Source: an uncultured Verrucomicrobiae bacterium (GTDB lineage: Bacteria > Verrucomicrobiota > Verrucomicrobiia > Chthoniobacterales > JAATET01). From it: a stretch of DNA of 64,000 nucleotides. The position numbers and the translations under genes are program-made. The stretch spans positions 151,724 to 215,723 of the forward strand of contig CAWDOJ010000003.1 of the NCBI GenBank assembly GCA_963803825.1, read 5' to 3'. Numbering within the stretch: position 1 is the stretch's first letter; the number at the start of each line of letters is the position of its first letter. The notes below the pieces were generated by a model. The model worked only from the letters and a program-made list of their open reading frames with translations. It made no database searches and was not told where the DNA came from. Positions 1-64,000 of the stretch are shown here, one piece after another.

Positions 1-1492
1 CCAGGGCTTCGAGCACGGCCCAAGTGAAGAAGAAGCCCGGGAAGACAGCGGAAACGTCCCCATAGACGGTCAAATAAACGATCACCCAACACAATTGCGA
101 CGCGTGAAATGCTTGGTGACACCGGTGGAGGGTAGGGTGGTTCCAAGCTCTCCGATTGAGCTGCAGCTGCCGGATCGATACGCCGACCAGAAGAGCCATT
201 CCGAGGATCAATCCAAAGATCCCCGTCACTAGAAGAAGACTCAGGTAGCCGTTGTGGTAGGCTCCGGTGACCAGCGCCCATTGAATGCTGTCGGCTGATC
301 CCATCCCCCTAAGCATCTTGACGAACAGTTCTCCGTCGTAGGAAAAGCCTTTGCCAAGCCAGAAATATTCCGGAATCGCGTGGAGAGCTTCCTGCCAGAG
401 TTCGAGTCGCCATTCGACCGTTCCGGCCGCGTCTGCGGCGACGGAGCCGGAGATATCGATGCCGGGGAGCCAGCTGAGGGATCGCTGGATGTTCATCGGC
501 AGACGAGCCGCCATGGCGTAGAGGATGCCCACGGCGACGGCGCCCATCGCGCAGCCGGTGATGACCCGGGGTAGGGTCAGAGAGCGCTGTAGGAGGGCCG
601 CTAAGAAGACGATGAAGAGGACCATCATTGTCATCAATCGAAACCCGCTAAAGAACGAGAGTATAACAATGCAAATCAAGACGAGGATGGACCCAACTGA
701 TCGAGTGTTGAAAAGCTTGTTGGTGGGCACGCGGGCAAGGAAAGCGATGATCATCGTCTGGGCCGCCACTCCGGCGCTGGTGTAGCGGCTGAGGACCTCG
801 CCGACTGCGGATTGCTCCGCGATGAGGGTCCCGATCGTGTCCCCGGTCTGCATAAAGAGTCGAACCAAGCCATAGGCAAACCCGTTCACAACGAGGAGAT
901 CCGCGATCAAGGGAAGCGGAGCGAGTAGTCCCATCAGAAGAATCGCGCGCGGCCACCACCGTGCGGACAGATTCACGGCCGGTAGGGTGATCACCAAAGA
1001 TGCACTGAATAGAACCGCGACGTAGGTGAACCCGCCCCACTGCCCAGAGCCGAGAAATTGGAATCCGAAGCCACGAAGGATGCCCGTGAGCAAAATCACC
1101 GCGCAGAATCCGACCATAATCAGTCGATGCCCAGTGATGGAAGGGAATGGAATGCGGTTAAAAATCAATAACACAATCATCCCTCCGCCCAAAGCCGCGC
1201 AGCCCGTGTAGAATAGACCGAGTTGGCCGGGGAACCCGGGTGCCGTCAGGCCGCTTGCGTAGCACGCAACCACCGCGAAGCTGGCCACCTGCGGCTTGAC
1301 AATCAAAACGAGACCGATCAATCCGACGGTCAGCAGGGAAGCAACGAAGATGTCCCCGGTCCCGACACCTAGTCCGATGGTGGCCGCGCAGGCAGCGAAC
1401 AGGATCGTTAGGAATAGGACGAGTAGCCGAGTATCCACGCCGGTATCACCGAGGGGAAAGCGATGCCCGGCGCGCGACAACGATGACGCCAT
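1..1492 (-). CDS. O-antigen ligase / Wzy-like polytopic membrane protein (3' end runs off the window)
   Basis: Absent from the ORF track because no stop lies in the window. My reverse-strand translation from the ATG (complement of 1490-1492) reads MASSLSRAGHRFPLGDTGVDTRLLVLFLTILF... uninterrupted to position 1. It is multi-helix hydrophobic and has a loop VEWRLELWQEALHAIPEYFWLGKGF typical of Wzy_C/O-antigen-ligase proteins. Confidence 0.6.
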   Translation of the reverse strand, partial: MASSLSRAGHRFPLGDTGVDTRLLVLFLTILFAACAATIGLGVGTGDIFVASLLTVGLIGLVLIVKPQVASFAVVACYASGLTAPGFPGQLGLFYTGCAALGGGMIVLLIFNRIPFPSITGHRLIMVGFCAVILLTGILRGFGFQFLGSGQWGGFTYVAVLFSASLVITLPAVNLSARWWPRAILLMGLLAPLPLIADLLVVNGFAYGLVRLFMQTGDTIGTLIAEQSAVGEVLSRYTSAGVAAQTMIIAFLARVPTNKLFNTRSVGSILVLICIVILSFFSGFRLMTMMVLFIVFLAALLQRSLTLPRVITGCAMGAVAVGILYAMAARLPMNIQRSLSWLPGIDISGSVAADAAGTVEWRLELWQEALHAIPEYFWLGKGFSYDGELFVKMLRGMGSADSIQWALVTGAYHNGYLSLLLVTGIFGLILGMALLVGVSIRQLQLNRRAWNHPTLHRCHQAFHASQLCWVIVYLTVYGDVSAVFPGFFFTWAVLEAL

Positions 1493-2113
1493 CTGAGAGC
1501 CGAGGAAGCAAAGCGGTCGTGGCCCGCATCGACCATCGGTAGTGAGCCGGGACGAAGTGTTTCTCTTGCCCGGTTCCGTGAAAGAGCGTCTCGTCGACGT
1601 CAAAACCGCACCGCTCGACTAGCTTCGTCAGGACCCGGGGGGAATAATAGTAGTTGTGATCTTCGTGAACGAGCCTCGTCCGAAGAGATACCGGATGAAG
1701 CGAAACCAGCAGTAGGCGTTGATCGTAGTGATGATGAGGCTGCCTTCAGCGCTTAACAGTGGGCGACAGGCACGAAGGAAAAGTCCCGGATTCTCGAGGT
1801 GCTCGATGATCTCGCCTGCGACGATCACGTCGAATGGGCGGCCTCCGAGTGGTTCAAGCGTCGCTGTCTCGACGTTTCCCTGGACACACGGCGAGAGACC
1901 GTGGTCGTTGAAGAAAGTAACCCCGTCGGCGTCGGCATCCATCCCCACGACCTCCGAAGCCGTCGCCGCTAATCGCTGATGAAGGAGGCTGCCCTCCGCG
2001 AATCGCTCGGCGGTAAGAGGCCAGTCCGTGCAACCAAGGTGAAGGACCCGTTGATCTCGGCAACGAGAAAGAATGTAGCCGACGCGCATCCACCGCGGCG
2101 GAGCGCGGGACAT
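1446..2113 (-). CDS. Class I SAM-dependent methyltransferase, one frame break near 1665
   Basis: ORF 1628..2443(-) contains RVLHLGCTDWP...VVGMDAD...FDVIVAGEIIEHLENP (SAM-binding motifs I-III). The likely start is MSRAPPRW at 2113. After ...RYLFGRG the conserved C-terminus VHEDHNYYYSPRVLTKLVERCGFDV continues in another frame to a TGA at 1446-1448. Confidence 0.65.
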
Positions 2114-2366
2114 CGTGGTGGGTCTGCATGGCCGCGAGTGGAGTCTTTGGGAGGTAGGCGCGGAAGATAAGCGACGAGATGGGTCAGCGAGGCTTGGAAG
2201 TAAATCACGAATAACGGGAAAGGCAAGCTGCTTGACCGTCGAGCGGACCCTGTCCCAGGGTCGGGCCGTGTTGATTTCTACCGATGTGTCGCGTGTTTGC
2301 TGGTAAGTCAGCTTGGAGGCTGGTCGGGCCGGGGGCGCGGATTTGCGGCGGTCGGCGCGATAACCG

Positions 2367-3598
2367 ATGAGTGACATCTGGAAGACTGCGGCCAAAGCGG
2401 GAGAGATCTTTGCTTGGCAGGGCGTTACGAAGCTGGTGAGCATCTTCGCGTTTGCTTACGCCGCGCGGGTCCTTGGACCGGAGAAGTTCGGGATATCGGG
2501 AATCGTTCTCGCCATCATCACGCAACTTGCGGCCGCCAGTGCGTTGCTGAATCAAGCGTATCTCTCCCGCCGATTTCGCCGAATGACCTCGGCGACTAGC
2601 CGTCAGATGATGGTCGTGGCCGCAACGATGGGTCGCCTCGTGCTTGCGCTCGTCGTCGGAGGCGGCGCGGTGGGAGCGGGGATCTGGCTCGCCCCCAATT
2701 CGAGTTGGTGGCTGTCGATCTTCTGCGGCCTGCCGCTTCTGGTCTTCGTTTTCGCTCAGCCGCTGTGGATCTTCGTGGCGCGAGATGAGTCCAACTTGGT
2801 GTGGCGGGCGACCGGAATCGGCTCCCTGGTGACGAGTGGGATTCTGTTCAGCTTGCGACCGGGCTGGGCGTTTACGGGCTTCGACGTGGTCGCTATCGTA
2901 ATTGGGAGCATCGCAACTTGCTCGGTGTCTTGGGTGCTGGTCCGGAGGCAGATGCGCATTGTCTGGAAGTGTCGCTGGCGTCACCTTGTCTACGCGGCCA
3001 GGATGATCCCACGGGGCGGTTGGTTGGTCGTGGTCTACGTGTTTGGGAACGTCTACGTCTACCAAGATACGCTGATGATCGGCATCTTCGCTTCTGAGCA
3101 AGAAGCAGGATCTTTCGCCCGGCCAGCATTTTGGCCGTCGCGATTCACCACGCAGTCAGCTTCGTCCCGCTGATTTTGCTGCCTAAGCTGATGGACTGGT
3201 CGAAGGACCCCATCTCATTCTGGAGGCGGCAGTGGATCATCTCGGGTATCCTGCTCGCTGGGTTGATGGTCGGGGCCGCGTTGGTCAATCAAGTCGCTCG
3301 CCCGTTGTTTTTCCACCTCTACGGGAGCCAATACCTTTCTGCTGCGGAGCCTTTCGTGCTGCTCTTTGTGGCGCGAGCGATCGGCGTCGCCGCATCGGTT
3401 TTCACCTGGGGATTGATTGCGAATGATCGAGATCGTCCCGTGGCCATTCTTTACGGCATCGCGATGGTAATGGCGCTCGCCGGCAATGCGCTACTCATCC
3501 CCAAGCTCGGCATCATCGCCCCGGGCATCACGGCCATCCTGAGCGATGGCGTCATCTTTTTCGGCGCCGCCTATCTAGCCTGGCGGTCGACCAGCTGA
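2367..3598 (+). CDS. Wzx-like polysaccharide flippase (MOP superfamily), one frame break near 3108
   Basis: ORFs 2367..3173 and 3131..3598 are both polytopic and join as ...IFASEQEAG|IFRPASILAVAIHHAV... The junction sits at a GG run (3108-3109), consistent with a 1-nt deletion. Confidence 0.6.
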
Positions 3599-3687
3599 GC
3601 CGCCGGGGCTCTCACCAGCGGCAAATTGACGTGCATGGTCCGGAATGGGTTTGTACGTCTAGCGCCTCTTGATTTTTTAACGGAGGT

Positions 3688-5018
3688 ATGCTGAAGATCT
3701 TAGCCGCAATTCTACTTGGTCTTGGAATCATTGCGCTCCAGTTTTTGCACGGCGGGGTGACGGATCCGGTCTGGCCGCACCCGGATACGCTTTTCTGGTG
3801 CTGGCGGCGGCCGTAGGGCTGATCGATCTCGTGGCGACGAAGGGGAGTCCCGGGAGGGCCCGGATCGTAGTCGTTTGTCTCCTCGTCGCGTGGCTCGTCG
3901 CCGGGTGGTCGCGGGCGAGTCCAGACATTGCCGCCGGGCGTTTTAATGCGATGATTGTGATAGCTGCCCTGATCACGTTGCTTCTCACGAGCCAGATCTG
4001 TGGGGCACGGCGCGCGCGCTGGGTTCTGCTGGGCATCGTGCTGACGGGATGCGTGGTCCAGGCGGGGGTCGCGACGGCCCAGGTCTTCTCCGATAATCCA
4101 GGCTTCGGGATCTTCTGGCTCTCGGATGAACTTAAGGCCATTTATCTCGGGAAATTTGGTCTGCGGGCCAGGGGCTTCTACCTCAATCCGAATCATCTCG
4201 CGTGGCTGCTAAACGGTGCCGCCATCGGCTGCGTCAGTCTAGCGGCTTGGGGCAGGGTCTCAACGATATCGCGCCTTCTCCTGGCTTACCTTGCCTTAGT
4301 TTTCGTGAGCGTTCAGATCCTGTCGGCTAGCCGCGGAGGGATGATCAGCTTGGCTGCGGGCATCGCCGCCCTCGTCGGTCTAGGAATCGTTGGTTCCAGC
4401 TTTCTTCGTCATGGGAAGGTCAAGCTGATTGGGATGTGGATCGCGGTGGGGCTCGTGCTTGCGGGTTCGGCCTGGTTTGCCTACTCACATTCTTGGCTGG
4501 CTCAAGGCCGCTTCGAAAGTCACGCGCTTGTCTCTAACGTCCGTCTGGAACTCTATAAGCACGCGTCGCGGGCGTTCCAAACAGCTCCAGACTGGGGCAT
4601 CGGAGCGGGAATGTATCGCTACGCAGCGCGGAGCTACCGGTCGCAAGATGAACCGATGGACGCGATCTACGCGCACAACGACTGGATCCAGATCCTCGCT
4701 GAATACGGTTTTTTTGGCCTTCTGAGCGTCGTCGTCTGCGTCGGATTGGTGCTGCTCGTCGCCGCCCGGACCTTTGTCAACGATCTGCACCGGCGAGTTG
4801 ATTGCGGCGACCAGCTACGAAGTAACACGATGGCGCTCATGGCCGCCGGCTTTGCGACCGGCGTGGCCTACTGCACCCACGGATTTTTTGACTTCAATCT
4901 CCAGATTCCAGCAAACGCCGTCTTCGCTGCTTTCGCGATCGGGCTGACCCGGCTGGGCGGGCAGGGGGGACGGGGCGAGCAGGCAAAGCCGGAGCAGCGC
5001 ACGATCGAGATGGGTTGA
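3688..5018 (+). CDS. O-antigen ligase family (Wzy_C) membrane protein; probable frame break near 3785
   Basis: ORF 3798..5018 contains SASRGGMISLAAG and YAHNDWIQILAEYGFFGLL (Wzy_C signature). An ATG at 3688 preceded by GGAGG gives MLKILAAILLGLGIIALQF..., which joins the main frame after one shift. The C-terminus may continue into the TPR-like remnant downstream. Confidence 0.7.
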
Positions 5019-5090
5019 TCGCTCGGTGGTGGGATTTGGCCGGCCGGTAGCGCGGTTGACCTGGCTATCTTACTCTGGCCCGGCGCCCTA

Positions 5091-5688
5091 GTGGATTACC
5101 GCGTCCTGCAGGCTTCTAACGCGCTCCGTGCTTCGCAGTGCGACGAGCCTTGGCCCAGACAGAGTTGGCTCTTGCGGCTGATCCGCAGCACGCGGCGGCA
5201 TGGGCGGCACGTGGCGAAGCTTTTTTCAGCTACGAGTCCGCCCTCCAATTTAACGATCTGGACGGTGGCGAGAGCGAGGCAAGCGAGAACCTCATCATCG
5301 ACGTCGAAGCGCCGTCCAGTGCGGACGGCGAGCGGGCGGATACAACGATGCTGGCGGGTGAACGGCGAAATCAAATGTTCGGTCCGCCGCCGAATGCTTC
5401 GCCAGAGCCATCGAACTGCGTCCGATGGAGCGCGAGCTATGGATTTGGCTCGCCCGCGCACGGAACGAAGTTGAAGGGACCGACGTCGGCGAGTCCGAGC
5501 GGATTCTGAGGACCGCGATCCGGCTGACCCTGGCCACCCGTTCCCATATGGGCAAATGGGAGACCATTTTAATCAGTTGGATGAATACCCGTCCGCCCTG
5601 GTTTATTATTTGCTTGGGGCACTGTTCCCGGGGGGGGGGAGCTACGCGGAGTCGATGGGGGTGGATCTTCGAATTGAGCTGGGCTTAA
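5091..5688 (+). pseudogene. TPR-like remnant, possibly a broken C-terminal extension of the ligase
   Basis: Fragments occur in three frames: ALAQTELALAADPQHAAAWAARGEAFFSYE and FRRAIELRPMERELWIWLARARNEVEG. No single open frame exists. Confidence 0.25.
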
Positions 5689-5694
5689 TGACGG

Positions 5695-7262
5695 ATGAAC
5701 AAGTCGATGATTACTGATTGCCAGTCGTTGCGCGGTCGGACGCTGGCGGCGCAGGCAGCGGTGGCGCTCTCGACAATAGCGATGCTGGTCGCCCCCGCTT
5801 ACGGTCAGCCCAGCGCCGATTTGAGTGCGCTGGGACGAGATCTCGGGCAAACACACCGCAGGTGCGTGGCAACGACAATCTGCCCGAAGAAGCCTTCGTG
5901 GATCCGGTGATGGCGTCGACCGCGCGGGAACAGCTCGCAGATGATGCCTTGGGATCCCTGGTGACACCAGCGGATGACGGTCGAATAACGGGCCAGGTCG
6001 TGGCACCTGCCCGGGGGCAGTCGCCACCGAGCCGACGCCGGCCGGGATCAGACCCGGAACAGAGATCACCGGAGATCCTCGGTCCGGAAGCCAGCGACGC
6101 GGACTTTAGCACCTCATATGATGATTTTATTGCGCAGGCGTCTGAAGTTTTTTTGCCTGGGGCCGTCGTCGGTCCCGACGCCCGCGAAAACTTTCGCCTC
6201 ACGTTGACGACGAGCGTTGGCTACGACGACAATGTTTTGCTTTCTTCAGTGAATCCAGAAGGGAGCGGCACGTCGGGCTTGAACGCGGCGTTTCTGTATA
6301 ACCTCGGTTCCAACGTCTCGACATCAAGACCGGTCTCTCCGCCGGCGTAACCTACTACGACAACCGCTCGTCGGACAATTCCGACCTTAACGCAAACTAC
6401 ACGCTAGATCTAGCTTACCAGGCCAGCCGTCGGCTTACCATCACCGCAAATCTTCAGGTTCTCTACCTTTCGAGTGGATCGCAGTTGGAAGGCGGCACGG
6501 GTCGCTTCCAAGGCGACTATTACGTCACCGACGACTCGATCTCACTCGCGTTTAAACTTACACCCAGGTGGCTCGCTAGTCTGCGATACCAGTTCACCGG
6601 ATTCCGCGACACTGATCCCGTCGTCAACGCTAACTCTGGCTTTTACCAGCAAGTCATCGCGTTCACGCTTCAGCGACAATTAAACGCTCGGACCAGCGTG
6701 TTGTGGAGTATCGTGCCAATCCGTCACCTTCTACGAAGCGGACGTGGGGTCGAACGGCCAGATCCTGACCCTAGGCTTTGATCATCTCTTCGCGCCGCAG
6801 GCCCGGTGGAACTTTCAATTGGCGCCGAGCAGCGTGAGCTGACCAATCCTGGTCCTGCGGGACTATCCGGCGACACGGGTCCATTTCTAGAAACCAACTT
6901 TTCTTACCAGTTTGCGCCCAGATCATCCTTGGATACCAGCCTACGGTTCGGACGGAGCCTTCTGGCTCCAGCTCACTGGCGATCACCGAGACGCTTCGAG
7001 GGACCATCGCAGTCAACTACGCTTTCACCGGTCGGCTCTCGGGGAACCTGGGGCTAAGCGACCTAAATCAGCAATTCGACTTTCCTAGCGGCGTGGCCGA
7101 TACCGAGCAGACCGTCTACTCTCTATTTGCAGGGCTGCGCTATCGGCTCAACACCGTTTTCGCGCTGCGGGCGAACTACAACTTCGATGCGCTGGAGACG
7201 GAATCCGCAGACACGAGCTACACTGAGGCTTGTCGTCTCTCGGACTCGAAGTCGCCTTTTAG
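5695..7262 (+). pseudogene. Secreted outer-membrane beta-barrel protein (EPS-locus associated), multiple frame breaks
   Basis: ATG at 5695 with signal peptide ...AAVALSTIAMLVAPAYGQ. Alternating-pattern fragments include FRLTLTTSVGYDDNVLLSS, NANYTLDLAYQASRRLTITANLQVLYLS and FALRANYNFDALETES. The C-terminus ends ...LGLEVAF in a shifted frame, with a stop at 7260-7262. Confidence 0.45.
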
Positions 7263-7325
7263 TCGACCGCTCGTCGGGTTGACAACGGATTCACCGTGCC
7301 TCGACAGCTTTCCGCTCCGCCACTC

Positions 7326-9479
7326 ATGGACGCCTCCCAGAAAGTCAGGAATCGCAGCTACACCTTTTCGACTATTTCAGGGTGATTTCGGTCCGTTGGC
7401 CGTTGATTCTGCTGGATCTTTTTGCTGGTCGCTATTTCCACCACGGCGGTTACTTTTGTTGCTTCCCAAGCAAGCACCAGTTGACGGCGCTGATCCAGGT
7501 CCAGGAGAACGCGGACTTCGAGATCTTCCAGCAGGCGGAACGCGGGCTGGAACCCGAAGTTTGTATCGACGCAGTTCGAGATCCTCCAAAGTCGCGATAT
7601 CCTCCAGCCCGTCGTCGGAAAAGCTCGAGCTGGACCAAAATGGGCTGATCGCTACGAGATTAATCTGCTGAGCCTATTTTCGAGAAGCTCGAAAGCATCA
7701 TGACATTGCGCGAGCTGCGCAACACGGATCTACATCTCGAATTCCCAGATTCGCTGGCACAACGCAGAATCCGCCGCGATTGCAAATACGATCGCGGAGG
7801 AATACCAGCGGGCCAAGATTGAGATGAGGTACGGGTGGGTGACCTAGTTCTCAACTCGAAAGCGGAAGTCGAAAAGCAGCGGGTCAAGACCGAGATTCTG
7901 CGAGAAGAAGCCGCCGAGATCCGCGAAAAATATCAGATCAACGATCTCAATCCAAGAGTGTTGAGGACCCCATGCAAGCGAGCGAGCGGGTATTGTTAAG
8001 TGTCGAGGAGCAAGTCAGCGATCAGCGCCTCCGGGCGGCCCTGCTGCGCGCGAAGGCGCGACTTCTGAGCCGCCTTTCCGACGATCAGATCATGCGGACG
8101 ATCGCGACGCTTGAGGTCGACGATCAGACGATCTTGCAGATCCTGCTCCTCGCACCAGGAGCAGCCTCCGAGGAATCGCGGCTTCTCTAATTCTGATTGG
8201 CTCGGAGGATCGAACGCGAGACTTGCCCAGCAGGCCAAGAAGGTCTGTACTGGAAGCAGCTCACGAACCAGACCTCAAGCCTGCGCGTGGCCATCGAGTC
8301 GAACCTTCAGATCGAGATCGATTCGCTCGACAACCTCGAGGGAAAGCTTCTGGAGAGTCGCGAAGAGCAGCAGGATTCGAAAGACGCGGGCGGCGGTCTA
8401 TTTCGAAGCGAAGAACAATTTTATCCAGGCGAAAAACCTTGAAGCCGCCGAGACCCGGTTTGGACCGAGATGATGCAGCGCAGTATGCCGATGAATCCAG
8501 CCATCATCTGGGACACCGCCGATGTCGCCGACTTTCCGTCGAGGCCCAGGATCCCGAACATTGCGCTCGGGGTGGTCTTCGGACTGGTGCTCTCGCTGGG
8601 CGGCGCGTTCCTGATTGAATACCTCGATACGGAGCGTCAAGACGATGGACGACATCGAGCAGGACTTCTGACTATCCGTCAACGGTTATTCCAAGGGAAC
8701 GGGGATTCTCGATGCTTGCCGCCCGACGGTGGACCTAACGCGGAACCCTATCAAATCCTGCGGACGAACATTGAATTCAACTGGAAAACAAAACATGAAG
8801 GTGCTCACTCTGGTGAGTGGGCGGCGAGGAAGTCGACGACCTTGAACAATCTTGCTTACACCTTCGCCCAGGATCCTGCACTGAGCGTCCTCGTATCGAC
8901 GCCGACCTGAGGAGACCCTCGCAGCACAAGATCTTCGGCGCATCGAATTCGCGGGGATTAACGGACTACCTCTCCAAAGGGGTTGCGATCGATGACTTAG
9001 TGCTGGCGACGTCGGACGAGAATCTGAAGCTGATTCCGAGCGAAAGTTACCGGCTGGAACATAGCGATGCTGGATTCAAGCGGATGACGACGTTAATCGA
9101 AGAGGTGCGCGAGAAATTTGAAGATATGGTCCGTCCGTGGATGCTCCGCCAATCCTGGGGGTGGAGTGATTCATACTGCTATCGCGCGTCCCGTTCACAT
9201 GACTGCGCCTGCGGTGATACAACACCGACGATTCCCTCGGCGAGGGCGGCCCGGGTGAAAAGCGCCGTCCTCAACACCGGGGGTAATCTGCTGGGCGTGG
9301 TCTTGAACAACGGGCATCCGGATGGACCAATATTACCAATACCAGACCAATCACGACGCCTACCACCAAGACGGAAAGCCATCGTCGGGCGGTGGACGGC
9401 CACCGAAGGCGACCCAAAAGGCGAAGTCACCGAAGATGACGGTAAGTCGGTCTGCTCGGCCAACGATCAGACCGGATGA
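7326..9479 (+). pseudogene. Wzc/GumC-like polysaccharide co-polymerase with tyrosine autokinase domain, many frame breaks
   Basis: Fragments are spread over three frames. They include FVSTQFEILQSRDILQPVV (Wzz domain), a second TM segment PRIPNIALGVVFGLVLSLGGAFLIEYLD, AEPYQILRTNIEFN, DADLRRPSQHKIFG, GNLLGVVLNN and the C-terminal Tyr cluster DQYYQYQTNHDAY. Confidence 0.7.
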
Positions 9480-10124
9480 ACAAATCGACGAAAATCGCTT
9501 CGCGGCTTGCGGAAGCAACGTCCGCTTCGTCGTTGCAGTGCGGGTGTCAGACTTCCGGGGTTGCCGTGCTCGGAATGCAGACCTGGACCAGTCCGCGTCC
9601 GGGACGAGCTTCCACCGCGGTCTACCGGGGTATCCGGCTGCGGACGGGTGACCTGGTCGAAGATGACACGCTTGGCGCTTCCCCCACGAGGCCATCCGAA
9701 GTCAACGGGATCTATACCGTTGATAGCGCTGGCGAGGTCAACCTGCCGCAGATCGGGGCCATCCGAGCGTTGGGATCGACCCAACAAGAGCTACAGGCAG
9801 TGATTGAGCTCGGCTACCGGGAAGGCGGCGTCTACTCGAAACCGACGATCTCGGTCAGCGTGTCCTTGCCTGAAGCCCGGTTTGTGAACGTCGGGGCGAA
9901 GTGCGGCTGCCCCAGAGGATTCCTTACACGACGGATCTGACGGTGCGTAGCCGGTGAACGCGGCGGGAGGCTTCACGGAATTTGCCGCGCAGACGCGCAT
10001 GCGCCGGAAACCGGCGGCGAAAGGGCGATGAAGGTCAACATGAGAAAGATCCGACGGGACCCCGGAGTCTTGATATTGGGTCGAAACGGCTATACGATCC
10101 AAGTGATGCGGGAGTTTTTTCTGA
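9476..10124 (+). pseudogene. Wza-like polysaccharide export protein (Poly_export domain), frame breaks
   Basis: ATGA overlap with the upstream stop. Motifs: YRGIRLRTGDLV, NGIYTVDSAGEVNLPQIGAIRALGSTQQELQAVIE and KPTISVSVSLPEARFVNVG. The distal half is readable only by switching frames. Confidence 0.6.
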
Positions 10125-10748
10125 TCAGCATTCGTCTCCGGGGCAAGGGCGGCGAGGAATCTCGCCAGGTTGAACAAGTTGAACTTCAGTCGGCATTGAG
10201 CAGGAGTCTGTTCGAAGAAGGTAGCCCAGGCCGGAGTAGACGGTCAGGACGGTGGTGATGGTGATGAGGATGGGGCCGCCGTAGGTCCAAAGGGGGGTGA
10301 GGATGGTGAGGGCTTCGCGTCTCATTCGCCGACGGCGAGCCGAACTAGGAAGAAGATGATGGTGGTGATCTGCCAGCGGTTTTGTGTTCGCCGAGCTTCT
10401 CGGCGGGGAGGACGACGCCTTCGTCGCCAGCCAGGAGGCGGTGGCGGGTATCAAGAACTGCGGGCGATGATGACGATGACTACCGACGTTCCGGGGTGAG
10501 GTCGAAGGGGATGAGGCAGACGAAGGCGGCGGCGGCGAGGATCTTATCCGCGACCGGGTCGATCAATTTTCCGAATCGGTGATGAGGTCGTGCTTCCGGC
10601 GATCTCTCTCCGTCGAAGTAGTCGGTGACGCTGGCTGTAATGAAGAGGAGCAGGGCGGCGGTGAGTGCTCCGGGAACCGGATGGGTGAAAATGACGAAGG
10701 CTCCGTGATAAAGAGTCGGAGGACGGGGAGCTGGTTTGGGAGATTCAA
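10125..10748 (-). pseudogene. pgsA: CDP-diacylglycerol--glycerol-3-phosphate 3-phosphatidyltransferase, several frame breaks
   Basis: Fragments: (I)LNLPNQLPVLRL, LLLFITASVTDYFDGE, RRKHDLITD, FGKLIDPVADKILAAAAFVCL (the CDP-alcohol phosphatidyltransferase motif D..DG....A....G...D...D split over two frames) and LWTYGGPILITITTVLTVYSGLGY. The start is uncertain (TTG). Confidence 0.6.
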
Positions 10749-11200
10749 GATGGATTGCGTTATGCCGTGCAACTTCTAACTGGTCGAAATCGGCTGCTTC
10801 GAGATGGGACGCGGAGCTTGAGCCGCTCGATAATCCAGCGCTGCGGTGTAGGCGGGTCGCGGTGGGCGGTGTCGACGTGGACGAAGAGGGAGGGCTGTCC
10901 AGCGGGGACGTGACCGATGCGGTGGACGAGACGGCAGCCGAGGAGGGGCTGGGCTTCGGCGGCTTCGCGATTATCTGGGCGAGGGTGGGTTCGGTCATCG
11001 TCGGGTGGCGACGGAGTCGATGGCGGAGATGGGGGTGCGATCTGGAGGGAATGGACGATCCGAGGAGTCGAGCCGGGCGCTGGTAGCGGGGGCGGGGTCG
11101 TCGGGGACGACGATCGGGGTGCGGGTCAGCGGTGTTTCGGGAGAAGGCCATGGCCACCTTGGCGGGGGGTGGATAGGGTCGGCGTCTTCATTTTTATACT

Positions 11201-12610
11201 ATGAGCCAAGCAAGATCGGTCTTATTGGACTCGCCGTCATGGTGGAGAATCTCGTTCTCAACATGGAAAGCAAAGGCTTTTGGTTAGTGTTGCAATCGGA
11301 CGACGGCGGTGACGGGGAAGTTTGCCGACGGTCGTGCGAAGGATACAAACATCACCGCGACGACGACGATGGAGCAATTGTCGAGTCGCTGGAGAGGCCG
11401 CGCAAGGTGATGATCATGGTGAAGGCGGGGAAGCGGTGGACGCGGTGATCGGTCAGTTGGTCCTGCTGCTCGAGGAGGGCGACATGATTATCGACTGGGA
11501 AACGCGCTTTGGATGGACACGCAGCGGCGGGAGATCGTGTTCGCGAGAAGGGGATCGATTTCATGGGCTGCGGGGTCTCGGGCGGCGAAGAGGGTGCGCT
11601 GAAGGGACCTTCGACGATGCCCGGGGTCGATCATTCGTCGGAGGGTTGGCACCGATCTTCAGAAGTGGCGGCGATCGTGAGGGTGGCTTCGCTGCTGCCT
11701 GATGGGGCCGTATGGCGCTGGCCACTACGTGAAGATGATCGAAACGGGATCGAAAATGGCGACATGCAGGTGGATGGCGAGGCTTCGCGGTGCTCAAAGT
11801 GATGATCAATCCGACGGCGGAGGAGTTTCACGAGATCTTCGCGAAGTGGAACGAGGGTCGGCTGGACAGTTATCTTATCGACATCAGCCGCAGTATTTTC
11901 CTGAAAAAGATCCCGAGACGGGGAAGCCAATGGTGGACGTGATCATGGACCGGGCGGCGAGAAAGGGACGGGGAAATGGACGGTGTGCAAGGCGACCGAG
12001 CACGCTGTGGTGCTTCGACGATCAATGCTGCTGTCGATGCGCGGATTCTTCTTCAATGAAGGAGAAGCGGTGGCGGCGAGCAAGATCTTGCCGGCGCCGG
12101 CGCCAAAGGCCTTCGAGGTAGATCGGCAACATTTGATCGATTCGGTCGGCGACGCGCTCTACGCGAGTAAGATCGTGAGTGACGCGCAGGGACTCGACTT
12201 GCTCGGGACGGCGGGCAAATTCTACGGTCGGAATCTCAACTTCGGCGACATTGCGACGATCTGCGCGGCGGGTGCATCGTTCGCGCAGCGTTCCTGAATC
12301 GAATCAAGGAGGCTGACGAGACGAATCGGGGTCGGAGAATCTGATGCTCGCGCCGTTCTTCACGGAGATCTTTGTGGAAACTCAGGAAAATTGGCGGCAC
12401 GCGGTGCCGACTGCGGTGAACGCGGAGCGGCGGCGCCAGCTTTCTCGCGTCGCTGCCGACGACGACAGCTACCGCCAGGCGCGGTTGTCGGCGAACTGTT
12501 GTAGGCGCAGCGGGACTTCTTCGCGCGCACTACGAGCGGTGGAGCAAGCCGGTGGAGAATTTTTCCAGATCGCAGCGGGTCGGACGCGAGGAACGACGCC
12601 GCCTCGGTGA
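11201..12610 (+). pseudogene. gnd: 6-phosphogluconate dehydrogenase (decarboxylating), more than 8 frame breaks
   Basis: ATG at 11201. Collinear fragments: IGLIGLAVMVENLVLNMESKGF, ERPRKVMIMVKAG, IDFMGCGVSGGEEGALKGPSTMPG, GAGHYVKMI, GIENGDMQ, KDPETGKPMVDVIMD, GTGKWT, ALYASKIVSDAQGLDLL, NLNFGDIA and LMLAPFFTEI. Confidence 0.8.
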
Positions 12611-15132
12611 CGCGATCTGGGGTTGTGGCACACGGCTAGACGGCCAGGGCGGGGGAGGGACTCGCCGCCCGGCCGGGAGCGGATCACGTGGCTCTGGAGG
12701 ACCTCGGCGGCGGTCCGCAAGTGAACTTTGGCGATGCTCTCGGGGAGGACGTCGGGTCCTGCGAGCGGATGAGGTCGGTGGCGCGGTTTTGACTGGGGCG
12801 TGGCTCGTCGCGGGAGGGTGACGCCGAGGCGCTGGCCCTGGTTGATCGACGATTGATCAACGCCTCCAGCCAGGAGTATCGAGCGGTGGTGATGGCTGGT
12901 CGGACTTGCTTCGGTGCGCCGATCCAGTTGGAGCCGTTGGCCGCGTCGATGAGGGCGTGTTCGACGAGGGAGGCGTCGCGCAATTGTCGGAGAGGCGCGG
13001 GGGCAATTGCGCCGCTCGCAGAGATTCTCGATGGCTCGGGCGCGCCCAGGCCAGGAGGCGATGTTCTTCATCTTCGTGTGAGTGTGTTCGGATCGCTCCG
13101 GGGACGAGGATCAGCGTCGAGCGGTCTCTTCGATCTTCGAATCGCGGTACGAGGGTGCGGATCTGGGTGTTCGATTTGATCGCTTCTGCTGTTGGTGACC
13201 TGATTCGGCGAAAATGTCGGGGCTGTTCGTCGTCGGTGAGACGCTGCTGATGACCAGCGGCCGAGAGTTCGCCTCTGCTGGGACTGGTCCATCGAAGTGT
13301 GGGGTGAGGAGGTCGGGGGTCGAGCTCTGACCGTCCCCCAGAGTCGAAGGCGGCCTCGCGAGGACGTGGTCCGAGGGTAAAGGCGACGAAGTCTTCACTC
13401 TGCCTGCAGGTAGGGCTGCCTTTTCTCGAGAACGGCGACGGTGAAGCTGCCTTTGCGGGCGGCGTAGTGGGTGTAAGGCTTCTCTTCGAATGAGTTCCGC
13501 GCGACGAGGGCGACGCGGGAGGGACTGGACCTGGGCGTCGGGGCGGAAGTGATCTGGTGTAGGTAGTCAAAATGAGGAAATCGAAAATTAGAAATCGTCC
13601 GGGAGCACGCGGGGGCGGGTGGTGATGGTTCGACTCGGGTGGGGGTTTTGGGCGGCATTGCGGGGATTTGGTTGGTGGTCGAGGGAGGGAATCTGCCTTG
13701 GGCGGGTGGATCAGCGCATCCTTACGCGGCGCTGGTCAGCCAACTGGACTGCCAGCAGGGTCACGGTGGCGGCGGTGGCGCCGGTACTTCGAGCGGTGGA
13801 TGGCGCGGTGGCCGACCTGGGGGAGCTGGCGGCAGCGGGGGAAGGATGAGGGCGCCGTCGGCGTGGGAGGGGCTGGGGATCATCGGCGCCGGCGGATCTG
13901 GTCGGCGGGGTGCGGTGGTCGGAGTGGTTCCGGTGGGTGGTGCCGGAGGGGTATGAGGCATCCGCCGTCCGCCGGGCGTCGGGAACACACGGCGAACGTG
14001 GTGCGGCGTTCGCGCTTCGATCGAGCTGCGCCGTGGTGGATGGGAACGTGGTCGGCGCCGGCGTGGTGTTCGATGATGATGATCTGATCGACTTGGTCGT
14101 AGATGTTAGTGGTGCGTGGCCCAGCTTGCAGGAGGCGTCATGGTGGATCGACAACTGGGCTGATCATGGGCTTCCGCTGTTGTTGTTTTGGAGCTGCCTG
14201 GTTTGGCCTGTCCGGTGCGCGAATTCGCGCGGGGAATGTTATGCGGAGGGTCTGCCGTTGAAGTGGTGCGCGAAGGTGACAAAGTTGCGGACGCGGGGGG
14301 CTTGGATCGTGGTGGATGGGCGGGGTGCGGCTGGAGCGGTCAGAGGGTCCGCGTTGGCGCGGAATGTGGGTGCTGCTGTAGGTGAGGGGTCGAAGGTCGA
14401 GGTTCGGAAGCTTCGGTCGGCATCCGCTGGTGCGGATGTGCTGGAGGTGGAGGCCTTATCCGTCATCACTTGATACGTGGGTGCGGATGGAGGTGGTCGT
14501 GGCAGGTGTGCATGGGTTGCGGGTGCTTCCGCGATGAGGATCTCGTAGGGCTGGCCGAGGCTGTTCTCGCATCGACGGGCTGATCCGCGTCCGGCCGGGG
14601 GCGTCGTACTTCTGAAGCTGGAGCGGATGGTGACGGGCGGAATAGCGGGAAGCGGCGGGGCGCGATGGCCTTCTGCCTGGCGCCACTCTTGTTGAACCAC
14701 CTCGACCGGGCGGACATCTCGTTCGCGATCTGCTGATCGAAATAAATTGGGTTGGATAACGCGCAGTTGGTCGCCATGTTGCCTTCGCGCTGGGGACGTT
14801 GGGGCTGGTGAACGGCATCGTGGTCGCTGGATCGGAGTGTGCGAGCGCTGTGGGGCGGGGCGGCGTCGGCTTCGTCGCTTGTGATGATCGGGAAAGGAGT
14901 TCGCCCTTCGTTTTGCGGTTTTCTGCTTCTTCGATCCGCTGGGCGTTGTAGGGCGTGAATCCTCCGGCTGATGAATCGGTGATGGCGGATCGGATGTCGC
15001 TGGGTTAAGCTGGGACAGAGTTGCGCTATCGGGCTGGTCGGCGCCCGTTGCGCTGCTATTGTGGCCGCTGTCGCTCAGATGATCGCTCGGGATCGGTTGG
15101 CGTGATGTTTTGCTCGTGCTCGGTGGCGGGGC

Positions 15133-15787
15133 TTGTCCTGGGGGGACCGACGCCGTGGCTCTACTGCTATGGACCGAGGGAAGAAGGCGGCCAGGCGTCC
15201 TGGCGGGGCGGGGTCCGGCCAAACTGCTCCGAGACCGGACCATGCTGGCGTACTGCTGGTCATCTTCGTGTTTGGAGACGCGCCGCTTTCGCGCGAACCG
15301 GTTGCCGGTCATCTGGAGCAGTTACGGCATGGGATTCAAGGCAAATGGGGCGGTTCTTGGTGCCGTCGTGGGGGACGGCTGGGGGACCTGATGGTGCTGG
15401 TGCTGGCTGTCGGATCGATTGACGGCGCGGACGGGCAGCGTCCGGGCGGCGCGGCGGGGACCTATCTGGATCGGGCAGGCGGTCGCGGTGGTGTTCTTCG
15501 GTGCGCTGTTGGTGGTGCGCGATCCGCTGGTCGCGGGCGCGCGCTTGTCGTTGGCGATCGGGTTCGCGATGATGCCGAACGCGCTGTTTTACTCGATCTG
15601 CATGATCTTTTTCGGATCGGTCGGGGGCGGTGATGGGGCATCTTGGTCACCTTCTTCTTGCTTCGGATCGTGGTCGCCGCCGACGGCGGTCGAGTCACGA
15701 GCGTTTCGGGGATCTTCAGTTGCTGATCGGGGCGTCGACCTGATCGTGTTCGGGCGGCGTTGGAATGGTGGTGTTCGCGCGGCCTGA
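15133..15787 (+). pseudogene. trpF: Possible phosphoribosylanthranilate isomerase, heavily broken
   Basis: Weak evidence. Fragments HAGVLLVIFVF..PLSREPV and a GVD..SSG-like C-terminal stretch lie immediately upstream of trpB. The call rests mainly on context. Confidence 0.3.
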
Positions 15788-15802
15788 ATGCTAGGTGCGG
15801 AC

Positions 15803-16897
15803 ATGAAACCGTTGATTCCGAGCCGGACCAGACGGGGCACTTGGAGAGGACGGGGGAACGTTCTGTCCGGAGACGCTGATGATGGTGCTGCAGAGTTGGA
15901 CGGGGCCGTACACCGAAGCGCGGAAAGACGAGGCGTTTCGGCGGAGTTGGCCGCTGCTCCAGGCTTCCCTGGCCGTCGAAGCCCGTTGGCCAGTTTCGCG
16001 GGTGTTCTCGCGTCGTCCAGCGGCTGGGCGACGATCAGCGAGAGGATCGCCGCACAGGGGGGCGCAGATCAAGAACGCCGTGGGCAACGATCCTGGCCGG
16101 CGGATGGGGAAGAAGCGCGTGATCGGCGGCGGAGACGGGGGCGGGGGCACATGGTCGCGACACGGTGACGGTGGCGGGCGCGCTTTGGGCGCGAGTGCAT
16201 GATCTACATGGGGCTGGTCGACATGGAGCGGCAGGCTCTCAACGTGGCGCGGCATGCGGCTCCGGGGAGCGAGTTGTCGCGGTGACGGCGGGGCAGGCGA
16301 CGCTGAAGGAGGCGGTGAACGAGGCGATGTGCGACGGGCGACTCAACGTGCGGTTGATGCATCATCGGAACCGCTACGGAGCGCATCCTGGAATCCGAAA
16401 GACGGCGCGGGACTTCATGGGTGATCGGGACCAAAGTGTCGGCAGGTGTTGCAATGAAGAAGTGGCTGCTGGATCTCCTGGTTGGCTCGCGCTCGGGGTG
16501 GTGGAAGAACGCGTATCGGGGCTGTCCGCACCCCTTCCTCAACGACGAGGCGGTGAGGATGGTCGGGGTCGAAGCTGCGGTCGTTGGATCGCGAGGGTGA
16601 GCATGTGGCGCTGGTTCAGGGTGGTCGCCTCGGGGCGCCGCAGGGGGCGAGATGGTCGCCGGCCGACGACGACGGTCAGATCGAGCTGGACGCATTCCGC
16701 GGTCGGCGGGATCTGGATCACGCCGCCGGTCGGCTGGTATCGCCAACCTGCGGGACGTGGGGTCGGGCGCGACGTACTACGCAACGGACGACGAAGCGCT
16801 GGGGGCATCTCTCCGGATGCTGGCGGAGGCGGAGGGAACGATCCGGCACTCGAAGTTGGCCCACGCCGTGGCCTACGCCACGAAGGTGGTGCTGTAG
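15803..16897 (+). pseudogene. trpB: Tryptophan synthase beta chain, many frame breaks
   Basis: ATG at 15803. Collinear fragments: PDQTGH, KDEAFRRSW, GAQIKNAVG, RRMGKKRVI, ATLKEAVNEAM and YYATDDEALGA..RMLAEAEGTI...HAVAYATKVV, with a stop at 16895-16897. Confidence 0.8.
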
Positions 16898-18005
16898 ATG
16901 GCGAAGGACGAGATCGTCGTGATCAATCTTCGGGTCGGGGAGACAAGGACGTCGACCAGGCAATGCGGATGTCGTTGTAGTCGGTCCCTTCGGCAAGGCT
17001 TCGGAGGACTCGCTCGGCGCCATCCGCTGGTGAAGTGGTCGATATCTCGAGGTTGTTGCACTGATTCCGTCGTACTGGGGTCCCAGAGTTTCAGCGCGGC
17101 TTCGTCCGCTGTCCCGACGCCGCGGCCTGCTGACGGCTGCAACGGGCCCGGTGAGGATCGGGGCGGGTGTAGAGCGAACCTCGTCGACCAGGTTCTGGTC
17201 AAAAAAGGCTCCGAGGGTCTGGCCGCTGCTCGACGACAATTGAAGCTCACGCTCCGCGCCAGCGTGTCGAGAAGATCGGAGAGCGGGGACGATCGTTGGG
17301 GTCGAGGCGGCGGCGATCGGCGAAGATTTTTCGAAGTCGGGGACGTTCTCATTTTACGAGATGATGCGGCGCGGTTGGGGTTGCGCCGGGGATGCTGCGG
17401 ACGGTGAAGGCTGGGGTCGTCGGTGCGGATGGTTCCGGGCTCGACGAGAATGGCGTCGACTTCTCGGAGCGGCAGGCGTATCGCGTCGGCGCGGGACGCC
17501 TTCGCAGGTGAGCCAGCGCGAACGGGGTGGGAGGAGATCTGATCGTCGAGGGACAGGCCGGACTCCTCGCGATGACGTAGGGCTCGCCGGTTGCGATCGA
17601 ATTCGATCCAGGTGCGGGTCGAAGTCGGCGGTCTCCGCGTGAAGGGACGCCGGGCGTGACGGCGAGACCCGCTCGGGAGAGGTAGGCGGCGGGCGCGTCC
17701 GGCGTGGGCGGGATGCGGTCCGAGGCGAAGAACGCGGGCGAATCGGCGCGCCATGATCGCGTTGGTGCAAGCGGAGCTTCGGCCATGGTCGAGCAGGGTC
17801 CAGCGTGACGTAGAGCGTGGCATCGGTGGTGCGGACGCGGGTCCCAGTCGGGCAAGCGTCGACCTCGGCGTGCGGGCGGAGCCAGCAGCGGCGTGGTGGA
17901 AACTGATGGCGAGGACGCGGCCGCCACGGACGATAATGGTGCCATGGGGCTGGGTCGGGCCGGGCGTGACCGAGGCCGTAGGCGGTCGGCAAGTGCCGCG
18001 CGCAT
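16873..18005 (-). pseudogene. ribD: Bifunctional riboflavin biosynthesis deaminase/reductase, many frame breaks
   Basis: Fragments: MRAALAD, GTIIVRGGRVL..FHH, HAEVDA, ATLYVTLDP / DHGRSSACTNAI (zinc-deaminase region), VDAILVEPGTIRTDDPSLT and TLGAFFDQNLVDEV..APILTG. The 3' end is approximate. Confidence 0.7.
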
Positions 18006-18651
18006 GAAGCGGATGTCGGCGGGCGGATTTCACGGGAAGGAGCGGTAGGTAGACGTGGCGGGGCGCTCCAGGTCTCAGCGATCACCGAAACGTCGGCGCT
18101 CCTCAACCGAGACGGATCCGGGGCCGGTGCTGGTGGTGATCGCGTCGGTGGTGGTCGACGGCGGCGGCGGCGGCGACGGCGGCGGCAGTTCGGTGTCGGT
18201 CTGGGCCGGTCTACGAGGTGAAGATGAGTGGATGGAGTCCGTGTTGACGTGAGGATCGAGACCGTCTTGTTGTTCGTAGTGGATTGAAGCCCGCCGATGG
18301 ATTGTTTTGCTGGTGACGATGATGAGAGCTTGTCGAGCGTAGCGAGGGCGGGCTCGATGGTGTGGTCAAGTTCCTGGACTCGGCGAGGCACGCGTTCACC
18401 CTCGTCGTGGGTGAGTGGTCGGCGATGAAACCGCGTCGACGATGAGGAGAGCCGTGGGGGTTGGTATCCAGGAAGTCGGACGGCGCGGTCGTCATCTCGG
18501 CGAGACTGGGCGGCCAAGGCGGATCGGGTCGTTGCTGGGAGCTGCCAGACCGCCGTGACCGAACATCCCGAAGACGCGGGGGTATTCGCCACGCTGGGGT
18601 GCGCGTCAGGTCGGCTTCTGAGCGGACGATGTCGGAACCTGCTTGCGGAGT

Positions 18652-19233
18652 TCAGCATGAGGTCTCGGCCGATCGTGCGGAGCTGTCTCGCTCTCGGCAG
18701 AAGTGGCTCTCCACCACCGAGAACGAGCGAAAGGTCGACGTCGTCGACGAACTCGCCGGGCCAGTTCCAGGTGGTCGAGAGGGTCGTCGGTCTGGGCGTA
18801 GAAGGCTGCGGTCGCGGCGTCCGCTAGAGCGTGTCGGCGACATGCCTGTGGCCGCGGCCGGCGCGTCGGGCGAGTTGAACAGGGCTGGGAGAGGATCGCC
18901 GGCGGCGTCGATGGAGAGATGGCGGATGTTGATGTGTTGTCCGGTGGCGAGAGCGATGCGGCGGACGAGGCGTCGGGGACGGCGAGCCCGTTCGCGTAGG
19001 TCGTGAGCACTGCGAGGTGCGGGCGAGAGATTCAGCCGAAGCCGGGGGTGGTCCTGGCACTCTCCGGGTACAGTCGGGGGTGCGGGAGTAGCTAGGCGTC
19101 GAGGCTCGTCGCCGACGAAGAGAATGATGGCGAGGGGGCGCTGGACGACCGACTGGTGGGCTAGAGAGTGCTGAGACCTGATGAAAACGAGGACGCAGGC
19201 GCAGAGTGAGGAAGTGGTTGCGACGTTCGACAT
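18652..19233 (-). CDS. Hypothetical protein (probably continues downstream with frame breaks)
   Basis: ATG start with G/C-rich third positions over the first ~130 codons. No family recognised. Confidence 0.3.
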   Translation of the reverse strand: MSNVATTSSLCACVLVFIRSQHSLAHQSVVQRPLAIILFVGDEPRRLATPAPPTVPGECQDHPRLRLNLSPAPRSAHDLRERARRPRRLVRRIALATGQHINIRHLSIDAAGDPLPALFNSPDAPAAATGMSPTRSSGRRDRSLLRPDRRPSRPPGTGPASSSTTSTFRSFSVVESHFCRERDSSARSAETSC

Positions 19234-19770
19234 GAGGGGGGTGGCTATCTATGCTGTACTGTGAGGGAAGGAAAAGTGGAAGCTCTCGGGGAAATGATTC
19301 TGCGGCTGTGGCGACGAAGACTATACGAAGAGCCAGGTCGCCTGTGGCGGAATGGTAACAGAGCGCCCTTGGACGTTATTCATGGGTCGAGTTGATGTGG
19401 AGCGATCGGCGGTCTGGTCGGAATTTCTGGGTGAATCGGTGGGACTGTGAGACGCATGAAGAATGACGGGACTCTGTGAGTATCTCAAGGCATTGGACCT
19501 CGGAGGTGGTCTGGTGGGCGCAAGGGCGGGGCGACGAGCGAACGGGCGACTAGTCGGGCGGGTGAACGTGCGACGCTCGGGCGGACGGGAATCAAGTCGT
19601 GACTCGCGCTGGGAACGGTTGAATGGTTGGAACGGGGCGTCGAATCAGACGAGGCAAGCTGGGATCGGGGTGTCGTGGATCTGCTGGAGGAGGCATTCGA
19701 GCGGGGCGCGAATTCTGGGACGTGGTGGACCAGATGGGGGAGCTGATCCCAACTGGCGGAGGGGGTCGAA

Positions 19771-20310
19771 GTGGTGCCGTTGGACAAGGCGGGGGCGACC
19801 CCACTGAAGTCAAACTCGGAGGATGCGGGCGGGGATGTGGTCAACATTGATCGTTTCCGGAAGAAGTTGGCACTGATCGGCATCGATGTGCCGTTGCTGG
19901 CACTGGAAGACGTGAACTGGGTCGCTGAGCGTGCGGGCGCGATGGAGGTGATGGCCGACGCGAAAGGGTCGGGATCATCGGTGACTGGCGCCTGGGCGAT
20001 CTCCTTCGAGGCGCTCGAACGGCGGCTGCGGACTCGATCGGGTCGAAGTGGATCTGCGAGGATCAACCGAAGCTGGCGGCGTCACGCGCCGGTCACTGGG
20101 GTGCTGCTCGATTCCTTCCAGGGCAAGACGAATGCCGACGGGGAAGGTGCTATCTGGGATGAAATCTTCGGCGCCGGGGACGGCTCGCGAGGAAGATGGA
20201 TGACTTGTCTGCGATACGCGACGAAGCAGGACTGCGTGCCGATGTTTCATCGGCTGCGAGAGCGGCGGCAGCTCCGCGAGGTGATCGACGGGATCGAGTG
20301 GCTGAGGTAA
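19771..20310 (+). CDS. Hypothetical protein
   Basis: This frame has clearly G/C-biased third positions (checked codon by codon over 20101-20310) and ends in TAA. The sequence VVNIDRFRKKLALIGIDVPLLALEDVNWVAERAG... is non-repetitive. The 5' part is probably broken. Confidence 0.45.
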   Translation: MVPLDKAGATPLKSNSEDAGGDVVNIDRFRKKLALIGIDVPLLALEDVNWVAERAGAMEVMADAKGSGSSVTGAWAISFEALERRLRTRSGRSGSARINRSWRRHAPVTGVLLDSFQGKTNADGEGAIWDEIFGAGDGSRGRWMTCLRYATKQDCVPMFHRLRERRQLREVIDGIEWLR

Positions 20311-22703
20311 ACGGTCTTGGAGAGGACGGCGACCGGGTTGGGCGGTAGCGGGCGCCGGCAGCATCGGGGTGCTGGTAGGCCTGGTGGGCTGCGGCTTGAA
20401 GGGCCTCGGCGGCGGGCTGAGTCCAGGGGGCAGCGAGCGGGGTCGTCCGGATCGGGGCGCGCTGGATGTGCCGAAGTAAGGAGTGCGACTCGAGGGCGCG
20501 CGTTCGACGTCTCGCGGATCATCGCGTCGGCGGGGATGGAGCGGACGCCGCTGGCGCGGGTCTCGGCCAGTACGTCCCGGCTGGTGCCTTCGCCAAGGCG
20601 GGGCAGGCCGTTCGAGGTAACCCGCGGCCTCGACGTGGCCAAGGGCGCGGGCCTGGTGATCGCCGAGGCGGCGGCATTCGCCGGCGGCCAAGGTCGGCCA
20701 ATCGGTGGCCGCCTCGGAGATTCGCGAGGCGGGCAACGATCTCTTCGATGGGGTAGGTGTGTCTTCCAAGTGCGGCGGCGATGACGAGGCCTTCGCCGCT
20801 GGAAACGGGCGGCGATGCGGCCGTCGGCGGTCGGGACGCCAAGGGCGTCGATGAGGCCGAGCTTGCGCCAAGCGTGGGCGGGCGACGCTGGGGGGATTGA
20901 ATGCGGGGACTTCGGCGGTGGCCAGGTGGGTGTCCGGGTTGAGTTCGACGCGGCGGCGGGGCGGGGCGAGGAGTGCGCGGTCGTGCGGGTCCATGGTCGC
21001 TGCCCACGGGCTGGTCGCCGAGGCTCAGCTGAAGGGCGAGGATCTCGCCGCGTTGGGCGAGGCCGAGGACGGGGAGGTCGGTGAGGAGGGGCGCGACGGT
21101 GGTGAGAAATTCGGATTTGGTAAAGGTCTCGGCTTTGGTGAGGTGGAGCTTTTTGCGGACCCAGGGGAGGGGGCGGAGGCGGTTGTCTTCGGTGGGGTGG
21201 GCGGCACTCAATTCTTGCCGTAAACAAAGCCGGTGGGGGTGGAGATCTTACAAATTTGGCCCGGGCCGTGCGATTCGGCGACGGCTGGGACGCGGAGGGC
21301 GGGTTGCCATTTTTCCTTGTGAAAGGCGAGGCAGTCGGCGAGTGGGCGTGATCCGGTGCGGGCGTCTTTGGCGGGCTGCCAGGTGCCGGTGCTGTCGAGG
21401 TATTCTTCGCGGGTGGGGTTGAGGAAAGAGGGGGGGGCGTTTTGAGGAGGAGAGGGGGAGAGGGGTTCCAGTCCGAGAGTGGGAGCCTGGGGGCTGAAGA
21501 GATTGTTGGCAGGCTCGGCGGGCGGCTTCGAGGGGGTTGCGCCCTTGTTCGGCGGCGGTTTCCATGACGCGGAGGAGGCTGGGCCAATCGATCTCGTTGA
21601 CGCGGCGAAGGGGGCGCTGACTGGCATCGTAGAGGCGGGGGCCGTCGCGGGCGACGATGAGGGTGCCTTCGGTGTCGAGGCCACGGCGACCGGCGCGGCC
21701 ATACATTTGCAGGAGTTCGTCGGAGCGGAGTTCGCGCTGGATCGGACCGTCCTGGTAGCTGGTGCCGGCGATGGCGACGGAGCGGACGGAGAAATTGATG
21801 CCAGCGGCGAGGCCGGTGGTGGCGACGATGAAGTGGAGGTGGCCGTTCTTGGCGAGGGGTTCGATCCAGTGGGCGCGGGCGGCGTAGGGGAGGCCGCTGT
21901 GGTGGAAGGCGGTGCGGCGGGCGAGGAGGCGGGAGAGGTCCTTGCCGAGGAGGGTCTGAGCTTGGGCGGGATGGGGATGGCGTCCTGCAGGGGGAGGGCT
22001 TCGCTGAGGTGGCGGGCGATCTTTTCCGCGTCGGCGCGGCGGGGGGCGAAGATGAGCAGCGGGGTGAGGTGGGCGAGGTAGGCGGCGGCGGCGAGGCGGG
22101 GCCAGTAGCCTCGGACGGAGTCGGGGACGCGGGGGAGATTTTCTTGAGGGATCTCGTTGAGGGGGACGGGGCGGTCGGCGACGCGGATGATCTCAGTCGT
22201 GCGACCGAGGCGTTGGAACCAATCGGCGACGGCTGCGGGGTTGCGGACGCTGCCGCTGAGGAGGAGGAGTTGCGTGCGGTCGGGGGGCGCGAGGGCGAGG
22301 GCGAGTTCGTAGTTGAGGCCGCGGCGGGGGTCGGCGAGCATCTGGTATTCGTCGATGACGAGGGTGCCTGGGGCGTCGCCGGAAAGGATGCGCTCGCGTT
22401 GGGTTTCGAGGGTGGCGACGAGGATGGGGGCACGGGTGTTCTCGGCAAGATCGCCGGTGGCGATGCCGACGTCCCAGCCGCGGCGTTGCCACTCGGTCCA
22501 TTTGTCGTTGGCGAGGGCCGGGTCGGGACGGTGTAGACGGCTTGGCCGCGACGGGCGGCGGCTCCGGAGTCGACGTGGAGTTCGAAGACGCGCGTCTTAC
22601 CGGCACCGGTGGGGGCGTCGACGAGGACGTCGTGCCCGGCCATGAGGGCGCGGACGGCTTGCTGCTGCCAGAGGTCCGGGACGTCGAGGGCGATCTGGAG
22701 CAC
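20311..22703 (-). pseudogene. Superfamily-2 (Ski2/Lhr-like DExH-type) helicase, at least 3 frame breaks
   Basis: GTG start at 22703. Helicase motifs are collinear but spread across frames: motif I VDAPTGAGKT, motif II LVIDEYQ, FHHSGL, ATTGLAAGINFSVRSV and motif VI QMYGRAGRRGLD. The 3' end is uncertain. Confidence 0.75.
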
Positions 22704-22713
22704 GCTCGACGGT

Positions 22714-22746
22714 AATGAGAAATGGGGAATGCGAAATGAGAAATGG
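22714..22746. repeat. GAAATG micro-array (AATGAGAAATGG x2, 9-nt spacer)
   Basis: aatgagaaatgg ggaatgcga aatgagaaatgg lies directly upstream of the helicase start. Its unit resembles the GAAATGGGG unit of the composite repeats. Confidence 0.6.
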
Positions 22747-22838
22747 TTGGCGGCTTCGCCGGGAGAACGTGAGTGGCTTCACTGCTTGGGAAGCTTGAGG
22801 GTGTTGCGGCCAGGCAAAAACCTCCGCGCTCTTACCGC

Positions 22839-23108
22839 TCACCCGGTCAAATTCTGATAGACCTCCAAGAGCTGCCGCCGCTTCAGTTCTTCCCGAAGGC
22901 CATCGTGATCAATCAGGGTCGAGGAGATTTCGAGCATTCGCCGGATATCGCTAACGTGCTTCTCGCCGCCGCCCTCGGAGAAAAAGGTCACTTTCCAGAG
23001 GATGACGTATTCTGGTGACGCACAGTGGATCTCGGTGAGGGTTCGTCGATTCCGCCAAGCCCAGGCGAAAAACGCGTCGTTCTGAGAAGGGTAGAAGTCC
23101 GCCTCCAA
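22839..23108 (-). CDS. Small hypothetical protein
   Basis: ORF 22839..23153(-). The non-repetitive sequence FYPSQNDAFFAWAWRNRRTLTEIHCASPEYVILWKVTFF...RRQLLEVYQNLTG looks like real coding. The first ~15 codons of the tracked ORF are just a translated repeat, so a TTG near 23108 is a more plausible start. Confidence 0.4.
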   Translation of the reverse strand: MEADFYPSQNDAFFAWAWRNRRTLTEIHCASPEYVILWKVTFFSEGGGEKHVSDIRRMLEISSTLIDHDGLREELKRRQLLEVYQNLTG

Positions 23109-23115
23109 GAATTGT

Positions 23116-23229
23116 AAAAATGGGGTCAAAACTGGGGTTATAAATGGGGTCATAAATGGGGTCAGGTGTCAAAAATCAAACCGCTTCGGTGGGTACTCAA
23201 GTTTTGATACCTGACCCCATCCCCGATCC
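23116..23229. repeat. Composite palindromic repeat, copy A
   Basis: Four left units (AAAATGGGGTCA, AAACTGGGGTTA, TAAATGGGGTCA x2) precede the core GGTGTCAAAAATCAAACCGCTTCGGTGGGTACTCAAGTTTTGATACC. One inverted unit TGACCCCAT follows. Confidence 0.85.
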
Positions 23230-23310
23230 ACCCACTTTCGACCATTCAGGTCCATCCTTCAGGGCGATCGGATGCGGCTGCTTCCGTGGCGAGTTACGAA
23301 CGAATGTCGG

Positions 23311-24384
23311 ATGGAACGATCATCGAGAGCGACCGGGGTGCAGATCGCGTTGGCGGTCATTGCGGTGATGCTTGTGCTGTGGTCGGCGAGTAAAATTGTG
23401 ACCATCATCTTGATCACCGTGTTGGCGGTGGTGCTCGCGTGTGGCCTGCATCCGGTGATGTCCGCCATCCAACGAAAAGGAGAAGCGCTGCTGGGTTGGC
23501 GGTGTCCGCGTTGGGCCGTGGCACTTTCCCTCGTGCTATCGATTACCCTGGCGATCGTCGGTCTCGTCTTGTTTCTCGGGGCCAGGTTGTGGACTGAAGG
23601 CGCGGAAGCGGCGGAGTCGCTCCCGCAGTATGCGGACACCCTCGACGCTCGTTTGGAGCAACTGCACCGCACGTTTCCGCAGATCCCGGCAAATCCGGAC
23701 ATCGCGTCGATGGCTCAGGATCAACTCGGGAACGTCGGGAGCTACCTGTGGGAGAGGTCGAAAGCGTTGCTGGGAGTCCTTGGAGTCGTGGGGGCAGGAG
23801 TGACCGTATTGGTCCTCACTTTTTACCTTCTCATCAGCGGCGAGAAGCTATTCGGCACCGCATTGTTACTGGTCGTTCCACGGCACCGGCAGCGAGTCGC
23901 GAAGGCTTCGGCCGAGGCCTCGGAGGTGATGGGGTATTGGCTACGAGGGCAAGCGATCCTCGTAACGGCGATGACGGTGACCATCGCCCTTGCGATGATG
24001 GCGCTGGGTCTCCCCCATCCGCTGCTGCTGGGTTTGATTGGCGGCGTGGGTGAGTTAATCCCGATGGTGGGTCCATTTCTGGCGGCCTGGATCGCGGTGC
24101 CGCTTGCGTTCCTGACCATGCCGTGGTGGGTGGGCGTCTGCACTGCGGTGTTTTTTGTGGTGCTCGCGCTAGTCGAAGGGAATTTCGTAGTTCCGAAGGT
24201 GATGCAGAAGAACGTGTCGCTGCCGCCTGCCGTGACGATCGTCGTCGTGTTGGCCGGAGCCAGTTTGTTCGGAGTGATTGGCGCGCTGCTCGCGGTGCCG
24301 ATCACCGCCGCGACGCGGGTCTATTTGAAGTGGTTTGTCATCCCGGCGATCGAAGGAGAGCGGCCACCGGCCGGGCAAGCGTGA
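23311..24384 (+). CDS. AI-2E family (PerM/UPF0118) transporter
   Basis: ORF 23272..24384 is polytopic, with LIGGVGELIPMVGPFLAAWIAVPLAF typical of the family. The start is 23272 or the ATG at 23311. Confidence 0.85.
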   Translation: MERSSRATGVQIALAVIAVMLVLWSASKIVTIILITVLAVVLACGLHPVMSAIQRKGEALLGWRCPRWAVALSLVLSITLAIVGLVLFLGARLWTEGAEAAESLPQYADTLDARLEQLHRTFPQIPANPDIASMAQDQLGNVGSYLWERSKALLGVLGVVGAGVTVLVLTFYLLISGEKLFGTALLLVVPRHRQRVAKASAEASEVMGYWLRGQAILVTAMTVTIALAMMALGLPHPLLLGLIGGVGELIPMVGPFLAAWIAVPLAFLTMPWWVGVCTAVFFVVLALVEGNFVVPKVMQKNVSLPPAVTIVVVLAGASLFGVIGALLAVPITAATRVYLKWFVIPAIEGERPPAGQA

Positions 24385-24405
24385 ACGCAACGGAACTCGC
24401 AGCAC

Positions 24406-24483
24406 GGAAATGGGGTCAGAAATGGGGTCAGGTGTCAAAAAACCAGACCGCGTCGGCAAATATTCAAGTTTTGATATCTGACC
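24406..24483. repeat. Composite palindromic repeat, copy B (right array degenerate)
   Basis: GGAAATGGGGTCA GAAATGGGGTCA precedes the core GGTGTCAAAAAACCAGACCGCGTCGGCAAATATTCAAGTTTTGATATC, followed by TGACC. Confidence 0.8.
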
Positions 24484-24746
24484 AGATTACCGGGTCTTCG
24501 GAAGATGGTCGGGTTCGCGTCCTGCAGATGGTCTGGAAGCGTGACGATGTTTCCAGCGTCGGCGCCAACGACGAAGATGACGTCCAAATGGCGCGGCGGG
24601 CCGCCTTTTTCTCCGTTGGAGCCGACGGTCAGCCGGATCGGAAGGCAAGGCCGGCGATCTCGCCGGGAACGTTGGGGACTCAGGCGCTGATACCTGAAGA
24701 CCTTCAATTCGAGATCGGGGTGGCGAAGGGAGTCTCGTGAGGGCGT

Positions 24747-26138
24747 CTAGTAGTCGCCGGTCTTCCGCGCGTCCTCTGGCTCGCCGCTGAGGACTTTTCG
24801 GAGGAGCGCGAGGCGCGCCCGGTTCAATAGGCCGCTGGCCGTCGGGTCGCCCGCCCGGTTGGTTAGCTGCTGGGGATCGGTCGTGAGGTCGAAGAGTTCT
24901 TCCGACTCATCGAGGTGGTGAACGTAGAGGAAGTCGGTCGTCCGGATTGCCTTGTAGCCGTCACCGGGACCGTTTTTCAATTGGATCAGCGCTCCGGAAT
25001 CGAGGGTGCGAAAGCGGGGACTGCCCTCGATGACCGGGCGGAGCGTCGAACCTTGGAGCCAAGAGGGGCGGGGCACCTCGGCGAAATCGAGAAGGGTGGG
25101 GACAATGTCGACGGCTTCTGCGATCTCGCCGGAAAGGGTCGCGGGCCTGCCGCCAGCGGCACCGGCGAAGATGAGCGGGACGCGCGCGGACGCGTCTTCC
25201 GCTCCGCCCTTCTGAATGCGACCATGATCGCCGAGGTATTCCCCGTGGTCGGAGGTGAAGACGACGAGGGTGTCGGCGGCTACACCCGTGGAATCGAGGG
25301 TGTCGAGGATGCGTCCGATCTGGTCATCGACGTGGGCGACGAGCGCGTAGTAGTGCGCCTTGACCTTGCGCCATTGCGCGTCGGAGACGTCTCGGAAGTT
25401 CTGACCCTCGCTTCGGTTGGGTAGGGTCAAGGCGTCTTCATCGATCAGCTCGACGAAGCGCCGGGGTGGATTGATCGGGGTATGGGGAGCGTAAAACCCG
25501 GCGATGCAAAAGAAGGGTTCGCGGAAGCGAGATTCGGTCAGAAATTGGCAGGTGCGGTCGGCGACAAAAGCGCTGTGGGTGAGTTGCTCGTCGGCTTCGA
25601 ACACGTAGGGGCCGTGGACCTCCCGGGGGCGGCCGGTGATCGCAGGTCCGCGCCAGGCGGGAGGGCTAGCGATCCGGCAACCATCGACGGCGGAGGGATC
25701 GCGCTGGCGGACCCACTCGATGTAGGCGTCCTCGTAACAACCCGGTTCGTCGGAGTTGACGTTCACGTCGAAACCGTAGGCGGGATAGGGGTCGCGGTGG
25801 TCGCGGCCTACGCTGGCGTGGTTACGGAAGTGCAATTTGCCAAAGTTCGCAGTTAGGTAGCCGACTCGTCCGAGGAGGTGTTGGACGCATTCGACCGAGT
25901 CGGGCAGCTCGGTGCCGTTGCTCTGAATCCCAAGCGTCGACGGGTAACGTCCGCTCAACATGCTCATTCGGCTCGGCATGCAGACGGGGCAATTCACGAA
26001 CGCCCGGGTGAAGCTGGTGCCGCTCGCGACGAGGCGGTCGAGGTTGGGAGTGGGACAATTCGGGTTGCCGAGGGCGCCGATCGTGTCCCAGCGTTGCTGG
26101 TCGGTGTAGAGGAGGAGCGTGTTTTTGCGTTTGCGCAC
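24747..26138 (-). CDS. Formylglycine-dependent sulfatase (arylsulfatase A family)
   Basis: Intact 463-aa ORF. It has NILLLYTDQQR-type N-terminus, the CMPSRMSMLSG (C-x-P-x-R) motif, GKLHF and FTSDHGE. Confidence 0.9.
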   Translation of the reverse strand: MRKRKNTLLLYTDQQRWDTIGALGNPNCPTPNLDRLVASGTSFTRAFVNCPVCMPSRMSMLSGRYPSTLGIQSNGTELPDSVECVQHLLGRVGYLTANFGKLHFRNHASVGRDHRDPYPAYGFDVNVNSDEPGCYEDAYIEWVRQRDPSAVDGCRIASPPAWRGPAITGRPREVHGPYVFEADEQLTHSAFVADRTCQFLTESRFREPFFCIAGFYAPHTPINPPRRFVELIDEDALTLPNRSEGQNFRDVSDAQWRKVKAHYYALVAHVDDQIGRILDTLDSTGVAADTLVVFTSDHGEYLGDHGRIQKGGAEDASARVPLIFAGAAGGRPATLSGEIAEAVDIVPTLLDFAEVPRPSWLQGSTLRPVIEGSPRFRTLDSGALIQLKNGPGDGYKAIRTTDFLYVHHLDESEELFDLTTDPQQLTNRAGDPTASGLLNRARLALLRKVLSGEPEDARKTGDY

Positions 26139-26259
26139 GCAGCATTCTACCGATCTCGGGTGCGGTTGAGAATCGTCGGTTTGCGCACGGGAATCGAAAA
26201 GATGCCCGGTGTCAACGCGGCTGGTGGTAGCGGGCCGGGAGCGTGGGGGGTGCCGTTGC

Positions 26260-26441
26260 GGAAATGGGGTCAGGAAGTGGGGTCAGAAGTTGGGTCAGGT
26301 GTCAAAAACCAAACCGCTTCGGCAGATATTCAAGTTTTGACGCCTGACCCCATTCCCGCTTCGGCAGATATTCAAGTTTTGACGCCTGACCCCATTCCTG
26401 ACCCTGACCCCATTCCTGACCCCATTCCTGACCCCATTCCC
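26260..26441. repeat. Composite palindromic repeat, copy C (archetype, with internal 42-bp duplication)
   Basis: Three left units (GGAAATGGGGTCA, GGAAGTGGGGTCA, GAAGTTGGGTCA) precede the core GGTGTCAAAAACCAAACCGCTTCGGCAGATATTCAAGTTTTGACGCC. About five right units TGACCCCATTCC follow. Confidence 0.9.
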
Positions 26442-26545
26442 TGCTTCCCACCGGCAGCGCCGTCCTCGACTTCAGCGCCCAAGCCCTAGCGCTCGTCGAC
26501 GGCGCAGCGCTCGCCTTCGGTCCCGACGCGACGGCGCCACATGGC

Positions 26546-28509
26546 GTGGCCGTGATGGCAGTGCCTCTCGCCGACCTGAACGCCCCCGATCCATCGGAGG
26601 CGCTGAATCCTAATGGGCTCGCGTTCACCCCCGACGAAGCTTTCGTCGACAAGGATGGGCTCGTGTATCTCGTCAGCGGGGTTAGCCAAAATATCTTCCG
26701 CTGGGACCCGGCGGCGCGGGGTTTCCTGAGTTCGATCCCGCTCGTGGCGGTTCCTGATTTCGTCGCCTACTCGGCGGCGAATCACTCGATCTACACCGGG
26801 ACGGCAAATGGTTCGATCCGGATGATCGATCTCAGAGTGCCGACGGTGGCAGCCGAAGCCCCGTTTGCCACGGTAGCGTCCCGGTTGCGCGGACTGGCGA
26901 CGGCGGGGACCTTCGTTTTCGCCGACGACAGCACCGGACCGTGGGGCTGCCCACCATATCTTTGACAACACTGGCATCCTGCGCTCTTCCAAAGACTGGA
27001 ATTACCACTCCGCCGAGTTCGCCTGGAGCGACGTGAATCAGAAGATGTATTTTTTCCGCGATTCGTCGCCCACCGACTTGCTTCTGGGAGGAGATCAACG
27101 CGAACGGCACCGCCTACCCAAACCTGCTCCGCGGCACGATCGGCGTCAGCAAAGATTCCCCGCTCCACACTAGCGAGGGGTTCAAACTTCCGATCCGGCT
27201 CTCGCCCGACGGATCGAAGGTGCTGCTCGGATCCGGCATTTTCCACGACGCCATTTCCCTTGCCCGCCTGCCGGGAGCGCTCAGCTATGCCTTCACGGAT
27301 GCCGCCTGGACGGGTTCGGATGTGCTGACCCTCCGCGAGACCTCCGGGTCGACGCAGCTCCAAAAATGGATTGCCCCCAGCTACTCGCAGGGAGCCATCG
27401 CTACGAACGACGGTCTGCCCTACCGAATTCTGCCAGTGGGTGAAGAGAAATTCGTAGGGATTTTTCTGCCCGCGATCGGTATTCCGGAATTTCAGATCTA
27501 CGATTCCAATCTGAGAATCGTGGCTCCGTCCGCTCTCGAAGCACCAGCTCTCGTGATCTCGTCGATCCTGGACACTCGCGAAGTTCAGCTCACTTGGACC
27601 GGCGTGACCGGCGCGGCTTATTACGACATCGAGCGCTCAAATGCCGCCACGCCAGAGGCTTGGGAGAACTTCAGCACCGCCAAGACAACTTCCTTCAAAT
27701 CCGCACTCGTCAGAGGTCAGGAGTTTTTCTTCCGCGTCCGCGCCCGCAACGGCACGCTGATCTCGGCACCCTCCGCTGCGATTCGCGTTGCGGCCCGAGT
27801 TCCGATGGCACCCGCAGACTCCGTCGCCGTCGTCGTCCCGGACAGCAATTCGTCCTACTACGGCAGCGTGCAGGTCAGTTGGACGGCGTCCGAAGGTGCC
27901 GCCACCTACCGGGTCGAGCAACGCCGACTCCCTTCGAACCAATGGTCGACGGGCGAAGTCGTCACTGCCCCGACCAGCAACTACTCCGCGACTTACCTTT
28001 CCTCGGGTTTCTACGAGTATCGCGTGATCGCGATCAACGCTTTCGGCGAATCGACCGCCAGCGCCGTGGCTTCCGTGACTGTCGGCAATCCGTCGCCAGT
28101 CCCGACACCGACGCCGGCAGCCACGCCGAGTCCCACACCTTCGCCAAGTCCGAGTCCCACGCCGAACGTCCCGGCACCTCCGATTGTGCAACCACTTCCA
28201 GCGCCAACGCCGATCGCGGGTCCCCGCAAAGATCGAGTCCGGCCTGAAATGGATGTCTCCGGGAATCGACGGCGCATCACGGGCAAGCGAAAGTTCATCA
28301 TTGGTGGCACGGCCACGGACAATCGCAAGATCGCCCACATCGAGATCACCCGGGACGGTCGCACCCGCAAGATTCGCACGCAGGGACGCCGATTCTGGTT
28401 TGCCCGCGTGAAACTGCAGGCGGGTCGGAATGTCTTCACAATGTCAGCCTTCGACCGTGCCGGTAACGAATCGAAGAGCCGCCGAGTCGTGGTGATCCGC
28501 CGCGACTGA
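26546..28509 (+). CDS. Large secreted protein: repeat/propeller-like N-region, two FN3 domains, Pro/Thr/Ser linker and an Ig-like C-domain; about 2 frame breaks in the N-region
   Basis: ORF 27220..28509 is intact. It has FN3-like blocks LTWTGVTGAAYYDIER...FFFRVRARN and VSWTASEGAATYRVEQR...YEYRVIAINAFG, then the linker PSPVPTPTPAATPSPTPSPSPSPTP. ORF 26546..26965 and a bridging frame (FDNTGILRSSKDWNYHSAEFAWSDVNQKMYFF...) read as the same protein. No clear start or signal peptide. Confidence 0.7.
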
Positions 28510-28566
28510 ACCGTCCTGGACGACGACGCGGCTTCGCAGATGGTGGCGGTCGCCGAGCAGGTGCCC

Positions 28567-28757
28567 GGAAATGGGGTCAGAAATGGGGTCACGAAATGGG
28601 AAATGGGGCCAGAAGTCAAAATTCAAACCACTTCAGAAATGGGGTCAGGTGTCAGAAATGGAAATGGGGTCAGGAAATGGGGTCAGGTGTCAAAATTCAA
28701 ACCACTTCGGCAGATATTCGAGTTTTGAGGCCTGATCCCATTCCTGACCCCATTCCC
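28567..28757. repeat. Composite palindromic repeat, copy D (half-element plus full element)
   Basis: A left-unit array and half core (AGAAGTCAAAATTCAAACCACTTC) lack a right arm. A second left array then leads into a full core GGTGTCAAAATTCAAACCACTTCGGCAGATATTCGAGTTTTGAGGCC, followed by TGATCCCATTCC and TGACCCCATTCC. Confidence 0.85.
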
Positions 28758-28787
28758 GACGAGGGTGAATGGCAGAGCCGATACTCC

Positions 28788-29153
28788 CTATAATTCTTCG
28801 GTGTATTTTCGGACGGAAAGCGGGCGCAGGATCTCGACGCGTTGGGCTTGGACGGAGTCCTCGCTCCACATCACGAGTCGCACGGAAGTGCCAACCTTGA
28901 GGTCGGTGATCGTGACCGCTTCGCCGTCGAACTTGGTGACGACGGTATCGTCCGGGATCTCAAATTTCCGTATTTCCGCTCCAGGTTCGCTTTGCGTCAC
29001 GATATATTCGTCCTTGTTAGGATCGGCCGCAGTGATGACCCCTTCGAAGAAAGCCTGGTTTTCTGTAATGGCCGGAGGATTTTGCGCCTGAAGCGATCCG
29101 GGGACGACGGGCAGGGCGGCGGTGGCTAGAACGAATAAGAATTTGGCATGCAT
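28788..29153 (-). CDS. Small secreted protein (121 aa)
   Basis: ATG at 29153 with signal peptide MHAKFLFVLATAALPVVPGSLQA, followed by a beta-rich body. The longer tracked ORF (to 29702) overlaps the CAP gene on the opposite strand and is not credible. Confidence 0.7.
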   Translation of the reverse strand: MHAKFLFVLATAALPVVPGSLQAQNPPAITENQAFFEGVITAADPNKDEYIVTQSEPGAEIRKFEIPDDTVVTKFDGEAVTITDLKVGTSVRLVMWSEDSVQAQRVEILRPLSVRKYTEEL

Positions 29154-29240
29154 CCGTTTGGTTCGCACAATAGAGGATTTTCGGTTCCCTCTTCCCGTTC
29201 GCGATCCATCCGTTCGGGGCCACTCCGCCGATCCTAGAGA

Positions 29241-29840
29241 ATGCGTGTTGTGATTTCGCTTTCCATCTTCCTTGCGTTGCTCGACGCAACCGCGTCCCCG
29301 CTTCAGCGTGACAACTTCGAACCTCGGCCGCTCGCTGGCGCAATTTTCGAAGAGACCAATCGCGTCCGGGCGAGACATGATCTTGCCCCACTCGATTGGA
29401 ACGTGGATGCCGCTAAGGCCGCTCAGATGCAAGCCGAGGCCCTCGCCGCGGCCGAAGTTCTCACGCACGGATCGGCTGAGCCGGATGAGATCACCAACCC
29501 ATTTTCTCGACTTACCGAGCAGGGACTCGATCCGACATTCGTTGCCGAGAACGTCGCATACCAATTTTTGTTGCGTTACGAATCCAACGAGCCGTTCTAC
29601 ACGCGGAGCGAGGACGGTCGAACGATTCACACCGACCAGCCCGGCGGCGAACCTATCGAACCCAATTCGCGTGAAAGTTTTGCGAAGGCCATCGTCGAGC
29701 AATGGATGAATTCACCGGGACATCGAGCAAACCTTCTATCGCCGGAGCCATCCGAAATTGGGATCGGCTGCGCGCTGTCCCGCCACGCCAACAGCCTGGA
29801 TACCATCTACGCGGTGCAGAAGTTCCTTCACCTGGAGTAG
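29241..29840 (+). CDS. CAP/SCP (YkwD-like) domain secreted protein
   Basis: Intact ORF with a signal-like N-terminus. It has NRVRARHDLAPLDW...AAQMQAEAL and IVEQWMNSPGHRANLLSPEPSEIGIGCA (CAP signature). Confidence 0.85.
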   Translation: MRVVISLSIFLALLDATASPLQRDNFEPRPLAGAIFEETNRVRARHDLAPLDWNVDAAKAAQMQAEALAAAEVLTHGSAEPDEITNPFSRLTEQGLDPTFVAENVAYQFLLRYESNEPFYTRSEDGRTIHTDQPGGEPIEPNSRESFAKAIVEQWMNSPGHRANLLSPEPSEIGIGCALSRHANSLDTIYAVQKFLHLE

Positions 29841-29894
29841 TTGGCCGTTTGGCCTGCCCCCGGACCGCAATCTGGAAGGCGGCGAGTCGAAATC

Positions 29895-30245
29895 GGAAAT
29901 GGGGTCAGGGAGCGGGGTCAGGGAGCGGGGTCAGTCCATACCAATGACACATGACAAAGGTATGGGAGCGGGGTCAGTCCATACCAATGACACATGACAA
30001 AGGTATGGACCGACCCCGTTCCGACCCCGTTCCGACGTTCCCCGTTCCCCGTTCCATGACGACCCCGTTCCCTGGACCGACCCCGTTCCTGGACCGACCC
30101 CGTTCCGTGACAAAGGTATGGACCGACCCCGTTCCCGACCCCGTTCCGTTCCGACCCCGTTCCTGACAAAGGTATGGACCGACCCCGTTCCTTCCCCCGT
30201 TCCGTTCCGACCCCGTTCCGACCCCATTCCCTGACCCCATTCCCC
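29895..30245. repeat. Composite repeat, copy E (variant core, expanded right array)
   Basis: Left units are GGAAATGGGGTCA and GGGAGCGGGGTCA. The core hairpin is GTCCATACC-AATGACACATGACAAA-GGTATGGAC. About 14 right units GACCCCGTTCC are interspersed with three copies of TGACAAAGGTATGGACCGACCCCGTTCC, and the array ends with two TGACCCCATTCC units. Confidence 0.85.
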
Positions 30246-30357
30246 CTTTCTCGCTACTTTCGAGCGCGAGATCCTGCAGGAGGGCGACGGCGGTTTGATG
30301 AAAGGCAAAGCCGACCTTGGACGCGAGGCTGGCGGTGACTTCGAGGGGCATCTTTAA

Positions 30358-30386
30358 GGAAATTTGAAATTCGAAATTTGAAATGG
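30358..30386. repeat. GAAAT micro-array
   Basis: ggaaatttgaaattcgaaatttgaaatgg contains four GAAAT motifs, in the gap between copy E and the dxr stop. Confidence 0.55.
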
Positions 30387-30480
30387 TTTTCGGCTTTGCC
30401 ATTGGGGGTTGATCGGCGGGAGGTGCGATGGCTCGGTGGGGGGGCGCTGAAGGTGGGAAGTCAGAGGTGTCTCGCTTTGC

Positions 30481-31599
30481 TCAGCGTGACAGATTCTGGA
30501 TGGTGGATTTGGCCTTTTGCCTTGCCCAGCTGTCGGCGGCCATGAGGTCGGGGAGGTCGGGGTTTTTGGTGACCTCGTGGGCGGTCATGGTGACTTCCAC
30601 GGTCTGCCAGATCTTGGGGAAGGGGATTCGGCCCTCCAAGAAGGCGGTGGCGGCGATTTCGTTGGCGGCGTTCAGGACGGCGGGGAGGGTGCCGCCGATT
30701 CGCCCGGCTTCGCGCGCGAGGCGGAGGGCGGGGAAGTCGGTCTCGCGGGGGGCGGAAAACTCGAGGGTGCCGAGGGTGGTCAGGTCGAGGGACTCGAGCG
30801 CGCCCGGGATGCGGTCGGGGTAGGTGAGGGCGTATTGGATGGGGAAGGCCATGTCGGACTGGCTCAACTGGGCGAGCAGAGAGCCGTCGACGAATTCGAC
30901 GAGGGAGTGGACGATGCTTTGCGGGTGGATGACAACGTCGATGCGGTCGATCTCGACGTCGAAGAGCCAGCGGGCCTCGATCATTTCGAGGGCTTTGTTG
31001 AAGAGGGTGGCGGAGTCGAGGGAGATCTTGCGTCCCATGTTCCAGGTGGGGTGACGGAGGGCTTGGGCGGGGGTGACGTGCGGGAGGTCGGCGGTGGGGG
31101 TCTCGCGGAAGGGGCCGCCGGAGCAGGTGAGGATGAGGCGTTTGACGTGGTCGGCGGGGCGACCTTCGAGGCACTGGAAGATGGCGTTGTGCTCGCTGTC
31201 GACGGGGAGGATGCGGACGCCGCAGCGGCGGGCGGCGGCGGTGAGGATGCCGCCAGCGAGAACGAGGATTTCTTTGCTGGCGACGGCGATGTCTTTGCCG
31301 GCCTCGATGGCGGCGAGGGCGGGGGCTAGGCCGGCGGTGCCGACGATGGCGATGAGGACGAGGTCGGCGGCGGGGTGGGTAGCGAGTTCGAGGAGGCGGT
31401 CGGGACCGTCGGGGCCGTCGGTGCGGTGGGCGAGGGCGGCGGGGAAGGCGGCGCGGGCGGCGGCGAAGCCTTCGGCGTTGCTGTGAGCGGAAAGGCCGAC
31501 GATCTGGATGCGGTCGGGGAGGGCGTGGGCGACTCGTTGGGTGGAGCGGCCGATGGAGCCCGTCGCGCCGAGGAGGACGACTTTTCGACCCGTCATCAC
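30481..31599 (-). CDS. dxr: 1-deoxy-D-xylulose 5-phosphate reductoisomerase
   Basis: Intact 372-aa ORF with LLGATGSIG, PVDSEHNAIFQC, HPTWNMGRKISLDSATL and NAANE. Confidence 0.95.
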   Translation of the reverse strand: MMTGRKVVLLGATGSIGRSTQRVAHALPDRIQIVGLSAHSNAEGFAAARAAFPAALAHRTDGPDGPDRLLELATHPAADLVLIAIVGTAGLAPALAAIEAGKDIAVASKEILVLAGGILTAAARRCGVRILPVDSEHNAIFQCLEGRPADHVKRLILTCSGGPFRETPTADLPHVTPAQALRHPTWNMGRKISLDSATLFNKALEMIEARWLFDVEIDRIDVVIHPQSIVHSLVEFVDGSLLAQLSQSDMAFPIQYALTYPDRIPGALESLDLTTLGTLEFSAPRETDFPALRLAREAGRIGGTLPAVLNAANEIAATAFLEGRIPFPKIWQTVEVTMTAHEVTKNPDLPDLMAADSWARQKAKSTIQNLSR

Positions 31600-32477
31600 G
31601 TCATTTTAAGGACGAGCCGCATGTAGAAGTAGAGGAGTGGGGCGGTGAAGAGCAGGCTGTCGATTAAGTCTAACGTTCCGCCGATGCCAGGGAGTGCACC
31701 GCTGGAGTCCTTGATGGCGGTGCTGCGTTTGACGATGGATTCGGCGAGGTCGCCGACGATGGCGGCGAATCCGAGGCCGACTCCGAGGATGGCGTAGTCG
31801 AGGACGGAGAAGGTAGGTAGTTTCCCCGGGATGAGCCAGTAGAGCGCGAAGCTGGCGGCGGTGGAGGTAATGAGGGCCCCGGCGAAGCCTTCCCAGGTCT
31901 TTTTCGGACTGATGTGAGGAACGAGCGGGTGTTTGCCAAAGAGGCTGCCGAAGAGGTAGGCGCCCATGTCACTGAATTTGGTGACCATGAGAAGGAAGAG
32001 GACGTAGTATTGGCCGGTCGGGTCGCCGAGGTCGTCGCGGGCGGGAAGGAAGAGGATCTTGGTGACGAAGTTGAAGAGCCAGGGGATGTAGAGCAGTCCG
32101 AAGAGCGTGTAGGCCATCGTCTGGAGCGGGCGGCGGTCGCGGAGCGGGGCGAACATCTGCCGGGCGAACATGACGACTATGAAGAGCACCAGAATGGCGA
32201 GCTCGAAATCGAGGGCGAGGTTCGGCGACCAGGTGTGGAAGTAATAGAAGCTGCCTCCGAGGAAGATGGCGGCGGTGACGAGTCCGGTGAGTTGAAAATT
32301 TGGGATGCCGTCGTGGTCGAGCATCCGGAAATATTCCCAGAGTGCGGTGAGGGCCATGAATCCGATGACGAAGAAGTAGGCAATCTCTCGCCCGGAGAAG
32401 ACGGCCGCGAGGATGACGGTCCAGAGAAAGAGCGTGCTGCCGAGGCGGCGGAAGAAGGTGGCGCGGCGACTACTCAT
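31596..32477 (-). CDS. cdsA: Phosphatidate cytidylyltransferase
   Basis: Intact 293-aa polytopic ORF with SPKKTWEGF and GDLAESIVKRSTAIKDSSGALPGIGGTLDLIDS (CTP_transf_1 signature). It overlaps the dxr start by 4 nt. Confidence 0.9.
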   Translation of the reverse strand: MSSRRATFFRRLGSTLFLWTVILAAVFSGREIAYFFVIGFMALTALWEYFRMLDHDGIPNFQLTGLVTAAIFLGGSFYYFHTWSPNLALDFELAILVLFIVVMFARQMFAPLRDRRPLQTMAYTLFGLLYIPWLFNFVTKILFLPARDDLGDPTGQYYVLFLLMVTKFSDMGAYLFGSLFGKHPLVPHISPKKTWEGFAGALITSTAASFALYWLIPGKLPTFSVLDYAILGVGLGFAAIVGDLAESIVKRSTAIKDSSGALPGIGGTLDLIDSLLFTAPLLYFYMRLVLKMT

Positions 32478-32749
32478 CGGTCGGGGCAGAGGTTATGGGG
32501 TGATTGGCGATTTGTGAATCGTGAATGGTGGGGGGGGCTGACGAGGCGGGAGTGAGCACGAAAATCGTAGAATGCGAATGCGTTTCTAAACGGAGCACCG
32601 GCGGCTGGGAAGCCGAGGGGCTGACTGCATCGACTCTGCGAGGCAGCCCGAAGGGCGAGACGCTTGGGAAAGCGCGAGTCAACGTAACGAGGAACAAAGG
32701 GCGAAAATGCGGGTGAGTGGATGAGTTTTTTTTGGTAGATTCCCGGATT

Positions 32750-33109
32750 ATGCAGGTTGAGAAACTCAAGGCGGTGATCTGGGCGGCGGACGTGGCTCGG
32801 GCGGTGGAGTTCTACGAGAAGGTGCTCGGTGGGCGGGTGACGCGAGAGATCAGCGGAGTGATCACCGAAGTGGAAATCGCCGGGGTCGCGGTGTCGATCC
32901 ACGCGGGGGGTGAGGGAAGTCACGCGAAGCGAACGTGGACGGCGATGAGCTTTCAGGTGGCCGACGTGGTGGAGGGCGCGGCGGAGGTGCGGGCCGCTGG
33001 CGGGCTGTGCGAGCGCGAACCACTGGAAGAGGATGGACTGCCGCCGCATCTGGCGATGTGCGTGGATAGCGAGGGGAACGAGTTTATGCTGACGAGAAAG
33101 CGGTCGTGA
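32750..33109 (+). CDS. VOC/glyoxalase-family small protein
   Basis: MQVEKLKAVIWAADVARAVEFYEKVLGG... has typical VOC beta-alpha-beta-beta-beta spacing. The stop overlaps the next start (GTGA). Confidence 0.65.
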   Translation: MQVEKLKAVIWAADVARAVEFYEKVLGGRVTREISGVITEVEIAGVAVSIHAGGEGSHAKRTWTAMSFQVADVVEGAAEVRAAGGLCEREPLEEDGLPPHLAMCVDSEGNEFMLTRKRS

Positions 33110-33912
33110 GGATCGTGCGGTTTGAGGGGGTCGATGGGAAGATTGGGCTTGGGGTTGAGCGCGGGGATGGGGTCGTTGTCGCGCTGGAGGGGGATGTGTT
33201 CGGGGATCGTTCGGCGGGAAGACGGGTGGTGGAAGTCGCTCGTTTGCTGGCTCCCGTGGTGCCGCCGGCGATCTTTTGCATCGGGTTGAACTACCGAAAG
33301 CACGCTGAGGAGACCGGGTCGGCGGTGCCGGAGTGGCCGGTGGTCTTCATGAAGCAACCGGGGGCGGTGGTCGGGCCGGAGGCGGAGATCGAGCTGCCGC
33401 GGGGCCTGCGGAGCGATTGCGTGGACTACGAGGCCGAGCTGGTGGTGGTGATCGGGCGGCGTTGTAAAAACGTCGGGGTCGCGGAGGCTCTTAGCTACGT
33501 GCTGGGCTACACGTGTGGAAATGACGTGAGTGCTCGCGATTGGCAGAAGGATTTCGGCGGCGGGCAGTTTTCCCGGGGGAAAACCTTCGACACGTTTGCG
33601 CCGCTGGGGCCGGCGGTGGTGACACGCGACGAGATCGGGGATCCCGGGCAGTTGGGGATTCGGACGCTTCTCAACGGCGAGGTGATGCAAGATTCGACGA
33701 CGGCCGATCTCATTTTTTCGGTGGCGGAGATCGTGTCGTTTTTAAGCGGGAGCACGACCCTGGAACCGGGGACGGCGATCTTCACCGGGACGCCGGCGGG
33801 GGTGGGGATGGCGCGGGTGCCGCCCCGGTGGCTGCGCGCGGGGGACGAAGTCTCGGTGGAGATCGAGGGGGTGGGTGCGCTGCGTAATCGGGTTGTCGAG
33901 GAGAGGGTTTGA
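33106..33912 (+). CDS. Fumarylacetoacetate hydrolase (FAH) family protein
   Basis: Intact ORF with IFCIGLNYRKHAEE, DYEAELVVVIG, GKTFDTFAPLGP and GTAIFTGTPAGVG. Confidence 0.85.
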   Translation: MRIVRFEGVDGKIGLGVERGDGVVVALEGDVFGDRSAGRRVVEVARLLAPVVPPAIFCIGLNYRKHAEETGSAVPEWPVVFMKQPGAVVGPEAEIELPRGLRSDCVDYEAELVVVIGRRCKNVGVAEALSYVLGYTCGNDVSARDWQKDFGGGQFSRGKTFDTFAPLGPAVVTRDEIGDPGQLGIRTLLNGEVMQDSTTADLIFSVAEIVSFLSGSTTLEPGTAIFTGTPAGVGMARVPPRWLRAGDEVSVEIEGVGALRNRVVEERV

Positions 33913-33935
33913 GGCCTGCGGTCCTGAGGTTGGGT

Positions 33936-33954
33936 CGGCGATTGCAAATCGCCG
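33936..33954. terminator. Possible bidirectional terminator hairpin between convergent genes
   Basis: CGGCGATT-GCA-AATCGCCG forms a perfect 8-bp stem, located between the FAH stop (33912) and the bactofilin stop (33984). No U-tract, so support is weak. Confidence 0.3.
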
Positions 33955-33983
33955 CCCCTTGAGTCGACTCGTCGGGACTTCGA

Positions 33984-34337
33984 CTAGCTCTTGGCGGGGC
34001 GGGAGCTGATCTCGCTTTTGCCGATGAAGATGGCGCCTTCTTCGATGGCGACGCGAGCGGCCTTGAGGTCGCCTTCGACTTGGGCCGAACTCTTCAGTTC
34101 GGCGCGATCCTTGACGGTGATGTTGCCGGTGACGGTGCCGTAGACAACGGCGGAACCGGTCTTGATCTCGCCGGTGACTTTCGCGTTTTTGCCGATAGTG
34201 ATCGCGCCGTCTGAGAGAATCTCTCCGTCGACCTTTCCGTCGAGGATGAGCTCGTTGCCAAATTTGACGGTGCCGGTGATTTCGATGTCGCCGCCGAGAA
34301 CGTTACGACTGTTCGTGGTGCTGCCTGGTTGATCCAT
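33984..34337 (-). CDS. Bactofilin (polymer-forming cytoskeletal protein, DUF583)
   Basis: ATG at 34337. The repetitive beta-helix pattern IEITGTVKFGNELILDGKVDGEILSDGAITIGKNAKVTGEIKTGSAVVYGTVTGNITV is present. Confidence 0.85.
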   Translation of the reverse strand: MDQPGSTTNSRNVLGGDIEITGTVKFGNELILDGKVDGEILSDGAITIGKNAKVTGEIKTGSAVVYGTVTGNITVKDRAELKSSAQVEGDLKAARVAIEEGAIFIGKSEISSRPAKS

Positions 34338-34476
34338 GGCGGGGAATGTTTCACGTTTTTTCGCGAAACGGAAGTCGGGGGTTCGGGAATCTTTCGGGGC
34401 AAAGATCCCGTGCGTTTTGTTTGCTCCGAGGTGGTCGGGCGCGTCAAGATCGCCGGGCACAACGTATTATAAGATC

Positions 34477-35754
34477 ATGAAGTTTGAGACTGTTTGTTTG
34501 CACGGGGGCACCGCGGCTGATCCAACCACCCTATCTCGCGGGGTCCCAATCCACCGGACGGCGGGTTATCAGTTTAAGAATACCGAGCACGCCGCCGCCT
34601 TGTTCGGTCTGCGCGAGCTGGGCAACATCTACACGCGGCTGATGAACCCGACCCACGACGTGCTGGAGAAGCGCGTGGCGGAGCTCGAGGGCGGGGCCGC
34701 CGGTCTGGCGGTGGCGTCGGGGACGGCGGCGAATTTCTACGCAATCATCAACATCTGCCAGCACGGCGACGAGATTGTCTCGGCGAACGATCTCTACGGG
34801 GGGACCTACACCCAGTTTAACGACATCCTGCCGCAGTTTGGGATCAAGGTGAACTTCGTCGATGGGCGCGATCCGGAGAATTACCGCAAGGCGATCTCCC
34901 CGAAGACGAAGGCGCTGTTCTGCGAGACGGTGAGCAATCCGGCGCTGAACGTGGCGGACATCGAAGCCATCGCCGAGATCGCTCACGAAAACGGGATCCC
35001 GCTCATTGTGGACGGGACGTTCACCACGCCTTACCTCGAGAGTCCGATCAAGCACGGGGCGGACATCGCGGTGTATTCGCTTACAAAATGGCTCGGAGGC
35101 CACGGGACGGGGATCGGGGGGATCGTGGTCGACGGCGGAAAATTTGACTGGAAGCAGAACGACAAATTTCCGCTGATGACGGAGCCCGAGGCGAGTTATC
35201 ACGGCGTCCGCTGGGCGCACGATCTGCCGGAGATGCTGGCCCCCATCGCGTATCTTCTCCGGATGCGGGTAATCCCGCTGCGCAATCTCGGAGCGTGCAC
35301 GACGCCGGACAACGCGTGGATGTTCCTCCAGGGGATCGAGACGCTGCCGCTGCGGATGGACCGACATTGCGAGAATGGCTTGGCGGTCGCGAAGCATCTC
35401 AAGGACAAGGCGGGCGTCGAGTGGGTTCGCTACCCGCTCTTTGACGAGCCGGAGCGATGCGAGAAATACCTCGGTGGGCGGGGCGGCTCGATGGTGGTGT
35501 TCGGGATCAGCGGCGGGGCCGAGGCGGGTTCGAAATTTATCGAGGCGCTCAAGTTGTTCTCGCACCTGGCGAACGTGGGAGATGCGAAGAGCCTGGCGAT
35601 CCACCCGGCGACGACGACGCACTCGCAGATGACGGCGGAGCAGCAAGCGGCGGGCGGAATCAAGCCCGAGCTGGTGCGGCTGTCGATCGGGATCGAGCAC
35701 ATCGACGACATTCTCGAAGATATCGATCAGGCTTTGGCGGCGGCGGCCGGGTGA
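34477..35754 (+). CDS. metY: O-acetylhomoserine aminocarboxypropyltransferase (sulfhydrylase)
   Basis: ATG at 34477 (MKFETVCLHGG). PLP-lysine region YSLTKWLGGHGTGIGG and C-terminal RLSIGIEHIDDILEDIDQAL. Confidence 0.9.
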   Translation: MKFETVCLHGGTAADPTTLSRGVPIHRTAGYQFKNTEHAAALFGLRELGNIYTRLMNPTHDVLEKRVAELEGGAAGLAVASGTAANFYAIINICQHGDEIVSANDLYGGTYTQFNDILPQFGIKVNFVDGRDPENYRKAISPKTKALFCETVSNPALNVADIEAIAEIAHENGIPLIVDGTFTTPYLESPIKHGADIAVYSLTKWLGGHGTGIGGIVVDGGKFDWKQNDKFPLMTEPEASYHGVRWAHDLPEMLAPIAYLLRMRVIPLRNLGACTTPDNAWMFLQGIETLPLRMDRHCENGLAVAKHLKDKAGVEWVRYPLFDEPERCEKYLGGRGGSMVVFGISGGAEAGSKFIEALKLFSHLANVGDAKSLAIHPATTTHSQMTAEQQAAGGIKPELVRLSIGIEHIDDILEDIDQALAAAAG

Positions 35755-35779
35755 TGGGGAGTTGACTGAAGGTGAGGTG

Positions 35780-36902
35780 ATGCGGGCGGAGGTCTTTCAG
35801 TTTGCTGGACCGTTGCCGCTGTCGGGTGGCGGGGAGTTGGCGGGCTTCGAGCTGGCCTACGAGACGTATGGCGAGCTGAACGCGGCTCGGGATAATGCCG
35901 TGTTGCTCTTTCACGCGATGACCGGGAGCCAGCACGCGGCGGGGTGGCGAGAGGACGTGCCGGGGGTCGGTGGACTCTGGACGGAGGAATGTCGTGAGGG
36001 TTGGTGGGATGGCTTCGTCGGCGAGGGCAAGGCGGTGGATACTGCGGAAGTTCTGCGTGATCTGCGTGAATTATCTCGGGGGCTGCTACGGCTCGACTGG
36101 GCCGGGCAGCGTAGACCCGGCAACGGGACGGGTCTACGGCTCGACTTTTCCAAGGATCACCTTGCCGGACATCGTGGCTTCGCAGATGGCGCTCTTGGAC
36201 TCGTTGGGTATCGATCGATTGCACGCCGCCGTGGGGGCTTCGGTGGGTGGGATGCTGGCGCTGATGTTGGCGACGCGGTGGCCGGAACGGGTGCGGACGG
36301 TGATCCCGATCTCGACCGGGCTGGCGGTGACGCCGTTGCAGCGGATTCTCAATCTAGAACAGGCTTTTGCGATCGAAGCGGACCCGGCCTTCGCGGGGGG
36401 AGATTATTACGACGGGCCACGACCGGACCGGGGATTGGCGCTGGCGCGGATGATCGCCCACAAGACGTTTATCTCGCTGCGGATGCTCTCGGAACGAGCG
36501 CGAGACGAGGTGGTGAGCGGTGGAGACGAGTTGACGAGCTACGGAGTGAGTTCGCCGGAGGAGAGCTACATGCTGCACCAGGGGCGGAAGTTCGTGCGGC
36601 GCTTCGACGCAAATTCGTATCTGCGGATTCTGGAGGCGTGGCAGCGGTTCGATTTGTTGGCGGGATCGGGGGCGGCGGATTTGGACGAGTTGTTCGCGCG
36701 GTGTCGGGGTCAGCGGTACCTGACGTTTTCCATCGATTCGGACGTCTCGTTTTATCCCGAGGAGCAGGCCGAGATGGTCGGCGTGCTGAAGGGAGCGGGC
36801 GTCGAGACGGTGCGGATGACGGTGCACTCGGAAAAGGGGCACGACTCGTTCCTGCTTGAGCCGGAGCTCTACACGCCGATGTTGCAATGGGCTCTCGGGT
36901 GA
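35780..36902 (+). CDS. metX: Homoserine O-acetyltransferase, single frame break near 36046
   Basis: The N-terminal frame reads LAYETYGELNAARDNAVLLFHAMTGSQHAAG...GWWDGFVGEGKAVDTA. The second frame reads FCVICVNYLGGCYGSTGP...GASVGGMLAL. The junction is at a GG run, consistent with a 1-nt insertion. Confidence 0.85.
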
Positions 36903-36990
36903 TGATCGACCGGGCGCGGACCGGTGGCGTCGCGGTCGGGTGATCGAGGCTTGAGCGCAAAATCGGGTTGTGGTTATTGGTCCTCTAGAG

Positions 36991-38058
36991 ATGAAAGCAA
37001 TCGGGCTGACAATAGCTTCCCTGGGACTGGTCTTGCTGGCGGTTGCCGCACCGGCGGCAACCTTCACCGATCAGCAAGGTCGGACCCTCGAAGCCGAGAT
37101 TGAGGGAGTCGCGTCGGGCGTCGTGACCCTGCGATTGGCAAACGAGAACGAGTTCGAAGTGCCGTTGGCGCAACTGGTCGAAGCGGACCAAGCGGTCGTG
37201 GCCGCTTGGCAGAGTCGAGCGGAGGAACGGGCGGGACCGATGGAGCCGTGGGATTGGGACGCGGAAGCGGAGGGATTGACGGAGAGCAAATTTCGCGTCT
37301 GGTTGCCGAGCGGTCTGGATCAAGTCCGGGGGATGATCGTCCTCGTCCCGGGTGCCAACGGGGATGGAAGGGGACAGATCAACGACAAGAGTTGGCGTGC
37401 CTTGGCGGAGGATCTGGGATTTGGCCTCATCGGGTGCTTCTTCAAATCGGAAGGCGCGTCGTATTGCTACGCGCAGAACGGGAGCGGTGAGACTTTGTTG
37501 GAAGCGCTCGAAGAATTTGCGAAATCGGTCGAGAGGCCGGAGGTCGCCGAAGCACCGGTCCTGCTTTGGGGGCATTCGGCGGGCGGGCAATTCAACTACA
37601 ACTTCGCGTGCTGGCAGCCCGAGCGCACGCTGGCGTTCATCGTGAACAAGGGCGGCTACTACTACGACACGCCAGCCAGGCCGGCCACCCGGGACATCCC
37701 CGCAATCCTGTTTCTAGGAATGAAGGATCAGCCCGTGCGGGTGAAAAACATCACGGCGCTCTTCGAGGAATACCGTCCGCGGGGGGCGCTGTGGGCCCTT
37801 TGTCGTGAGGCGGGCGCAGCCCACGGGGTGGGGGAGAGCAAAAGCGTAGCGCAGGAATTTTTCCGTGCGGTTGTCGCGGAGCGTCTATCGAGCAAGCCAC
37901 CGGCGGGAATCGAGGCTTTGGTTGAGAACGAAGGTTGGCTCGGGGATCTCGAGACGTTGGAGGTCGCGCCGGAGGCTGATTTCGGAGGCTCGAAGCGAGA
38001 GGCTGCGTGGCTGCCGACGGGAGCCGTGGCCGAGGCCTGGCGGCGGGCGAGCCAATAG
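36991..38058 (+). CDS. Secreted alpha/beta-hydrolase (esterase) with an SHD1-like N-terminal domain
   Basis: Signal peptide MKAIGLTIASLGLVLLAVAAPAA. The N-domain reads FTDQQGRTLEAEIEGVASGVVTLRL...VPLAQL. The nucleophile elbow is LLWGHSAGGQF (G-x-S-x-G). Confidence 0.75.
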   Translation: MKAIGLTIASLGLVLLAVAAPAATFTDQQGRTLEAEIEGVASGVVTLRLANENEFEVPLAQLVEADQAVVAAWQSRAEERAGPMEPWDWDAEAEGLTESKFRVWLPSGLDQVRGMIVLVPGANGDGRGQINDKSWRALAEDLGFGLIGCFFKSEGASYCYAQNGSGETLLEALEEFAKSVERPEVAEAPVLLWGHSAGGQFNYNFACWQPERTLAFIVNKGGYYYDTPARPATRDIPAILFLGMKDQPVRVKNITALFEEYRPRGALWALCREAGAAHGVGESKSVAQEFFRAVVAERLSSKPPAGIEALVENEGWLGDLETLEVAPEADFGGSKREAAWLPTGAVAEAWRRASQ

Positions 38059-38088
38059 GACGGGCCTGTCGGGCCACGTCCCCCGACT

Positions 38089-38958
38089 TCACTTGCCGTC
38101 GAGTTCGAGGAGCTCGGAGACGGTGGCAAACTCGTAGCCTTTCGCCTTCAGGGCGTCGAGCGTGCCGGGCATGGCGGCGACCGAACTCGAGTGGATATCG
38201 TGGACGAGGATGATGCCGCCGGGAGTCGCTCCGTTGACGATCTCGCGCTGCACGCGGGCAGCGTTGCGGTATTTCCAATCCAGCGGATCGACGGACCACA
38301 TGATGACTTTGTGGCCGTAGTCTTCGTTCATGCTGCGGTTGAGCCGGGAATTGGTCGCTCCGTAGGGAGGACGCATGGTCTTCGGACGGATGCCAACGGC
38401 TTTGTCGATGGCGGCGTTCGAGCGGTCGATTTGGCTCTTCACACCAGAGGAACTGAGTTTGGTGAGGGTCGGGTGGTTCCAGGTGTGATTCCCGATCTCG
38501 TGACCTTCGTCGACCATGCGCTGGAGGATCTCGGGATGCTCGGCGGCCCGAGTGCCGACTACGTAAAAAGTGGCCTTGATGCCGCGCTCCTTGAGGATGT
38601 CGAGGAGCTTGGGCGTCAGCTTGGCGCTCGGCCCGTCGTCAAAGGTCATCGCCAAGATCTTCCGGTCGGTCTCGACGGAATTGTACGAATTCTGCGGGGG
38701 CTTGGGAGTCGGCTTTGGAGTGGGAGTCGGCGTCGGTGTCTCCAGCGTGGCCGGCGCGACGTCTTGGCCGGCAGAAGCATTGATGGAAGGAGATAAGTCC
38801 TCGTTCGAGTCGGCAGTGGAGGCAGTCGGCGAGACTCCGAGCGTGCCCTCAGGTGCGACGGAGATGACTTCGGGTTCGGTCTGCGTGTGGACGGATTGGC
38901 AGGCGACGAGGGTGAGAAGCACGGCAACGCTGGTGCTGCGCAGAAGTCGAATGGTCAT
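38089..38958 (-). CDS. Polysaccharide deacetylase (NodB/CE4) lipoprotein
   Basis: Lipobox LLTLVAC. Motifs LAMTFDDGPS, GNHTWNHP, RPPYGA and ILVHDIH. Confidence 0.85.
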   Translation of the reverse strand: MTIRLLRSTSVAVLLTLVACQSVHTQTEPEVISVAPEGTLGVSPTASTADSNEDLSPSINASAGQDVAPATLETPTPTPTPKPTPKPPQNSYNSVETDRKILAMTFDDGPSAKLTPKLLDILKERGIKATFYVVGTRAAEHPEILQRMVDEGHEIGNHTWNHPTLTKLSSSGVKSQIDRSNAAIDKAVGIRPKTMRPPYGATNSRLNRSMNEDYGHKVIMWSVDPLDWKYRNAARVQREIVNGATPGGIILVHDIHSSSVAAMPGTLDALKAKGYEFATVSELLELDGK

Positions 38959-38978
38959 GGTGCGGAAGTTGATGGGTC

Positions 38979-39857
38979 CTAAAGATACCGATCCACGATG
39001 ATTTGCAATCGCTCAATGGCTTCCTCGGACCAATGCTCGCGCGGAGTGACGATGGCGTCGCTCAGGGCGGAGTGGTCGGGCCAGTCGGGGGACTCCGGGA
39101 TGCGGGGGATCACGTGAGCGAGGACGTCGCGGGCGGTCTCGGCGTTGGCGTGGAGGTGAGCGGTGACGGATTCCACTGTCACGGCATCCTCAGAGACTCG
39201 CCAACAGTCGTAATCGGTGACCATGGCCATGCAGGCGTAGGCAATCTCGGCCTCCCGGGCGAGCTTGGCTTCGGGCAAGACGGTCATGCCGATGATGTCG
39301 AAGCCGAGCCGGCGGTTCGTCTCGGACTCGGCCCGGGTGGAAAAGGCGGGGCCATCCATTTGGATGTAGGTGCCGGCGGAATGGTATTTCTTGCGAAGCG
39401 ACGAGCAGGTCTGGCCGACCAATTGCCGCAGGTGGGGGCTAGTGGGTTCGGCGAGACTGACGTGGGCGACGATCCCGTTGCCGAAGAAAGTGTGATTCGC
39501 GCGCTGGCTGGATCGGTCGAAAAATTGGGACGGAAGGACGACATCGCGGGGTTCGAAGCGCTCCTGGAGGCTGCCGACAGCGGCGGCGCTGATGATCCAG
39601 CGGACGCCGAGCGTGCGGAGCGCGTAGATGTTGGCGCGGTGGTTGATCTCGTGCGGGGCGATGGTGTGGCCGCGTCCGTGGCGAGGGAGGAAGAAGACGG
39701 TGCGCCCGTGGAGGGTCCCGCCAATGATCAAGTCGGAAGGATTGCCGAAGGGCGTCTCCACTTCGTAGTGCTTGTCCTCGTGAAAGCCTTCGATCTCGTA
39801 AAGGCCGCTCCCACCGATGACAGCGATGGCAGGTTGGTCTGGGGTCGGGGTGATCAT
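38979..39857 (-). CDS. mtnP: S-methyl-5'-thioadenosine phosphorylase
   Basis: Start MITPTPDQPAIAVIGGSGLYE. Motifs FLPRHGRGHTIAPHEINHRANIYAL, VGSL and MTVLPEAKLAREAEIAYA. Confidence 0.9.
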   Translation of the reverse strand: MITPTPDQPAIAVIGGSGLYEIEGFHEDKHYEVETPFGNPSDLIIGGTLHGRTVFFLPRHGRGHTIAPHEINHRANIYALRTLGVRWIISAAAVGSLQERFEPRDVVLPSQFFDRSSQRANHTFFGNGIVAHVSLAEPTSPHLRQLVGQTCSSLRKKYHSAGTYIQMDGPAFSTRAESETNRRLGFDIIGMTVLPEAKLAREAEIAYACMAMVTDYDCWRVSEDAVTVESVTAHLHANAETARDVLAHVIPRIPESPDWPDHSALSDAIVTPREHWSEEAIERLQIIVDRYL

Positions 39858-39889
39858 CCCCCGATCATGCCTGACCGAGGTTGCTTTTT

Positions 39890-40759
39890 TCAAGCACCGC
39901 GAGCAACTCGACGAGAGCGGGAGAAGCTCGAGACGGAGCGGCGGACGAGGCCGCCGAGCGGACGCCACATCTCGGGTTCGTCGATGGGAATGGACACGAG
40001 GGCGCTGCCCCGGACCTCGTCACGGACGGTGATCTCGGGAACGATCGAGATCGCTTGCTCGATCTCGACCGCGCGTTTGACCGTCTCGATGTTGTCGAAC
40101 TCGAGGATGGGTTTGATTTTGACGTGCTGCTCGCGAAGACGTTTGTCGATCCCCTTGCGGGTGGGAAGGTCGGGTTCGAAGGCGACGAATTTGTGCCCGG
40201 CCAGATCTCGGAGCCGGACGGTGTCGCGGGTGGCCAGCGGGTGGGTCGGCGGGCAGATGAGGACGAGATTGTCCCGCCAGAACGTGAACGGGCGGAGGCC
40301 GGGGCGACGGGATGGGTAGGCGACAAGGCCGAGATCGCATTCGCCCGCTTCGAGATAATCGTAGACCTCGTTCGAACGGCAATAGCGCACCGTCACGTCG
40401 ACCTGCGGCTGCGACTTGCGGAAGGCGGCTAAGTGCGGGGGGAATTCGTGGAGGCCGATGCTAAGGACGGTCGCAACGCGGATCTCTCCGGCGACGACGT
40501 GTTGAATCGACTGGATGCGGTGCCCCAGATCTTCGTAAGCGTCGAGGATGTTGCGACTGGCGGCCAGGAAAGCGCGGCCCTCGTCGGTGAGGGCGAAATC
40601 GCGGTGGCCGCGGTCGATCAACCGGACATCGAATTTCTTCTCCATCGCGCGGACTTGTTGGCTCACGGCGCTCTGCGTGATGCCGTTGGCCTCGGCCGCC
40701 TTGGAGAAGCTGGCGGCTTCGACGAGATCGCGGAAGACCTTGAAGGATTCGATTTGCAT
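39890..40759 (-). CDS. LysR-family transcriptional regulator
   Basis: The HTH region reads MQIESFKVFRDLVEAASFSKAAEANGITQSAVSQQVRAMEKKF and is followed by a LysR substrate-binding fold. It is divergent from yggS. Confidence 0.85.
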   Translation of the reverse strand: MQIESFKVFRDLVEAASFSKAAEANGITQSAVSQQVRAMEKKFDVRLIDRGHRDFALTDEGRAFLAASRNILDAYEDLGHRIQSIQHVVAGEIRVATVLSIGLHEFPPHLAAFRKSQPQVDVTVRYCRSNEVYDYLEAGECDLGLVAYPSRRPGLRPFTFWRDNLVLICPPTHPLATRDTVRLRDLAGHKFVAFEPDLPTRKGIDKRLREQHVKIKPILEFDNIETVKRAVEIEQAISIVPEITVRDEVRGSALVSIPIDEPEMWRPLGGLVRRSVSSFSRSRRVARGA

Positions 40760-40818
40760 GCGGTTTGGTTTACTATTAGACGAACTAATAGAATTTTTCA
40801 CGTGGATTTGTTTTTCTA

Positions 40819-41520
40819 ATGGCAGAAATATCAGAAAACCTTGCGGCGGTCCGCGATGAGGTGGGCGCAGCGTGCCGAGTGGCGGGCCGTTCGTCGGACG
40901 ACGTCGAGCTTGTGGCGGTGTCCAAACGCATGCCTCTGGAGGCTTTGCGGGTGGCGTTCGAGGCGGGTCAACGGGTCTTCGGCGAGAGCCGCGTCCAGGA
41001 GGTGTTGGCCAAGCAACCGGAGATGCCCGGAGGTCAGGGGGGGGCGCGGTGGCACTTTATCGGTCATCTCCAGAAGAATAAAATCCGGCGCGTCCTCGCG
41101 GGGATCGATTTGTTCCACGGCCTGGATTCGCTGGAACTGGCGGAGTCGATGGACCGGATCGCGGATGATGAGGGTTTGTTCCCAAGGGTTCTCATCGAGG
41201 TGAACGTAGCCGGAGAGGCCTCGAAACATGGATTTTCGCCCGACGGCTTACTGCGGGATCTGGACGCGCTGTTGGGATTGAAGCGTTTGCAGGTCGAGGG
41301 GCTGATGACGCTCGCGCCTTACGCTGAGGAGGCCGAAGCCTCGCGACCTTTTTTCCAGCGACTGCGTGATCTTCGCGACGCGGTCGCCACCAGGGCAGGT
41401 CTGCCTTTTTCCACTCTGTCGATGGGGATGAGTGGCGACTACGTGGTTGCGATCCAGGAGGGAGCGACCATCGTGCGGGTGGGGACAGCGATCTTCGGCG
41501 AGCGAGAAGTGGAGGAATAA
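40819..41520 (+). CDS. yggS: YggS-family pyridoxal-phosphate homeostasis protein
   Basis: Motifs LVAVSKRMP, FGESRVQE, HFIGHLQKNK, LSMGMSGDY and VRVGTAIFG. Confidence 0.9.
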   Translation: MAEISENLAAVRDEVGAACRVAGRSSDDVELVAVSKRMPLEALRVAFEAGQRVFGESRVQEVLAKQPEMPGGQGGARWHFIGHLQKNKIRRVLAGIDLFHGLDSLELAESMDRIADDEGLFPRVLIEVNVAGEASKHGFSPDGLLRDLDALLGLKRLQVEGLMTLAPYAEEAEASRPFFQRLRDLRDAVATRAGLPFSTLSMGMSGDYVVAIQEGATIVRVGTAIFGEREVEE

Positions 41521-41571
41521 ATGCGAGGCTTCTGTTGGCGCTTCCGGGAGATGTGTGGTACTTCCCACCAC

Positions 41572-42222
41572 ATGTTTTTTACGGGCCGTGATCAGTTGAG
41601 TCGTTTGGCACCCCTTTTTACGTTCGCGTTGTTTGGGGTCGTGGGACTGACGGGCTGTAGTGGAGGGTATTATAATACGCCCTACCTGGGCGGTGACTTC
41701 GAGACGCAATATCAGAACACGGGTGCCACGGGGCAGGCGGAGGTCAACGACGACATCAGTTACTGGGACGGAGATCCGCCAGCCTACGCCGGAAAGCCTT
41801 CGATGGTGATCAATCTCACTGAGCAGCGGGCTTACTTCTACCAAGGCAACCGATTAGCGGGGGTGGCTCTAGTCGCGACGGGGAAGGAGAATTACGGAAC
41901 ACCGCCCGGGAACTTCAACGTGATGGAAAAGATCGTGGACAAGTCTTCGAATCTCTACGGTTGGTTGTACGACGCGAATGGGAACGTGGTCAACTACGAC
42001 GCGGATTCCCGGACGGACTTCCCGCCTCCGGGTGGGTATTTCGACGGGGCGAAGATGCCGTACTGGATGCGCTTGACGTCGGGTGGCGTCGGGTTGCACG
42101 AAGGACCGATCCCCGTCCCGGGGCAACCCGCGTCGCACGGCTGTATCCGCGTGAGCAAGGTCGTGATCCAGGATTTCTTTAATGCCGCAGAAGTCGGTAT
42201 GCCGGTCGCGATCCGGTATTGA
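41572..42222 (+). CDS. L,D-transpeptidase (YkuD) lipoprotein
   Basis: Lipobox VGLTGC and catalytic motif HEGPIPVPGQPASHGCIRV. The tracked ORF starts at 41521; the ATG at 41572 gives a normal signal peptide. Confidence 0.85.
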   Translation: MFFTGRDQLSRLAPLFTFALFGVVGLTGCSGGYYNTPYLGGDFETQYQNTGATGQAEVNDDISYWDGDPPAYAGKPSMVINLTEQRAYFYQGNRLAGVALVATGKENYGTPPGNFNVMEKIVDKSSNLYGWLYDANGNVVNYDADSRTDFPPPGGYFDGAKMPYWMRLTSGGVGLHEGPIPVPGQPASHGCIRVSKVVIQDFFNAAEVGMPVAIRY

Positions 42223-42226
42223 TTTC

Positions 42227-43138
42227 TCAGAATTCCCGCCAGACGGCGACCTTGAATCCGCCGCCGGCTCCGGTCGCTCGGCCGGCGATCTGCCAGTAGG
42301 GGCCGGCTTGGATGATCCAGTCGGTGATGGGTTCGACGAGCGCGGACGCGCCCACTTTGATCAGGTCGAAGTCGGTGGTGAGGAGGATGTTGTCGCCGAC
42401 GGATTGCGGCGTGTCGTTGCCGAGTCCGTGGATGCCGCTGGCTTCGAGGAAGTAAACGTCGAGCCAGTCGGTGAGTTCGATCCCGCCCGTGAAATACCAG
42501 CGAAGCTCGTCGGCGGGTTCGGCGGTCCGAAGCCGGTATCCGACGCCGACGTCGACGAAACCCCAGCGGCTGCCGAAGGGAAATGGGTGCCCGATGAAGT
42601 AGTCGAGCTCCACGTCGGTCTGGCCATTGCCGAGGGCCGGGGAGTCGTTCACGTCGTAGGGACCCGGGATCTTCACCATGAGCTGGAGGGCTTGGGGGAT
42701 TTTTTCCGAGAGCCGGTAGCGCAAGCCGATTTCCTGATCGGCGAGGCCGAAGTTTGTGTCGCGCCCGAATTCGTTCTCGAACGCTAGGCCATCGAGGAAG
42801 AAATTCCCGATGAGGGTCACGCCGTCGGTCAGCCCGTATTCCACGTAGAGGTTCCACTCGTTCTTCGTGAAGCGACCGTCGAAACCGAAGTCCTCGCGTT
42901 TCCAGCCGTCGCCGAATTGTTCGTCGGTCGTGTAGAAGTAATAGGCGAGGACGGCAAGTCCTTCGCCTTTCGGCTGGGTCCAGGCTCCGGCTTGGGAAGA
43001 TGCCGGGCTTGAAAGTAGCACCGAGACGGCGATCAACGACCGAATCCACCGACGGACGGAATTCCTCGTATCTCGGTGAAAAATGGGCGTTTGCCTTGCC
43101 ATGCGAGGGAGAAGAGTCATCATCCCGCCGGTTTGCAA
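42227..43138 (-). CDS. Outer-membrane beta-barrel protein (family not recognised)
   Basis: Intact ORF with signal peptide ...IAVSVLLSSPASSQA, alternating aromatic/hydrophilic strands and a C-terminal ...KVAVWREF. It is divergent from the 43.1-kb operon. Confidence 0.6.
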   Translation of the reverse strand: MQTGGMMTLLPRMARQTPIFHRDTRNSVRRWIRSLIAVSVLLSSPASSQAGAWTQPKGEGLAVLAYYFYTTDEQFGDGWKREDFGFDGRFTKNEWNLYVEYGLTDGVTLIGNFFLDGLAFENEFGRDTNFGLADQEIGLRYRLSEKIPQALQLMVKIPGPYDVNDSPALGNGQTDVELDYFIGHPFPFGSRWGFVDVGVGYRLRTAEPADELRWYFTGGIELTDWLDVYFLEASGIHGLGNDTPQSVGDNILLTTDFDLIKVGASALVEPITDWIIQAGPYWQIAGRATGAGGGFKVAVWREF

Positions 43139-44320
43139 GCACGGGCATTGTCGGTATTAGCTCAGTGTCGCGACACTGAGGATCACTTCGATCCGGTCGA
43201 GTCGTTGTGCCGGAGTTGTCTCTGCGACGGGCTGCCTTTGGAAGATATCGAATGGCTTGCGACCGAGGCGTCCCCGATCCGGCTGCAAACCAACGACGTT
43301 CTCTTCGACGATGACGACCGGATCGAGGCGCTGCACGTTGTCGTGCGGGGTGAATTGAGCCTCCTCGTCCGAGGCACCGCGGCGGGAGAATTCGCCGAAT
43401 GCGCGCGGCTCGACGCCGGTCAGTTCATCGGCGAAGGCGCGGTGATCGATTCGGAAGGCGATCGCACCCCGAAGGCGGTCCGGCGAGCGCGCATCGTCGC
43501 GAAGTGCGAGACGGTGGTGCTGCGAATTCCCGCCTCCGCTCTTCTGGCGCTGGTGGAGCGTCAGCCCCGGATCATGGTCCGGAATCTATTGAGCCATTCG
43601 GCGGAAAAAAATCGGCTCGCGTCCCGGGTGGTTCTCGAGGAGCGATTGGAGCGGGAGAGCGTCCAAATTTTTCAGGATCTGTCGCGTTGGTTGACGCGGG
43701 CGGTCGACGACGCCGCGACCGCGCTCCGGTTGAACGCGGAGCTTCTCCAAATCGAGAATTTTCCGGTGCGAATCGCCGCGACCGTGGACGATCTCGACGC
43801 CGCCGCCCGGGATCTGGCGACGACAATCGGCGCGCTCGGCCAGCTCGGCGGCGCGAATGCCGCGACGCCGACGCTCGAGCCGGTCCGCGTGCGGGATTGG
43901 TGGATCGAGCGTGAACCCGGCGTCCGGGCGCGACTTGCCGACCGTCGGATCGAGCTCGACGCCTACGTCGAAGACTGCGGACTCATGTCCTGCCCGGAGC
44001 TGCTCGGGGGCACCATCGTCGAACTGCTCGATGGCCTGGGACAATTACTGGGAAGGGATCGGGGGATCGAGCTGCGGGTGGGGAAGAGGTTTGGCGCCAT
44101 TGAATTTCGCTCGAGTCTGGCGACTCCGGGCCTCACGGAATACGCGGCCAAGCGGCTCTTCCGGCCCTTCGCGCTGGGCGAGGACGTAGCGCCCTTTCAG
44201 CTGTCGCTCGCGCGGCGCAACGCCCGGTTTCTGGGTGGTGACGCTACCGTCCAGCGCCGGGACGGCGACCGGCTCACGGTGCTTCTCAGCCTTCCAATCG
44301 CTCCCGCTCATGGCCGTTGA
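43076..44320 (+). CDS. Cyclic-nucleotide-binding domain protein with a degenerate histidine-kinase-like ATPase C-domain
   Basis: The CAP_ED pattern is LHVVVRGELSLLVRG...LDAGQFIGEGAVID...RRARIVAKCETVVLRIP. The C-terminus has an HATPase_c-like layout (IELRVGKRFGAIEFRSS...RLFRPFALGED...FQLSLARRNARFLGGDATVQRRDGDRLTVLLSLP), but the usual N, DxGxG and GxGLGL residues are replaced. The start is uncertain (43076-43205). Confidence 0.7.
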   Translation: MKNGRLPCHAREKSHHPAGLQARALSVLAQCRDTEDHFDPVESLCRSCLCDGLPLEDIEWLATEASPIRLQTNDVLFDDDDRIEALHVVVRGELSLLVRGTAAGEFAECARLDAGQFIGEGAVIDSEGDRTPKAVRRARIVAKCETVVLRIPASALLALVERQPRIMVRNLLSHSAEKNRLASRVVLEERLERESVQIFQDLSRWLTRAVDDAATALRLNAELLQIENFPVRIAATVDDLDAAARDLATTIGALGQLGGANAATPTLEPVRVRDWWIEREPGVRARLADRRIELDAYVEDCGLMSCPELLGGTIVELLDGLGQLLGRDRGIELRVGKRFGAIEFRSSLATPGLTEYAAKRLFRPFALGEDVAPFQLSLARRNARFLGGDATVQRRDGDRLTVLLSLPIAPAHGR

Positions 44321-44810
44321 GTTTACTCCCGCCGCCGCTGGGTGCCGGATTCTGATCGCCGAGAGCCACGAGCTCACGGCGCGCGCCATCGGTCGGACCC
44401 TCGAGTCTGCGGGTTTTCGGGTGGATCGGATCGCGGATGAAAGCGGTCTCGCGGATCTGAACGATTTCGACGCCTGTCTGATCGCGGGCCGACTCGGCAA
44501 CGAACCGGGCGCGACGGTGATCCGAGAGCTTCGGCAAAAAGGCGTCACCGCCCCAATCGTCGCGCTGGTGGGTTGGTCGGACTGGGCTGGCCGCGACGAG
44601 CTGATGAATTCCGGCGCCGATTCCGTCCTGATGAAGCCCTGCGGTGCTGCGGAGATGATCGGATTGCTCCAGCGGCTGCTCGAGCGCGCCCACCCGGAAG
44701 TCACGCGGGCGGAGGGATCCGGGTCGGTCCGTCCCGGCATCGCGATGCCCGTCTTGGTCACCGCTCTCATCGGCCTTGGGATCTCGCTCACGCTCTGGCT
44801 TCTCCAATGA
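44310..44810 (+). CDS. Receiver-domain protein lacking the phospho-acceptor Asp, with a C-terminal TM anchor (pseudo-receiver)
   Basis: The REC fold reads RILIAES...FDACLIAGRLGNEPG...IVALVGWS...VLMKP. By manual alignment to CheY, the DD pocket becomes AE, D57 becomes A, and K109 is kept. It ends in the TM helix PVLVTALIGLGISLTLWLL and overlaps the upstream stop by 11 nt. Confidence 0.75.
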   Translation: MAVEFTPAAAGCRILIAESHELTARAIGRTLESAGFRVDRIADESGLADLNDFDACLIAGRLGNEPGATVIRELRQKGVTAPIVALVGWSDWAGRDELMNSGADSVLMKPCGAAEMIGLLQRLLERAHPEVTRAEGSGSVRPGIAMPVLVTALIGLGISLTLWLLQ

Positions 44811-46763
44811 AAATCGTTCAGCTCCTTCTCACCGCCACCCTCGTTCATTCCGCGCTGGCGGTGCCGGTCGAGGTCGAGCGAAATCTGGCCGAAATGGGAT
44901 TCGTCCAGCCCGTGCGCCTCGCGGGCACGGAGGTCGAACGGGATTTCTTCTTTCCGCTGGCGAGTCGCGATTTTCTCGCGGAAGACTCCTCGTTTCGGGT
45001 GGTCGTCGAGCCGTCGCCGTTGCTGGATCCGAGTTCCGTGGTGACGATCCTGGTCAACGAGCGACCCGTCGCGACGCAAGTCGTCGGAGAGGGCGCGATG
45101 CCCCCGATCGCGGTGCCAATTCCGACGGAGGTCAAAGCGGACGACCCGACCAGCCAGGTGCTCAAACTCACCGTCCGGACCGCGCTCGCGCCGCGCGACG
45201 GCAATCCCGCTTCCGACGAAATCCTGCGCGCCACGGCTTGGGTCGACGTGCTGCCGACGACGACGTTCGTCTGCGCGGTCGAACCCACCGATCCCGATTG
45301 GCTGGCGGCCAGTCGTTTGCCGACGACGCTGGGGCCGCAGATCACGGTCCGTCTGCCGGACGGTGGTGAGTCGTTTGCGGCGGGGCTGGCGTTGCGCGCG
45401 GTGACGTGGGCGGCTTACGCCCAGCCGTTTGGGCGGGTGTCGGTGGCGAGCGATTTGCTGAAGGTCACCGATGAGATCGTGATCGACCCGCGGGCGACCG
45501 AGAAACCGGGAATCGCGGTGGCGGCTGGTCCGACGGGCCGGATCATCACGCTGTCCGCCGGCGATGACGAACAAGCCGACGCGGTGTGGAGGATGCTGCG
45601 CGATCTGGGGCGGTCGGGCCTGCCCGGCGAGCGTCTCGAGGCGTCGGCGGCTGCGGACGACGGGCGAGCTGCGGTGAGTCCGACGACGTTGCGGGGACTC
45701 GATCCGCGGATCGGCGAATTAAATCGCGGGCCCGGCGAGACCGAGCGGCGCTTCGCGTTCGTGCCCGCGAAGCTGAGCGGATCTTCGGGGCAACTGGAAC
45801 TCGCTCTCGCCGGGCGGGTCTCCGATCTGACCGGGGTGGGGCCGATCGTGGGGGCGGTTTTTCTGAACGATCGGATGGTTCATTCGGCGCGGCTCGACCC
45901 GGAGGCGCGGACGTTCCAATGGGCGGTGCCGTTTGCCGACCGAGCACCTGAAGGGGGAGAGCGAGGTGCGCGTCGCGATGTTTCCGACGGATCGAACCAA
46001 GCCCTACTTCTGGCAGCTCGAGGAGACCGCCTCCATCTCGGCGGTCGAGGGTGGCGGAGGCGTGGTCTTCGAGCCGTCGAGCCTGATCGAAGCGGCGCAG
46101 GGATCGTTCGTCGCTGGACCGTATGACGTGGTGTGGGGCGGTGGCGGAGGTTCGCTCGAAGTCGCCGCGTCGGTGGTGACGTGGCTGCAGCGGGTGAATC
46201 GCGCGACGCTCCTCGATCCGGTCGTAACCGGGAAGCCGGAGGGTCTCCGGCCCACGGTCTTGATTGCAACCGTGCCGGAGGGGATGAGCGACGTGGTGGC
46301 GACGTTGCCGATCGCGCCGGGAGCGGGATCGGTGAGCGTGCGTGACGGTGGGGGGCGCGAAGTCCTCCGCGTGGCCAGCGGGGAGAGTCTCGGTTACTGG
46401 CAGCTCGGATTTTCCGGCGGAGGGAAACCCGTCATCGTCGCCGGATCGTCTGGAACCAACGGGCCGGAAGCCTTGGCGGCGGTGTCGGGGCAGATCGCCG
46501 GAGCGCGGTGGATCGAGGCGGGTGACGTGGTGATGGGGGATGGTCGTGGCCCGGTCCTGACGGTGAGCACCCGGGAACGAAAGCTGGCGGAAGTGCCCGC
46601 GTCGGTCGCTGCGGTGGGGAGTCTCGAGGTGGTGGCGGCTGGCCCGGGCTCGGTGACGGGGGATTGGCGACGTTGGCGCTGGTGGTCGATCGGCGCGCTC
46701 TGGTTGGCCCTCTCGGGCACGGTTTTCTTCGTCTACAAACAAGGGCGTCAGCACGCCCGTTAG
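44807..46763 (+). CDS. BcsB-like periplasmic synthase subunit with a C-terminal TM anchor; single frame break near 45932
   Basis: ATGA overlap with the upstream stop and signal peptide MKIVQLLLTATLVHSALA. It has the pattern LAEMGFVQPVRLAGTEVERDFFFPL...SSFRVVVEPSPLLDPSSVVTILVNERPV, which I associate with BcsB. ORF 45933..46763 continues the protein (QWAVP|LPTEHLKGESEVRV) after an extra T in a TTT run. The terminal helix is WWSIGALWLALSGTVFFVY. Confidence 0.55.
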
Positions 46764-46772
46764 CCACCCGCG

Positions 46773-48632
46773 ATGCGCGTCGTCAATCACCTCCACGAGC
46801 AGGGTCTCCTCGGGATCGCGGGACGTCGGCGGGTCGAGCAGGCGGCGGCGAGCTGGGGTGTCGAGGCGGATCCGTTGCTGCGGACCTTCGCGTTGGTGAG
46901 TCCCGCGACCTACCTGCGGGCTTACGAGGACGTTCACGAGGTGGAGCGGCACGCGGCGGAAACGCTCCGGCTGGACGGAGATCGATCTGCGGCCATCCCG
47001 TGGGAGCTGTGGCGCGATCATCAGGCGTTGCCGGTCGTCACGTCGGCGGGTGCGGCCACCACCGCAGCCGTCGATCCCGCCCGGTTGCCGCCCTCGCTCC
47101 GGCCCGCGACGGCGCGACCCTGCCTGCTGCTCGAGGAGGAGTGGGTCGAATTGGTCACGCGCTTTCGCGGCGGGGATTTCCTGGACGAAGCCGTGCACGG
47201 TCTGTCGCGGGCGCAGCCGGGCGCGTCGGCCCGGCGGACCTTCACGCCGCCGCAGCTGGGATTCATCTGGGCGGTTGGGTCGGCGATTCTCGGCGGACTT
47301 CTCGCCGCGCCCGTCGCGACGATCATCGTCGTGAATTGCGTCCTCAACCTCTTCTACACGCTCTGCGTGGGGTTTAAAACGCTGCTCGTCTTCGTGGGTT
47401 CGACGCGGACGGTGTCGCACAAGGTCTCGCCGCTGGAACTCGACGCGATCGATCCCGCGCGGCTCCCGATCTATTCGATTCTCGTCCCGGTTTTCCGCGA
47501 GCCGCTGGTGATCTCCGGCCTCGTCCGGCAGCTCTCGTCGCTCAACTACCCGCTCGCCAAGCTGGACGTGAACATTCTGCTCGAGGAGGGCGACGACGAA
47601 ACGATCAACGCCGTGCGGGCGATCAATCCGCCGCCGAATTTTCACACCATCATCGTCCCGCACGCCACGCCCAAGACGAAGCCGAAGGCGTGCAACTTCG
47701 GGATGTTTTTCGTTCGCGGGAAATACACCGCTATCTACGACGCGGAGGATTTCCCCGAGCCCGATCAATTGGAAAAAGTCGTCGTTTCCTTCGGCAAACT
47801 CGCCGACCACGTCGTCTGCATCCAGGGCTGTCTCAACTATTTCAATTGGCGCGAGAACCTGCTCACGCGCCTCTTCACGCTCGAATACACGAGTTGGTTC
47901 GACTACAATCTTCCCGGCATGGAGGCGCTGCGGATCCCGATCCCGCTCGGGGGCACCAGCAATCATTTCAAGACCGACCGACTGCGGGAACTCGGCGCGT
48001 GGGACCCCTACAACGTGACCGAGGACGCCGACCTGGGCGTCCGCGCCAGCGCCCGCGGCTACACGGTGGCGACGATCGATTCGACGACGTTCGAGGAGGC
48101 GAATTGCCACGCCGGCAATTGGATCCGGCAGCGATCGCGTTGGATCAAGGGTTACATGCAGACCTTCCTCGTCCACACGCGGCACCCGTCCCGGATCATC
48201 GGGCGCATCGGGTGGCGGGGGTTCGTCGGGTTCGTTCTCTTCATCGGCGGGACTCCGTTCACGTTTCTGGTGAATCCGATCCTCTGGCTCATCGTGATCG
48301 CGTGGGCGCTCACGCGGTCGCCGCTCATCGACGCGATTTTCCCGCCCTGGCTGCTCACGCTCTCGATCACGAATCTCGTGATCGGAAACCTGATGGCGAT
48401 CTACGCCTGCGTGCTGGCCGTCTTCCGGCGGGGGCGGCACGCGCTGAGTCCCTACGCGCTGCTCAATCCGCTCTACTGGATGATGCACGCCATCGCGGCC
48501 TACAAGGGACTCTGGCAGCTGATCGTGAATCCCTTCTACTGGGAAAAAACCGACCACGGACTGTCGTCCATGACCGGTGGACTCCCCGCCGCCGCCGTCG
48601 GCACCGCCAATCCGAACACCGCCGATGCGTAG
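46773..48632 (+). CDS. Processive family-2 glycosyltransferase (BcsA/PgaC-like synthase) with a GspE_N/MshEN-like N-terminal domain and no PilZ domain
   Basis: Intact 619-aa ORF. The first ~100 residues follow a T2SSE_N-like pattern (...EQGLLGIAG...LVSPATYLRAYEDV...IPWELWRDHQALPVV). Two TM helices precede the GT2 core (ILVPVFRE, PKTKPKACNFG, YDAEDFPEPDQL, TEDADLGVR, QRSRWIKG which is the QxxRW motif), and about four TM helices follow. The protein ends about 30 aa after the last helix. Confidence 0.85.
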   Translation: MRVVNHLHEQGLLGIAGRRRVEQAAASWGVEADPLLRTFALVSPATYLRAYEDVHEVERHAAETLRLDGDRSAAIPWELWRDHQALPVVTSAGAATTAAVDPARLPPSLRPATARPCLLLEEEWVELVTRFRGGDFLDEAVHGLSRAQPGASARRTFTPPQLGFIWAVGSAILGGLLAAPVATIIVVNCVLNLFYTLCVGFKTLLVFVGSTRTVSHKVSPLELDAIDPARLPIYSILVPVFREPLVISGLVRQLSSLNYPLAKLDVNILLEEGDDETINAVRAINPPPNFHTIIVPHATPKTKPKACNFGMFFVRGKYTAIYDAEDFPEPDQLEKVVVSFGKLADHVVCIQGCLNYFNWRENLLTRLFTLEYTSWFDYNLPGMEALRIPIPLGGTSNHFKTDRLRELGAWDPYNVTEDADLGVRASARGYTVATIDSTTFEEANCHAGNWIRQRSRWIKGYMQTFLVHTRHPSRIIGRIGWRGFVGFVLFIGGTPFTFLVNPILWLIVIAWALTRSPLIDAIFPPWLLTLSITNLVIGNLMAIYACVLAVFRRGRHALSPYALLNPLYWMMHAIAAYKGLWQLIVNPFYWEKTDHGLSSMTGGLPAAAVGTANPNTADA

Positions 48633-50207
48633 GCTGTCCCTGCCCCTCGTCGCGCTCGTGGTCGGCGGGCTGACCGCCGCGCTGCTCGCGACCGGGCAGG
48701 CGCTCGCGGCGTGGTGCGGCTTCCTGACGACCGAGGGCGCGCTCATTTCCGCGCGAGCGATCCTCGCCGCGCGGGGCGATCTTTTGACGATCGCGAGCCT
48801 GGGCATTCCGCAGCCGCCGCTGCCCTTCCTCGCCGCGATCCCGTTCGCCGCCTGCCGCTTGCCGAATCCGGCGCTGTGGGTGTCCGCGCTGGCGGGTGGG
48901 CTGCTCGTCGGGTGGCTGCTCTATTCGTATCGGGGGATCGTTGTCCGGCACCCGGCTCTGGCGTTGCTGCTCCTCCTGGTCCCGGCGCTGCCCGGGGTGT
49001 TTCACAGTTCGGTGACCGGGACGGCCACCGTGACGGGTTTCCTGCTGCTGGTCGTCGCGATTCAGCTCGCCGCGCGGTTCGCCATCGAGCAGCAGAACTT
49101 GCGGGAGGCTCGCCGGGCGGGGCGGCTCTCCGCGTGGGTCGATCCGGATCGCGAGCAGGCGCACGCCATTCGCTTCCTGTGGGCGGCCGCGCTCGCGCTG
49201 GGGCTCGCGTCGCTCGCCACGCCCGGACTCGGGGTCGCGCTCCCGCTTTTCCTCCTCGCGACGCCGCTCCTCCTGCCGCCCGGCGAACGGCGGAACGTCG
49301 GCAAGATCATCACCATCGCGCTGTTGCTGTTTCTGCCGATGGTCACCGTGCAAGCGCTCGTTCAGGGACTGGGCTGGGCCTTCGGCGGGGGCTGGCCAGG
49401 CTTGCTGCCGCCTTCGTCCGGGTCGCTCGTTGGGTGGGTCGATGGCGGGACGGGGGAGGGTCGGGGTGGTCGCTTCGGTCGCCGCTCGCCGCCGCCGCGC
49501 ACGTCTCGACGGGATTGCTGATCGCGGGTCCCGTGCTGATCTACGTCGTGATCCGGCTGCGCAACGCGGCGGTCGCGCTGCTGTGCGCGATCCCGTTCGT
49601 GGTGGAGTTTTTATTCGTGTGGGACGGCGGCAGCGCGCTCGCGCGGGACGGGCGGTCGCTGGCGACGGTGCTGGGGATTTCGTTGGTTCTGCTCGGGGCT
49701 CAGCTCGGCCGCTTTCGGCAGCGGGAATTCACCGCGTTGACCGCCGCGACGATCCTCGTCGCCGTCGTCGGGTGGATCCAACTCGCGGATTCGCCGCGGC
49801 CCGAGGAACGGGTATTCGCCCGGCTGGCGCGCGGCGAAGACGTCACCACTTTCGCCGATGAACGTCGGCTGGTGGAGCGCATCGGCGCGGACCCGACGGC
49901 GCGGACGGTCCTGCTCGACGATGCGGCGGGGTTTGCTCTCATTGCGCTGCTCGGCGACTGCTCGCGGTTCGTGCTGCCGCACGAGGCGCGGTTTCGGTTT
50001 TCGCTGGAAAATCCGCAGCGCTGCGCGTCCCACGCGCTCCTCCGGCGGTCGGGGATCGGGGGGAGGCCGGAACTGGTCTCCAGCGCTTGGATCTCGCTTG
50101 GTGCTGACAAACGGGCGTTCTTCCGCCCAGAATTCGAGGCGGGCCGGTGGCGGTTGCTTGCCAACTCGCCGCCGGTGACCGACACCGTCGCTGCCGCCAA
50201 TCGATGA
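48625..50207 (+). CDS. Polytopic membrane protein with a soluble C-terminal domain (unknown family); frame break near 49.40-49.46 kb
   Basis: The ATG at 48625 overlaps the GT2 stop. ORF 48577..49521 (multi-TM) and the tail of ORF 48711..50207 (more TM helices, then ...ERVFARLARGEDVTTFADERRLVERIG...) read as one protein after a -1 shift. Confidence 0.6.
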
Positions 50208-51262
50208 CCGCGTTCTTTGCCATGATTTCCCTCGCCGCATTTTCGGTTGGCCAAATCCCGCCCGTCGGGCCGGATTTTCAACCCCGCTTTCAGCGGGGCG
50301 TCGTCTTCGCGCACAACCACAGCGTCGAGCGCGGCTACGGCGGCGAAATGGCGGCGCGGTCGCTCGAGGAACTCAAAACGCTCGGTGTCGACAGCGTCAC
50401 GATCATTCCGCTCGGCTACAGCTTCAACGTCGAGGATCCGCGGATCTTTGGATACACGGGCGAGGATCTCACGATGACCCCCGACAGCATCCGGCGGATG
50501 ATCCGGTCGGCGCACGCGGCGGGTCTCGCCGTGACGCTGGCCCCGCAGATCTGGATCGGGATGTATGGCGCGCGTGGGGATTGGCGGGGCGACGTGCGGA
50601 TGAAGAACGGCGCCGATTGGGAGAAATGGTTCGCGGGTTACACCGGGTTCATTCTGTTCTGGGCGAGGATGGCGCAGGAGGAAGGGGTGGAACTCTTCAG
50701 CGTCGGGAGCGAGATGCGGACCGCCACGGAACTCCGCCCGGCGGACTGGCGGCGGGTCATTCTCGACGTGCGGGGCGTCTACAAGGGTCCCTGCACCTAC
50801 TCGGCGAATTGGGCGGACGAGATCGACTTCATCGAGTTCTGGGACCTGCTCGAATACATCGGCGTTTCGTTTTATTTTCCGATCGGAGGCGGGACGCTCG
50901 AGGAGCGTCTCGTGGAAGCGGCCAAGGCGCGGGACCACGTGGCGGAGGTGGCGACTCGTTTCAACAAGCCGGTGCTTTTTCTGGAAGCCGGGTTCCGCAG
51001 CATCCCGGGCGCGGGTCTCAAGCCGCACTCGTGGCGCGACGACCTGCCGCCGCCGGTCGATCTCGAAGAGCAGCGGGTGAGTTTTGAAGTTCTGTTCCGA
51101 ACTTTTTGGGATCAGGGATGGTTCTACGGCTTCTACTGGTGGCATTGGTTCTCAGACCTCGATTACCACCCGCAGCCTCCGACCGACTTCCAATTCCGCG
51201 ACAAACCCGCTGCGGACGTCCTGCGGAAATTTTACACCCGACCCAACCCACGCCAGCCATGA
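50204..51262 (+). CDS. TIM-barrel glycoside hydrolase (clan GH-A-like)
   Basis: ATGA overlap with the upstream stop and signal-like MTAFFAMISLAAFSVG. Candidate catalytic acid/base is ELFSVGSEM and candidate nucleophile is VLFLEAGFRS. The C-terminus is aromatic-rich. Confidence 0.7.
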   Translation: MTAFFAMISLAAFSVGQIPPVGPDFQPRFQRGVVFAHNHSVERGYGGEMAARSLEELKTLGVDSVTIIPLGYSFNVEDPRIFGYTGEDLTMTPDSIRRMIRSAHAAGLAVTLAPQIWIGMYGARGDWRGDVRMKNGADWEKWFAGYTGFILFWARMAQEEGVELFSVGSEMRTATELRPADWRRVILDVRGVYKGPCTYSANWADEIDFIEFWDLLEYIGVSFYFPIGGGTLEERLVEAAKARDHVAEVATRFNKPVLFLEAGFRSIPGAGLKPHSWRDDLPPPVDLEEQRVSFEVLFRTFWDQGWFYGFYWWHWFSDLDYHPQPPTDFQFRDKPAADVLRKFYTRPNPRQP

Positions 51263-54200
51263 GAACGTTCCTCGCAATCCTAGCCCTCGCCGCGACGGCG
51301 AGCGCCCAGACGACGGCGAATTTTCTCGGGGGACCGGGTGATTTCAGCGATCCGCTAAATTGGGACACGAATCCGGTCTATCCCAACAACGGCCAACCGG
51401 GTGCCGCAGACACCTACGCCGCGACCATCGCCGGCGGCGACGTGACGCTCGACGTCGACGTGACGCTCGACTCGCTGAACTTCGTCGGGGCATCCCTGCT
51501 CTCGAACGGGACCAGAACGATCACGGCGGCAACGACGCTCGGCAATGGGGCGGTCTTCGCGGGAGGCGTCACGCGACTGAGTGGTTCGGCGGCGCTTTCG
51601 GGTGGGGCGAGCGCGGCGTTTGTGAACGTCGTGGGTGGCGCGGAAGTGGCCAATCTCGGTTCGTTCACGCACACGCAGGGTGGGGCGACCGACACGGGGA
51701 TCATTCTCAATTCGGACGGACTCGGCGGCGGATCGACCTTCCGCAATGCGTCGACGGGGACGTTCACGGCGGCCACGACGACGGCGGGGGCGAGCGTGGG
51801 CTTCGGCCTGGCGGACGCGGGTAATCAGTTTGTGAACGCCGGCGTGTTCGTGAAATCCGGCACGGCGGATTACGACGTGAACGTGGCGTTCGTGAATTCG
51901 GGGACCTCGCAGGTGCAGGCCGGAACGCTCAAGCTGAACGCGGGCGACGGTGGCTCGACGACGGGTTCGCAGACGGTCGCCGGGACGCTGGCGCTGAGTG
52001 GCGGGTTCGACTTTGCCTCGGGGTCCGGGGTGGCGGGCGGGGGGAGGCTCACGAACAACAGCGGGACGACGACCTTCGCGGCGGGCAGCGATCTCTCGGT
52101 CTCGACGCTGGAACTGGTCAGCGGCAACGTCGTCGTCGAGAGCGGCGCGACATTTGGCTCATCGAATCTGGCGGTAAACGGCGGGACGCTCACGAGCAAT
52201 GTCGACCACACCTTCTCGAACTCGACGTTCACCAACGGCGGGTCGGTGCTCGGCTCGGGCGACGTGACGTTCGCGACCGCGGTGACGTTCGACGGGTCGA
52301 CCTACACGTTCGGCGGGACGGGGACGAAGACGTTCGCGACGGACGTGAACTTTTCGACCACGTCGACGGATCAATACTTCAACGTGAACGGCGGCACGGA
52401 GGTCGTGAACTCCGCGCAATTCACGCAGGCCCGGCTCGGCAGCGGCGAAAGCGCGATCGTGCTGAACGCGGACGAGGCCGGCGGCGGGTCGGTTTTCCGG
52501 AACACGGGGACGTTCATCGCGAACGCGAGCGGCGGCGTGGCGAGCATCGGGAGCGCGGCACCCGATGCCGGAAATCAATTTTTGAACGAGGGGACTTTTC
52601 AGAAATTCGGATCGAACGATTATTCAGCCAACGTTGCGTTCGTGAACTCCGGCCAGCTCGAGTTGCTTCAGGGGACGATGAATTTGACCGCCGGCGACGG
52701 CGGTGCGACGACCGGAGCGGCGTCGATCTCGGGTGGCGCGGTGTTGGGATTGAGTGGTGGACACACGTTTGCTGCGGATTCGAGCGTGGCTGGCGGAGGG
52801 GCACTGCGGGTGAACGGGGGCGCGGTGACGTTCGCCTCCGGGTCGACGCTTTTGTCGGGCGGATTGGAACTCGTGAGCGGGACGACGACGTTCGATTCCG
52901 GGAGCTTCATTGGGAGCGGGACCGCGTTGGCGGTCAAGGGCGGCACGCTCGTGGCCGATATCGCGCAGACGTTCACCGGCACGACCTTCGCAAACGGCGG
53001 GACGGTCGCCGGGTCGGGCGCGGTCGAATTCGCCGGAACCACGGTATTCGACGGGGCGAGTTACACGTTTGGCGGGACGGGCGGGAAGACGTTCAACGGC
53101 AATACGGCGATCTCGGCCGGAGCGACGGAACAATTTTTCAACGTGAACGGCGGGACGACCGTGACAAACCTCGGGACGTTCACGCAGACGAAGACGGGCG
53201 TGGGCGCAAGCGTGATCGTGCTGAACGCCGACAACGCCGGGGGCGTCTCGCAATTCGTGAACGGGCCGGTGGAAACTTCACGGCGAACGTCCTCAACGGC
53301 GAAGCGAGCGTCGGTTTTGCCACGGCGACGGCGGGGAACGTTTTCATCAACAATGGGACGTTCACTAAGTCCGGATCGGGAATCTACGCGGCGAACGTGG
53401 CGTTTCGAAACAACGCCGACGTCTCCGTGCAGCAGGGAACGTTGGATCTCAACGCGGGTGACGGCGGGGCGACGGGCGGGACTTATGGTCTGGGCAATGG
53501 CACGACGCTCGGGCTCAGCGGATCGTTCGTGTTCGGAAGCGGCTCCTCGGTCGAGGGGGCGGGCACGTTGCTGGTGAAAAGCGGCGTCACGACGTTTGGT
53601 TCCGGGAGTTCGCTCGGCAACCAGACGCTGCGCCTATTGAGCGGCACGACGATCCTGGCCGCCGGAAGCACGCTGGGGTCGGTCGCCCTGCAGGCGGCCG
53701 GCGGGACCCTGCAACTCGACATCGCGCACACGTTCCAGGGCGCGGCGTTTTCCAATGGCGGCATCGTCACCGGGAGCGGGGCGGCGACCTTCGCGGGGAC
53801 GACGACGTTCGACGGGAGCAGCCCGACGCTCGGCGGATTCGGGGCGAAGGTGTTCACGGGTTCCGCGACGCTGGAGTCGGGTGACACGGATCAATTTTTC
53901 AACGTCAACGGCGGGACCAAGGTGCAGAGCAACGGGACGTTCACCCAGCGGCGGCTCGGGCCGGGCGACAGCCAGATCGTGCTCAACGCGGATGGCTCGG
54001 GCGGCTCGTCACGCTTCACGAATGGGGGCACGTTCACCGCAGACGTGCGGGTGGGATCGGCGGGCATCGGGTTCGGCGATTCCGTCGGAGACATCACGTT
54101 CGACAACTCGGGCCAATTCATCAAAACGGGGAGCGGCGATTACAACGCGAACGTGATCTTCCGTAACGGGGGGAATGTGGACGTGCAGCAGGGCCTCCTC

Positions 54201-56071
54201 AATCTCAACGCGGGGAGTGGTAGCGCGGTCGTCTTCGGGGACTTCGCTGTCGCGAGCGGAGCGACGTTCGGGCTGGCCGGGACGAATTCGTTCGCGTCGA
54301 CGGTCGGGTTCACCGGGGGCGGGTCGGTGGTCGTGCTTGGCGGGACGACGAACTTCGCGTCGGGGAGTTCGTTCGCGTCGGGGGTGCTCGAGTTGCGGGG
54401 CGGGACGACGACCTTCGACGCGGGCAGCGCGATCGGCGCGACGGCGTTGCGGATCGCGGGCGGGACGCTCGAGTCCAATATCGCGAAGACCTTCACGGGC
54501 ACGGCATTCACGAGCGGCGGCTTGGTCACCGGGTCGGGGGCCACGACCTTCGCCGGGACGACTTCGTTCGACGGGGCGAGCTACACGTTCGGCGGAAGCG
54601 GGACAAAAACGTTCAGCGGCACGACCGTCATCGCGGCAGGCGCGACGGACCAGTTCATCAACGTCAACGGCGGGGCGGAGGTCGTGAACACCGGGAGTTT
54701 CACCCAAAGGCGCGCTGGAGCCGGGCTGAGTAGTTTGGTGCTGAATTCCGACGGGGCGGGGGGATCGACTTTTCGCAACGCGAGCTTCTTCACCGCCGAC
54801 GTGTCGTCCGGCCTGGCGACGGTCGGGTTCGCGAGCACGAATGTCGGTAGCCGGTTCGTCAACGAAGGCATCCTGAACAAGACGGGCGCGGGCCTGTATC
54901 AAGTGAACGTCGTGCTGGAAAATACCGGGACGGCCATCGTCGGAGCCGGGACGCTGGCGGCGACGGCGGGGATCACGGGGAACGGGACGGTCGACATCAA
55001 CGCGAACGCCGTCCTCGATCTCTCGGAAAACATTCACACCAGCGCCGTCGGTCAGCTCAAACACAGTGGGGCCAATCTCGCGCTCGGCTCGAACGACGTT
55101 GTCGTATCGAGCGACTACACGAACGAAAATTTCGGTGTTGGGAACGGCTTCAATCGCCGTTCGAACGTCACCGGCACCGGACAAATTCTGGCGGGTGGCG
55201 ACGCGACGCTCGCGGCGACGGGCGACGTGGCGGGCGGCGGGCGGGCGGCGTGGCGGGCGGCGTGATCGCGTTCGGCACGGTCCACGTCGGCGAGGTGATC
55301 TCAAAATCCTACACGCTGGCAAATCCTGGGACGAGTGGCCCCGCGATCCGCGGCGCGCTGCAGACGTCCGTGAACGGCGGCAACCTCACGGACTCGCGGC
55401 TGACCGGGAGCGGGGTGACGGCGGGGAATCTCGGCCCGGTCGCGACGGGCGGGTCGAGCGGGTCGCTGGGCGTGACGTTGACCGCGTCGACCGCCGGGGC
55501 GCTCACGGGGCAGTCGATTCACGTCGCGACAAATTTCGACAACGTGGCTCCCATCGATCTCGCGATCACCGGGGCGGTGAACTTTTTCGCCGAGCCCGTG
55601 CTGACGAAGGTGTCCGGGGACGCGGTTTTCACGATGGATTCGGCGACGGGCTACACGATCGACTTCGGCACGATCGACCTGGCGGACAGCGTACGCTCGA
55701 TCAACCTGGCGCTGGAGAATCTCCTGAGGGACCCCGTTTTCCAGGACGCGCTTGGCGGCACCTTCGACCTGTCGGGACTCACGGCGTTCGACGCGACGGG
55801 ATTCGCCGCTTTCGTCGGGCTCGCGAGCGGCGGCGAGCGGACGGGCTACGGCGTGGAGATCGACCCCGGCTTGCTCGGCAACGGCGTCTACGTGGAGTCG
55901 CTCTTCTACGATCCGACGAGCGCGAACGGATCGGGAACGTCCAGTCTTAGCCAGATCGAGCTGGCGTTCCGCGCGACGGTCGTGCCGGAGCCGTCGACGG
56001 TTGCGCTGCTCGTGATCGCGCTCAGCTTGTTCGCCTGGACCGCGCGCCGCCGAGTTTCCACCCGCCAATGA
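51259..56071 (+). CDS. Giant (~1600 aa) secreted PEP-CTERM protein with five ~253-aa Gly/Thr/Asn-rich tandem repeats; two frame breaks (near 53271 and 55240)
   Basis: ATGA overlap with the upstream stop and signal peptide MRTFLAILALAATASA. Repeat starts F(V/F/I)NV(V/N)GG lie near 51617, 52378, 53135, 53893 and 54655. ORFs 51106..53577, 53397..55265 and 55250..56071 are collinear (frames 1, 0, 2). The C-terminus VPEPSTVALLVIALSLFAWTARRR is a PEP-CTERM sorting signal. Confidence 0.8.
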
Positions 56072-57157
56072 GCGCGGCCAGAGCGAGGAGGCACCAAATT
56101 CGCGGCTCGGGGATGGGGTTGAGGTGGTCCTCGAGGATGGCGAGCTGCGGGCGACCGCTCGCCGCATTGTCGGCGACGGAGAACGAATATTCGGCCGGCC
56201 ACTCACCGGCCGACCAGTAGGTCCAGCCCTGCCAGACGTCCTGATTCGCGTCGACGTAATCCAGCATGTTGTCCAGCGCGGCGAGCTGCGGTGCCCCGGA
56301 CGAGACGCCAAATTCTCCGAGGAATCCGCGGGCGTTGTTGGCTCGCGCCCAGTTGGTGAAGTCCACGAGCCGCTCCGCGCCGATGGTCTCGCTGACGATG
56401 CTGTTCGAGGTGCCCGACGAATCCGCGTCGAGGTATTGGTGCACCTCGTAGGCAAAATTGTTGATGCTGTCGACGACGCCACCCATCACCAGCGCGTTCG
56501 GGGTGCCGTAGAAATTCACCCGGTGGATTCGTCCAACTCCACGCGCCGGTAAAGCCATTGCCGGGAACGAGGATGAGATTTTCCGCGCCGGTGCCGCGAA
56601 TCGCGGCGATGGCGGAGTTTGCGGAAGTCAACCATTCCTCGGTCGTCGCCCCGCCGAAATTGACGCCCTTCGGCTCGTTCATCAGGCCGAAGATCACTTT
56701 GTCGTTGGCTTTGTAATGGTCCGCGAGGCGCGTCCAGAGATCGGAAAAGTGCGCGTCCGTCACGGGTGATCCCATCTGGCCGATGACGTCGCCGTAGTAG
56801 GTGCCGAAATTGTGGACGTCCAGAATGACGTTCGCGCCCACCGCCGTCGCGAAGTTGACGAAATTATCGAGCCGGCCGAGTTCGGTGGAGTCGAGCGCGA
56901 GACCGGTCGACGTCTGGATCCGCTCCCAGCGAAAGGGGAGGCGGATGGTGTTGAACCCCCTGCTGACGAAGTCGATGATGTCGCTCGACCCCGGGTAGGA
57001 GTAGTCGGTCGGCACCGACCCCGGCAGATTGCCCGTCGCCGAATTCCGCCCCGGAGAGATTGACGCCGAAGTATTCCAACTGCGCCCGGGCTTCGCTCGC
57101 GCCGAGCCCGATCAGGCTGGCACCGAAAACTGCCGCTCTTCGCCAATCGGTCAACAC
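56022..57157 (-). CDS. GH5 endoglucanase (cellulase family) with a PEP-CTERM anchor; two frame breaks
   Basis: GTG at 57157 and signal peptide ...AAVFGASLIGLGASEARA. GH5 motifs: GFNTIRLPFRWERIQ, VILDVHNFG, IFGLMNEP (acid/base E), AYEVHQYLD and GFLGEFG (nucleophile E). The C-terminus IPEPRIWCLLALAALIGGWKLGGARSRR is a PEP-CTERM signal. Frame breaks lie near 57037 and 56535. Confidence 0.8.
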
Positions 57158-57407
57158 GGGTAAGCAGATAGCCCCGCTTTTGCCTGGGCGCAAGCGGGGA
57201 TTCGATCCGGATCGGCGTGGGGCGTGATCGAGAACCCGTCGGGGTTGAAAGGAGAGTCTCGCGATCGCCAACCCACGTCCGACCGCTGGGGCGCCTTGCC
57301 GCCGGAGCGGTGACGGTCATCTTGGCGTGGGGGTTGCTTGCGGCTCGACCCGTGCTGGCGTGATGCTCCGAATTCAACTTCGCAGAAAGTGGCTTCCCTT
57401 TCGCGCG

Positions 57408-58669
57408 ATGATTGGGGACAAAATGAGACCGATGGGGGAGCACTCGAAAAACGATCCAGCTTTGGCGGTAGGGGACCTTTTCGCCCGGTGTAAATCGCTG
57501 GGTCCGCGGGAAGCGGCGGAATTGCTGGCCCGTCAGGAGACGGGGACGGCTGTGGCGACGCTCGTCGAATTGCTGCCTTCGCAGGCCCGGCTGATCCTCA
57601 GGGAGCTGGGTGACGACGACCGCAGGCGCATCCTCGGTGCCGCGCCACGCGAGCGGGTCAGGCATTGGGAGGCCGACACGCAGTATCCGGAGAATTCCAT
57701 CGGTCGGTTGATGGAACCGCCGGTGGCCGTTTTTGGCCCGGCGAGACCGTTGGCGAAGTCATCGAACAGCTCCGGGAAGTCGTGAAAACGGTCTTCGTGA
57801 CCTACGGGTTCATCGTGGACGCCGACCGCAAGCTGCTCGGCGTGATCACGATGCGCGACCTGCTTTTTTCGGAGAAGAATCAGCGGCTGGCGGACATCAT
57901 GCTCGGTGGGGTATTTTTCCTGGAAGCCACGACTCCGTTGATCGACGCGATGAAGCAGACCTTGGATCGGCATTATCCGGTTTACCCGGTGTGTGACGCT
58001 GATGGGATGTTGGTCGGCTTGGTTCGCGGGCAGCAGATGTTCGAGCAGCAGGCGGTCGAACTGAGCGCGCAGGCGGGCAGCATGGTCGGCGTCACGAAGG
58101 AGGAGCGGCTGGCGACTCCGTGGGCGCGGAGCCTGCTCTTCCGGCATCCGTGGTTGCAGTTGAATCTGCTGACGGCTTTCGTCGCAGCGGGCGTCGTGAG
58201 TGTCTTCGAGGGGACGATCGAGCAGATCACCGTGCTGGCGGTGTTCCTGCCGGTGCTCGCGGGGCAGTCGGGTAATACGGGGTGCCAAGCGCTGGCGGTG
58301 ACGCTGCGCGGGATGACGCTCGGGGAACTGGTCGAAGGGAAAGGATCGCCCGCGATCCTGAAGGAAGCGTTGCTGGGTCTGCTCAACGGAGCATTGGTCG
58401 GAGTGACCGCGGGCATCGGGATGTATCTGTTCGCATCGTTTGGCGCGGGTGCAGGTGAGGAGCACAGCCCGGCGATGTTGGGGATAGTGGTGTTTCTGGC
58501 GATGATTGGGTCGTGCGTGATCAGCGGCGTCGCGGGTGTCTTGGTCCCGTTGGTCCTTCGGCGGGTCGGGGCGGATCCTGCGACGGCCTCGAGCATTTTC
58601 CTCACGACGGCGACCGACGTGGTGAGTATGGGCACTTTCCTCGGACTCGCGACGTGGCTCGTCTTGTGA
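57408..58669 (+). CDS. mgtE: Magnesium transporter MgtE, single frame break near 57740
   Basis: The N-domain (ORF 57327..57785) joins ORF 57665..58669 at ...PPVAVF|PGETVGEVIEQLR. A CBS pair is present (LLGVITMRDLL, MLVGLVRGQQM), and the TM domain contains LAGQSGNTGCQALAV and DPATASSIFLTTATDVVS. Confidence 0.85.
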
Positions 58670-58725
58670 CGAGCGCGTCCGGCGCTTGATCGCAGCGCGA
58701 TTTTGCGGCAAATCCTTTGGCTTCC

Positions 58726-59454
58726 ATGGCAAAGAAGCACGTTCTCCTCGACGAGTTGGATCAATCCCGCTCCCTCGAATCCCGCGAATACAAAGACCAG
58801 CTGAAGAAGATTCAGCTCGAGTTACTCCACGCGCAATCCGATCTGCGCGAGGCGAAGCGGTCGCTCATTGTCGTGATGGAGGGTCCCGATGCAGCGGGCA
58901 AGGGGGGTGCGATCCGCCGGATCACGGAGAAGCTCGATCCGAGGTCGCTGCGCGTCTGGTCGATCGCTAAACCAACGCCGGAGGAGTATCAGCACCACTA
59001 CCTGTGGCGATTCTGGAGCAAGTTGCCGGCTTACGGCGAGACCGCGATCTTCGACCGTTCGTGGTATGGTCGGGTGCTGGTGGAACGAGCCGAAGGATTT
59101 GCGACCGAGGAAGAGTGGCAGCGGGCCTACCGCGAGATCAACGAATTTGAGCGGCAGCTCACGGACGACGGCACCATCTTGGTGAAGCTCTTCATTCACA
59201 TCGACAAGGACGAGCAGCTCAAGCGCTTCAAAGCTCGTGAGGCCGATCCCTACAAGCGGTGGAAAATCTGCGAAGAAGACTGGCGCAATCGGAAGAAGTG
59301 GGACGTGCACATCGAAGCGGCCGAAGACATGTTTGCCAAGACTTCGCCGGAGTCCGCGCCGTGGAAGGTGGTGGCCGGAAATTTCAAATGGCACGGACGC
59401 GTGAAGGCGGCTAAAGCTGTCCTCGACCGCGTCTCCGATGCGCTCAAGTCGTAA
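58726..59454 (+). CDS. ppk2: Polyphosphate kinase 2
   Basis: Motifs VVMEGPDAAGKGGAIRRI (Walker A), HHYLWRFW, IFDRSWYGRVLVERAEGF and KRWKICEEDW. Confidence 0.9.
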   Translation: MAKKHVLLDELDQSRSLESREYKDQLKKIQLELLHAQSDLREAKRSLIVVMEGPDAAGKGGAIRRITEKLDPRSLRVWSIAKPTPEEYQHHYLWRFWSKLPAYGETAIFDRSWYGRVLVERAEGFATEEEWQRAYREINEFERQLTDDGTILVKLFIHIDKDEQLKRFKAREADPYKRWKICEEDWRNRKKWDVHIEAAEDMFAKTSPESAPWKVVAGNFKWHGRVKAAKAVLDRVSDALKS

Positions 59455-59475
59455 TCCTCAACCCCTCTCCCATTC

Positions 59476-60789
59476 GTGAAACCAGCATTCCCCGACATCA
59501 GCAAGATCGCCTTCGAAGGCGCCGAGTCCCGCAATCCTTTCGCCTTCAAACACTACGACGCCTCGGAATTGGTCGAGGGCAAGTCGATGACGGATCACCT
59601 CCGTTTCTCGGTCGCGTATTGGCACGCGTTTCGCAACACGCTCAGTGATCCCTTCGGAGCGGGCACGGCGGTGCGGCCTTGGGACGATGGGAGCGAATCC
59701 GTCGAGAACGCGTGCAACCGGGCGCGGGTCGCGTTCGAATTCATCGAAAAATTGGGCGCACCGTATTACGCCTTTCACGACCGGGACGTCGCTCCGGAGG
59801 GGGCATCGCTCGCGGAGTCAAACCGCAACCTCGACTCGGTGGTCAAGGTGCTCAAGGAGGAGCAGCAGCGCACGGGGATCAAATTGCTTTGGGGCACGGC
59901 GTGCTTATTCATCAACCCACGCTTCTGCCACGGCGCTGCGACCAGCCCGAACGCCGACGTCTACGCCTACGCGGCAGCGCAGGTGAAGAAGGCGATCGAA
60001 GTGACCCACGAACTCGGCGGCGAGGGCTACACCTTCTGGGGGGGGCGCGAGGGGTATTCCACGCTGTGGAATACCGACATGAAGCGCGAGCTCGAGCACC
60101 TCGCCAAGTTTCTGCATCTGGCCGTCGACTACAAAAAGTCGATTGGCTTCACCGGGCAGTTCTACATCGAGCCCAAGCCGCGCGAACCCTCCACGCACCA
60201 GTACGACAGCGACGCGGCGGCGTGTCTGAACTTCCTGCGCGAGTTCGACCTGCTCGAGCACTTCAAACTGAATCTCGAAACGAATCACGCCACGCTGGCG
60301 GGCCACACGATGCGTCACGAGATGCGGGTCGCCGTCGACGCGGGAGCGCTCGGTTCCGTCGACGCAAATACCGGCGATGAATTGATCGGCTGGGACACGG
60401 ACCAATTCCCGACCGACCTCTATCTGACGACCGACATCATGCTCGAAGTGCTGCGGATGGGAGGATTGACGACGGGCGGAATGAATTTCGACGCCAAGCC
60501 GCGGCGGGAAAGTTTTGAGGTCGAGGACCTCTTTCACGCGCACATCGGTGGCATGGACGCATTTGCGCGCGGCCTAAAGATCGCCGCCGCGATCCGCGCC
60601 GACGCTCGGATCGACGAGTTCGTGAAGGAACGCTACTCGTCGTGGGACTCCGGGATCGGCGCAGACGTCGAATCTGGTAAGGCCGGGTTTGCCGAGCTGG
60701 AGGCACACGCGCTGAGCCAGCCGGATCCCGTGCAGCACACGAGCGGTCGACAGGAGCGTCTCGAGAATATCGTGAACGAGTTGATGTAG
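59476..60789 (+). CDS. xylA: Xylose isomerase
   Basis: Intact 437-aa ORF (GTG start) with [38 protein letters not shown] and WDTDQF. Confidence 0.95.
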
Positions 60790-60820
60790 GATCGCTCCTC
60801 GAGCGACGGTCCTTTCTTCC

Positions 60821-61546
60821 TTACGGCGCGGTCGACACGATCTCGCGGAGGTTGCCGGTGATGTGGCCGTCGTAGAGCGCCTTGCCGATGATGGCTCCGT
60901 AGAGTGCGGGGTAGGCGGCGAGGCGGCGGAGATCGTCGGCGGACGATACGCCGCCGCTCGCGATGAGCTGGCAGTCAAGGGTGGCAAGGAGGCGCTCGAG
61001 CTCGGCGAAATTCGGACCCGTCAGCATGCCGTCGGTAGCGATGTCGGTGTAGATGATGGTGCCGACGCCGGCAGCTTGAGCGGCAAGCGCGAGATCGGTC
61101 GCGGGTTGGGCGGTGGTCTCGGTCCAGCCCTTGACGGCGACGAGGCCGTCGCGCGCGTCGATGCCGACCGCGATGCGGTCGCCGCCGAAGCGTTGGCAGG
61201 CTTGAGCGACAAAATCGATTGATTCGCTCGCCCGAGTGCCGAGAACGACGCGCGACACCCCGGCTTGAAGCGCCGCCTCGATGGCGTTGTGCGAGCGGAT
61301 GCCGCCGCCGAGCTCGCAGGGAACGGCGACCGTGGAGCAAATGGCGCGGACGAAATCCAGATTTGACGTTTCGCCGGTGAAGGCAGCGTCGAGGTCGACA
61401 ATGTGGATCCAATCGCCACCCTCGGCCTCCCACTTCGCGGCAAAGGCAGCGGGATCGGACGAGTAAACGGTCTTCTCGGTCTTTTCGCCGCGTTTGAGGC
61501 GGACGACCTCTCCGTTCATGAGGTCAATGGCGGGTAGGAGGAGCAT
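60821..61546 (-). CDS. hisA: 1-(5-phosphoribosyl)-5-[(5-phosphoribosylamino)methylideneamino]imidazole-4-carboxamide isomerase
   Basis: Intact 241-aa ORF with LLPAIDLMNGEVVRL, WIHIVDLDAA, ELGGGIR and IASGGVSS. Confidence 0.95.
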   Translation of the reverse strand: MLLLPAIDLMNGEVVRLKRGEKTEKTVYSSDPAAFAAKWEAEGGDWIHIVDLDAAFTGETSNLDFVRAICSTVAVPCELGGGIRSHNAIEAALQAGVSRVVLGTRASESIDFVAQACQRFGGDRIAVGIDARDGLVAVKGWTETTAQPATDLALAAQAAGVGTIIYTDIATDGMLTGPNFAELERLLATLDCQLIASGGVSSADDLRRLAAYPALYGAIIGKALYDGHITGNLREIVSTAP

Positions 61547-61565
61547 CTGATTGATGATGGACGAT

Positions 61566-62180
61566 TTAGGATCTGGGAATCGAATCGATGAAATTTGTCA
61601 GGATCGCGAGGCCGGTTCTCTGACTTTTTTCGGGGTGAAACTGGGTCGCACTGAGGTTGCCGCGGCTGACGCTGGCGGCGAAGGTAAGGCCGTAGTCGCA
61701 AGTGGCAGAAACGATACTACGATCGACCGGGTCGGGGTAAAAGGAGTGGACGAAGTACACCTCGATTGGATCGGTGAGGTCGCGGTAGAGGCGGTCTGCG
61801 GGTTGGCAGGTCAGGCGGTTCCAGCCCATGTGCGGAATCTTGAGATCGTTGCGGGGAAAACGGCGGACGGTGCCAGCGAACACGCCCAGGCCAGGTTCTT
61901 CGGGCGATTCCTCACTGGACTCGAAGAGAAGCTGGTAGCCAACGCAGATCCCGAGAAAGGGGCGGTCGGCGGCGATCCACACCCGGATCGGCTCCCAGAG
62001 ACCGGTGGCCCGCAGATTGCGAGCGCAATCTCCGAACGATCCTTGGCCGGGAACGATGAGCGCATCGCAACCGTCGAGGTCGGACGGCGCGGTCACGAAG
62101 GCGCAATCGCCCCCGCAGCGCTGCGCGGCTTTGAACGCGCTGCGCAGGTTGCCGCTGCCGTAGTCGACGATGCCGATGCG
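61566..62180 (-). CDS. hisH: Imidazole glycerol phosphate synthase glutaminase subunit; no canonical start codon visible
   Basis: Motifs GICVGYQLL (catalytic Cys), HMGWN and QFHPEKS. The conserved N-terminus RIGIVDYGSGNLRSAFKA is in frame upstream of the tracked GTG (62096). Between it and the in-frame TAA there is no ATG, GTG or TTG. Confidence 0.85.
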   Translation of the reverse strand, partial: RIGIVDYGSGNLRSAFKAAQRCGGDCAFVTAPSDLDGCDALIVPGQGSFGDCARNLRATGLWEPIRVWIAADRPFLGICVGYQLLFESSEESPEEPGLGVFAGTVRRFPRNDLKIPHMGWNRLTCQPADRLYRDLTDPIEVYFVHSFYPDPVDRSIVSATCDYGLTFAASVSRGNLSATQFHPEKSQRTGLAILTNFIDSIPRS

Positions 62181-62226
62181 AGGGACTGGTCTCTTGGGGT
62201 CGATGGCGCTTGGCGGTTAACGGGGA

Positions 62227-63372
62227 TTAAGGGGGGGGCGCCGGGGCGGGTGTCGCGGTCTGCGCGGCTTCGGCTTCGGCCACCGCAGCTTTCTCGGCGG
62301 CGAGTTGCTTCGCAGCGAGTTCCCGTTTTCCGGTGTCGATGAGCTGCTTGAGTCGAGCGAGTCCTTCGTACTTGGGCCACGTATCTCCGACCGCTTTGAT
62401 CGTGGTCTCGGCGGCGGCGTATTCTTCGGACGCGATGAAGGAGTGAGCTTGCACGATGTCTTTGATCGCGCGTTCGCGGGGCGCGCGGTCGAGCTTGCTC
62501 GCGGCCTGCTCGACTTTGCTCGCTGCGACCCGCATCTGGGTCAGACCTTTTTCGTCGTAGTCGAGGATCTGGTAAAAGTCCTGCCGCGCCGACTTCGCTC
62601 GCTCGGCGAGGCTTACCGCGTAGGCGTCTTGTCGGTCGAGGGCACCCTGAACCTGACTGCGGTCCGCGATCCCCGCGAGGTCGAGCGTGCGTTGGCGCTT
62701 GGCGAGGGTGTTGGAAAGATTATTGAGCGCAAAATCCAACTGTTGCTTGAGGCTCTTGGTGGCGTTGCGGGCAAGGGGGATGGCGCGGGTAGTCGCGATC
62801 GACTGCGGGTATTTCGAGACCAAAACGCTAAATTCGTTCAGGGCAGAACCGAACGCATCTTTCTCGAGATACTCACGCATCTTTACGAAGAGGCGCGCAG
62901 CTTCGATCTGGTATTTCTCGGCGGCCTGCTGGCTAGGCGCGAGCCAGATGCCGAAGAGTTTGATGTCCCCGGCTTCGAGGCGTTCTGACTCCGCCTCGAG
63001 GCCACGGATGCGTTGCAGGAGTTCGGGCTTGTGAACGAAGTTCGGATATTCTTCGACGAAGGGACGGAGTCGATCGTTGAGAAGGTCGTTGATGGGGCCG
63101 GGACTCAACGCGAGGTCGGGGTTCGGCGTCGCTTTCAAACGCTCGTACGCGATCTCTTCGTCGGCGACTTTCTCGACGGTGGCGATGTCGGCGCGGGGGA
63201 CGATCCGCTTCTCCATGATGGTCTCAGAAAACGGGATCTCGATGGTCACGAAGTCGTCGGTTTCGGTGAGGATTTTTCCTTCGTACTTCTCGCCCGACTT
63301 GGTGAGAACGGTGTCGGCGAGGCAAGGGAGTAGGCAGGAGAGAAAGGCTAGGGTGAGGGCGAAACGCTGCAC
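62227..63372 (-). CDS. Secreted hypothetical protein (small beta N-domain plus long helical region)
   Basis: Intact 381-aa ORF with signal peptide MQRFALTLAFLSCLLPCLA. The N-domain reads TKSGEKYEGKILTETDDFVTIEIP, followed by helical TPR-like repeats and an Ala/Pro tail. Confidence 0.7.
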   Translation of the reverse strand: MQRFALTLAFLSCLLPCLADTVLTKSGEKYEGKILTETDDFVTIEIPFSETIMEKRIVPRADIATVEKVADEEIAYERLKATPNPDLALSPGPINDLLNDRLRPFVEEYPNFVHKPELLQRIRGLEAESERLEAGDIKLFGIWLAPSQQAAEKYQIEAARLFVKMREYLEKDAFGSALNEFSVLVSKYPQSIATTRAIPLARNATKSLKQQLDFALNNLSNTLAKRQRTLDLAGIADRSQVQGALDRQDAYAVSLAERAKSARQDFYQILDYDEKGLTQMRVAASKVEQAASKLDRAPRERAIKDIVQAHSFIASEEYAAAETTIKAVGDTWPKYEGLARLKQLIDTGKRELAAKQLAAEKAAVAEAEAAQTATPAPAPPP

Positions 63373-63441
63373 GGGATCAAGGGTTGAGGGTTCCGGTTAA
63401 AGTATTGAGAATGCTTTGGAAGTAAATAGCGCCTGCAACAA

Positions 63442-64000
63442 TCACGCCTCGGCACCACACAGCTCAATCGCTCGCCGGATGATGGACGCGTGGGCGTTGG
63501 CGCGGAGGTCGATGGAAAATTCCGACGGGGTTTCGATCGTCAAGGTGCGGTCGGCAAAGTGGAAATGCAGGACGAACGCTTCGGGATGGTCGGGCATGAA
63601 GTCGGGATCGACGCGGCGGCGGACGAGGCCGTTGCGGGACGAGCGACCCTCGATAGACTTCCGCTGATCGACGGGCAGATGCTTCGACGCAGCCCGGAGG
63701 AGGTCTTCGCCCCAGAAGGGGCTGCCGTTCTTGATCTCGTAGAGGTAGAGACCGTTGGCGTCGTAGTCTTCGTGCAGGGTGAGAGCGCAGGTGAAGGTGC
63801 GACCGGCGAGGAGGGCGCGGTGGGCGGCGGTCTGCGGGATGTCGTCGGTGCGGTAGCTGCGATTGAGATCGCGACCGGCTTCGTCGGTGCGAACGTTGTT
63901 CACGAGGCCCCAGGGGTTGAGGCAGGGGAAGAGTAGAAAATTGAATCGCTCGAGCTGGTCGGGGTGCCGCTCCAGCCACGCGAGCAGGCCTTCGGTCGCA
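63442..64000 (-). CDS. M14-family zinc carboxypeptidase-like protein (5' end outside window)
   Basis: The frame is open to the window edge. Motifs: FPCLNPWGLVNNVRTDEAGRDLNRSY (the NP.G...R.N..G.DLNR pattern) and LTLHEDYD. Confidence 0.6.
   Translation of the reverse strand, partial: ATEGLLAWLERHPDQLERFNFLLFPCLNPWGLVNNVRTDEAGRDLNRSYRTDDIPQTAAHRALLAGRTFTCALTLHEDYDANGLYLYEIKNGSPFWGEDLLRAASKHLPVDQRKSIEGRSSRNGLVRRRVDPDFMPDHPEAFVLHFHFADRTLTIETPSEFSIDLRANAHASIIRRAIELCGAEA

What the first reader, a model, noticed from the sequence alone, without database searches (positions are those of the whole stretch)
23116..30245. Undescribed-looking composite palindromic repeat family occupying five of the intergenic gaps in a 7-kb stretch
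Five loci are involved: 23116-23229, 24406-24483, 26260-26441, 28567-28757 and 29895-30245. They share one architecture. Two to five tandem ~12-nt units G(G)AAATGGGGTCA come first, then a core with inverted arms GGTGTCAAAA / TTTTGA(C/T)(G/A)CC around a ~25-nt loop containing CGCTTCGG. An array of the reverse-complement unit TGACCCCATTCC closes the element. Each element is therefore a 80-350-bp imperfect palindrome built from short iterated modules. The copies sit in a divergent promoter gap (A), downstream of a gene on one side (B), upstream of genes on both sides (C) and between convergent stops (D, E), so position is not tied to one function. I saw no full copy in the other 57 kb. This resembles REP/BIME or MITE logic, but with iteron-like unit arrays. 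I do not recognise it as a named family.
Basis: seen in the sequence. Interest (0 to 1): 0.75.

Follow-up and report, generated by a model that had tools for sequence, protein, structure and literature searches.

The report
Gene-less tyrosine-transposon end hairpins
The five intergenic palindromes are paired ends of a RAYT-like (TIRYT) tyrosine-transposase element that carry no gene, which is a known kind of bacterial miniature repeat; what is unusual is that each is flanked by ladders of partial end copies that look like scars of the enzyme nicking and re-copying its own terminus.

Summary
The 11-mer AAATGGGGTCA (≤1 mismatch) occurs 21 times, all inside 23118-30242, against 0.6 expected. All five loci fold as strong ssDNA hairpins. 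Two other contigs reproduce A-D and the first 55 nt of E.

It is not an unknown class. In related Verrucomicrobiae loci the same arm sequences are the terminal inverted repeats of roughly 305-347-aa Y1 (HUH) transposase genes. The arm is a GGGGTCAG foot, a short spacer, then TTGACA. The arm foot fits the published GGGGWSAS motif of TIRYT/"TIRtron" elements (Di Nocera 2013; Quentin 2018 subclass 2.1 = Bertels RAYT group 1).

A-D are head-to-head arm dimers of one subfamily. E has a different core: the left and right ends of a second subfamily fused with no gene between them.

The "12-nt iterons" are the outermost 12-13 nt of the repeat. The arrays are tiled by modules that all start at the terminus and stop at variable depth (5-44 nt here, up to about 790 nt elsewhere). 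This fits the published nick-extend-rejoin amplification model for REP/BIME.

There is no Y1 gene in the window, and copy number in the source genome could not be tested. Verdict: a new member of a known kind, with an informative laddered architecture.

The parts
23116..23229 (+). Element A: 4 left terminal modules (23118-23164), head-to-head arm dimer (arms 23165-23174 / 23202-23211 around the CCGCTTCGG loop), 1 right terminal unit TGACCCCATCCC. It lies in a divergent gap upstream of the AI-2E transporter gene.
   Evidence: I15: 19-nt arms, 95% complementary; dG -22, z -6.0; profile hits at 23197-23220 and 23155-23172
24406..24483 (+). Element B: 2 left units, a core with loop CCGCGTCGG, and a degenerate right unit TGACCAGATTACC. 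It starts 22 nt after the AI-2E transporter stop codon and is the most decayed copy.
   Evidence: dG -10.9, z -2.5; weak hit, E 1.0
26260..26441 (+). Element C: 3 left units, the core, then a right side made of a 42-nt terminus-anchored partial copy (half loop + arm + unit) plus 3 perfect units TGACCCCATTCC and one odd TGACCC piece. It lies in the divergent gap between the sulfatase and fn3/Ig-like genes.
   Evidence: period 42 x2.0 at 100%; period 12 x3.2 at 100%; E 0.01, twice
28567..28757 (+). Element D: a left ladder of modules all starting GAAATG, of length 13, 14, 8, about 36 (a diverged partial core, 28600-28635), 22, 6 and 14 nt, then a full dimer (28674-28743) and 2 right units. It lies between convergent stop codons.
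   Evidence: (dG -29.7, z -7.0). The right half is confirmed in the independent contig L046. L014 ends at 28671, inside D.
29895..30245 (+). Element E belongs to the second subfamily. The left end GGGGTCAGTCCATACCAATGACA is fused to the right end TGACAAAGGTATGGACCGACCCC with no gene between them. The left side has a 43-nt duplication. The right side is a ladder of 18 modules all starting GAACGG on the minus strand, with lengths from 5 to 45 nt. The whole is bracketed by one or two canonical units GGAAATGGGGTCA / TGACCCCATTCC. It lies between convergent gene ends.
   Evidence: I1-I6; E 9e-4 to 6e-3, five hits; dG -38.9, z -7.1. The ends match those flanking Y1 genes in L005, L016 and L015. The first 55 nt are confirmed in L046.
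22714..22746 (+). Possible remnant or footprint (uncertain): a run of short GAAATG-type modules (AATGAG AAATGGGG AATGCG AAATGAG AAATGG) with no core, 11 nt upstream of the start of the 20247-22703 ORF.
   Evidence: (period 7 x4.7). The link to the family rests on resemblance only.
30359..30384 (+). Possible remnant (uncertain): GAAATTT GAAATTC GAAATTT GAAATGG, a set of 7-nt modules beginning like the terminus, 114 nt to the right of E.
   Evidence: (period 7 x3.7). The link to the family rests on resemblance only.

Best explanation
The five elements are non-autonomous, gene-less derivatives of TIRYT-type Y1 (HUH) tyrosine-transposase elements ('TIRtrons') of Verrucomicrobia. Each consists of two terminal inverted-repeat arms placed head to head, so that one DNA strand folds into a long hairpin, as a REPIN does.

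Each arm reads, from the outside in: a terminal 12-13 nt (GGAAATGGGGTCA, containing the GGGGTCAG foot = GGGGWSAS), a short subfamily-specific spacer, then a (T/A)TTGAC(A) or TCAAAA box. A-D belong to one subfamily. E belongs to a second.

Inferred mechanism. A cognate TIRYT encoded elsewhere in the genome binds the folded arm on single-stranded DNA and nicks at the outer boundary of the terminus, becoming linked to the 5' end. This mobilises the dimers into intergenic DNA. Insertion is preferentially next to existing termini, which would explain the nesting and the local cluster.

The flanking 'unit arrays' are by-products. After a nick at the terminus, the flank's 3'-OH is extended by a host polymerase, re-copying the arm inward for a variable distance. 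The new 3' end is then joined to the enzyme-linked old terminus. Each such event adds one terminus-anchored, internally truncated copy. This is the nick-extend-rejoin amplification scheme proposed for E. coli TnpA(REP)/BIME.

What is shown: homology of the arms to Y1-gene termini, the element boundaries, and the anchored ladder pattern. What is inferred: catalysis, the cleavage position, target preference, and the existence of a cognate gene in this genome.
For: 1. The same arms bound Y1 genes elsewhere.
- L005: left end GGGGTCAGTCCATACTATTGACA about 50 nt before the ATG, and right end GTGTCAAAAGTATGGACTGACCCCGTTCC after the stop.
- L016 and L015 show the same arrangement.
- L018 and L019 carry the A-D-type arm GGGGTCAGGCATCAAAACTTGACAG about 30 nt upstream of a Y1 start.
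- L024, L036 and L040 are further examples.

2. One identical Y1 protein (P0263) sits in two different contexts, L027 and L028. This fixes the element boundaries at GGAAACTAGGGGTCGG...CCGACACCTAGTTTCC. The 'unit' is therefore the outermost part of the inverted repeat, not target DNA.

3. A profile was built only from 14 arms flanking Y1 genes in other loci. It hits the window exclusively inside the five elements: 18 of 18 hits with E<10, the best at 9e-4.

4. The protein is RAYT-like.
- Pfam Y1_Tnp scores 38-48 bits against a cut-off of 23.
- The best NCBIfam match is the REP-associated tyrosine transposase model.
- The alignment conserves the HuH motif and DY[VI]HLNP.
- The AlphaFold model has pLDDT 90.7, and its best PDB match is 4ER8, E. 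coli RAYT bound to a REP hairpin, with TM 0.77. That is ahead of the IS200, IS608 and ISDra2 transposases.

5. The literature describes TIRYT genes flanked by TIRs sharing GGGGWSAS, with TIR families occurring as singles, dimers and clusters (PMC3733652; PMC6006769).

6. Gene-less dimers occur at unrelated loci: L005, L013, L020/L022 and L021.

7. The ladder.
- Modules all begin at the terminus motif and cover 0.96, 0.94 and 0.78 of three arrays at anchor offset 0.
- The same pattern includes gene fragments in L005 (63, 226, 789 and 617 nt) and L015 (27, 30 and about 780 nt).
- It also appears in other assemblies, L019 and L021.
- A published model predicts exactly this product (PMC3333891, Fig. 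7B).

8. All elements are intergenic, and all form strong ssDNA hairpins.
Against: - There is no Y1 gene in the 64-kb window (tblastn, best E 0.5). The rest of the source genome was not available, so a cognate enzyme in this organism is unproven.
- No empty-site or presence/absence comparison could be made. The closest ortholog of the flanking AI-2E transporter gene is only 55% identical.
- The exact-match scans of public collections found few copies: 3 real loci of 13 in genomes and 6 in metagenomes. Abundance is therefore unknown.
- The profile hits to A, B and D are individually weak (E 0.1-1.0).
- Pfam finds no Bac_DnaA_C or HTH domain in the C-terminal half, so assignment to Quentin's subclass 2.1 is incomplete.
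- Short modules of 5-8 nt could also arise by small deletions inside a 12-mer array.
- One piece (TGACCC in C) is not terminus-anchored.
- No TIRYT has been shown to be active in any organism.
Confidence: 0.75

Rival explanations
1. The elements are host-serving structural or regulatory elements, not primarily mobile DNA. The hairpins would act as RNA stabilisers or terminators, or as protein-binding sites. The 12-mer arrays would be true iterons bound by a helix-turn-helix protein, possibly the C-terminal domain of the Y1 protein or a host factor.
For: All copies are intergenic. Two lie between convergent genes and one lies 22 nt after a stop codon. The folds are strong. Classical REPs are reported to have such roles (abstracts listed). 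The Y1 family has a conserved helical C-terminal region with an HTH-like WIA..L.MGS motif.
Against: No terminator-like or promoter-like consensus overlaps any element. There is no Rfam family match, only generic hairpin noise. The elements occupy every kind of gap: divergent, tail-to-head and convergent. Unit number, spacing and completeness vary widely and include 5-8-nt fragments, which is not how iterons behave. The unit sequence differs between related elements while the position at the terminus is conserved. This reading is not exclusive of the main explanation, since exaptation is possible.
Confidence: 0.12
2. The elements are purely local repeat instability. One ancestral palindrome would have been copied within this 7-kb stretch by recombination, and its flanks expanded by replication slippage, with no transposase involved.
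For: All five copies lie within 7.1 kb although about 28 other intergenic gaps in the window are empty. Several arrays are perfect tandem repeats. Hairpins promote slippage.
Against: Homologous dimers and arms occur in other genomes and metagenomes at unrelated loci, and they form the ends of Y1 genes. E belongs to a different subfamily from A-D, so the cluster is not one duplicated sequence. Duplications of very different length (5 to about 790 nt) all restart at the same terminal nucleotide(s), which slippage does not predict.
Confidence: 0.08
3. The elements are miniature derivatives (MITE/PATE) of a classical IS200/IS605 insertion sequence rather than of a RAYT/TIRYT-type element.
For: The associated protein matches Pfam Y1_Tnp, 'Transposase IS200 like'. 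IS200, IS608 and ISDra2 transposases are significant structural matches. The arms contain small internal hairpins.
Against: The proteins are about 305-347 aa, not about 130-150. They carry the class-2 Y---NP motif (DYVHLNP), not the class-1 motif (PMC6006769). The best fold match is the E. coli RAYT 4ER8. The NCBIfam IS200 model scores far below its cut-off, 17.9 bits against 55. The two ends are true inverted repeats, whereas IS200/IS605 ends are not.
Confidence: 0.04
4. The elements are an assembly or sequencing artefact of a long-read metagenome assembly.
For: The window contains a clearly low-quality stretch (13.4-21 kb) and frameshifts in the fn3 gene. Two contigs end inside the repeats.
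Against: A-C and D up to 28671 are 100% identical in contig L014. D's right half and the start of E are 99.9% identical, with no gaps, in an independent Logan assembly of run ERR12040027. The same architecture is seen in other assemblies from other samples.
Confidence: 0.01

Closest known systems
TIR repeat families of TIRtrons / TIRYT genes (Di Nocera et al. 2013, BMC Genomics 14:522, PMC3733652); TnpA(Y1) subclass 2.1 of Quentin et al. 2018 (PMC6006769) = RAYT group 1 of Bertels et al. 2017 (PMC5581495)
   Same: RAYT-like Y1 genes are bounded by terminal inverted repeats that carry GGGGWSAS (here GGGGTCAG) about 45-56 nt upstream of the start codon. Gene-less copies of the TIRs occur in the genome as singles, dimers and clusters. 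The proteins are long, with a C-terminal extension.
   Different: The host is Verrucomicrobia (Chthoniobacterales-like), and the specific arm sequences are not in the papers read. Two subfamilies are nested in one another. There are conspicuous ladders of terminus-anchored truncated copies. The C-terminal domain gives no Pfam DnaA_C or HTH match.
REPIN/RAYT systems (Bertels and Rainey 2011, PMC3116915)
   Same: Two short palindromic ends in inverted orientation form a long hairpin. The element is non-autonomous and intergenic, and a Y1 transposase gene is itself flanked by the same ends.
   Different: There is no GTAG or CGTC tag. The associated protein belongs to a different RAYT group (group 1 / TIRYT rather than groups 2 or 3). 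In this lineage the Y1 gene family looks multi-copy and IS-like: thousands of homologs, many of them on 1-5-kb contigs.
BIME clusters and the TnpA(REP) nick-extend-rejoin amplification model (Ton-Hoang et al. 2012, PMC3333891, Fig. 7B)
   Same: End modules are reiterated in tandem next to a resident element. The model predicts addition of a copy that starts at the first cleavage site and ends where the new 3'-OH is joined, which is the pattern seen here.
   Different: BIMEs add whole REP-plus-linker units. Here the added pieces are of any length from 5 nt to about 790 nt, sometimes including transposase-gene fragments. The enzyme class (TIRYT) is untested biochemically.
IS200/IS605 family and their palindrome-associated miniature elements
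   Same: HUH Y1 chemistry on single-stranded DNA, hairpin recognition, and no detectable target-site duplication at the window copies.
   Different: IS200/IS605 ends are not inverted repeats. Their transposases are short class-1 enzymes, and both of their ends are processed on the same strand.

Membership tests
TIRtron / TIRYT-associated TIR repeats | The repeat carries the GGGGWSAS motif | tested here: met
   GGGGTCAG is present in both arms of A, C and D, in the left arm of B and in the left end of E. The right end of E has GGGGTCGG, one position off. The motif is quoted from PMC3733652 and PMC6006769.
TIRtron / TIRYT-associated TIR repeats | The same sequence forms terminal inverted repeats flanking a RAYT-like Y1 gene | tested here: met
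   Met in relatives: L005, L015, L016, L018, L019, L027/L028 and L036. A profile of those arms finds only the five window elements. It could not be tested in the source genome itself, and there is no Y1 gene in the window.
TIRtron / TIRYT-associated TIR repeats | The associated protein is a Y1 HUH enzyme of the RAYT clade (HuH motif, Y---NP motif), longer than classical RAYTs | tested here: met
   Pfam Y1_Tnp is above cut-off. NH[FY]HL and DY[VI]HLNP are conserved in 37 sequences of about 305-347 aa. The best fold match is 4ER8, at TM 0.77.
TnpA(Y1) subclass 2.1 (Quentin 2018) | C-terminal Bac_DnaA_C / HTH_23 / HTH_28-like domain | tested here: inconclusive
   No Pfam match up to E=5. The model shows a confident all-helical C-terminal region with a conserved WIA..L.MGS motif. 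The C-terminal domain was not searched on its own.
TIR/REP-type repeat family (dispersed, multi-copy in one genome) | Many copies dispersed around the host chromosome | not testable with these tools
   Only 64 kb of the source genome is available, and the source is absent from the scanned genome collection. Within the window the copies are clustered, not dispersed.
Classical REP / REPIN (GTAG- or CGTC-tagged) | A 20-40-nt imperfect palindrome tagged by GTAG or CGTC at one end | tested here: not met
   The foot is GGGGTCAG preceded by GGAAAT. There is no GTAG or CGTC tag. The definition comes from PMC3733652.
Classical REP / REPIN | Two inverted ends separated by a spacer, folding as one hairpin | tested here: met
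IS200/IS605-derived miniature element | Cognate class-1 TnpA (about 130-150 aa) and non-inverted subterminal hairpins | tested here: not met
   The protein is about 305-347 aa with the class-2 Y---NP motif. The NCBIfam IS200 model scores 17.9 bits against a cut-off of 55. The ends are inverted repeats.
Known structured RNA family (Rfam) | Match at the gathering score | tested here: not met
   There are 0 matches at gathering threshold in 64 kb. Only sub-threshold miRNA-hairpin noise falls on the elements.
Intrinsic terminator | A GC-rich stem followed by a T-run | tested here: not met
   None of the 4 terminator-like sites overlaps an element.

The most novel reading that the evidence does not exclude
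The ladders of terminus-anchored, internally truncated arm copies are molecular scars of TIRYT catalysis in vivo. Each would record one nick at the outer boundary of the terminus (5' of GGAAAT...), polymerase extension from the flank, and resealing onto the enzyme-linked end. The copies range from 5-44 nt in the window to about 790 nt with gene fragments in relatives. If so, this family gives the first natural read-out of activity, cleavage position and strand symmetry for the biochemically uncharacterised TIRYT / RAYT-group-1 enzymes. Both ends would be processed alike on opposite strands, unlike IS200/IS605. It would also show that existing termini are the preferred insertion targets, which would explain the nesting of E inside canonical units and the 7-kb cluster.
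Probability: 0.35. Interest if true: 0.6.

Novelty: new member of a known kind. Interest (0 to 1): 0.45.

Why it matters
TIRYT / RAYT-group-1 proteins are the largest and most widely distributed RAYT group. Only two papers in the searched library use the terms TIRYT or TIRtron, and both treat them by sequence comparison only.

This Verrucomicrobial family offers three things:
- clean element boundaries;
- two subfamilies with matched transposase genes;
- a natural series of junctions that point to where the enzyme cuts and how it amplifies its ends.

That makes the published nick-extend-rejoin model directly testable with a defined substrate. Practically, these hairpin-and-array repeats break metagenome assemblies, since two contigs end inside them. 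They also generate spurious ORFs, so recognising them improves annotation of soil Verrucomicrobia MAGs.

Tried and rejected
- Rfam at gathering and permissive thresholds found no family, only generic miRNA-precursor hairpin noise.
- The terminator and promoter consensus scan found nothing at the elements.
- tblastn of the L005 Y1 protein against the window found no gene (best E 0.5).
- phmmer of the Y1 protein against PDB sequences found nothing. The relationship to 4ER8 appeared only by fold comparison.
- The exact look-up of the AI-2E ORF as listed (370 aa) failed because the called start codon differs. The 357-aa form was found by homology search.
- An orthologous empty-site test was abandoned, because the nearest AI-2E ortholog is only 55% identical.
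- L014 was hoped to be a second strain but is identical across A-D, so it gives reproducibility, not polymorphism.
- Most hits of the 18-mer genome scan (10 of 13 loci, from unrelated phyla) showed no unit array or second arm and are taken as chance matches.
- A first greedy parse of the arrays was noisy. It was replaced by seed-and-extend tiling with an anchor-offset control.
- Target-site duplication: the L027 flanks share TTACCGCTGG, but L028 and the window copies show no consistent duplication, so none is claimed.
- CRISPR, iteron and simple-VNTR readings were considered and rejected on architecture.

Full report
OBSERVATION

The five loci are as described. The 11-mer AAATGGGGTCA, allowing one mismatch, occurs 21 times in the 64-kb window. 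Every occurrence lies between 23118 and 30242. The expected count is 0.59, and none of 100 shuffles reached 21. The variant GGAACGGGGTC gives 23 hits against 3.6 expected, and 21 of them are in C, D and E.

The core arms GGTGTCAAAA / TTTTGAyrCC are in A, B, C and D. Tandem Repeats Finder and the inverted-repeat search reproduce both the arrays and the palindromes. As single-stranded DNA the elements fold far better than shuffled controls:

| Element | dG (kcal/mol) | z-score |
|---|---|---|
| A | -22.0 | -6.0 |
| B | -10.9 | -2.5 |
| C | -18.9 | -3.5 |
| D | -29.7 | -7.0 |
| E | -38.9 | -7.1 |

The sequences are not assembly noise. Contig L014, from ENA sample ERZ25039505, is identical across A-C and into D as far as 28671, where it ends. 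An independent Logan assembly of run ERR12040027 (L046) matches 28658-29949 at 99.9% identity with no gaps.

E does not carry the GGTGTCAAAA/CGCTTCGG core. Its core is GTCCATACCAATGACA-CA-TGACAAAGGTATGGAC, and most of its units are the variant GGAACGGGGTCG. Only its outermost units are canonical.

WHAT THE ARMS ARE

An exact-match scan of one genome per species found real relatives only in Verrucomicrobiae MAGs from sample MFD03250 (loci L003, L005, L013). The other hits look like chance.

L005 holds a 316-aa ORF that matches Pfam Y1_Tnp at 45 bits against a cut-off of 23. Its best NCBIfam match is the REP-associated tyrosine transposase model. About 50 nt upstream of this ORF's ATG lies GGGGTCAGTCCATACTATTGACA. 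Just after its stop codon lies GTGTCAAAAGTATGGACTGACCCCGTTCC.

Those are the two halves of the core of window element E. In the window they are joined directly, with no gene between them. L016 and L015, which hold Y1 proteins 97% and 68% identical to that of L005, show the same ends.

A metagenome scan with the right arm of A-D returned six loci.
- In L018 and L019 the A-D-type arm GGGGTCAGGCATCAAAACTTGACAG lies about 30 nt upstream of the start of a Y1 gene that is 43% identical to the L005 protein.
- L020/L022 and L021 carry gene-less head-to-head dimers.
- The L021 dimer has flanking partial-unit arrays.

So A-D and E are the gene-less end pairs of two subfamilies of one transposase family.

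ELEMENT BOUNDARIES

The identical protein P0263 is found in two different genomic contexts, L027 and L028. The shared DNA begins at GGAAACTAGGGGTCGGTAGTCAAATCTTGACAG and ends at CTGTCAAGATTTGACTACCGACACCTAGTTTCC.

The outermost 13 nt (GGAAACTAGGGGTC) are the counterpart of the window's 'unit' GGAAATGGGGTCA. The unit is therefore the terminus of a roughly 30-nt terminal inverted repeat. It is neither target DNA nor a separate iteron.

FORMAL HOMOLOGY TEST

I built a profile HMM from 14 arms that flank Y1 genes in other loci, using no window sequence, and searched the window with it. All 18 hits with E<10 fall inside the five elements and none falls elsewhere. E-values by element:

| Element | E-value |
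|---|---|
| E | 9e-4 to 6e-3 |
| C | 0.01 |
| A | 0.11 |
| D | 0.29 |
| B | 1.0 |

The individual scores for A, B and D are weak because the arms are short. The exclusivity is what carries weight.

THE PROTEIN FAMILY

Homology searches return thousands of relatives:
- 4753 proteins for the L005 type and 7069 for the L018 type at E<1e-20;
- mostly from Chthoniobacterales/Verrucomicrobiota;
- often on 1-5-kb contigs;
- named by JGI 'REP element-mobilizing transposase RayT';
- including a Chthoniobacter flavus Ellin428 protein (P0223).

An alignment of 37 members conserves the HuH motif (NH[FY]HL), the class-2 tyrosine motif DY[VI]HLNP, a WSS motif and a C-terminal WIA..L.MGS motif.

The AlphaFold model has pLDDT 90.7. 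Its best PDB match is 4ER8, the E. coli REP-associated tyrosine transposase bound to a REP hairpin (TM 0.77, rmsd 2.2 Å). That match ranks ahead of the IS200, IS608 and ISDra2 transposases. Pfam detects nothing in the C-terminal half.

COMPARISON WITH WHAT IS KNOWN

Di Nocera et al. 2013 (PMC3733652) described RAYT-like genes flanked not by GTAG REPs but by terminal inverted repeats that share the motif GGGGWSAS. They named the genes TIRYTs and the structures TIRtrons. They also reported that TIR sequences form moderately abundant families organised as singles, dimers and clusters.

Quentin et al. 2018 (PMC6006769) equate TIRYTs with TnpA(Y1) subclass 2.1, quote the consensus GGGG[AT][CG]A[CG], and map Bertels' RAYT group 1 onto this subclass. 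Bertels et al. 2017 describe group 1 as the largest, most widely distributed and most IS-like RAYT group.

The window's foot GGGGTCAG fits the motif. In the loci examined it lies about 45-56 nt upstream of the Y1 start codon. The finding therefore belongs to a catalogued class.

The papers I could read do not describe this particular Verrucomicrobial family or the laddered arrays. Only two papers in the library use the terms TIRYT or TIRtron at all.

THE ARRAYS

Seed-and-extend tiling shows that the arrays are almost entirely made of modules with two properties. They all start at the terminus motif: GAAATG on the left of A-D, GAATGG on their right read on the minus strand, and GGAGCG / GAACGG in E. 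They then run inward along the arm for variable lengths of 5, 6, 8, 11-14, 16, 22, 29, about 36, 42 and 44 nt.

Coverage by terminus-anchored modules is 0.96 (E right), 0.94 (C right) and 0.78 (D left). It falls steadily when the anchor is shifted inward.

The same pattern appears at larger scale in relatives.
- In L005 the full gene is followed by right-end-anchored copies of 63, 226, 789 and 617 nt that include the 3' part of the gene.
- In L015 left-end-anchored copies of 27, 30 and about 780 nt precede the full gene.
- L016, L019 and L021 show shorter versions.

Slippage can explain in-register 12-mer expansion, and small internal deletions could explain some 5-8-nt pieces. Neither explains why duplications of such different lengths all restart at the same nucleotide(s).

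Ton-Hoang et al. 2012 proposed for E. coli TnpA(REP) that a nick leaves a 3'-OH that host polymerase extends. The new 3'-OH is then joined to the enzyme-linked 5' end, adding one extra unit (PMC3333891, Fig. 7B). Applied here, a nick at the outer boundary of the terminus would give exactly a terminus-anchored partial copy whose length depends on how far extension went.

Because the ends are inverted repeats, the same reaction on the opposite strand accounts for the right-hand ladders. This step is inference; no biochemistry exists for TIRYTs.

Many inner junctions read TCA|G. That may mark a second preferred site, but I treat it only as a lead.

CLUSTERING AND NESTING

A rough ORF map gives about 28 intergenic gaps of at least 60 nt outside 22.6-30.5 kb, none of which holds an element. 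About 5 of 8 gaps inside that stretch hold one. My Fisher estimate from those counts is about 1.5e-4.

E is bracketed by canonical A-D-type units. In L005 an A-D-type dimer sits directly against the right-end unit of the other subfamily. Both observations suggest that existing termini are preferred insertion sites, which would also produce local clusters.

All four A-D copies have the same orientation on a strand with uniformly positive GC skew. This is compatible with strand-specific insertion into single-stranded DNA, but four copies are too few to argue from.

WHAT IS NOT SHOWN

- The window has no Y1 gene.
- The source genome was not in the scanned collection, so neither copy number nor a cognate enzyme in this organism could be checked.
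- No empty site was available.
- An RNA-level or protein-binding role is not excluded. However, there is no Rfam match and no terminator or promoter consensus at the elements.

VERDICT

The elements are a new sequence family of a known kind: TIR dimers of TIRYT/RAYT-group-1 elements, REPIN-like in architecture. The 'iteron' arrays are best read as ladders of terminus-anchored partial end copies.

Interest is moderate. The class is known, but it is barely studied, and these ladders give a concrete, testable handle on how the enzyme cuts and amplifies its ends.

Noticed in passing
window 13464-20963 (and the GC-skew anomaly across about 10-23 kb and 31-41 kb): This stretch is only 80-88% identical, with 23-66 gap columns per 500 nt, to contig L014. 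From 20964 onward the two are 99-100% identical. L014's intact genes (HhH-GPD, MFS, PALP, RibD, alkaline phosphatase, aldo-keto reductase) match the window in all three frames at 35-55% identity. GC skew here is 0.22-0.38, which is abnormally high. It looks like an unpolished, low-quality stretch of a long-read assembly (or of L014), so ORF calls there, including the 818-aa 'DEAD-like' ORF 20247-22703, are unreliable.
   Followed up: partly
window 26546-28509: The fn3/Ig-like gene is split by frameshifts near 26950-27083 in the window. In L014 it is called as one ORF of at least 705 aa. This is probably an indel error in the window.
   Followed up: partly
window 22714-22746 and 30359-30384: Two short period-7 arrays of GAAAT(G)-type modules with no core, just outside elements A and E. 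They could be footprints or remnants of the same family, or coincidental.
   Followed up: partly
L005 2282-5110: One full Y1 gene is followed by four right-end-anchored truncated copies: the last 4 codons, then aa 259-316, aa 70-316 and aa 126-316. Each ends with its own right end. An A-D-type dimer is inserted between two of them (4419-4490). L015 has the mirror image at the left end: three tandem left ends plus a copy truncated at aa 217.
   Followed up: yes
L005 3214, 3504, 4292, 4987: The conserved C-terminal motif K-M-G-S of the Y1 protein is encoded by AAAATGGGGTCG, which is nearly identical to the terminal unit AAATGGGGTCA. This could be coincidence or could bear on the origin of the terminus.
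   Followed up: no
L003 7600-7830: A half element (two units plus the left arm GGTGTCAAAACTCAAATCC) directly abuts the 3' end of a gene whose tail (ERTFAWLGRYRRLSKDYE) looks like an IS5-type DDE transposase. This suggests an IS inserted into a dimer. The transposase identity was recalled from memory and not tested.
   Followed up: no
window 28671 (end of L014); 28658 and 29949 (ends of L046): Both other contigs covering this region terminate inside elements D or E. These repeats therefore break assemblies, whether through their internal tandem structure or through other copies.
   Followed up: partly
window 29974-30402 (-) and 29931-30308 (-): ORFs of 125-142 aa read straight through element E, translating the unit array into a repetitive peptide. 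They are almost certainly spurious, or a real small gene (start near 30352) with its end obscured by the repeat.
   Followed up: no
L024 2493-2610 (Chthoniobacter flavus Ellin428): The cultured-strain family member P0223 has a left end (GGGGTCAGTCAACAAATCTTGACAG) but no visible right end. What looks like a tRNA gene lies on the opposite strand directly after its stop codon. It may be a decayed or domesticated copy.
   Followed up: no
L013 2070-2115: A solitary short version, GGGTCAGTCCATACTTTTGCCATGTCAACTGACCCC, of the E-type arm occurs without any gene. It shows that minimal forms of the second subfamily also occur.
   Followed up: no

Follow-up and report, generated by a model that had tools for sequence, protein, structure and literature searches.

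The xagABCD genes of Xanthomonas, described by Tao, Swarup & Zhang (2010) according to the accounts in PMC3528676 and PMC3609779, are required for biofilm formation by Xcc, and Xcc biofilm is dispersed by beta-1,4-mannanase (PMC3528676). The clade-2 GH113 enzymes of Xanthomonas, which may or may not include XagD, are endo-mannanases with their highest activity on glucomannan (PMC9032380). A related cluster, sfz/sfb or 'bcsB-xagBCD', is carried by stalk-forming iron oxidizers of the Zeta- and Betaproteobacteria (Kato 2015, PMC4643136; Koeksoy 2021, PMC8250860) and is proposed to produce the stalk matrix (PMC4643136, PMC8250860). NfrB of the NfrB-NfrA-YbcH system of Escherichia coli is a c-di-GMP-activated family 2 glycosyltransferase (GT2) with an MshEN domain (PMC8669469, PMC8669472).

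The window analyzed here, a 64,000-nucleotide stretch of DNA from an uncultured bacterium of the Chthoniobacterales (Verrucomicrobiota), contains seven genes (g1 to g7) that had been predicted from the sequence to form a synthase-dependent polysaccharide system unlike any characterized exopolysaccharide system. The first part of that prediction was upheld by the presence of a processive GT2 accompanied by a partner of the BcsB family and a hydrolase of its own, but the claim of novelty did not survive comparison with the xagABCD and sfz/sfb clusters. Because its proteins are homologous to the Xag proteins of Xanthomonas and the Sfz proteins of Mariprofundus (Sfz1-4 being the published set of the PMC8250860 supplementary information), the locus is placed in the xag/sfz family, and the fullest explanation of it is that it is probably the Chthoniobacterales version of this exopolysaccharide machine. 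The cluster is real and conserved and, judging from its genes, is predicted to make and export a sugar polymer; its kind is already described and is not new, although the xag polymer is itself chemically uncharacterized. The features peculiar to the Chthoniobacterales type are the regulators g1 and g2, the loss of c-di-GMP motifs of MshEN from XagB, and a PEP-CTERM protein of ~1600 amino acids.

Organization and conservation of the cluster

The seven genes (43076-56071, plus strand) are separated by tight junctions throughout, according to the ORF coordinates in the window: g1 and g2 overlap by 11 nucleotides and g4 and g5 by 8, the g2/g3, g5/g6 and g6/g7 junctions are ATGA overlaps, and g3 and g4 are 9 nucleotides apart. 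Stop and start codons overlap or adjoin in this manner, and the predicted number and order of genes is confirmed, but four frameshifts in g3, g5 and g7 had been missed. The conserved unit is larger than the seven genes and extends over two more on the minus strand: a XagA-like gene on the upstream side (42227-43138, divergent) and a GH5 gene on the downstream side (56022-57157, convergent).

Neighbourhood mining found the genes together in other genomes, as predicted. The order of the triad BcsB-XagB-XagC (g3-g4-g5) is kept in 60 of 80 loci, spanning Bacteroidota, Cyanobacteriota, Synergistota, Aquificota, Deltaproteobacteria and others, and 15 loci of this survey have XagA-like genes, commonly with the bcsB-like gene on one side and xagB on the other. 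Three loci (L081, L082, L083) carry the full block of XagA, g1, g2, BcsB, XagB, XagC, GH113, giant protein and GH5, and two more (L085, L088) keep it as far as GH113; the flanking genes differ among all five. A reading in which the seven genes do not form a single system, with g1/g2 and/or the giant PEP-CTERM protein being chance neighbours or otherwise employed, is very improbable. Locus L084 has no g7 after GH113, L001 and L002 show no continuation from minus to plus strand, g1 and g2 are absent from the 1.2 kb upstream in L002 (a stretch that is partly masked), and the large Sfz6 protein is not homologous to g7. Against this, g1 homologues with identity as low as 26% adjoin XagA and response regulator (RR)/BcsB genes in 7 of 7 contexts, the g1 family is rare, with just 13 cluster representatives at E≤1e-10 in a library of 1.84 billion proteins, and both the ATGA overlap of g6/g7 and the ~50-nucleotide convergent overlap with GH5 are retained in L081 and L082/L083 despite the changed flanks.

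Synthesis, export and trimming of the polymer

Profile searches sustained the predicted domains of the products, with the BcsB match of g3 and the MshEN/GspE_N match of g4 below threshold in the window copies. The synthase (g4, 46773-48632, plus strand) was predicted to be a processive GT2 with a GspE_N-like N-terminus and without PilZ, and it is a XagB-type protein that matches PF13632 and PF13641 with about 64 bits and has the motifs DAED, TED and QRSRW (residues 323, 416 and 453, respectively). Its N-terminal GspE_N/MshEN-like domain is weakly matched (15.7 bits versus a cut-off of 23.1), the 24-residue MshEN motif that would indicate c-di-GMP binding is absent from g4 and its 26 closest relatives, and no PilZ match was found at E≤0.1 in the profile search. 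Pairwise BLAST gave 50% identity to XagB of X. arboricola (E 1e-160), and identity to Sfz2 of Mariprofundus is 47% (E 6e-134); the top NCBIfam match is the NfrB-related model NF011305 (E 7e-10), and homologues of the cluster's proteins in JGI and NCBI are annotated as 'glycosyltransferase XagB' and 'protein XagA'. By homology, XagB acts in the inner membrane, polymerizing the chain and translocating it.

The periplasmic partner of XagB, again by homology, is g3 (44807-46763, plus strand), a tail-anchored BcsB-family protein that resembles Sfz1 and has a signal peptide. The prediction of a BcsB-like subunit with a C-terminal anchor stands for the family, since PF03170 is matched by 15 of 15 members (best E 6e-27) and the family profile matches Sfz1 (E 2e-39), but the window copy scores 19.6-20.4 bits versus a cut-off of 21 and is full-length only after correction of a frameshift near 45930-45935; the homologues in L001, L002, L081 and L082 are single intact ORFs. 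The C-terminal hydrophobic stretch (WWSIGALWLALSGTVFFVY) is evident in the sequence, and was not flagged by a crude hydropathy scan. The predicted polytopic membrane protein (g5, 48625-50207, plus strand), confirmed as such by hydropathy, is a conserved partner of the synthase that resembles XagC and Sfz3: the family profile matches Sfz3 (E 2e-41) and XagC of X. arboricola (E 6e-7). Its reading frame shifts between about 49420 and 49465, and the public assembly carries a truncated product of 298 amino acids (P0211). XagC may possibly have a GT-C-like fold, which is weakly indicated by the AF2 model of an 80%-identical homologue (P0208, pLDDT 63), the top five Foldseek matches of which are all GT-C-type folds (AglB, AftA, PIG-U, ALG3; weak, E≥0.01), and by PMT_2 Pfam matches in 2 of 45 family members; a search of the PDB with the family profile found no match.

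A BcsC-type TPR porin is lacking, as predicted, but a candidate for the missing porin is present: the divergent gene just upstream (42227-43138, minus strand, start probably near 43102) encodes XagA, for which modelling gives a beta-barrel of the outer-membrane type. The product has 36% identity to XagA of X. arboricola (E 2e-40 in pairwise BLAST), 44% to a JGI entry labelled 'protein XagA', and 100% to P0151, at 291 amino acids. In the AF2 model (pLDDT 89.8), a signal helix is followed by an all-beta structure, for which the best Foldseek matches are the COG4313 outer-membrane channel 4RL8 (E 1e-9) and FapF. The barrel has ~12 strands, which makes it smaller than known exopolysaccharide porins; fold and synteny make XagA a candidate for the polymer export channel. 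The chain made by XagB would leave the cell through XagA, and homology makes XagD and GH5 the dedicated hydrolases for trimming or releasing it.

XagD (g6, 50204-51262, plus strand), which has a signal peptide, was predicted to be a TIM-barrel glycosidase and proves to belong to GH113 (Pfam E 5.7e-56), with 28% identity to XagD of X. arboricola (E 9e-30) and a match to Sfz4 (E 2e-34). Its solved relatives are endo-beta-1,4-mannanases without exception (best E 3e-38), and the alignment shows conservation of both candidate catalytic glutamates (VGSEM, FLEAG). The convergent GH5 gene (frameshifts near 56510 and 57030) encodes a hydrolase of the endoglucanase type and accompanies the cluster; Pfam Cellulase is matched by two ORF pieces, and the gene is intact (365-377 amino acids) at the equivalent position in L081, L082 and L083. 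Judging from the hydrolase families and the Xanthomonas phenotypes, the chance that the polymer is a mannan or glucomannan with beta-1,4 linkages is about even. A MannoseP_isomer/cupin gene in cyanobacterial clusters also speaks for such a polymer. A glucan would fit equally well with a partner of the BcsB family and a GH5 of the endoglucanase type. No member of the xag/sfz family has a chemically defined product.

It is rather unlikely that the cluster encodes a divergent cellulose (beta-1,4-glucan) synthase, with a BcsA-like GT2, BcsB and an endoglucanase, to which GH113 is incidental. Such a synthase would account for the BcsB-family partner, for the closest solved relatives of the adjoining GH5 being endo-beta-1,4-glucanases (E 1e-85), for triad-linked GH5 genes in 41 loci of other phyla, and for the JGI label 'cellulose synthase/PNAG synthase-like' on many homologues, but g4 reaches only 37 bits with TIGR03030, the model for CelA (cut-off 699), and 25.7 bits with NF008558 (cut-off 992), and the cluster has no PilZ, BcsC or GH8 BcsZ. 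Moreover, the in-operon GH113, a family known only for beta-mannans, is kept in Xanthomonas, in the iron oxidizers and in this clade, and a separate canonical bcs operon adjoins xag in X. arboricola.

Regulators, giant protein and frameshifts

The regulators are as predicted: g1 (43076-44320, plus strand, start codon uncertain) is a cNMP-binding protein with a degenerate kinase-like domain, and g2 (44310-44810, plus strand) is a membrane-anchored pseudo-receiver. The cNMP_binding match of g1 is above threshold (40.6 bits versus a cut-off of 27.5, E 2.6e-10), but the phosphate-binding cassette, as read from the alignment, contains an insertion and does not have the canonical R-[ST]-A. Homologues of g1 (345-405 amino acids) have weak HATPase_c matches; in an alignment with four of them, the DHp-like region has no conserved histidine and each of the four has degenerate G1/G2 boxes, so g1 would be a DHp/CA-like pseudokinase unable to autophosphorylate. 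In g2 (Response_reg 43.2 bits versus a cut-off of 30.2, E 5e-11; TM helix at residues 140-166), alignment to CheY shows that D12/D13 are replaced by E/S, D57 (the phospho-acceptor) by A and T87 by V, while K109 is retained; the L085 homologue retains all five residues. As a membrane-tethered (pseudo)receiver, g2 may act with g1 on the synthase through protein-protein contacts and not phosphotransfer. We infer from the sequences that the c-di-GMP input through the MshEN motifs of XagB/Sfz2 elsewhere in the family may have been lost in this clade, with control exerted via g1/g2 instead.

The last gene (g7, 51259-56071, plus strand; frameshifts near 53265 and 55241) encodes a secreted protein of ~1604 amino acids with a signal peptide, a G/T/A/S/N-rich unit of ~253 amino acids repeated about five times, and a PEP-CTERM anchor (PF07589, 26 bits versus a cut-off of 20.7; TIGR02595, 23.2 versus 16). 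Homologues in L082 and L083 are single ORFs of 1838-1873 amino acids, 48% identical, that end in VVPEP, a TM segment and a basic tail. The scanned ORFs of the window include no exosortase. Presumably co-transcribed with the synthase genes, g7 may be anchored at the surface as part of the matrix or as an adhesin and be deployed with the polymer.

The predicted features of the ~1600-residue protein are all present, but it exists, like the full BcsB-like subunit, only after frame correction, because the coding sequences of g7 (~53265, ~55241) and g3 (~45932), as well as that of g5 (~49420-49465), run through two or three frames each. These four frameshifts are most likely assembly indel errors and not pseudogenization, because nearby metX, mgtE and GH5 are also broken and are intact in the relative L081, which has intact copies of the genes affected in the window except the giant-protein gene, its own copy being split elsewhere. 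Decay of the operon in this organism is improbable: four frame changes within 13 kb, the truncated g5 product in the deposited assembly and the loss of the receiver phospho-acceptor in this lineage would be in keeping with it, but frame changes number 8 over 23 kb, those of metX and mgtE included, their density in these housekeeping neighbours is similar, and the part of the window from 5 to 23 kb is still more broken. In addition, the GC3 coding signal is undiminished over every shift, and in-frame stops or deletions are not accumulating. Both shifts of g7 and the one in g5 sit in G-rich runs, and the L081 orthologue of g7 is shifted at a different position, as would be expected if sequencing errors had struck at random in a repeat gene rich in G.

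Comparison with the Nfr, Bcs, sfz and xag systems

NfrB and g4 both join a GT2 to a domain of the MshEN type, but the two are only 23% identical, the domain is C-terminal in NfrB and N-terminal in g4, and the Nfr system has a large TPR-type outer-membrane protein (NfrA) and no BcsB, XagC or GH113. The locus shares with BcsA-BcsB-BcsZ-BcsC a processive GT2 (D, DxD, TED, QxxRW), a tail-anchored BcsB-family partner, an endo-hydrolase and an outer-membrane channel; it differs in having no PilZ, a synthase far under the CelA/BcsA model cut-offs, GH113 plus GH5 in place of GH8, an outer-membrane barrel of ~290 amino acids without TPR, and the additional partner XagC.

The sfz cluster has the same order of a BcsB-like protein (Sfz1), T2SS-E_N plus GT2 (Sfz2), a membrane protein (Sfz3) and a glycosidase of ~330 amino acids (Sfz4), with a very large protein (Sfz6) further along, as g7 is here. 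Unlike g4, Sfz2 has two canonical MshEN c-di-GMP motifs; Sfz5 and Sfz6 are homologous to neither XagA nor g7; and the cNMP/RR pair and PEP-CTERM signal of the window are unreported for sfz.

The xag operon of Xanthomonas has no BcsB-like gene, has xagA co-directional (divergent in the window), and is under transcriptional control (Clp/c-di-GMP, DSF), with XagB there retaining an MshEN Pfam match. Its polymer is chemically uncharacterized, as is the one here. In X. arboricola (L086), the order is XagA-like outer-membrane protein, MshEN plus GT2, 462-residue membrane protein and GH113. Compared with xagABCD, the window lacks the MshEN motifs and adds the BcsB-family gene, the cNMP-pseudokinase, the tail-anchored pseudo-receiver, the PEP-CTERM giant and GH5, while homologues of XagA, XagB, XagC and XagD are all present, the B-C-D order is shared, and XagB in both combines a GspE_N/MshEN-like N-terminus with GT2.

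Gene order, frame changes and conserved neighbors

Seven consecutive coding regions (g1 to g7), with strong GC3 periodicity throughout, occupy the + strand of the window at 43076-56071. Their junctions are an 11-nt overlap (g1/g2), an ATGA common to both genes (g2/g3, g5/g6 and g6/g7), a 9-nt gap (g3/g4) and an 8-nt overlap (g4/g5). Profile searches bore out the domain call made for each gene in the original prediction: a Pfam cNMP_binding match in g1; Response_reg followed by a C-terminal TM helix in g2; BcsB (PF03170) in g3, of which the window copy falls slightly below the cut-off and 15 of 15 relatives match (best E 6e-27); a GT2 with DAED, TED and QRSRW, a weak MshEN/GspE_N match and no PilZ in g4; a polytopic membrane protein in g5; GH113 in g6 (Pfam, E 5.7e-56); and a signal peptide, about five repeats of 253 aa rich in G/T/A/S/N, and a PEP-CTERM tail in g7. 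Neither g5 nor the body of g7 matched any Pfam or NCBIfam model. The proposed functional class, a synthase-dependent polysaccharide system, was right and the gene set is real, but the prediction read straight through frameshifts in g3, g5 and g7 that it did not report.

In the window each of these three genes is broken by changes of reading frame: one in g3 (near 45932), one in g5 (somewhere in 49420-49465) and two in g7 (near 53265 and near 55241). When the proteins of L081, a syntenic relative with 82% nucleotide identity over 15 kb in which g3, g5, GH5, MetX and MgtE are all intact, were mapped onto the window, eight frame changes were located within 23 kb (35700-58700), including those of metX (~36044) and mgtE (~57735) and two in the GH5 gene (~56510 and ~57030). 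Three of the shifts, that of g5 and the two of g7, are located in G-rich runs. The relatives L082 and L083 encode g7 in a single ORF (1838-1873 aa), and in L081 the gene is also shifted, at another position than in the window. Real gene decay would agree with the fact that the public assembly also contains the frameshifts, with a g5 product cut to 298 aa (P0211), but it is unlikely: because housekeeping genes are also shifted, the L081 genes are intact and shifts fall in G-rich runs, the frame changes are most likely indel errors of assembly. Eight such changes, housekeeping genes included, indicate that the assembly is generally indel-prone. Programmed frameshifting was ruled out, since unrelated housekeeping genes are shifted too and the relatives lack the shifts.

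The conserved unit extends beyond the seven genes: in L081, L082 and L083 the block consists of a divergent XagA gene, g1, g2, BcsB, XagB, XagC, GH113, the PEP-CTERM giant protein and a convergent GH5 gene, with flanking genes that vary among the three; in L085 and L088 it is kept as far as GH113. The corresponding outer genes of the window are at 42227-43138 (XagA-like, - strand) and 56022-57157 (GH5, - strand). The 3' ends of g7 and the GH5 gene overlap by about 50 nt in the window (56022-56071), in L081 (19228-19277) and in L082 (20007-20057), and therefore there is no space for a terminator between the two genes. A promoter and terminator scan gave signal no greater than the shuffled expectation, and an Rfam scan of the whole window gave no match. 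At 5447-7531 of L081, the public annotation predicts a 694-aa product that lacks any Pfam match; this antisense ORF covers the XagA gene and the antisense of g1. By tblastn, the g1 orthologue lies at 6299-7531 on the other strand and XagA at 5450-6358, and the 694-aa ORF is a mis-annotation typical of high-GC DNA.

Elsewhere in the window, positions 1-10000 hold a separate Wzx/Wzy-type polysaccharide locus with two Wzy_C/O-antigen-ligase-like genes (2-1618, - strand; 3798-5018, + strand), a Polysacc_synt flippase (2367-3173) and a Poly_export (Wza-like) fragment (9476-9940). The stretch at ~5000-23000 is even more fragmented than the cluster, with no long intact ORF; its fragments include a DEAD-box-type helicase (20.2-22.7 kb, - strand), a Gnd-like sequence (~11.7 kb) and BY-kinase/Wza-like sequences (8.4-9.9 kb), and over 10-24 kb the + strand has an unusually high GC skew (0.2-0.33). 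Either very low quality of this stretch or some oddity of the sequence itself could be the reason.

Membership in the xag/sfz family

About 8000 proteins of the xag/sfz family are found at E<=1e-30. A scan for g4 relatives with one genome per species yielded 560 confirmed loci, of which the best 80 were analyzed with iterated profiles seeded by the window proteins; within these best 80, a BcsB-like gene is present in 76, a g5-like gene in 73 and the order g3-g4-g5 in 60. The source phyla include Bacteroidota, Cyanobacteriota, Synergistota, Aquificota, Deltaproteobacteria and others. In tblastn of the window proteins against the 80 loci, the GT2 alone matched outside Chthoniobacterales, and g3 and g5 needed the iterated profiles; among named relatives, Chthoniobacterales MAG proteins are the closest (81-82% identity). 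Outside Verrucomicrobiota, the gene ahead of the triad encodes a bona fide histidine kinase: an ORF family directly upstream of the bcsB-like gene recurs in 57 loci (e.g. L055 6034-7392), and the one member scanned contains HisKA and HATPase_c, so that a kinase-type regulator is an old companion of the cluster. In other phyla, 41 loci have a GH5 gene linked to the triad (e.g. L025 5252-6394, minus strand), in divergent orientation.

Source annotations name some of the GT2 homologues 'glycosyltransferase XagB' and a homologue of the divergent upstream gene 'protein XagA' (JGI). Through an XagA homologue, a four-gene locus of X. arboricola (L086) was found, with an XagA-like protein of 343 aa, an MshEN+GT2 protein of 635 aa, a membrane protein of 462 aa and a GH113 of 322 aa, which is xagABCD. 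The g4 product has 50% identity to its XagB over 480 aa (E 1e-160; 713 bits with the family profile), the product of 42227-43138 (-) has 36% identity to XagA over the full length (E 2e-40), and g6 matches XagD (E 9e-30), with PF22612 GH113 in both. For g5 the homology to XagC is transitive and weaker than for the other xag genes: the g5 family profile matches XagC at E 6e-7, in agreement with position and size, and Sfz3 at E 2e-41, and Sfz3 matches XagC at E 3e-13. At 16789-21032 of L086, ~1.5 kb downstream of xagABCD, lies a canonical bcs operon (Cellsynth_D, BcsA with PilZ, BcsB), and therefore both synthase systems adjoin in X. arboricola.

A 'bcsB-xagBCD' cluster has been described in stalk-forming iron oxidizers (Kato 2015, PMC4643136) and was later renamed sfz1-6/sfb1-4 (Koeksoy 2021, PMC8250860). 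With the Sfz sequences taken from the supplement of PMC8250860, g4 has 47% identity to Sfz2, g6 matches Sfz4 (E 2e-34) and the g3 family profile matches Sfz1 (E 2e-39), so that homologues of Sfz1-Sfz4 are present in the same order, as g3-g4-g5-g6. Since this cluster was already described and the homology extends to both Xag and Sfz proteins, the core of the window cluster is, by sequence comparison, a member of the xag/sfz family. It does not constitute a new category of secretion system, and the claim that it is unprecedented did not survive the discovery of XagABCD and Sfz1-4 homologues. The locus is a new xag/sfz variant in a Chthoniobacterales-like genome, marked by its regulator pair, an XagB without MshEN motifs, the PEP-CTERM giant protein, and GH113 and GH5 together.

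Genetic evidence that xag is required for biofilm or EPS comes from Xanthomonas only (PMC3609779, PMC3528676). The family, tied to Xanthomonas biofilms and proposed for the stalks of iron oxidizers, is very widespread, and the window locus extends it to Verrucomicrobiota; together with its relatives, the locus identifies BcsB, XagA, a hydrolase (GH113 or GH5) and a kinase-type regulator as recurrent accessories.

Predicted control of the synthase and the giant protein

The cNMP-binding domain of g1 is followed by a DHp/CA-like region with no conserved His and with degenerate G1/G2 boxes in four of four aligned homologues; some homologues keep a weak HATPase_c match. In both the window and L081, Ala replaces the phospho-acceptor Asp of g2 (D57 equivalent), and the D12/D13 equivalents are E/S in the window, at positions outside the truncated L081 product; a more distant g2 homologue in L085 keeps all five of five signature residues. 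Thus the two-component phosphorelay residues (kinase His, receiver Asp) are absent from g1 and g2 of the window. The g1 architecture is rare, with 13 representatives at E<=1e-10 among 1.84 billion, and its homologues adjoin XagA and RR/BcsB genes in all seven contexts examined, even at 26% identity; as a module, the pair of cNMP-pseudokinase and pseudo-receiver is rare and particular to this cluster.

The MshEN domain is weakly matched in g4 of the window (Pfam, 15.7 bits) and detected in its relatives, and the published MshEN c-di-GMP motif is absent from g4 and from 26 of its 26 closest relatives. Sfz2 has two copies of the motif, and at least one copy is found in 33 of 94 more distant homologues. 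These sequences would fit a switch of XagB input from c-di-GMP to a cNMP-sensing pair incapable of phosphotransfer. The PEP-CTERM assignment of g7 exceeds the cut-offs of both PF07589 (26.0 bits; cut-off 20.7) and TIGR02595 (23.2 bits; cut-off 16), its C-terminal end (...VVPEPSTVALLVIALSLFAWTARRR...) consisting of a PEP motif, a TM segment and a basic tail; no exosortase match was found among ~45 window ORFs scanned with Pfam. The repeat length was derived from the distances between copies of F[FI]NVNGG, located by scan at residues 626, 880 and 1133 and, in looser copies, by eye at ~120 and ~373; self-BLAST of g7 gave no off-diagonal match.

A model of rewired control that joins these features is speculative and rather unlikely as a whole: following loss of the MshEN motifs, control of a processive (gluco)mannan synthase would pass to the g1 cNMP pseudokinase and the tail-anchored pseudo-receiver g2, which would gate it through direct contacts between proteins at the membrane. 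A giant beta-solenoid protein sorted by an exosortase would be deployed alongside the polymer. Should the model hold, the machine would be the first for synthase-dependent EPS that is gated by cNMP, and its two-component pair a natural case of fossilization into an allosteric switch.

Likely polymer and comparison with other synthase systems

The g6 product scores 190 bits against PF22612 (cut-off 27), its candidate catalytic Glu pair (VGSEM, FLEAG) aligns with Glu of Sfz4 and XagD, and its solved relatives are all endo-beta-1,4-mannanases. To our knowledge, GH113 enzymes act on beta-mannans only. Cyanobacterial clusters include a gene of the mannose-6-phosphate isomerase/GDP-mannose-pyrophosphorylase type (MannoseP_isomer/cupin, ManC-like; L009 6460-7068). 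Clade-2 GH113 enzymes of Xanthomonas are endo-mannanases with glucomannan as the best substrate (PMC9032380), and the biofilm of Xcc, for which the xag cluster is needed, is dispersed by beta-1,4-mannanase; the xag polymer is still called 'uncharacterised' (PMC3528676). The GH5 product of the window is nearest to endo-beta-1,4-glucanases (E 1e-85), and a glucan is a serious rival as the polymer; the GH5 enzymes of the clusters are of glucanase or glucanase/mannanase types. On the strength of GH113 specificity, the Xanthomonas GH113 enzymes, dispersal by mannanase, the ManC-like gene and the GH5 types, a beta-1,4-mannan or glucomannan has about an even chance of being the product. Hydrolase specificity, the cyanobacterial ManC-like neighbor and dispersal by mannanase thus lead to a testable hypothesis of a bacterial beta-mannan/glucomannan synthase, and cNMP control is likewise testable, both in a widespread family.

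The original prediction was correct that a BcsC-type porin is missing; a candidate outer-membrane channel adjoins g1. AF2 models the XagA-like protein as a signal helix followed by an all-beta barrel (pLDDT 89.8), and the best structural matches are 4RL8, an outer-membrane channel of COG4313, and the secretion channel FapF. The cluster itself contains an XagA-like gene in 15 of 80 loci, often flanked by the bcsB-like gene and xagB (L005, L018, L052, L011, L029, L053, L061, L066, L079), or nearby on the minus strand (L006, L009, L034); hosts of the embedded gene are Pedobacter, Fibrisoma, Synergistaceae, Aquificota, Deltaproteobacteria and thermophilic cyanobacteria, and loci named Mucilaginibacter have no XagA-like gene within 10 kb. 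Because the barrel model matches outer-membrane channels and the gene can be part of the cluster, the 'missing porin' is most likely XagA, which is of neither BcsC nor PgaA type. For XagC (g5), the model of an intact homologue with 80% identity has moderate confidence (pLDDT 63), and its five best PDB matches, with weak E-values, are all GT-C-type folds (AglB, AftA, PIG-U, ALG3); PMT_2 matches two of 45 family members, and the family profile found nothing significant among PDB sequences. A GT-C-like fold may be treated as a lead and not as a result.

Searched against PDB sequences, g4 returned only the unrelated GT2 6YV7. Orthology of g4 to NfrB was ruled out by 23% identity and a different domain order. 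With respect to the sfz cluster, neither XagA nor g7 matched Sfz5 by BLAST better than E ~1, and the SH3-like/CotH-like composition of Sfz6, which was read by eye from its SI sequence outside the BLAST set, is unlike that of g7. The Bcs system and the window cluster have in common a periplasmic subunit of the BcsB family (g3). BcsA has a C-terminal PilZ domain, whereas g4 has no PilZ match at E<=0.1 and scores 37 bits against TIGR03030 (cut-off 699) and 25.7 bits against NF008558 (cut-off 992); in place of the TPR and beta-barrel porin BcsC and the GH8 hydrolase BcsZ, the cluster has GH113, GH5 and a barrel of ~290 aa.

Follow-up and report, generated by a model that had tools for sequence, protein, structure and literature searches.

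The window, by which we mean the whole 64,000-nucleotide stretch of DNA analysed, contains two intact, adjacent genes on the same strand, which we designated A and B (Table 1). Comparison with database relatives placed the start of gene A at a TTG codon rather than at the beginning of its open reading frame (43076), and likewise moved the start of gene B downstream from 44235. The two genes overlap by 11 nt, and an ATGA at approximately 44807 combines the ATG of the following gene with the stop codon of gene B. Two sigma-70-like matches were found in the region upstream of gene A against 0.8 expected, the weak one listed in Table 1 being a match to the consensus only. The operon order is a divergent gene for a putative barrel protein, A, B, a gene for a BcsB-like subunit, a family-2 glycosyltransferase (GT2), a polytopic membrane protein and, as the final gene of the conserved block, a GH113 glycoside hydrolase.

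Table 1. Features of the A/B locus in window coordinates
Feature	Position	Strand	Details
Divergent conserved partner gene	42227..43138	-	ORF; ~277 aa in relatives
Weak sigma-70-like promoter match	43096..43123	+	Upstream of gene A; 9/12 matches
Gene A	43148..44320	+	Predicted soluble cNMP-binding pseudo-histidine kinase, 390 aa, P0001
CAP-type cyclic-nucleotide-binding beta-barrel	43280..43561	+	Pfam PF00027
Phosphate-binding cassette G95-E96 ... R112-R113-A114	43430-43489	+	Inserted loop present
Signalling helix (aa 140-202) into DHp-like hairpin	43565..43846	+	Second helix aa 207-233; AF2, hhalign
CA-like (HATPase_c fold) alpha/beta domain	43877..44296	+	hhalign, weak profile match, Foldseek
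Gene B	44310..44810	+	Predicted tail-anchored pseudo-receiver, 166 aa, P0006
Receiver (beta-alpha)5 domain	44346..44690	+	Pfam PF00072, alignments, AF2
C-terminal membrane helix (tail anchor)	44733..44807	+	Ends ...LTLWLLQ, then stop
BcsB-like periplasmic subunit	44807..46763	+	651 aa in relatives; Pfam BcsB below cut-off
Processive family-2 glycosyltransferase (synthase)	46773..48632	+	619 aa
Polytopic inner-membrane protein	48625..50207	+	527 aa in relatives; ~10 hydrophobic segments
GH113 glycoside hydrolase	50204..51262	+	Pfam PF22612, E 5.7e-56

The divergent partner gene matched no Pfam or NCBIfam family at E<=1. Its product begins with a segment resembling a signal peptide, contains hydrophobic strands in alternation and ends in ...WREF, and is a putative small outer-membrane beta-barrel. 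The gene is 94% identical to its orthologue in related locus L002 (tblastn, 43036-42230), and a barrel-type gene lies beside A in every related locus, divergently except in L014, where it shares the strand of A (orthology was assigned by tblastn in L001-L007, and in L009-L015 the gene is a same-sized, family-less one identified by position). In the BcsB-like gene only the first 90 aa matched Pfam BcsB, at 19.6 bits (E 3.3e-4) where the cut-off is 21, and its orthologues in L004, L010 and L012 carry faint CBM_BcsB_1st matches. The GT2 synthase comprises a cytosolic N-terminal domain of ~155 aa, membrane helices, catalytic motifs and C-terminal membrane helices, with motifs DAED323, TED416 and QRSRW453 flanked by membrane segments. 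It matched Glyco_trans_2_3 and Glyco_tranf_2_3 in Pfam (E ~1e-17), and partial NCBIfam matches to PRK14716, CelA and PgaC fell far below their cut-offs. Its N-terminal domain resembles T2SSE_N/MshEN (MshEN E 0.015), and no PilZ domain was matched on the synthase in Pfam at E<=1. For the polytopic membrane protein, no known family was found in Pfam or NCBIfam. Apparent frameshifts were observed in the window in the BcsB-like gene (+1, at ~45929-45932; tblastn in two frames) and in the 527-aa membrane protein gene (between 49419 and 49452). Both adjoin or fall inside short homopolymer runs and the closest relatives derive from MAG assemblies, so assembly error is the likely cause; were the frameshifts real, the operon may be inactive in the window organism.

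Protein A displays, in order, a CAP-type cNMP-binding domain, one long helix, a DHp-like hairpin and a CA-like domain. The first of these, already recognized in a preliminary description of the locus, scored 40.6 bits against a cut-off of 27.5 for cNMP_binding, returned phmmer matches to 3fx3, CRP and Vfr, and shows beta-strands spanning residues 42-128 in the AF2 model. The phosphate-binding cassette retains G95-E96 and R112 and has an Arg at position 113, where Ser or Thr is usual, and its loop in the window clade is at least six residues longer than in distant family members, with residues 105-110 modelled at pLDDT <50. Across the family, the cassette Gly-Glu is found in 16/17 members and the Arg in 13/17, a degree of conservation that makes a sensor role for protein A, with predicted cNMP binding, plausible. 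No HTH family was found in protein A and its C-terminal half is DHp-CA, unlike CRP/FNR transcription factors. Public annotation describes the family only as 'cyclic nucleotide-binding domain-containing' or 'CRP-like'; given the absence of an HTH and the nature of the C-terminal half, the public name 'CRP-like cAMP-binding protein' fits only the N-terminal third.

The identity of the ligand is open to a different reading, in which the architecture is the same but the CAP-type domain binds c-di-GMP, some other effector or nothing at all, rather than cAMP or cGMP. Binding of c-di-GMP is known for some CRP-family proteins (Xanthomonas Clp, Burkholderia Bcam1349), the insertion and the Arg-Arg-Ala make this cassette atypical, and a REC-GGDEF gene sits beside the module in one related locus (L009). 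Synthase-dependent systems are also typically under c-di-GMP control, yet the GT2 here is without PilZ. Set against these points, most of the family conserves the Gly-Glu and Arg by which a cyclic mononucleotide is held at its ribose-phosphate, and the Pfam cNMP_binding match exceeds its gathering score, and we consider a different ligand unlikely. A point against cyclic-nucleotide sensing by this module is that a Pfam scan of 30 window ORFs revealed no cyclase gene.

The remaining two-thirds of protein A are kinase-like and are currently missed by standard domain searches: neither HisKA nor HATPase_c matched the window protein in Pfam at E<=1, and two homologues fell just below the HATPase_c cut-off (25.8 and 24.3 bits against 26.4). 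Alignment by hhalign of the C-terminal half of the family to a profile of 14 canonical HisKA+HATPase_c kinases covered 213 columns at a probability of 99.8% (E 4.8e-28). Weak profile matches were obtained to the PDB kinase 9p6i and to RetS. The AF2 model (pLDDT 81) has kinase topology, and its top Foldseek matches were GacS, ZraS, RetS, HK853, CpxA and DivL (E ~1e-11), with target TM-scores against kinase DHp-CA structures of 0.6-0.73. In sequence and modelled fold, protein A has the complete architecture of a sensor histidine kinase of the soluble type.

The catalytic residues of that architecture are absent. In the hhalign alignment the phospho-His position of the H-box is R184 in P0001 (nt 43697), the two N-box Asn columns are E292 and G296, the G1 Asp column is L324 (Leu, Phe, Tyr or Ala across the family), and the G2 GxGxG columns are V347/P349/Q351. 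The preliminary description had proposed by eye that the H-box His was missing and that the N-box, G1 and G2 were substituted, citing '...FRSSLATPG...' and '...FQLSLARR...'; the profile alignment placed these stretches at the same positions (L324 and V347/P349/Q351, respectively), and no conserved His, Asn or Asp emerged at the catalytic positions in any of 17 members. None of the 17 has His at the H-box column (two have it at +1), N-box Asn or the G1 Asp, and all 17 relatives examined are catalytically dead. What persists is the F-box 'RLFRPF' in the CA-like domain and, in approximately 75% of the family, Asp188 (His+4). Protein A is accordingly predicted to be able neither to bind ATP in the usual mode nor to accept phosphate.

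Protein B is a receiver of conserved fold. Response_reg (PF00072) scored 43.2 bits against a cut-off of 30.2, PDB matches extended down to E 1e-10, and the AF2 model shows the canonical order of strands and helices for a receiver, with core pLDDT mostly 87-93, falling to 74 across a single stretch of ten residues. Alignments to CarR, PhoP and DrrD (phmmer) and to CheY and PhoB (MAFFT) agreed in placing A59 (nt 44484) at the phospho-acceptor position, CheY Asp57. The Thr/Ser at Thr87 is lost (V87, nt 44568) and the conserved Lys is kept (K109 in LMKP, nt 44634). These results bear out the earlier view that the receiver fold and Lys persist while Ala replaces the acceptor Asp. The acidic pair (CheY Asp12/Asp13), previously read as 'AE', is in fact E18-S19 ('IAES', nt 44361-44366); the pair is degenerate as had been claimed, although the first position is kept as Glu, as in PhoB, and the second acidic residue alone is lost. 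From these residues, protein B of the window clade is predicted to be incapable of phosphorylation. The single C-terminal membrane helix that had been suspected was evident both in hydropathy (2.2 over aa 142-166) and as a helix at 148-165 in the AF2 model.

Members of the A family with an organism name are all Verrucomicrobiota (Chthoniobacterales or Verrucomicrobiae MAGs), and the architecture of the module persists in 13 lineages, at identities as low as 20-30%. Gene A is followed by gene B in the window and in L002, L003, L004, L006 and L009 to L015. At every locus but L009, a contig that extends far enough has a BcsB-like gene next in line (for L011, L013 and L015 this is a call from position alone, on a truncated downstream gene without recorded family that was not compared). 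A GT2 gene comes after it in the window, L001/L007, L002, L004, L006 and L010, and the complete series of GT2, polytopic membrane protein and GH113 is present in the window plus four other loci. Within the 10 kb covered at L009, neither a BcsB-like gene nor GT2 lies downstream of the barrel-A-B trio, so the tie of the module to the synthase is not absolute.

Estimates of dN/dS were 0.15-0.27 for A and 0.20-0.40 for B, compared to 0.06-0.13 for GT2, GH113 and the barrel gene (barrel gene ~0.10). These values indicate that genes A and B are under purifying selection and functional rather than decaying. The opposite view, that the locus is a non-functional relic of a two-component system degrading into pseudogenes, could draw on the loss of all catalytic residues, on the faster evolution of A and B relative to the adjoining enzymes, and on the frameshifts in other operon genes of the window. 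Both reading frames are intact, however, dN/dS is well below 1, the architecture has been maintained at the low identities noted above, and the frameshifts are probably artefactual for the reasons already given, making decay extremely unlikely.

Mapping the receiver residues across lineages revealed that the phospho-acceptor Asp is retained by B in 7/12, indicating that inactivation of B is derived. Complete CheY/PhoB-like pockets were observed in L010 (DD/D/T/K) and L012 (ED/D/T/K), and a near-canonical one in L004 (ED/D/S/K), and the A partners of these three receivers are equally dead. The window and the three lineages nearest to it have Ala as acceptor residue, and Val, Ile or Ala instead of Thr87. 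On this residue distribution, the doubly dead state of A and B is a derived one, specific to the clade of the window. Joint inactivation of a cognate pair was considered as an explanation and rejected, since A is dead family-wide whilst Asp is kept in the B proteins of those seven lineages.

The live receivers raise the question of whether B is still read as a phosphorylated protein. In such a scheme an unlinked kinase or acetyl-phosphate would phosphorylate B, and the non-catalytic A would read the state of B through its DHp docking surface together with the nucleotide signal. There is a precedent in the pseudokinase DivL, which has neither kinase nor phosphatase activity and whose receiver-docking interface serves as a sensor input (PMC4211667). 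The retained Asp residues and intact pockets speak for this scheme, as does a hybrid kinase that adjoins the module in L015. The Ala acceptor and the lost Thr87 nonetheless make a DivL-like mechanism impossible in the window clade, and we regard it as quite unlikely to explain the module, although DivL-like phospho-sensing was probably the ancestral state.

The membrane tail of B is a constant feature, 11/11 full-length homologues ending in a hydrophobic membrane helix. In L001/L007 (identical in their tblastn identities and treated as one lineage) B is absent, and a homologous tail (...LTAWMLQ, then stop) is instead fused to A, giving P0005. The same protein has a further loss of 36 aa, which takes away the last part of DHp helix 1, the hairpin and the whole of helix 2, and it also lacks the conserved T191/L193/L195 positions. 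In complexes of the HK853-RR468 type, this region is the one at which receivers dock. The argument from co-loss of B and the docking region is drawn from this single lineage.

The fusion also bears on the possibility that A acts in the manner of RetS, heterodimerizing through its DHp with a genuine kinase encoded elsewhere and blocking it, with the B/synthase operon regulated only indirectly. Searches with A by sequence and by structure both rank RetS kinase-region structures among the best matches. However, A stably shares an operon with B and, at almost every locus, with the genes of the synthase, the 11-nt overlap couples translation of A and B, no partner kinase is conserved nearby, and the membrane tail fused to P0005 argues for action at the membrane. 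An anti-kinase role therefore seems highly unlikely.

In sum, we lean towards the view that A and B form a phosphorylation-independent, membrane-tethered second-messenger sensor, serving as the cytoplasmic regulatory module of a synthase-dependent exopolysaccharide operon, and signalling to the synthase most likely by binding rather than by phosphate transfer. Both halves of this view had been suggested in the preliminary description. Independence from phosphorylation is favoured by a protein A without the His, Asn, Asp and glycines of a kinase and a protein B without the acceptor Asp, and tethering beside the synthase by the tails of B, the BcsB-like/GT2 context and the P0005 fusion. We infer the ligand of A, the A-B contact and the effect on the synthase as follows. 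Through the docking surface inherited from kinase-receiver ancestors, protein B would hold dimeric A at the membrane beside the synthase. Once a cyclic nucleotide occupied the sensor domain of A, a signal would travel along the continuous helix into the DHp/CA body, and the contacts of A with B or with the cytosolic N-terminal domain of the synthase would alter, switching polymer synthesis post-translationally. A more specific version is tentative and, taken as a whole, rather doubtful: that cAMP or cGMP, not c-di-GMP, directly gates the processive synthase through a phosphorylation-free 'fossil' two-component scaffold, in which the kinase body is a ligand-driven conformational switch and the receiver a membrane adaptor, and that sister lineages preserve the steps of its conversion, from live receiver to dead receiver to a receiver deleted with its tail fused to the kinase body.

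To our knowledge, post-translational control of synthase-dependent exopolysaccharide secretion is exerted almost only by c-di-GMP receptors (of the PilZ, MshEN, BcsE and PelD type), and the soil Verrucomicrobiota that carry this operon have hardly been cultured, their matrix polymers being, as far as we know, essentially uncharacterized. If our reading is true, a conserved cNMP-sensor module on a synthase operon would be a second-messenger input of a different class, and a clean natural case in which the parts of a two-component system now serve purely for binding, as a scaffold. The set of lineages compared supplies ready controls in the form of Asp-intact receivers, Asp-less receivers and a receiver-less lineage with a fused anchor.

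Several known systems share parts of this arrangement. A canonical cNMP-binding histidine kinase, P0194, has the same order of cNMP_binding, DHp and CA, but keeps HELNNP, NLLANA, DDGPGI and GLGLGL and is presumptively active, whereas the A family has none of these motifs. A single-domain response regulator of M. xanthus, going by the title and abstract of the report, is a receiver-only protein that controls polysaccharide synthesis by direct contact (PMC12802240); it is set in the context of Wzx/Wzy and ABC-transporter pathways and targets a priming phosphoglycosyl transferase, and that title and abstract mention no membrane anchor, unlike B. In E. coli-type cellulose systems, BcsF, a small membrane protein, brings to the cellulose synthase complex the c-di-GMP-binding protein BcsE, which includes a degenerate receiver (PMC7439463). 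The likeness lies in a cytosolic second-messenger sensor built of dead signalling domains with a membrane recruiter encoded by a neighbouring gene. BcsE, however, binds c-di-GMP via a degenerate GGDEF I-site and has neither a kinase-like nor a cNMP-binding domain, BcsF is not a receiver, and the pair has no sequence relationship to A/B. Pfam and NCBIfam gave neither a GGDEF nor a GIL match for A or B, and the resemblance is a functional one only. RetS of Pseudomonas aeruginosa steers exopolysaccharide output through protein-protein contacts of a non-canonical kinase region; unlike A, it is a large periplasm-sensing hybrid that acts on GacS, with transcriptional and sRNA control, and is not encoded in a synthase operon. 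DivL of Caulobacter crescentus, whose structure (4q20) was among the Foldseek matches, is like A in having a full DHp-CA body with the phospho-His replaced. It keeps most ATP-binding motifs, carries PAS sensors, controls CckA and binds a phosphorylated soluble receiver, whereas here every nucleotide-binding motif is gone, the predicted sensor is a cNMP-binding domain, the genes lie in a polysaccharide synthase operon, and the receiver is membrane-anchored and, in the window clade, apparently non-phosphorylatable.

Genes A and B, which encode a cNMP-binding pseudo-histidine kinase (protein P0001) and a pseudo-receiver (P0006), were both found to be intact and lie on the plus strand with an overlap of 11 nt. 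The preliminary description had correctly placed an adjacent pair here, but its open reading frames began too early, with relatives putting the starts later. The stop codon of B in turn overlaps the start codon (ATG) of the gene that follows, and these overlaps suggest translational coupling. Positions of all features are listed in the table.

Coordinates of genes, domains and additional features in the window and in related loci (L numbers) on other contigs
Feature	Sequence	Position	Strand	Details
Gene A	window	43148–44320	+	TTG start; 390 aa; identical to P0001
Gene B	window	44310–44810	+	166 aa; identical to P0006
Divergent gene	window	42227–43138	−	family-less
GT2 N-terminal domain	window	46773–47240		aa 1–155
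HSAEKNRL	window	43595–43618		P0001 aa 150–157
D188	window	43709		His+4 column
PGLTEYAAKRLFRPF block	window	44126–44170		P0001 aa 327–341
Break in BcsB-like gene	window	45925–45935		
Break in 527-aa membrane protein gene	window	49419–49452		
Break in giant repeat protein gene	window	about 53265		
Giant repeat protein	window	51106–55300	+	no Pfam family
Polysaccharide deacetylase	window	38089–38958	−	Polysacc_deac_1, E 2.8e-42
ORF-poor interval	window	5018–12857		nearly 8 kb; no start-to-stop ORF of at least 230 aa
GC-skew run	window	10001–24000		strong positive skew, 0.16–0.31
Second block	L002	3165–8638	−	upstream of barrel gene
Second block	L001	14509–18071	−	downstream of GH113
REC-GGDEF gene	L009	11789–13039	−	adjoins trio
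Y_Y_Y hybrid histidine kinase	L015	512–4471	−	1319 aa; flanks module

The only Pfam family detected in P0001 was cNMP_binding (40.6 bits against a cut-off of 27.5; ORF residues 69–162), with neither HisKA nor HATPase_c at E≤1, and its phmmer matches in the PDB were CAP/CRP-type proteins only. Direct Pfam and PDB sequence searches likewise gave no kinase family for the C-terminal half, and it took hhalign together with an exhaustive profile search, covering 1.84 billion representatives, to reveal the kinase relationship. Two homologues of A (46 and 54 % identity) just missed the HATPase_c cut-off of 26.4 bits, scoring 25.8 and 24.3, and a profile built from five C-terminal-half sequences gave weak matches to the solved kinase 9p6i (E 0.087) and RetS. 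The exhaustive search returned 13 proteins at E≤1e-10, 12 of which (345–418 aa) share the length and layout of A; the remaining one, P0020 (902 aa), already belongs to the canonical kinases, and from E of about 1e-11 onward the search yields ordinary HisKA/HATPase_c kinases. One of the four loci obtained with the five-sequence alignment, from Pseudoalteromonas, was spurious, sharing the cNMP domain only. All family members with a named organism are Chthoniobacterales or ‘Verrucomicrobiae’ MAGs.

Aligning the C-terminal half of the 17-member family to a profile of 14 of these canonical kinases, hhalign gave a probability of 99.8 % (E 4.8e-28, 213 columns). The H-box His column corresponds to R184 of A, the two N-box Asn columns to E292 and G296, the G1 Asp column to L324 and the G2 GxGxG columns to V347/P349/Q351, positions that agree with the strings in which the preliminary description had placed the substitutions by hand. 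In all 17 family members the H-box, N-box and G1 columns are free of His, Asn and Asp. H150, within the motif HSAEKNRL, was considered as a displaced H-box and rejected, as it lies 34 residues before the H-box-aligned column and is replaced by Ser, Gln, Ala or Glu in 10 of 17 members of the wider family. Since the His, Asn, Asp and glycine positions were all tested and none of these residues was present, A is placed by its sequence outside the histidine-kinase enzyme class. HSAEKNRL itself, at the junction of sensor and helix, is invariant in the close clade only. D188 occupies the His+4 column, which is Asp in about 75 % of the A family; in canonical HisKA kinases this residue is a Thr or Asn serving phosphatase activity. 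The best-conserved 15-residue block of the whole family, PGLTEYAAKRLFRPF, is a remnant of the G1/F-box ATP-lid region from which the ATP-binding residues are gone, and may have taken on a new binding role.

An AlphaFold2 model of A built from the 17-sequence alignment (mean pLDDT 81.3) comprised a beta-barrel (aa 42–128), an uninterrupted helix (140–202), a second helix (207–233) and an alpha/beta domain (244–383). Foldseek matched this model to kinase DHp-CA structures in the PDB (E about 1e-11, target TM-scores 0.6–0.73), namely GacS, ZraS, RetS, HK853-RR468 complexes, CpxA and DivL, and hydropathy revealed no hydrophobic segment. These fold matches, the missing catalytic residues and the lack of a hydrophobic segment indicate that A is a complete, soluble sensor-kinase body devoid of any catalytic residue. 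A rival reading is that A acts in the manner of RetS, which recurs among both the profile and the structural matches, and sequesters another kinase.

Within the sensor domain, the phosphate-binding cassette retains Gly95-Glu96 and Arg112, with Gly-Glu present in 16 and Arg in 13 of 17 members, so that cNMP binding is plausible from the sequence. Residue 113 is Arg in place of the usual Ser/Thr, and the cassette loop, the lowest-confidence part of the model, exceeds that of distant family members by at least six residues. No nucleotide cyclase was present among the 30 window ORFs scanned, and a different ligand, for example c-di-GMP, is a rival to cNMP. Lacking a helix-turn-helix, A is not a CRP/FNR transcription factor. 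An Rfam scan of the whole window identified no riboswitch or other RNA family, including within the ORF-poor interval and the GC-skew run.

Protein B matched Response_reg (43.2 bits against a cut-off of 30.2), and its residues were assigned by alignments to CarR, PhoP, DrrD, CheY and PhoB, all of which were concordant. CheY Asp12/Asp13 correspond to E18/S19, the first position remaining acidic with the Glu also seen in PhoB; A59 stands at Asp57, V87 at Thr87 and the retained K109 at Lys109. The Ala at the phospho-acceptor position and the conserved Lys had thus been read correctly beforehand, but the ‘AE’ proposed for the acidic pair was off by one. In the AlphaFold2 model of B the (beta-alpha)5 elements follow the canonical order; pLDDT in this core is mostly 87–93 (74 in one ten-residue block), and a disordered linker leads from it to a C-terminal helix (148–165). 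This helix coincides with a membrane helix predicted by hydropathy (aa 142–166), bearing out the single transmembrane helix first described. By sequence and model, B has a receiver fold but is no phospho-receiver.

Receivers elsewhere in the family were not uniformly altered. The acceptor Asp is present in 7 of 12 receiver-bearing lineages (L004, L010, L011, L012, L013, L014 and L015); the CheY/PhoB-type pocket is complete in L010 and L012 and near-canonical in L004, where Ser takes the Thr87 position. The acceptor Asp is replaced by Ala in the clade formed by the window, L002, L006 and L003 and by Ser in L009, and all 11 full-length receivers have a hydrophobic C-terminal tail. L001 and L007, treated as one lineage, carry no receiver gene. 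Their A homologue, P0005, instead carries an additional linker and a C-terminal tail whose last residues are LTAWMLQ (LTLWLLQ in B). A 36-residue loss has removed from it the last part of DHp helix 1, the hairpin and the whole of helix 2, and the conserved T191/L193/L195 positions are missing as well. Residue patterns across the 17 A proteins, the 12 receiver lineages and P0005 point to an order of events whereby the kinase-like partner A was dead before the family diversified and receiver B died later and in some branches only; one branch dispensed with the receiver yet kept its membrane anchor. A DivL-type arrangement, in which A reads a phosphorylated receiver, is likely to have been the ancestral state, but is impossible in the window because the acceptor position is Ala.

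Every related contig of sufficient length, with the exception of L009, contained a conserved block in the order divergent family-less gene (263–303 aa), A, B, BcsB-like gene (about 650 aa), GT2 (about 615 aa), polytopic membrane protein (about 525 aa) and GH113. GH113 enzymes are listed in CAZy as beta-mannanases, and the polymer may be mannan-like. In the GT2, the motifs DAED, TED and QRSRW are flanked by membrane segments, and the window protein has no PilZ domain. Its conserved N-terminal cytosolic domain, beginning MRVVNHLHEQGLLG, resembles T2SSE_N/MshEN (weak Pfam MshEN match, E 0.015), is conserved in L002, L004 and L010, and could be a c-di-GMP site or a docking site for A or B. Immediately upstream of A there is always the divergent gene, in divergent orientation in all but L014; no other gene of the block is as well conserved (94 % identity to L002). 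Its predicted product resembles a small outer-membrane barrel in having a signal-peptide-like start, an amphipathic strand pattern and a terminal Phe. L009 keeps only the trio of divergent gene, A and B, with no synthase genes adjacent. Active-looking signalling genes flank the module in two distant loci: a REC-GGDEF gene in L009 and, in L015, a hybrid histidine kinase gene whose product is a candidate phosphodonor to the local Asp-containing receiver.

Further features were observed around the block. Three window genes downstream of the pair are each split over two frames relative to intact L002 orthologues, with breaks inside or beside short runs of T or G; given these runs and that the closest relatives are MAG assemblies, assembly indels are likely, real pseudogenization being the lesser possibility. 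One of the three encodes a very large protein directly after GH113 (>1597 aa in L002) with internal repeats of about 300 aa, whose position is conserved in L002 and not in L001 or L004. A second block, comprising a GT2 (about 507 aa), an unknown protein (about 442 aa) and a Pect-lyase/CBM96 protein (about 871 aa), is absent between the corresponding flanks in the window, where the YkuD-barrel gap is 4 nt and the giant protein directly follows GH113, and appears to be a mobile accessory cassette. A lipoprotein-like polysaccharide deacetylase is encoded 4 kb upstream of the operon.

Nei-Gojobori dN/dS among the window, L002, L006 and L003 was 0.15–0.27 for A, 0.20–0.40 for B, 0.07–0.12 for GT2, 0.06–0.13 for GH113 and about 0.10 for the divergent gene, with synonymous sites close to saturation (dS about 1) in some comparisons; for L002–L006, a pair that is not saturated, the values were 0.17 for A and 0.20 for B. 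Although dead, A and B are both maintained, and the enzymes are somewhat more tightly constrained. That the pair is simply decaying is contradicted by these data and by the depth of its conservation. Between the window and L002, dS was 0.9–1.15 in A and B, about twice the 0.36–0.51 of the flanking barrel, GT2 and GH113 genes, which hints at recombination or a different mutational history.

In sum, the domains, substitutions, gene order, selection and tail fusion support, as the leading hypothesis, the phosphorylation-independent, membrane-tethered module first proposed, with A and B acting beside the synthase. B, or the fused tail in L001, would hold the ligand-sensing kinase body A at the membrane, and the continuous sensor-to-DHp helix of A would be the obvious path transmitting ligand binding; the ligand, the A–B docking geometry and the effect on synthesis are elements that we infer. 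Full-text literature searches found no description of the A–B architecture, only analogues. In DivL a kinase body has been repurposed as a binding module (PMC4211667), and A would likewise be a kinase body in a binding role. BcsE–BcsF combines second-messenger binding by dead signalling domains with a small membrane partner that tethers them to the synthase (PMC7439463), an arrangement that A–B, with its dead signalling domains and membrane partner, would parallel.

Follow-up and report, generated by a model that had tools for sequence, protein, structure and literature searches.

A motif-degenerate MshEN-fold domain on an XagB-like polysaccharide synthase of a Chthoniobacterales-like verrucomicrobium

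Gating of polysaccharide synthases by c-di-GMP, through a PilZ domain in BcsA or an MshEN domain in NfrB, is central to biofilm control. MshEN domains that bind c-di-GMP carry a tandem 24-residue motif, RLGxx(L/V/I)(L/V/I)xxG(L/V/I)(L/V/I)xxxxLxxxLxxQ, the two copies being separated by a 5-residue spacer (Wang et al. 2016, PMC5013675). Supplementary Table 4 of that study already lists the architecture "MshEN - Glyco_trans_2_3", and NfrB, the reverse fusion, was shown by experiment to be a c-di-GMP-activated synthase (PMC8669469). Binding was lost in XpsE, which carries G11V, R38G, Q61V and other changes (PMC5013675). The GSPII-A domain of PilF has only six deviations and showed no binding by ITC or NMR, nor was binding regained when the consensus was restored (PMC12002112). 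Kato et al. 2015 (PMC4643136) described a bcsB–xagB–xagC–xagD cluster in stalk-forming Fe-oxidisers; their paper contains no discussion of an MshEN domain or of cNMP/REC genes.

The MshEN–GT2, or "XagB-like", family is very common but unstudied, and occurs in two forms in which the c-di-GMP motif is either intact or decayed; a literature search on GH113 plus BcsB and on xagB found no functional study of the subfamily. We analysed one member encoded in a 64-kb stretch of DNA (the window). [quoted passage not shown]

The operon and its synthase

The synthase gene lies in an exopolysaccharide operon of a Chthoniobacterales-like verrucomicrobium, together with genes for a BcsB-like protein, a membrane protein and a GH113 enzyme. 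The gene order given below is conserved across the Chthoniobacterales-like clade, at 55-89% identity.

43076..44320, + strand: cNMP-binding protein, 414 aa (PF00027, E 2.6e-10, residues 69-162)
44310..44810, + strand: single-domain receiver (REC; PF00072, E 3.5e-11) with a hydrophobic, membrane-anchor-like C-terminal stretch
44807..46763, + strand: BcsB-like periplasmic partner in two frames (break at 45928/45933), with a hydrophobic, membrane-anchor-like C-terminal stretch
46773-48632, + strand: intact GT2 synthase, 619 aa, GC3 0.85
48625..50207, + strand: conserved hydrophobic protein of ~500 aa, probably a membrane protein and possibly XagC-like (frame break at 49419/49452)
50204..51262, + strand: GH113 glycoside hydrolase (PF22612, E 4.8e-56), conserved at the related loci L001-L004

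The anatomy described in the earlier note, with a cNMP module upstream and a BcsB-like neighbour, holds. The cNMP-binding protein also matched cNMP-binding and CRP structures in the PDB. Its C-terminal half is tentatively a divergent, HATPase_c-like or kinase-like domain, judged from sequence comparisons. HATPase_c was matched weakly in orthologues (E 3e-4 and 0.22) and was not found by Pfam in the window copy, BLASTP gave no match between the protein and a Mucilaginibacter kinase, and an iterated custom HMM converged on kinases, a result that may reflect profile drift. L001 has a 694-aa minus-strand gene call that is apparently spurious, with the orthologue of the cNMP-binding protein lying on the plus strand at that place. 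The receiver lacks the phospho-acceptor Asp in both the window and L001, with Ala at this position in the window copy, when aligned with orthologues and with CheY. With no acceptor Asp in the receiver and a kinase-like half that is barely detectable, a classical phosphorelay is doubtful.

The BcsB-like gene reached 20.4 bits with PF03170, just below the gathering score of 21 and over the N-terminal 90 residues only. Stronger precomputed matches to PF03170 were present in the orthologues at L002, L007 and L009, and L001 carries an intact orthologue of 654 aa (8027-9991). The putative membrane protein had no Pfam match; its orthologue in L001 is intact (527 aa), and a gene of 440-541 aa follows the synthase at all ten loci inspected. 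Frame breaks were found in four genes neighbouring the synthase, that of the BcsB-like gene having been placed by tblastn. The operon may thus be non-functional in this organism, or the assembly may be prone to errors.

The enzymatic part of the synthase has the following features, in which the transmembrane nature of the helices is presumed from where they lie within the synthase fold.

47247..47402, + strand: two long helices, presumed N-terminal transmembrane (residues 159-210; AF2 helices 159-178 and 180-210)
47460..48182, + strand: GT2 catalytic domain (residues ~230-470; PF13632 and PF13641)
47739-47750, + strand: DAED motif (residues 323-326)
48018-48026, + strand: TED motif (residues 416-418)
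48129-48143, + strand: QRSRW motif (residues 453-457)
48186..48632, + strand: long helices, presumed transmembrane (residues 472-585), followed by a short tail (586-619), from the AF2 model

The synthase is a membrane-embedded, processive-type GT2 enzyme of the widespread XagB-like family. Both Pfam models matched the catalytic domain at E ~1e-17, and every residue of the DxD, TED and QxxRW motifs was invariant in 56 sequences. When the full-length AF2 model (pTM 0.89) was compared with the PDB by Foldseek, hyaluronan synthase (HAS; 8smp, E 7e-13) and BcsA (4p00, E 9e-12) were both matched, as were chitin synthases. The best NCBIfam match was NF011305 (PRK14716), a GT2 "glycosyl transferase family protein" model that we take to be of the NfrB type (phage N4 adsorption protein B), at 38.6 bits where the cut-off is 409. 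The scores with the BcsA/CelA models were also far below their cut-offs (TIGR03030, 37.2 vs 699 bits; NF008558, 25.7 vs 992 bits). The description of the enzyme as BcsA-like is thus right for the processive GT2 fold but goes no further, since HAS matches equally well and the CelA/BcsA cut-offs were missed. The absence of PilZ was borne out, as no such domain was found by Pfam at E<=10 and the last long helix (565-585) is followed by only 34 residues. This tail has a short helix (606-610) and low confidence at its end (pLDDT <50 for residues 605-619), and it carries a conserved motif, FYWEKTxHG, in which W590, K592, T593, H595 and G596 were invariant among the 56 sequences.

About 8,000 homologues were found, and contigs from a set with one genome per species contained at least 560 relatives. 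Most of the 120 homologues listed combine PF05157 with GT2. The synthase is therefore an ordinary member of a common and already catalogued type; the idea of a novel, domain-swapped arrangement did not survive, both the architecture (PMC5013675) and its reverse (PMC8669469) being on record. Three homologues (P0014, P0045 and P0064) are named "glycosyltransferase XagB" by JGI and NCBI, and these names, together with the gene order, make the window cluster a candidate for the xag type.

Fold and identity of the N-terminal domain

Residues 1 to ~120 of the synthase are a genuine MshEN (GSPII) homologue, made up of a four-helix bundle and an alpha/beta subdomain. The features of this region are as follows.

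46773..46940, + strand: MshEN_N-like four-helix bundle (residues 1-56; AF2 helices 2-9, 15-28, 32-38 and 44-55)
46776-46847, + strand: degenerate motif I (residues 2-25)
46863-46934, + strand: degenerate motif II (residues 31-54)
46941..47132, + strand: MshEN_C/T2SSE_N1-like alpha/beta subdomain (residues 57-120; AF2 strands 85-89 and 95-99)
47133..47213, + strand: long connecting helix between the N-domain and the membrane part (residues 121-147, AF2)

The domain modelled alone had a pLDDT of 91.8, and the bundle was predicted with a pLDDT of 92-97. All 20 of the best Foldseek matches in the PDB were MshEN/GSPII domains, whereas the next unrelated structure had an E of 2.1. MshE of Vibrio cholerae (VcMshE, 5htl) was matched at E 9.5e-5 (TM 0.69/0.74, rmsd 3.5 Å, 137 columns). 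The best match was the N-domain of X. citri PilB in complex with PilZ (7lkn, E 1.2e-5), and 9g1w and 2d28 were also recovered. The alpha/beta subdomain matched 5htl, 8pdk, 7lkn and 2d28. Profile comparison agreed with the structural search: by hhalign, the N-domains of the clade matched those of homologues with canonical motifs at 98.8% probability (E 6e-17, 153 columns), and the clade profile (A2) matched the N-terminus of M. xanthus PilB. A search of the PDB with the full-length sequence returned weak GT2 matches only and nothing for the N-domain, for which the clade profile and the fold search were needed. The connecting helix carries the conserved EEEWV…FLDEAVNGL; within the clade E121, W124, G143 and L144 never vary, and L144 is invariant in the wider family as well.

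The domain assignment of the earlier note was therefore confirmed by fold, profile and homologues, although the match in the HMM check that it had suggested stayed below threshold. PF05157 scored 15.7-18.3 bits on the window protein (E 0.002-0.015), below the gathering score of 23.1, and the sub-threshold match spans residues 63-133, outside residues 1-17. The gathering score was passed by the close relatives P0008 (23.2) and P0004 (25.9), and more distant relatives scored 36.8-57.3 bits. These scores and the hhalign result indicate that the window protein is missed because it has diverged, rather than because the domain is absent. Treating the lack of a PF05157 match as a refutation was uninformative in any case, as both binding motifs precede the region that PF05157.20 covers. 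P0061, for instance, has its motifs at 2-25 and 31-54 and its Pfam match at 55-143, and P0112 reaches 49.5 bits although its motifs are degenerate. Since the model lacks the binding site, PF05157 annotation cannot separate intact from decayed forms. Both 24-residue motifs, and not the Pfam match, should be scored before a protein is named a c-di-GMP receptor.

Motif decay and the role of the domain

The register of the two motifs and the 5-residue spacer are kept in the window protein, and its partial motif lies in register with homologues that start M-RLGEILLQEGIVDTATLERALAIQ and have the canonical RLG…Q. Of the 14 core positions that contact c-di-GMP, three are kept in the window protein, 0-4 in its clade and 10-14 in canonical relatives. 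In motifs I and II, respectively, RLG has become RVV and EAD, Q24 has become A and V, and L17/L21 have become R/E and Y/Y. Neither the strict nor the relaxed regular expression for the Wang motif matched the window protein or any clade member. The partial motif that had been noticed earlier is real (R, L6, G10, L11 and L12 were confirmed, with V at position 2 in addition), but six of 11 is not above chance: matches of this kind were found at 0.3% of positions across 20 further proteins of the window, and an unrelated gene of the window, for a phosphorylase, reaches 8/11.

With 11 of 14 core positions lost, and with domains that have changed less failing to bind, canonical gating by c-di-GMP is unlikely. 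On the motif sequences, c-di-GMP binding in the manner of MshE or NfrB has most likely been lost. We think it probable that the XagB-like synthase carries a degenerate domain of the MshEN fold that is not a canonical c-di-GMP receptor. After decay of the site, the domain would have been kept as an adaptor, probably structural or regulatory, with the conserved helix coupling it to the synthase's membrane part. Control may then have passed to two co-transcribed gene products, the cNMP-binding, histidine-kinase-like protein and the receiver with its apparent membrane anchor, which possibly dock on the degenerate N-domain. Docking and rewiring, taken as a step by itself, is a doubtful to at best tentative proposal.

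The gene neighbourhoods bear on this step. Among loci with degenerate motifs, the BcsB-like gene is immediately preceded by a sensor-kinase, REC or cNMP gene in nearly all of those from Bacteroidota and in 4/5 from Verrucomicrobia. None of the nine canonical-motif loci whose upstream sequence extends to 3 kb or more has such a gene at that position. The exceptions are the cyanobacterial degenerate loci and L009, which have no adjacent regulator, and two canonical loci have two-component genes nearby. Counted by lineage, a regulator is present in four of seven degenerate and none of eight canonical lineages, or in about two of five degenerate lineages if the Bacteroidota are taken as one, in a sample that is small and confounded by phylogeny. 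The fallback offered in the earlier note, that regulation goes through the upstream cNMP module, is thus favoured by the comparative data, though weakly. The broader form of the idea, which we regard as unlikely, is that MshEN–GT2 exopolysaccharide synthases recruited an in-operon sensor as their c-di-GMP site decayed, and that the degenerate MshEN domain serves as the docking surface for this sensor. The sensor would be the cNMP-binding, kinase-like protein with its apparently membrane-anchored (pseudo)receiver in Verrucomicrobia and a histidine kinase in Bacteroidota. If true, the link between motif decay and a neighbouring sensor would be a neat case of regulatory rewiring, in which gating of the synthase has moved from c-di-GMP to a cyclic-mononucleotide or phosphorelay input.

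The domain might instead be a structural remnant, acting for example in oligomerisation or stability, while the operon is regulated at transcription or by neighbours that act elsewhere. Degenerate MshEN–GT2 proteins with no adjacent regulator do exist, at L009 and in cyanobacteria, and the missing acceptor Asp of the window receiver fits this explanation. Nevertheless, the N-domain and connecting helix are well conserved, AF2 gives the domain a confident position with respect to the enzyme, and the tight, conserved order with cNMP and REC genes suggests functional coupling. We consider a mere remnant rather unlikely.

Much less probable is that the domain still gates the enzyme through c-di-GMP, replacing the PilZ of BcsA much as the MshEN domain of NfrB activates its glycosyltransferase (PMC8669469). 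The fold is fully retained, a conserved helix would couple it to the glycosyltransferase, homologues with canonical motifs in the same register are plausible c-di-GMP receptors, and motif I keeps Arg1, Gly10 and hydrophobic residues at positions 6, 11 and 12. The lost positions, however, include both Gly3, both Gln24 and all four L17/L21, and it is the backbone around Gly3 and the next residue that supplies the hydrogen bonds to guanine. XpsE and PilF GSPII-A, both less changed, did not bind when tested. The retained Arg is R, Q, D, E, A or N within the clade and so is not under selection. [quoted passage not shown] The failure of the consensus to restore binding in PilF GSPII-A shows that the sequence rules are imperfect, and a surprise in the reverse direction is conceivable.

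We give least credence to a decayed pocket re-tuned to another small ligand (for example a different cyclic mono- or dinucleotide, or a sugar nucleotide) that would leave the domain a direct sensor: conservation of the domain among relatives of 54-89% identity points to purifying selection, and the former motif region has clade-specific residues (W28, invariant, and R37, at least 90% within "PLLRT"), but folding or a protein interface could account for these just as well, W occupies the same spacer position in the canonical homologues P0054 and P0105, no MshEN domain with another ligand is described in the papers examined, and MshEN excludes c-di-AMP through the same backbone contacts that are lost here.

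Comparison with known systems

The synthase and its degenerate N-domain can be set beside several known systems. The catalogued MshEN–Glyco_trans_2_3 proteins, such as Rsph17029_0522 of Rhodobacter sphaeroides, have the same order, with MshEN at the N-terminus and the membrane GT2 behind it, a likeness taken from their description. Homologues from Truepera, Synergistaceae and Thermorudis are 45-55% identical to the window synthase over the glycosyltransferase part, with the N-domain in register. Canonical MshEN–GT2 relatives differ in keeping 10 or more core positions where the window protein keeps three and, at the loci inspected, in having no cNMP and REC genes. E. coli NfrB is likewise a processive GT2 with DxD, TED and QxxRW fused to MshEN, yet its order (GT2, TM, C-terminal MshEN) is the reverse, its motif is fully conserved with binding proven (PMC8669469), and its partners are NfrA/YbcH rather than BcsB-like and GH113 proteins. 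The bcsB–xagB–xagC–xagD cluster of Kato et al. 2015 (PMC4643136) is likened to the window cluster by gene order alone: in both, a BcsB-like gene precedes an XagB-like glycosyltransferase gene, and two more conserved genes come after it.

The BcsA–BcsB system shares with the window operon a membrane-integrated GT2 fold, a putative BcsB-like partner with a probable C-terminal anchor and a hydrolase in the operon. The window synthase differs in lacking PilZ, and its hydrolase is GH113 and not GH8, the family of BcsZ. With this hydrolase, and with HAS matching the structure just as well, the polymer is not necessarily cellulose. A β-mannan-like product is predicted, though loosely, on the basis of GH113 and of a ManC gene adjacent to the Synergistaceae locus.

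Xanthomonas XpsE-N, X. citri PilB-N and Thermus PilF GSPII-A have the same fold and decayed motifs and are the best or near-best structural matches to the N-domain; they sit on secretion or pilus ATPases, whereas the window domain sits on a glycosyltransferase. The PilB domain of X. citri reportedly does not itself bind c-di-GMP. It docks PilZ–FimX, so that a domain of this kind can act as a protein-docking module, and the docking of PilZ on the degenerate PilB N-domain of Xanthomonas is comparable to the docking that we tentatively suggest for the N-domain of the window synthase.

The synthase and its family

The region described in the earlier note comprises the first 126 codons of an ORF (46773-48632, + strand) encoding a 619-aa synthase; its GC3 of 0.85 is a strong bias and fits a real gene in a window of ~63% GC. 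Both PF13632 and PF13641 matched residues 234-512 (E ~1e-17), which clearly identifies a GT2 enzyme, and DAED (323-326), TED (416-418) and QRSRW (453-457) were invariant in a 56-sequence alignment. As claimed earlier, the PilZ domain is absent from the synthase, with no Pfam match even at E ≤ 10. NCBIfam scores were far under the cut-offs for CelA/BcsA, PgaC and the PRK14716 GT2 model, which we take to be NfrB-type. Since the full synthase model matched membrane-integrated processive synthases in general (hyaluronan synthase, E 7e-13; BcsA, E 9e-12; also chitin synthases), the description "BcsA-like" holds in the broad sense only. The conserved FYWEKTxHG directly after the last long helix (residues 590-596, window 48540-48560), in which W590, K592, T593, H595 and G596 were invariant in the 56 sequences, is presumably akin to motifs such as WGTR and FxVTxK in the gating loops of other synthases.

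A protein search with the window protein returned 7,989 homologues. Among the matches listed, those below ~55% identity were mostly PF05157+GT2 proteins, and several sources name such homologues "glycosyltransferase XagB". Screening a single genome for each species gave at least 560 relatives, distributed among Bacteroidota, Cyanobacteria, Synergistota, Deinococcota, Aquificota, Desulfobacterota and Chthoniobacterales. The closest named relatives are Chthoniobacterales MAGs (protein P0003, 81%; loci L011 and L012, 60-62%), which assigns the window to Verrucomicrobiota. Fusion of MshEN to glycosyltransferases was reported by Wang et al., whose Suppl. Table 4 lists both "MshEN - Glyco_trans_2_3" (Rsph17029_0522) and "Glyco_trans_2_3 - MshEN" (NfrB) (PMC5013675), and NfrB has since been demonstrated to be a c-di-GMP-activated EPS synthase (PMC8669469). 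The proposed "domain swap" was thus already catalogued; the window protein belongs, as a further member, to a family that is known and very common, and its architecture is not new.

Cyanobacterial members (P0028-P0060 from Thermostichus/Synechococcus, 764 aa, and those of loci L016, L019 and L044) carry an extra N-terminal extension of ~150 residues, to which the N-domain section of the family HMM matches a second time, and therefore have a duplicated MshEN-like domain. Both copies have degenerate motifs, and these synthase genes have no sensor genes beside them.

An MshEN-type domain with decayed motifs

The HMM check suggested earlier gave a PF05157 match ("MshEN", formerly T2SSE_N), but at 15.7-18.3 bits, under the gathering score of 23.1 bits, and over residues 63-133, not at the extreme N-terminus. 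Relatives P0008 and P0004 narrowly passed the threshold, and more distant homologues scored 37-57 bits. In the full-length AF2 model, based on the 56-sequence alignment (mean pLDDT 89.5, pTM 0.89), residues 1-120 reached 94-97 and formed four helices (2-9, 15-28, 32-38, 44-55) and a small alpha/beta unit, followed by a long helix (121-147) leading to a long helix pair (159-210). A separate model of residues 1-150 had a pLDDT of 91.8. When the N-domain model was compared with the PDB by Foldseek, the first 20 matches were all MshEN/GSPII domains, among them X. citri PilB-N (7lkn, E 1.2e-5), V. cholerae MshE with c-di-GMP (5htl; TM 0.69/0.74, rmsd 3.5 Å, 137 columns), Thermus PilF GSPII-B and -A, and XpsE-N; the next match had E 2.1. 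A profile of N-domains from the close Chthoniobacterales-like clade found the M. xanthus PilB N-terminus among PDB sequences (E 0.0026), and hhalign aligned these N-domains with those of homologues carrying canonical motifs (probability 98.8%, E 6e-17, 153 columns). The proposed MshEN-type domain is thus borne out by agreement of predicted structure, fold search and profile comparisons, and these lines of support indicate that the sub-threshold PF05157 score reflects divergence.

Some homologous synthases (~55% identity over the GT part) start with M-RLGEILLQEGIVDTATLERALAIQ, which at residue 2 strictly matches the motif of Wang et al., and homologue P0054 has a relaxed form of each motif (residues 2 and 31) and the 5-residue spacer between them. 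In full-length MAFFT and hhalign alignments, M-RVVNHLHEQGLLGIAGRRRVEQAA and EADPLLRTFALVSPATYLRAYEDV of the window protein occupy the same registers, so that the residue-by-residue match described earlier is correct and homologous. Taken alone, a 6/11 partial match is no evidence: it turned up at 0.3% of all positions across 20 further window proteins. The motif by itself is not diagnostic, because an unrelated PNP_UDP_1 phosphorylase gene (38979-40019) contains a chance 8/11 match to the 24-residue motif at ~39311 on the - strand (RLGFDIIGMTVLPEAKLAREAEIA).

We scored 14 core positions (R1, L2, G3, G10, L17, L21 and Q24 in each of two motifs).

Core positions kept
Window protein: 3/14
26 nearest relatives of the window protein: 0-4/14
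Canonical homologues: 10-14/14

Gly3, whose backbone amide and that of the following residue hydrogen-bond guanine, and Gln24, which touches ribose and phosphate (PMC5013675), are gone from both motifs; L17/L21 are substituted at 4/4 positions, and the retained Arg varies in close relatives (R, Q, D, E, A, N). By alignment, the motif copies are badly decayed. Wang et al. explained the loss of binding in XpsE by comparable substitutions, G11V, R38G and Q61V among them (PMC5013675); PilF GSPII-A has just six deviations and showed no binding by ITC or NMR (PMC12002112), and single motif mutations lower NfrB function (PMC8669469). [quoted passage not shown] Absence of a PF05157 hit, offered as a refutation, cannot decide binding, because the PF05157.20 match of homologue P0061 (55-143) begins after its motifs (2-25 and 31-54) and P0112, whose motifs are degenerate, reaches 49.5 bits all the same; Wang et al. 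had already noted this for the 2016 Pfam model (PMC5013675).

The operon and its surroundings

Genes of the operon
43076-44320, +, cNMP-binding protein (PF00027, E 2.6e-10)
44310-44810, +, REC protein with an apparent C-terminal membrane anchor (PF00072, E 3.5e-11)
44807-46763, +, BcsB-like protein (PF03170, 20.4 bits against a gathering score of 21)
46773-48632, +, synthase (GT2)
48625-50207, +, ~500-aa hydrophobic protein (no Pfam match)
50204-51262, +, GH113 hydrolase (PF22612, E 5e-56)

This six-gene order is repeated in related loci L001 (89% identity), L002 (66%) and L004 (55%). The operon hydrolase belongs to GH113, which we take to be a family of β-mannanases; that of cellulose operons is GH8. 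Instead of cellulose, the product may be a mannan-like polymer. In a Synergistaceae locus (L006), a ManC-type GDP-mannose pyrophosphorylase gene (3791-5194) lies just upstream of the BcsB-like gene. A bcsB–xagB–xagC–xagD cluster is known from Fe-oxidisers (PMC4643136).

Four successive operon genes each showed one reading-frame change relative to intact L001 orthologues; the synthase is intact.

Frame changes
45928-45933, BcsB-like gene
49419-49452, ~527-aa membrane protein
53268-53277, 1184-aa repetitive protein
55226-55265, 415-aa protein with a tail PEP-CTERM-like in appearance

A helicase-like gene (~20247-22703, -) is apparently split over frames too. These changes point to assembly indel errors or gene decay. 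Positions 10000-24000, with a sustained positive GC skew (0.19-0.31), few long clean ORFs and minus-strand translations rich in Pro/Arg/Ser, may be a further run of genes with broken frames. In L001, a public gene call at 5447-7531 (-; 694 aa, without Pfam match) is probably spurious; the plus strand there encodes the orthologue of the window cNMP-binding protein.

Sensor genes upstream of degenerate-motif synthases

The window and 90 related loci were scored for the motif and searched for REC, kinase and cNMP genes; Pfam gene tables were made for ten of the loci. Nine canonical-motif loci, from Truepera, Synergistaceae, Thermorudis, Aquificota, Sporomusaceae, HR37 and a deltaproteobacterium, had upstream sequence of 3 kb or longer. 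In none of the nine did a sensor gene immediately precede the BcsB-like gene or synthase; in two, two-component genes occurred elsewhere nearby. Among degenerate-motif loci, a histidine kinase lay directly upstream in essentially all those of Sphingobacteriaceae and Chitinophagaceae, REC and kinase genes in Fibrisoma, and cNMP and REC genes in 4/5 from Verrucomicrobia; the cyanobacterial loci and L009 had no sensor gene in this position. By lineage, an upstream sensor accompanied roughly 4/7 degenerate versus 0/8 canonical motifs, a difference that weakens when Bacteroidota count as one lineage. This association of motif decay with an upstream sensor is suggestive, but it is confounded by phylogeny.

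The REC protein ends in a hydrophobic, membrane-anchor-like stretch in 4/4 clade orthologues. With the acceptor position set by CheY Asp57, the acceptor Asp is replaced by Ala in the window and L001 (LIAGRL and LIAARL) and kept in L002 and L004; the REC of the window/L001 subclade is a predicted pseudo-receiver. The C-terminal half of the window cNMP protein had no Pfam match, and HATPase_c matches were weak and confined to its orthologues. A classical phosphorelay at this locus is doubtful, because the acceptor is Ala and the kinase-like half is barely detectable. The sensor genes of degenerate loci weakly favour the earlier fallback, regulation through the upstream module.

The observation in the earlier note is confirmed, and its interpretation holds only in part. 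The MshEN domain of the window protein is a decayed copy that most likely does not sense c-di-GMP. Any coupling of REC or cNMP proteins to the synthase would be by protein contact. A weakly supported possibility is that motif decay goes with capture of a neighbouring sensor and that the N-domain has been turned into its docking site. In the PilB-N/PilZ/FimX complex of X. citri, a degenerate MshEN-type domain reportedly serves as such a docking module.
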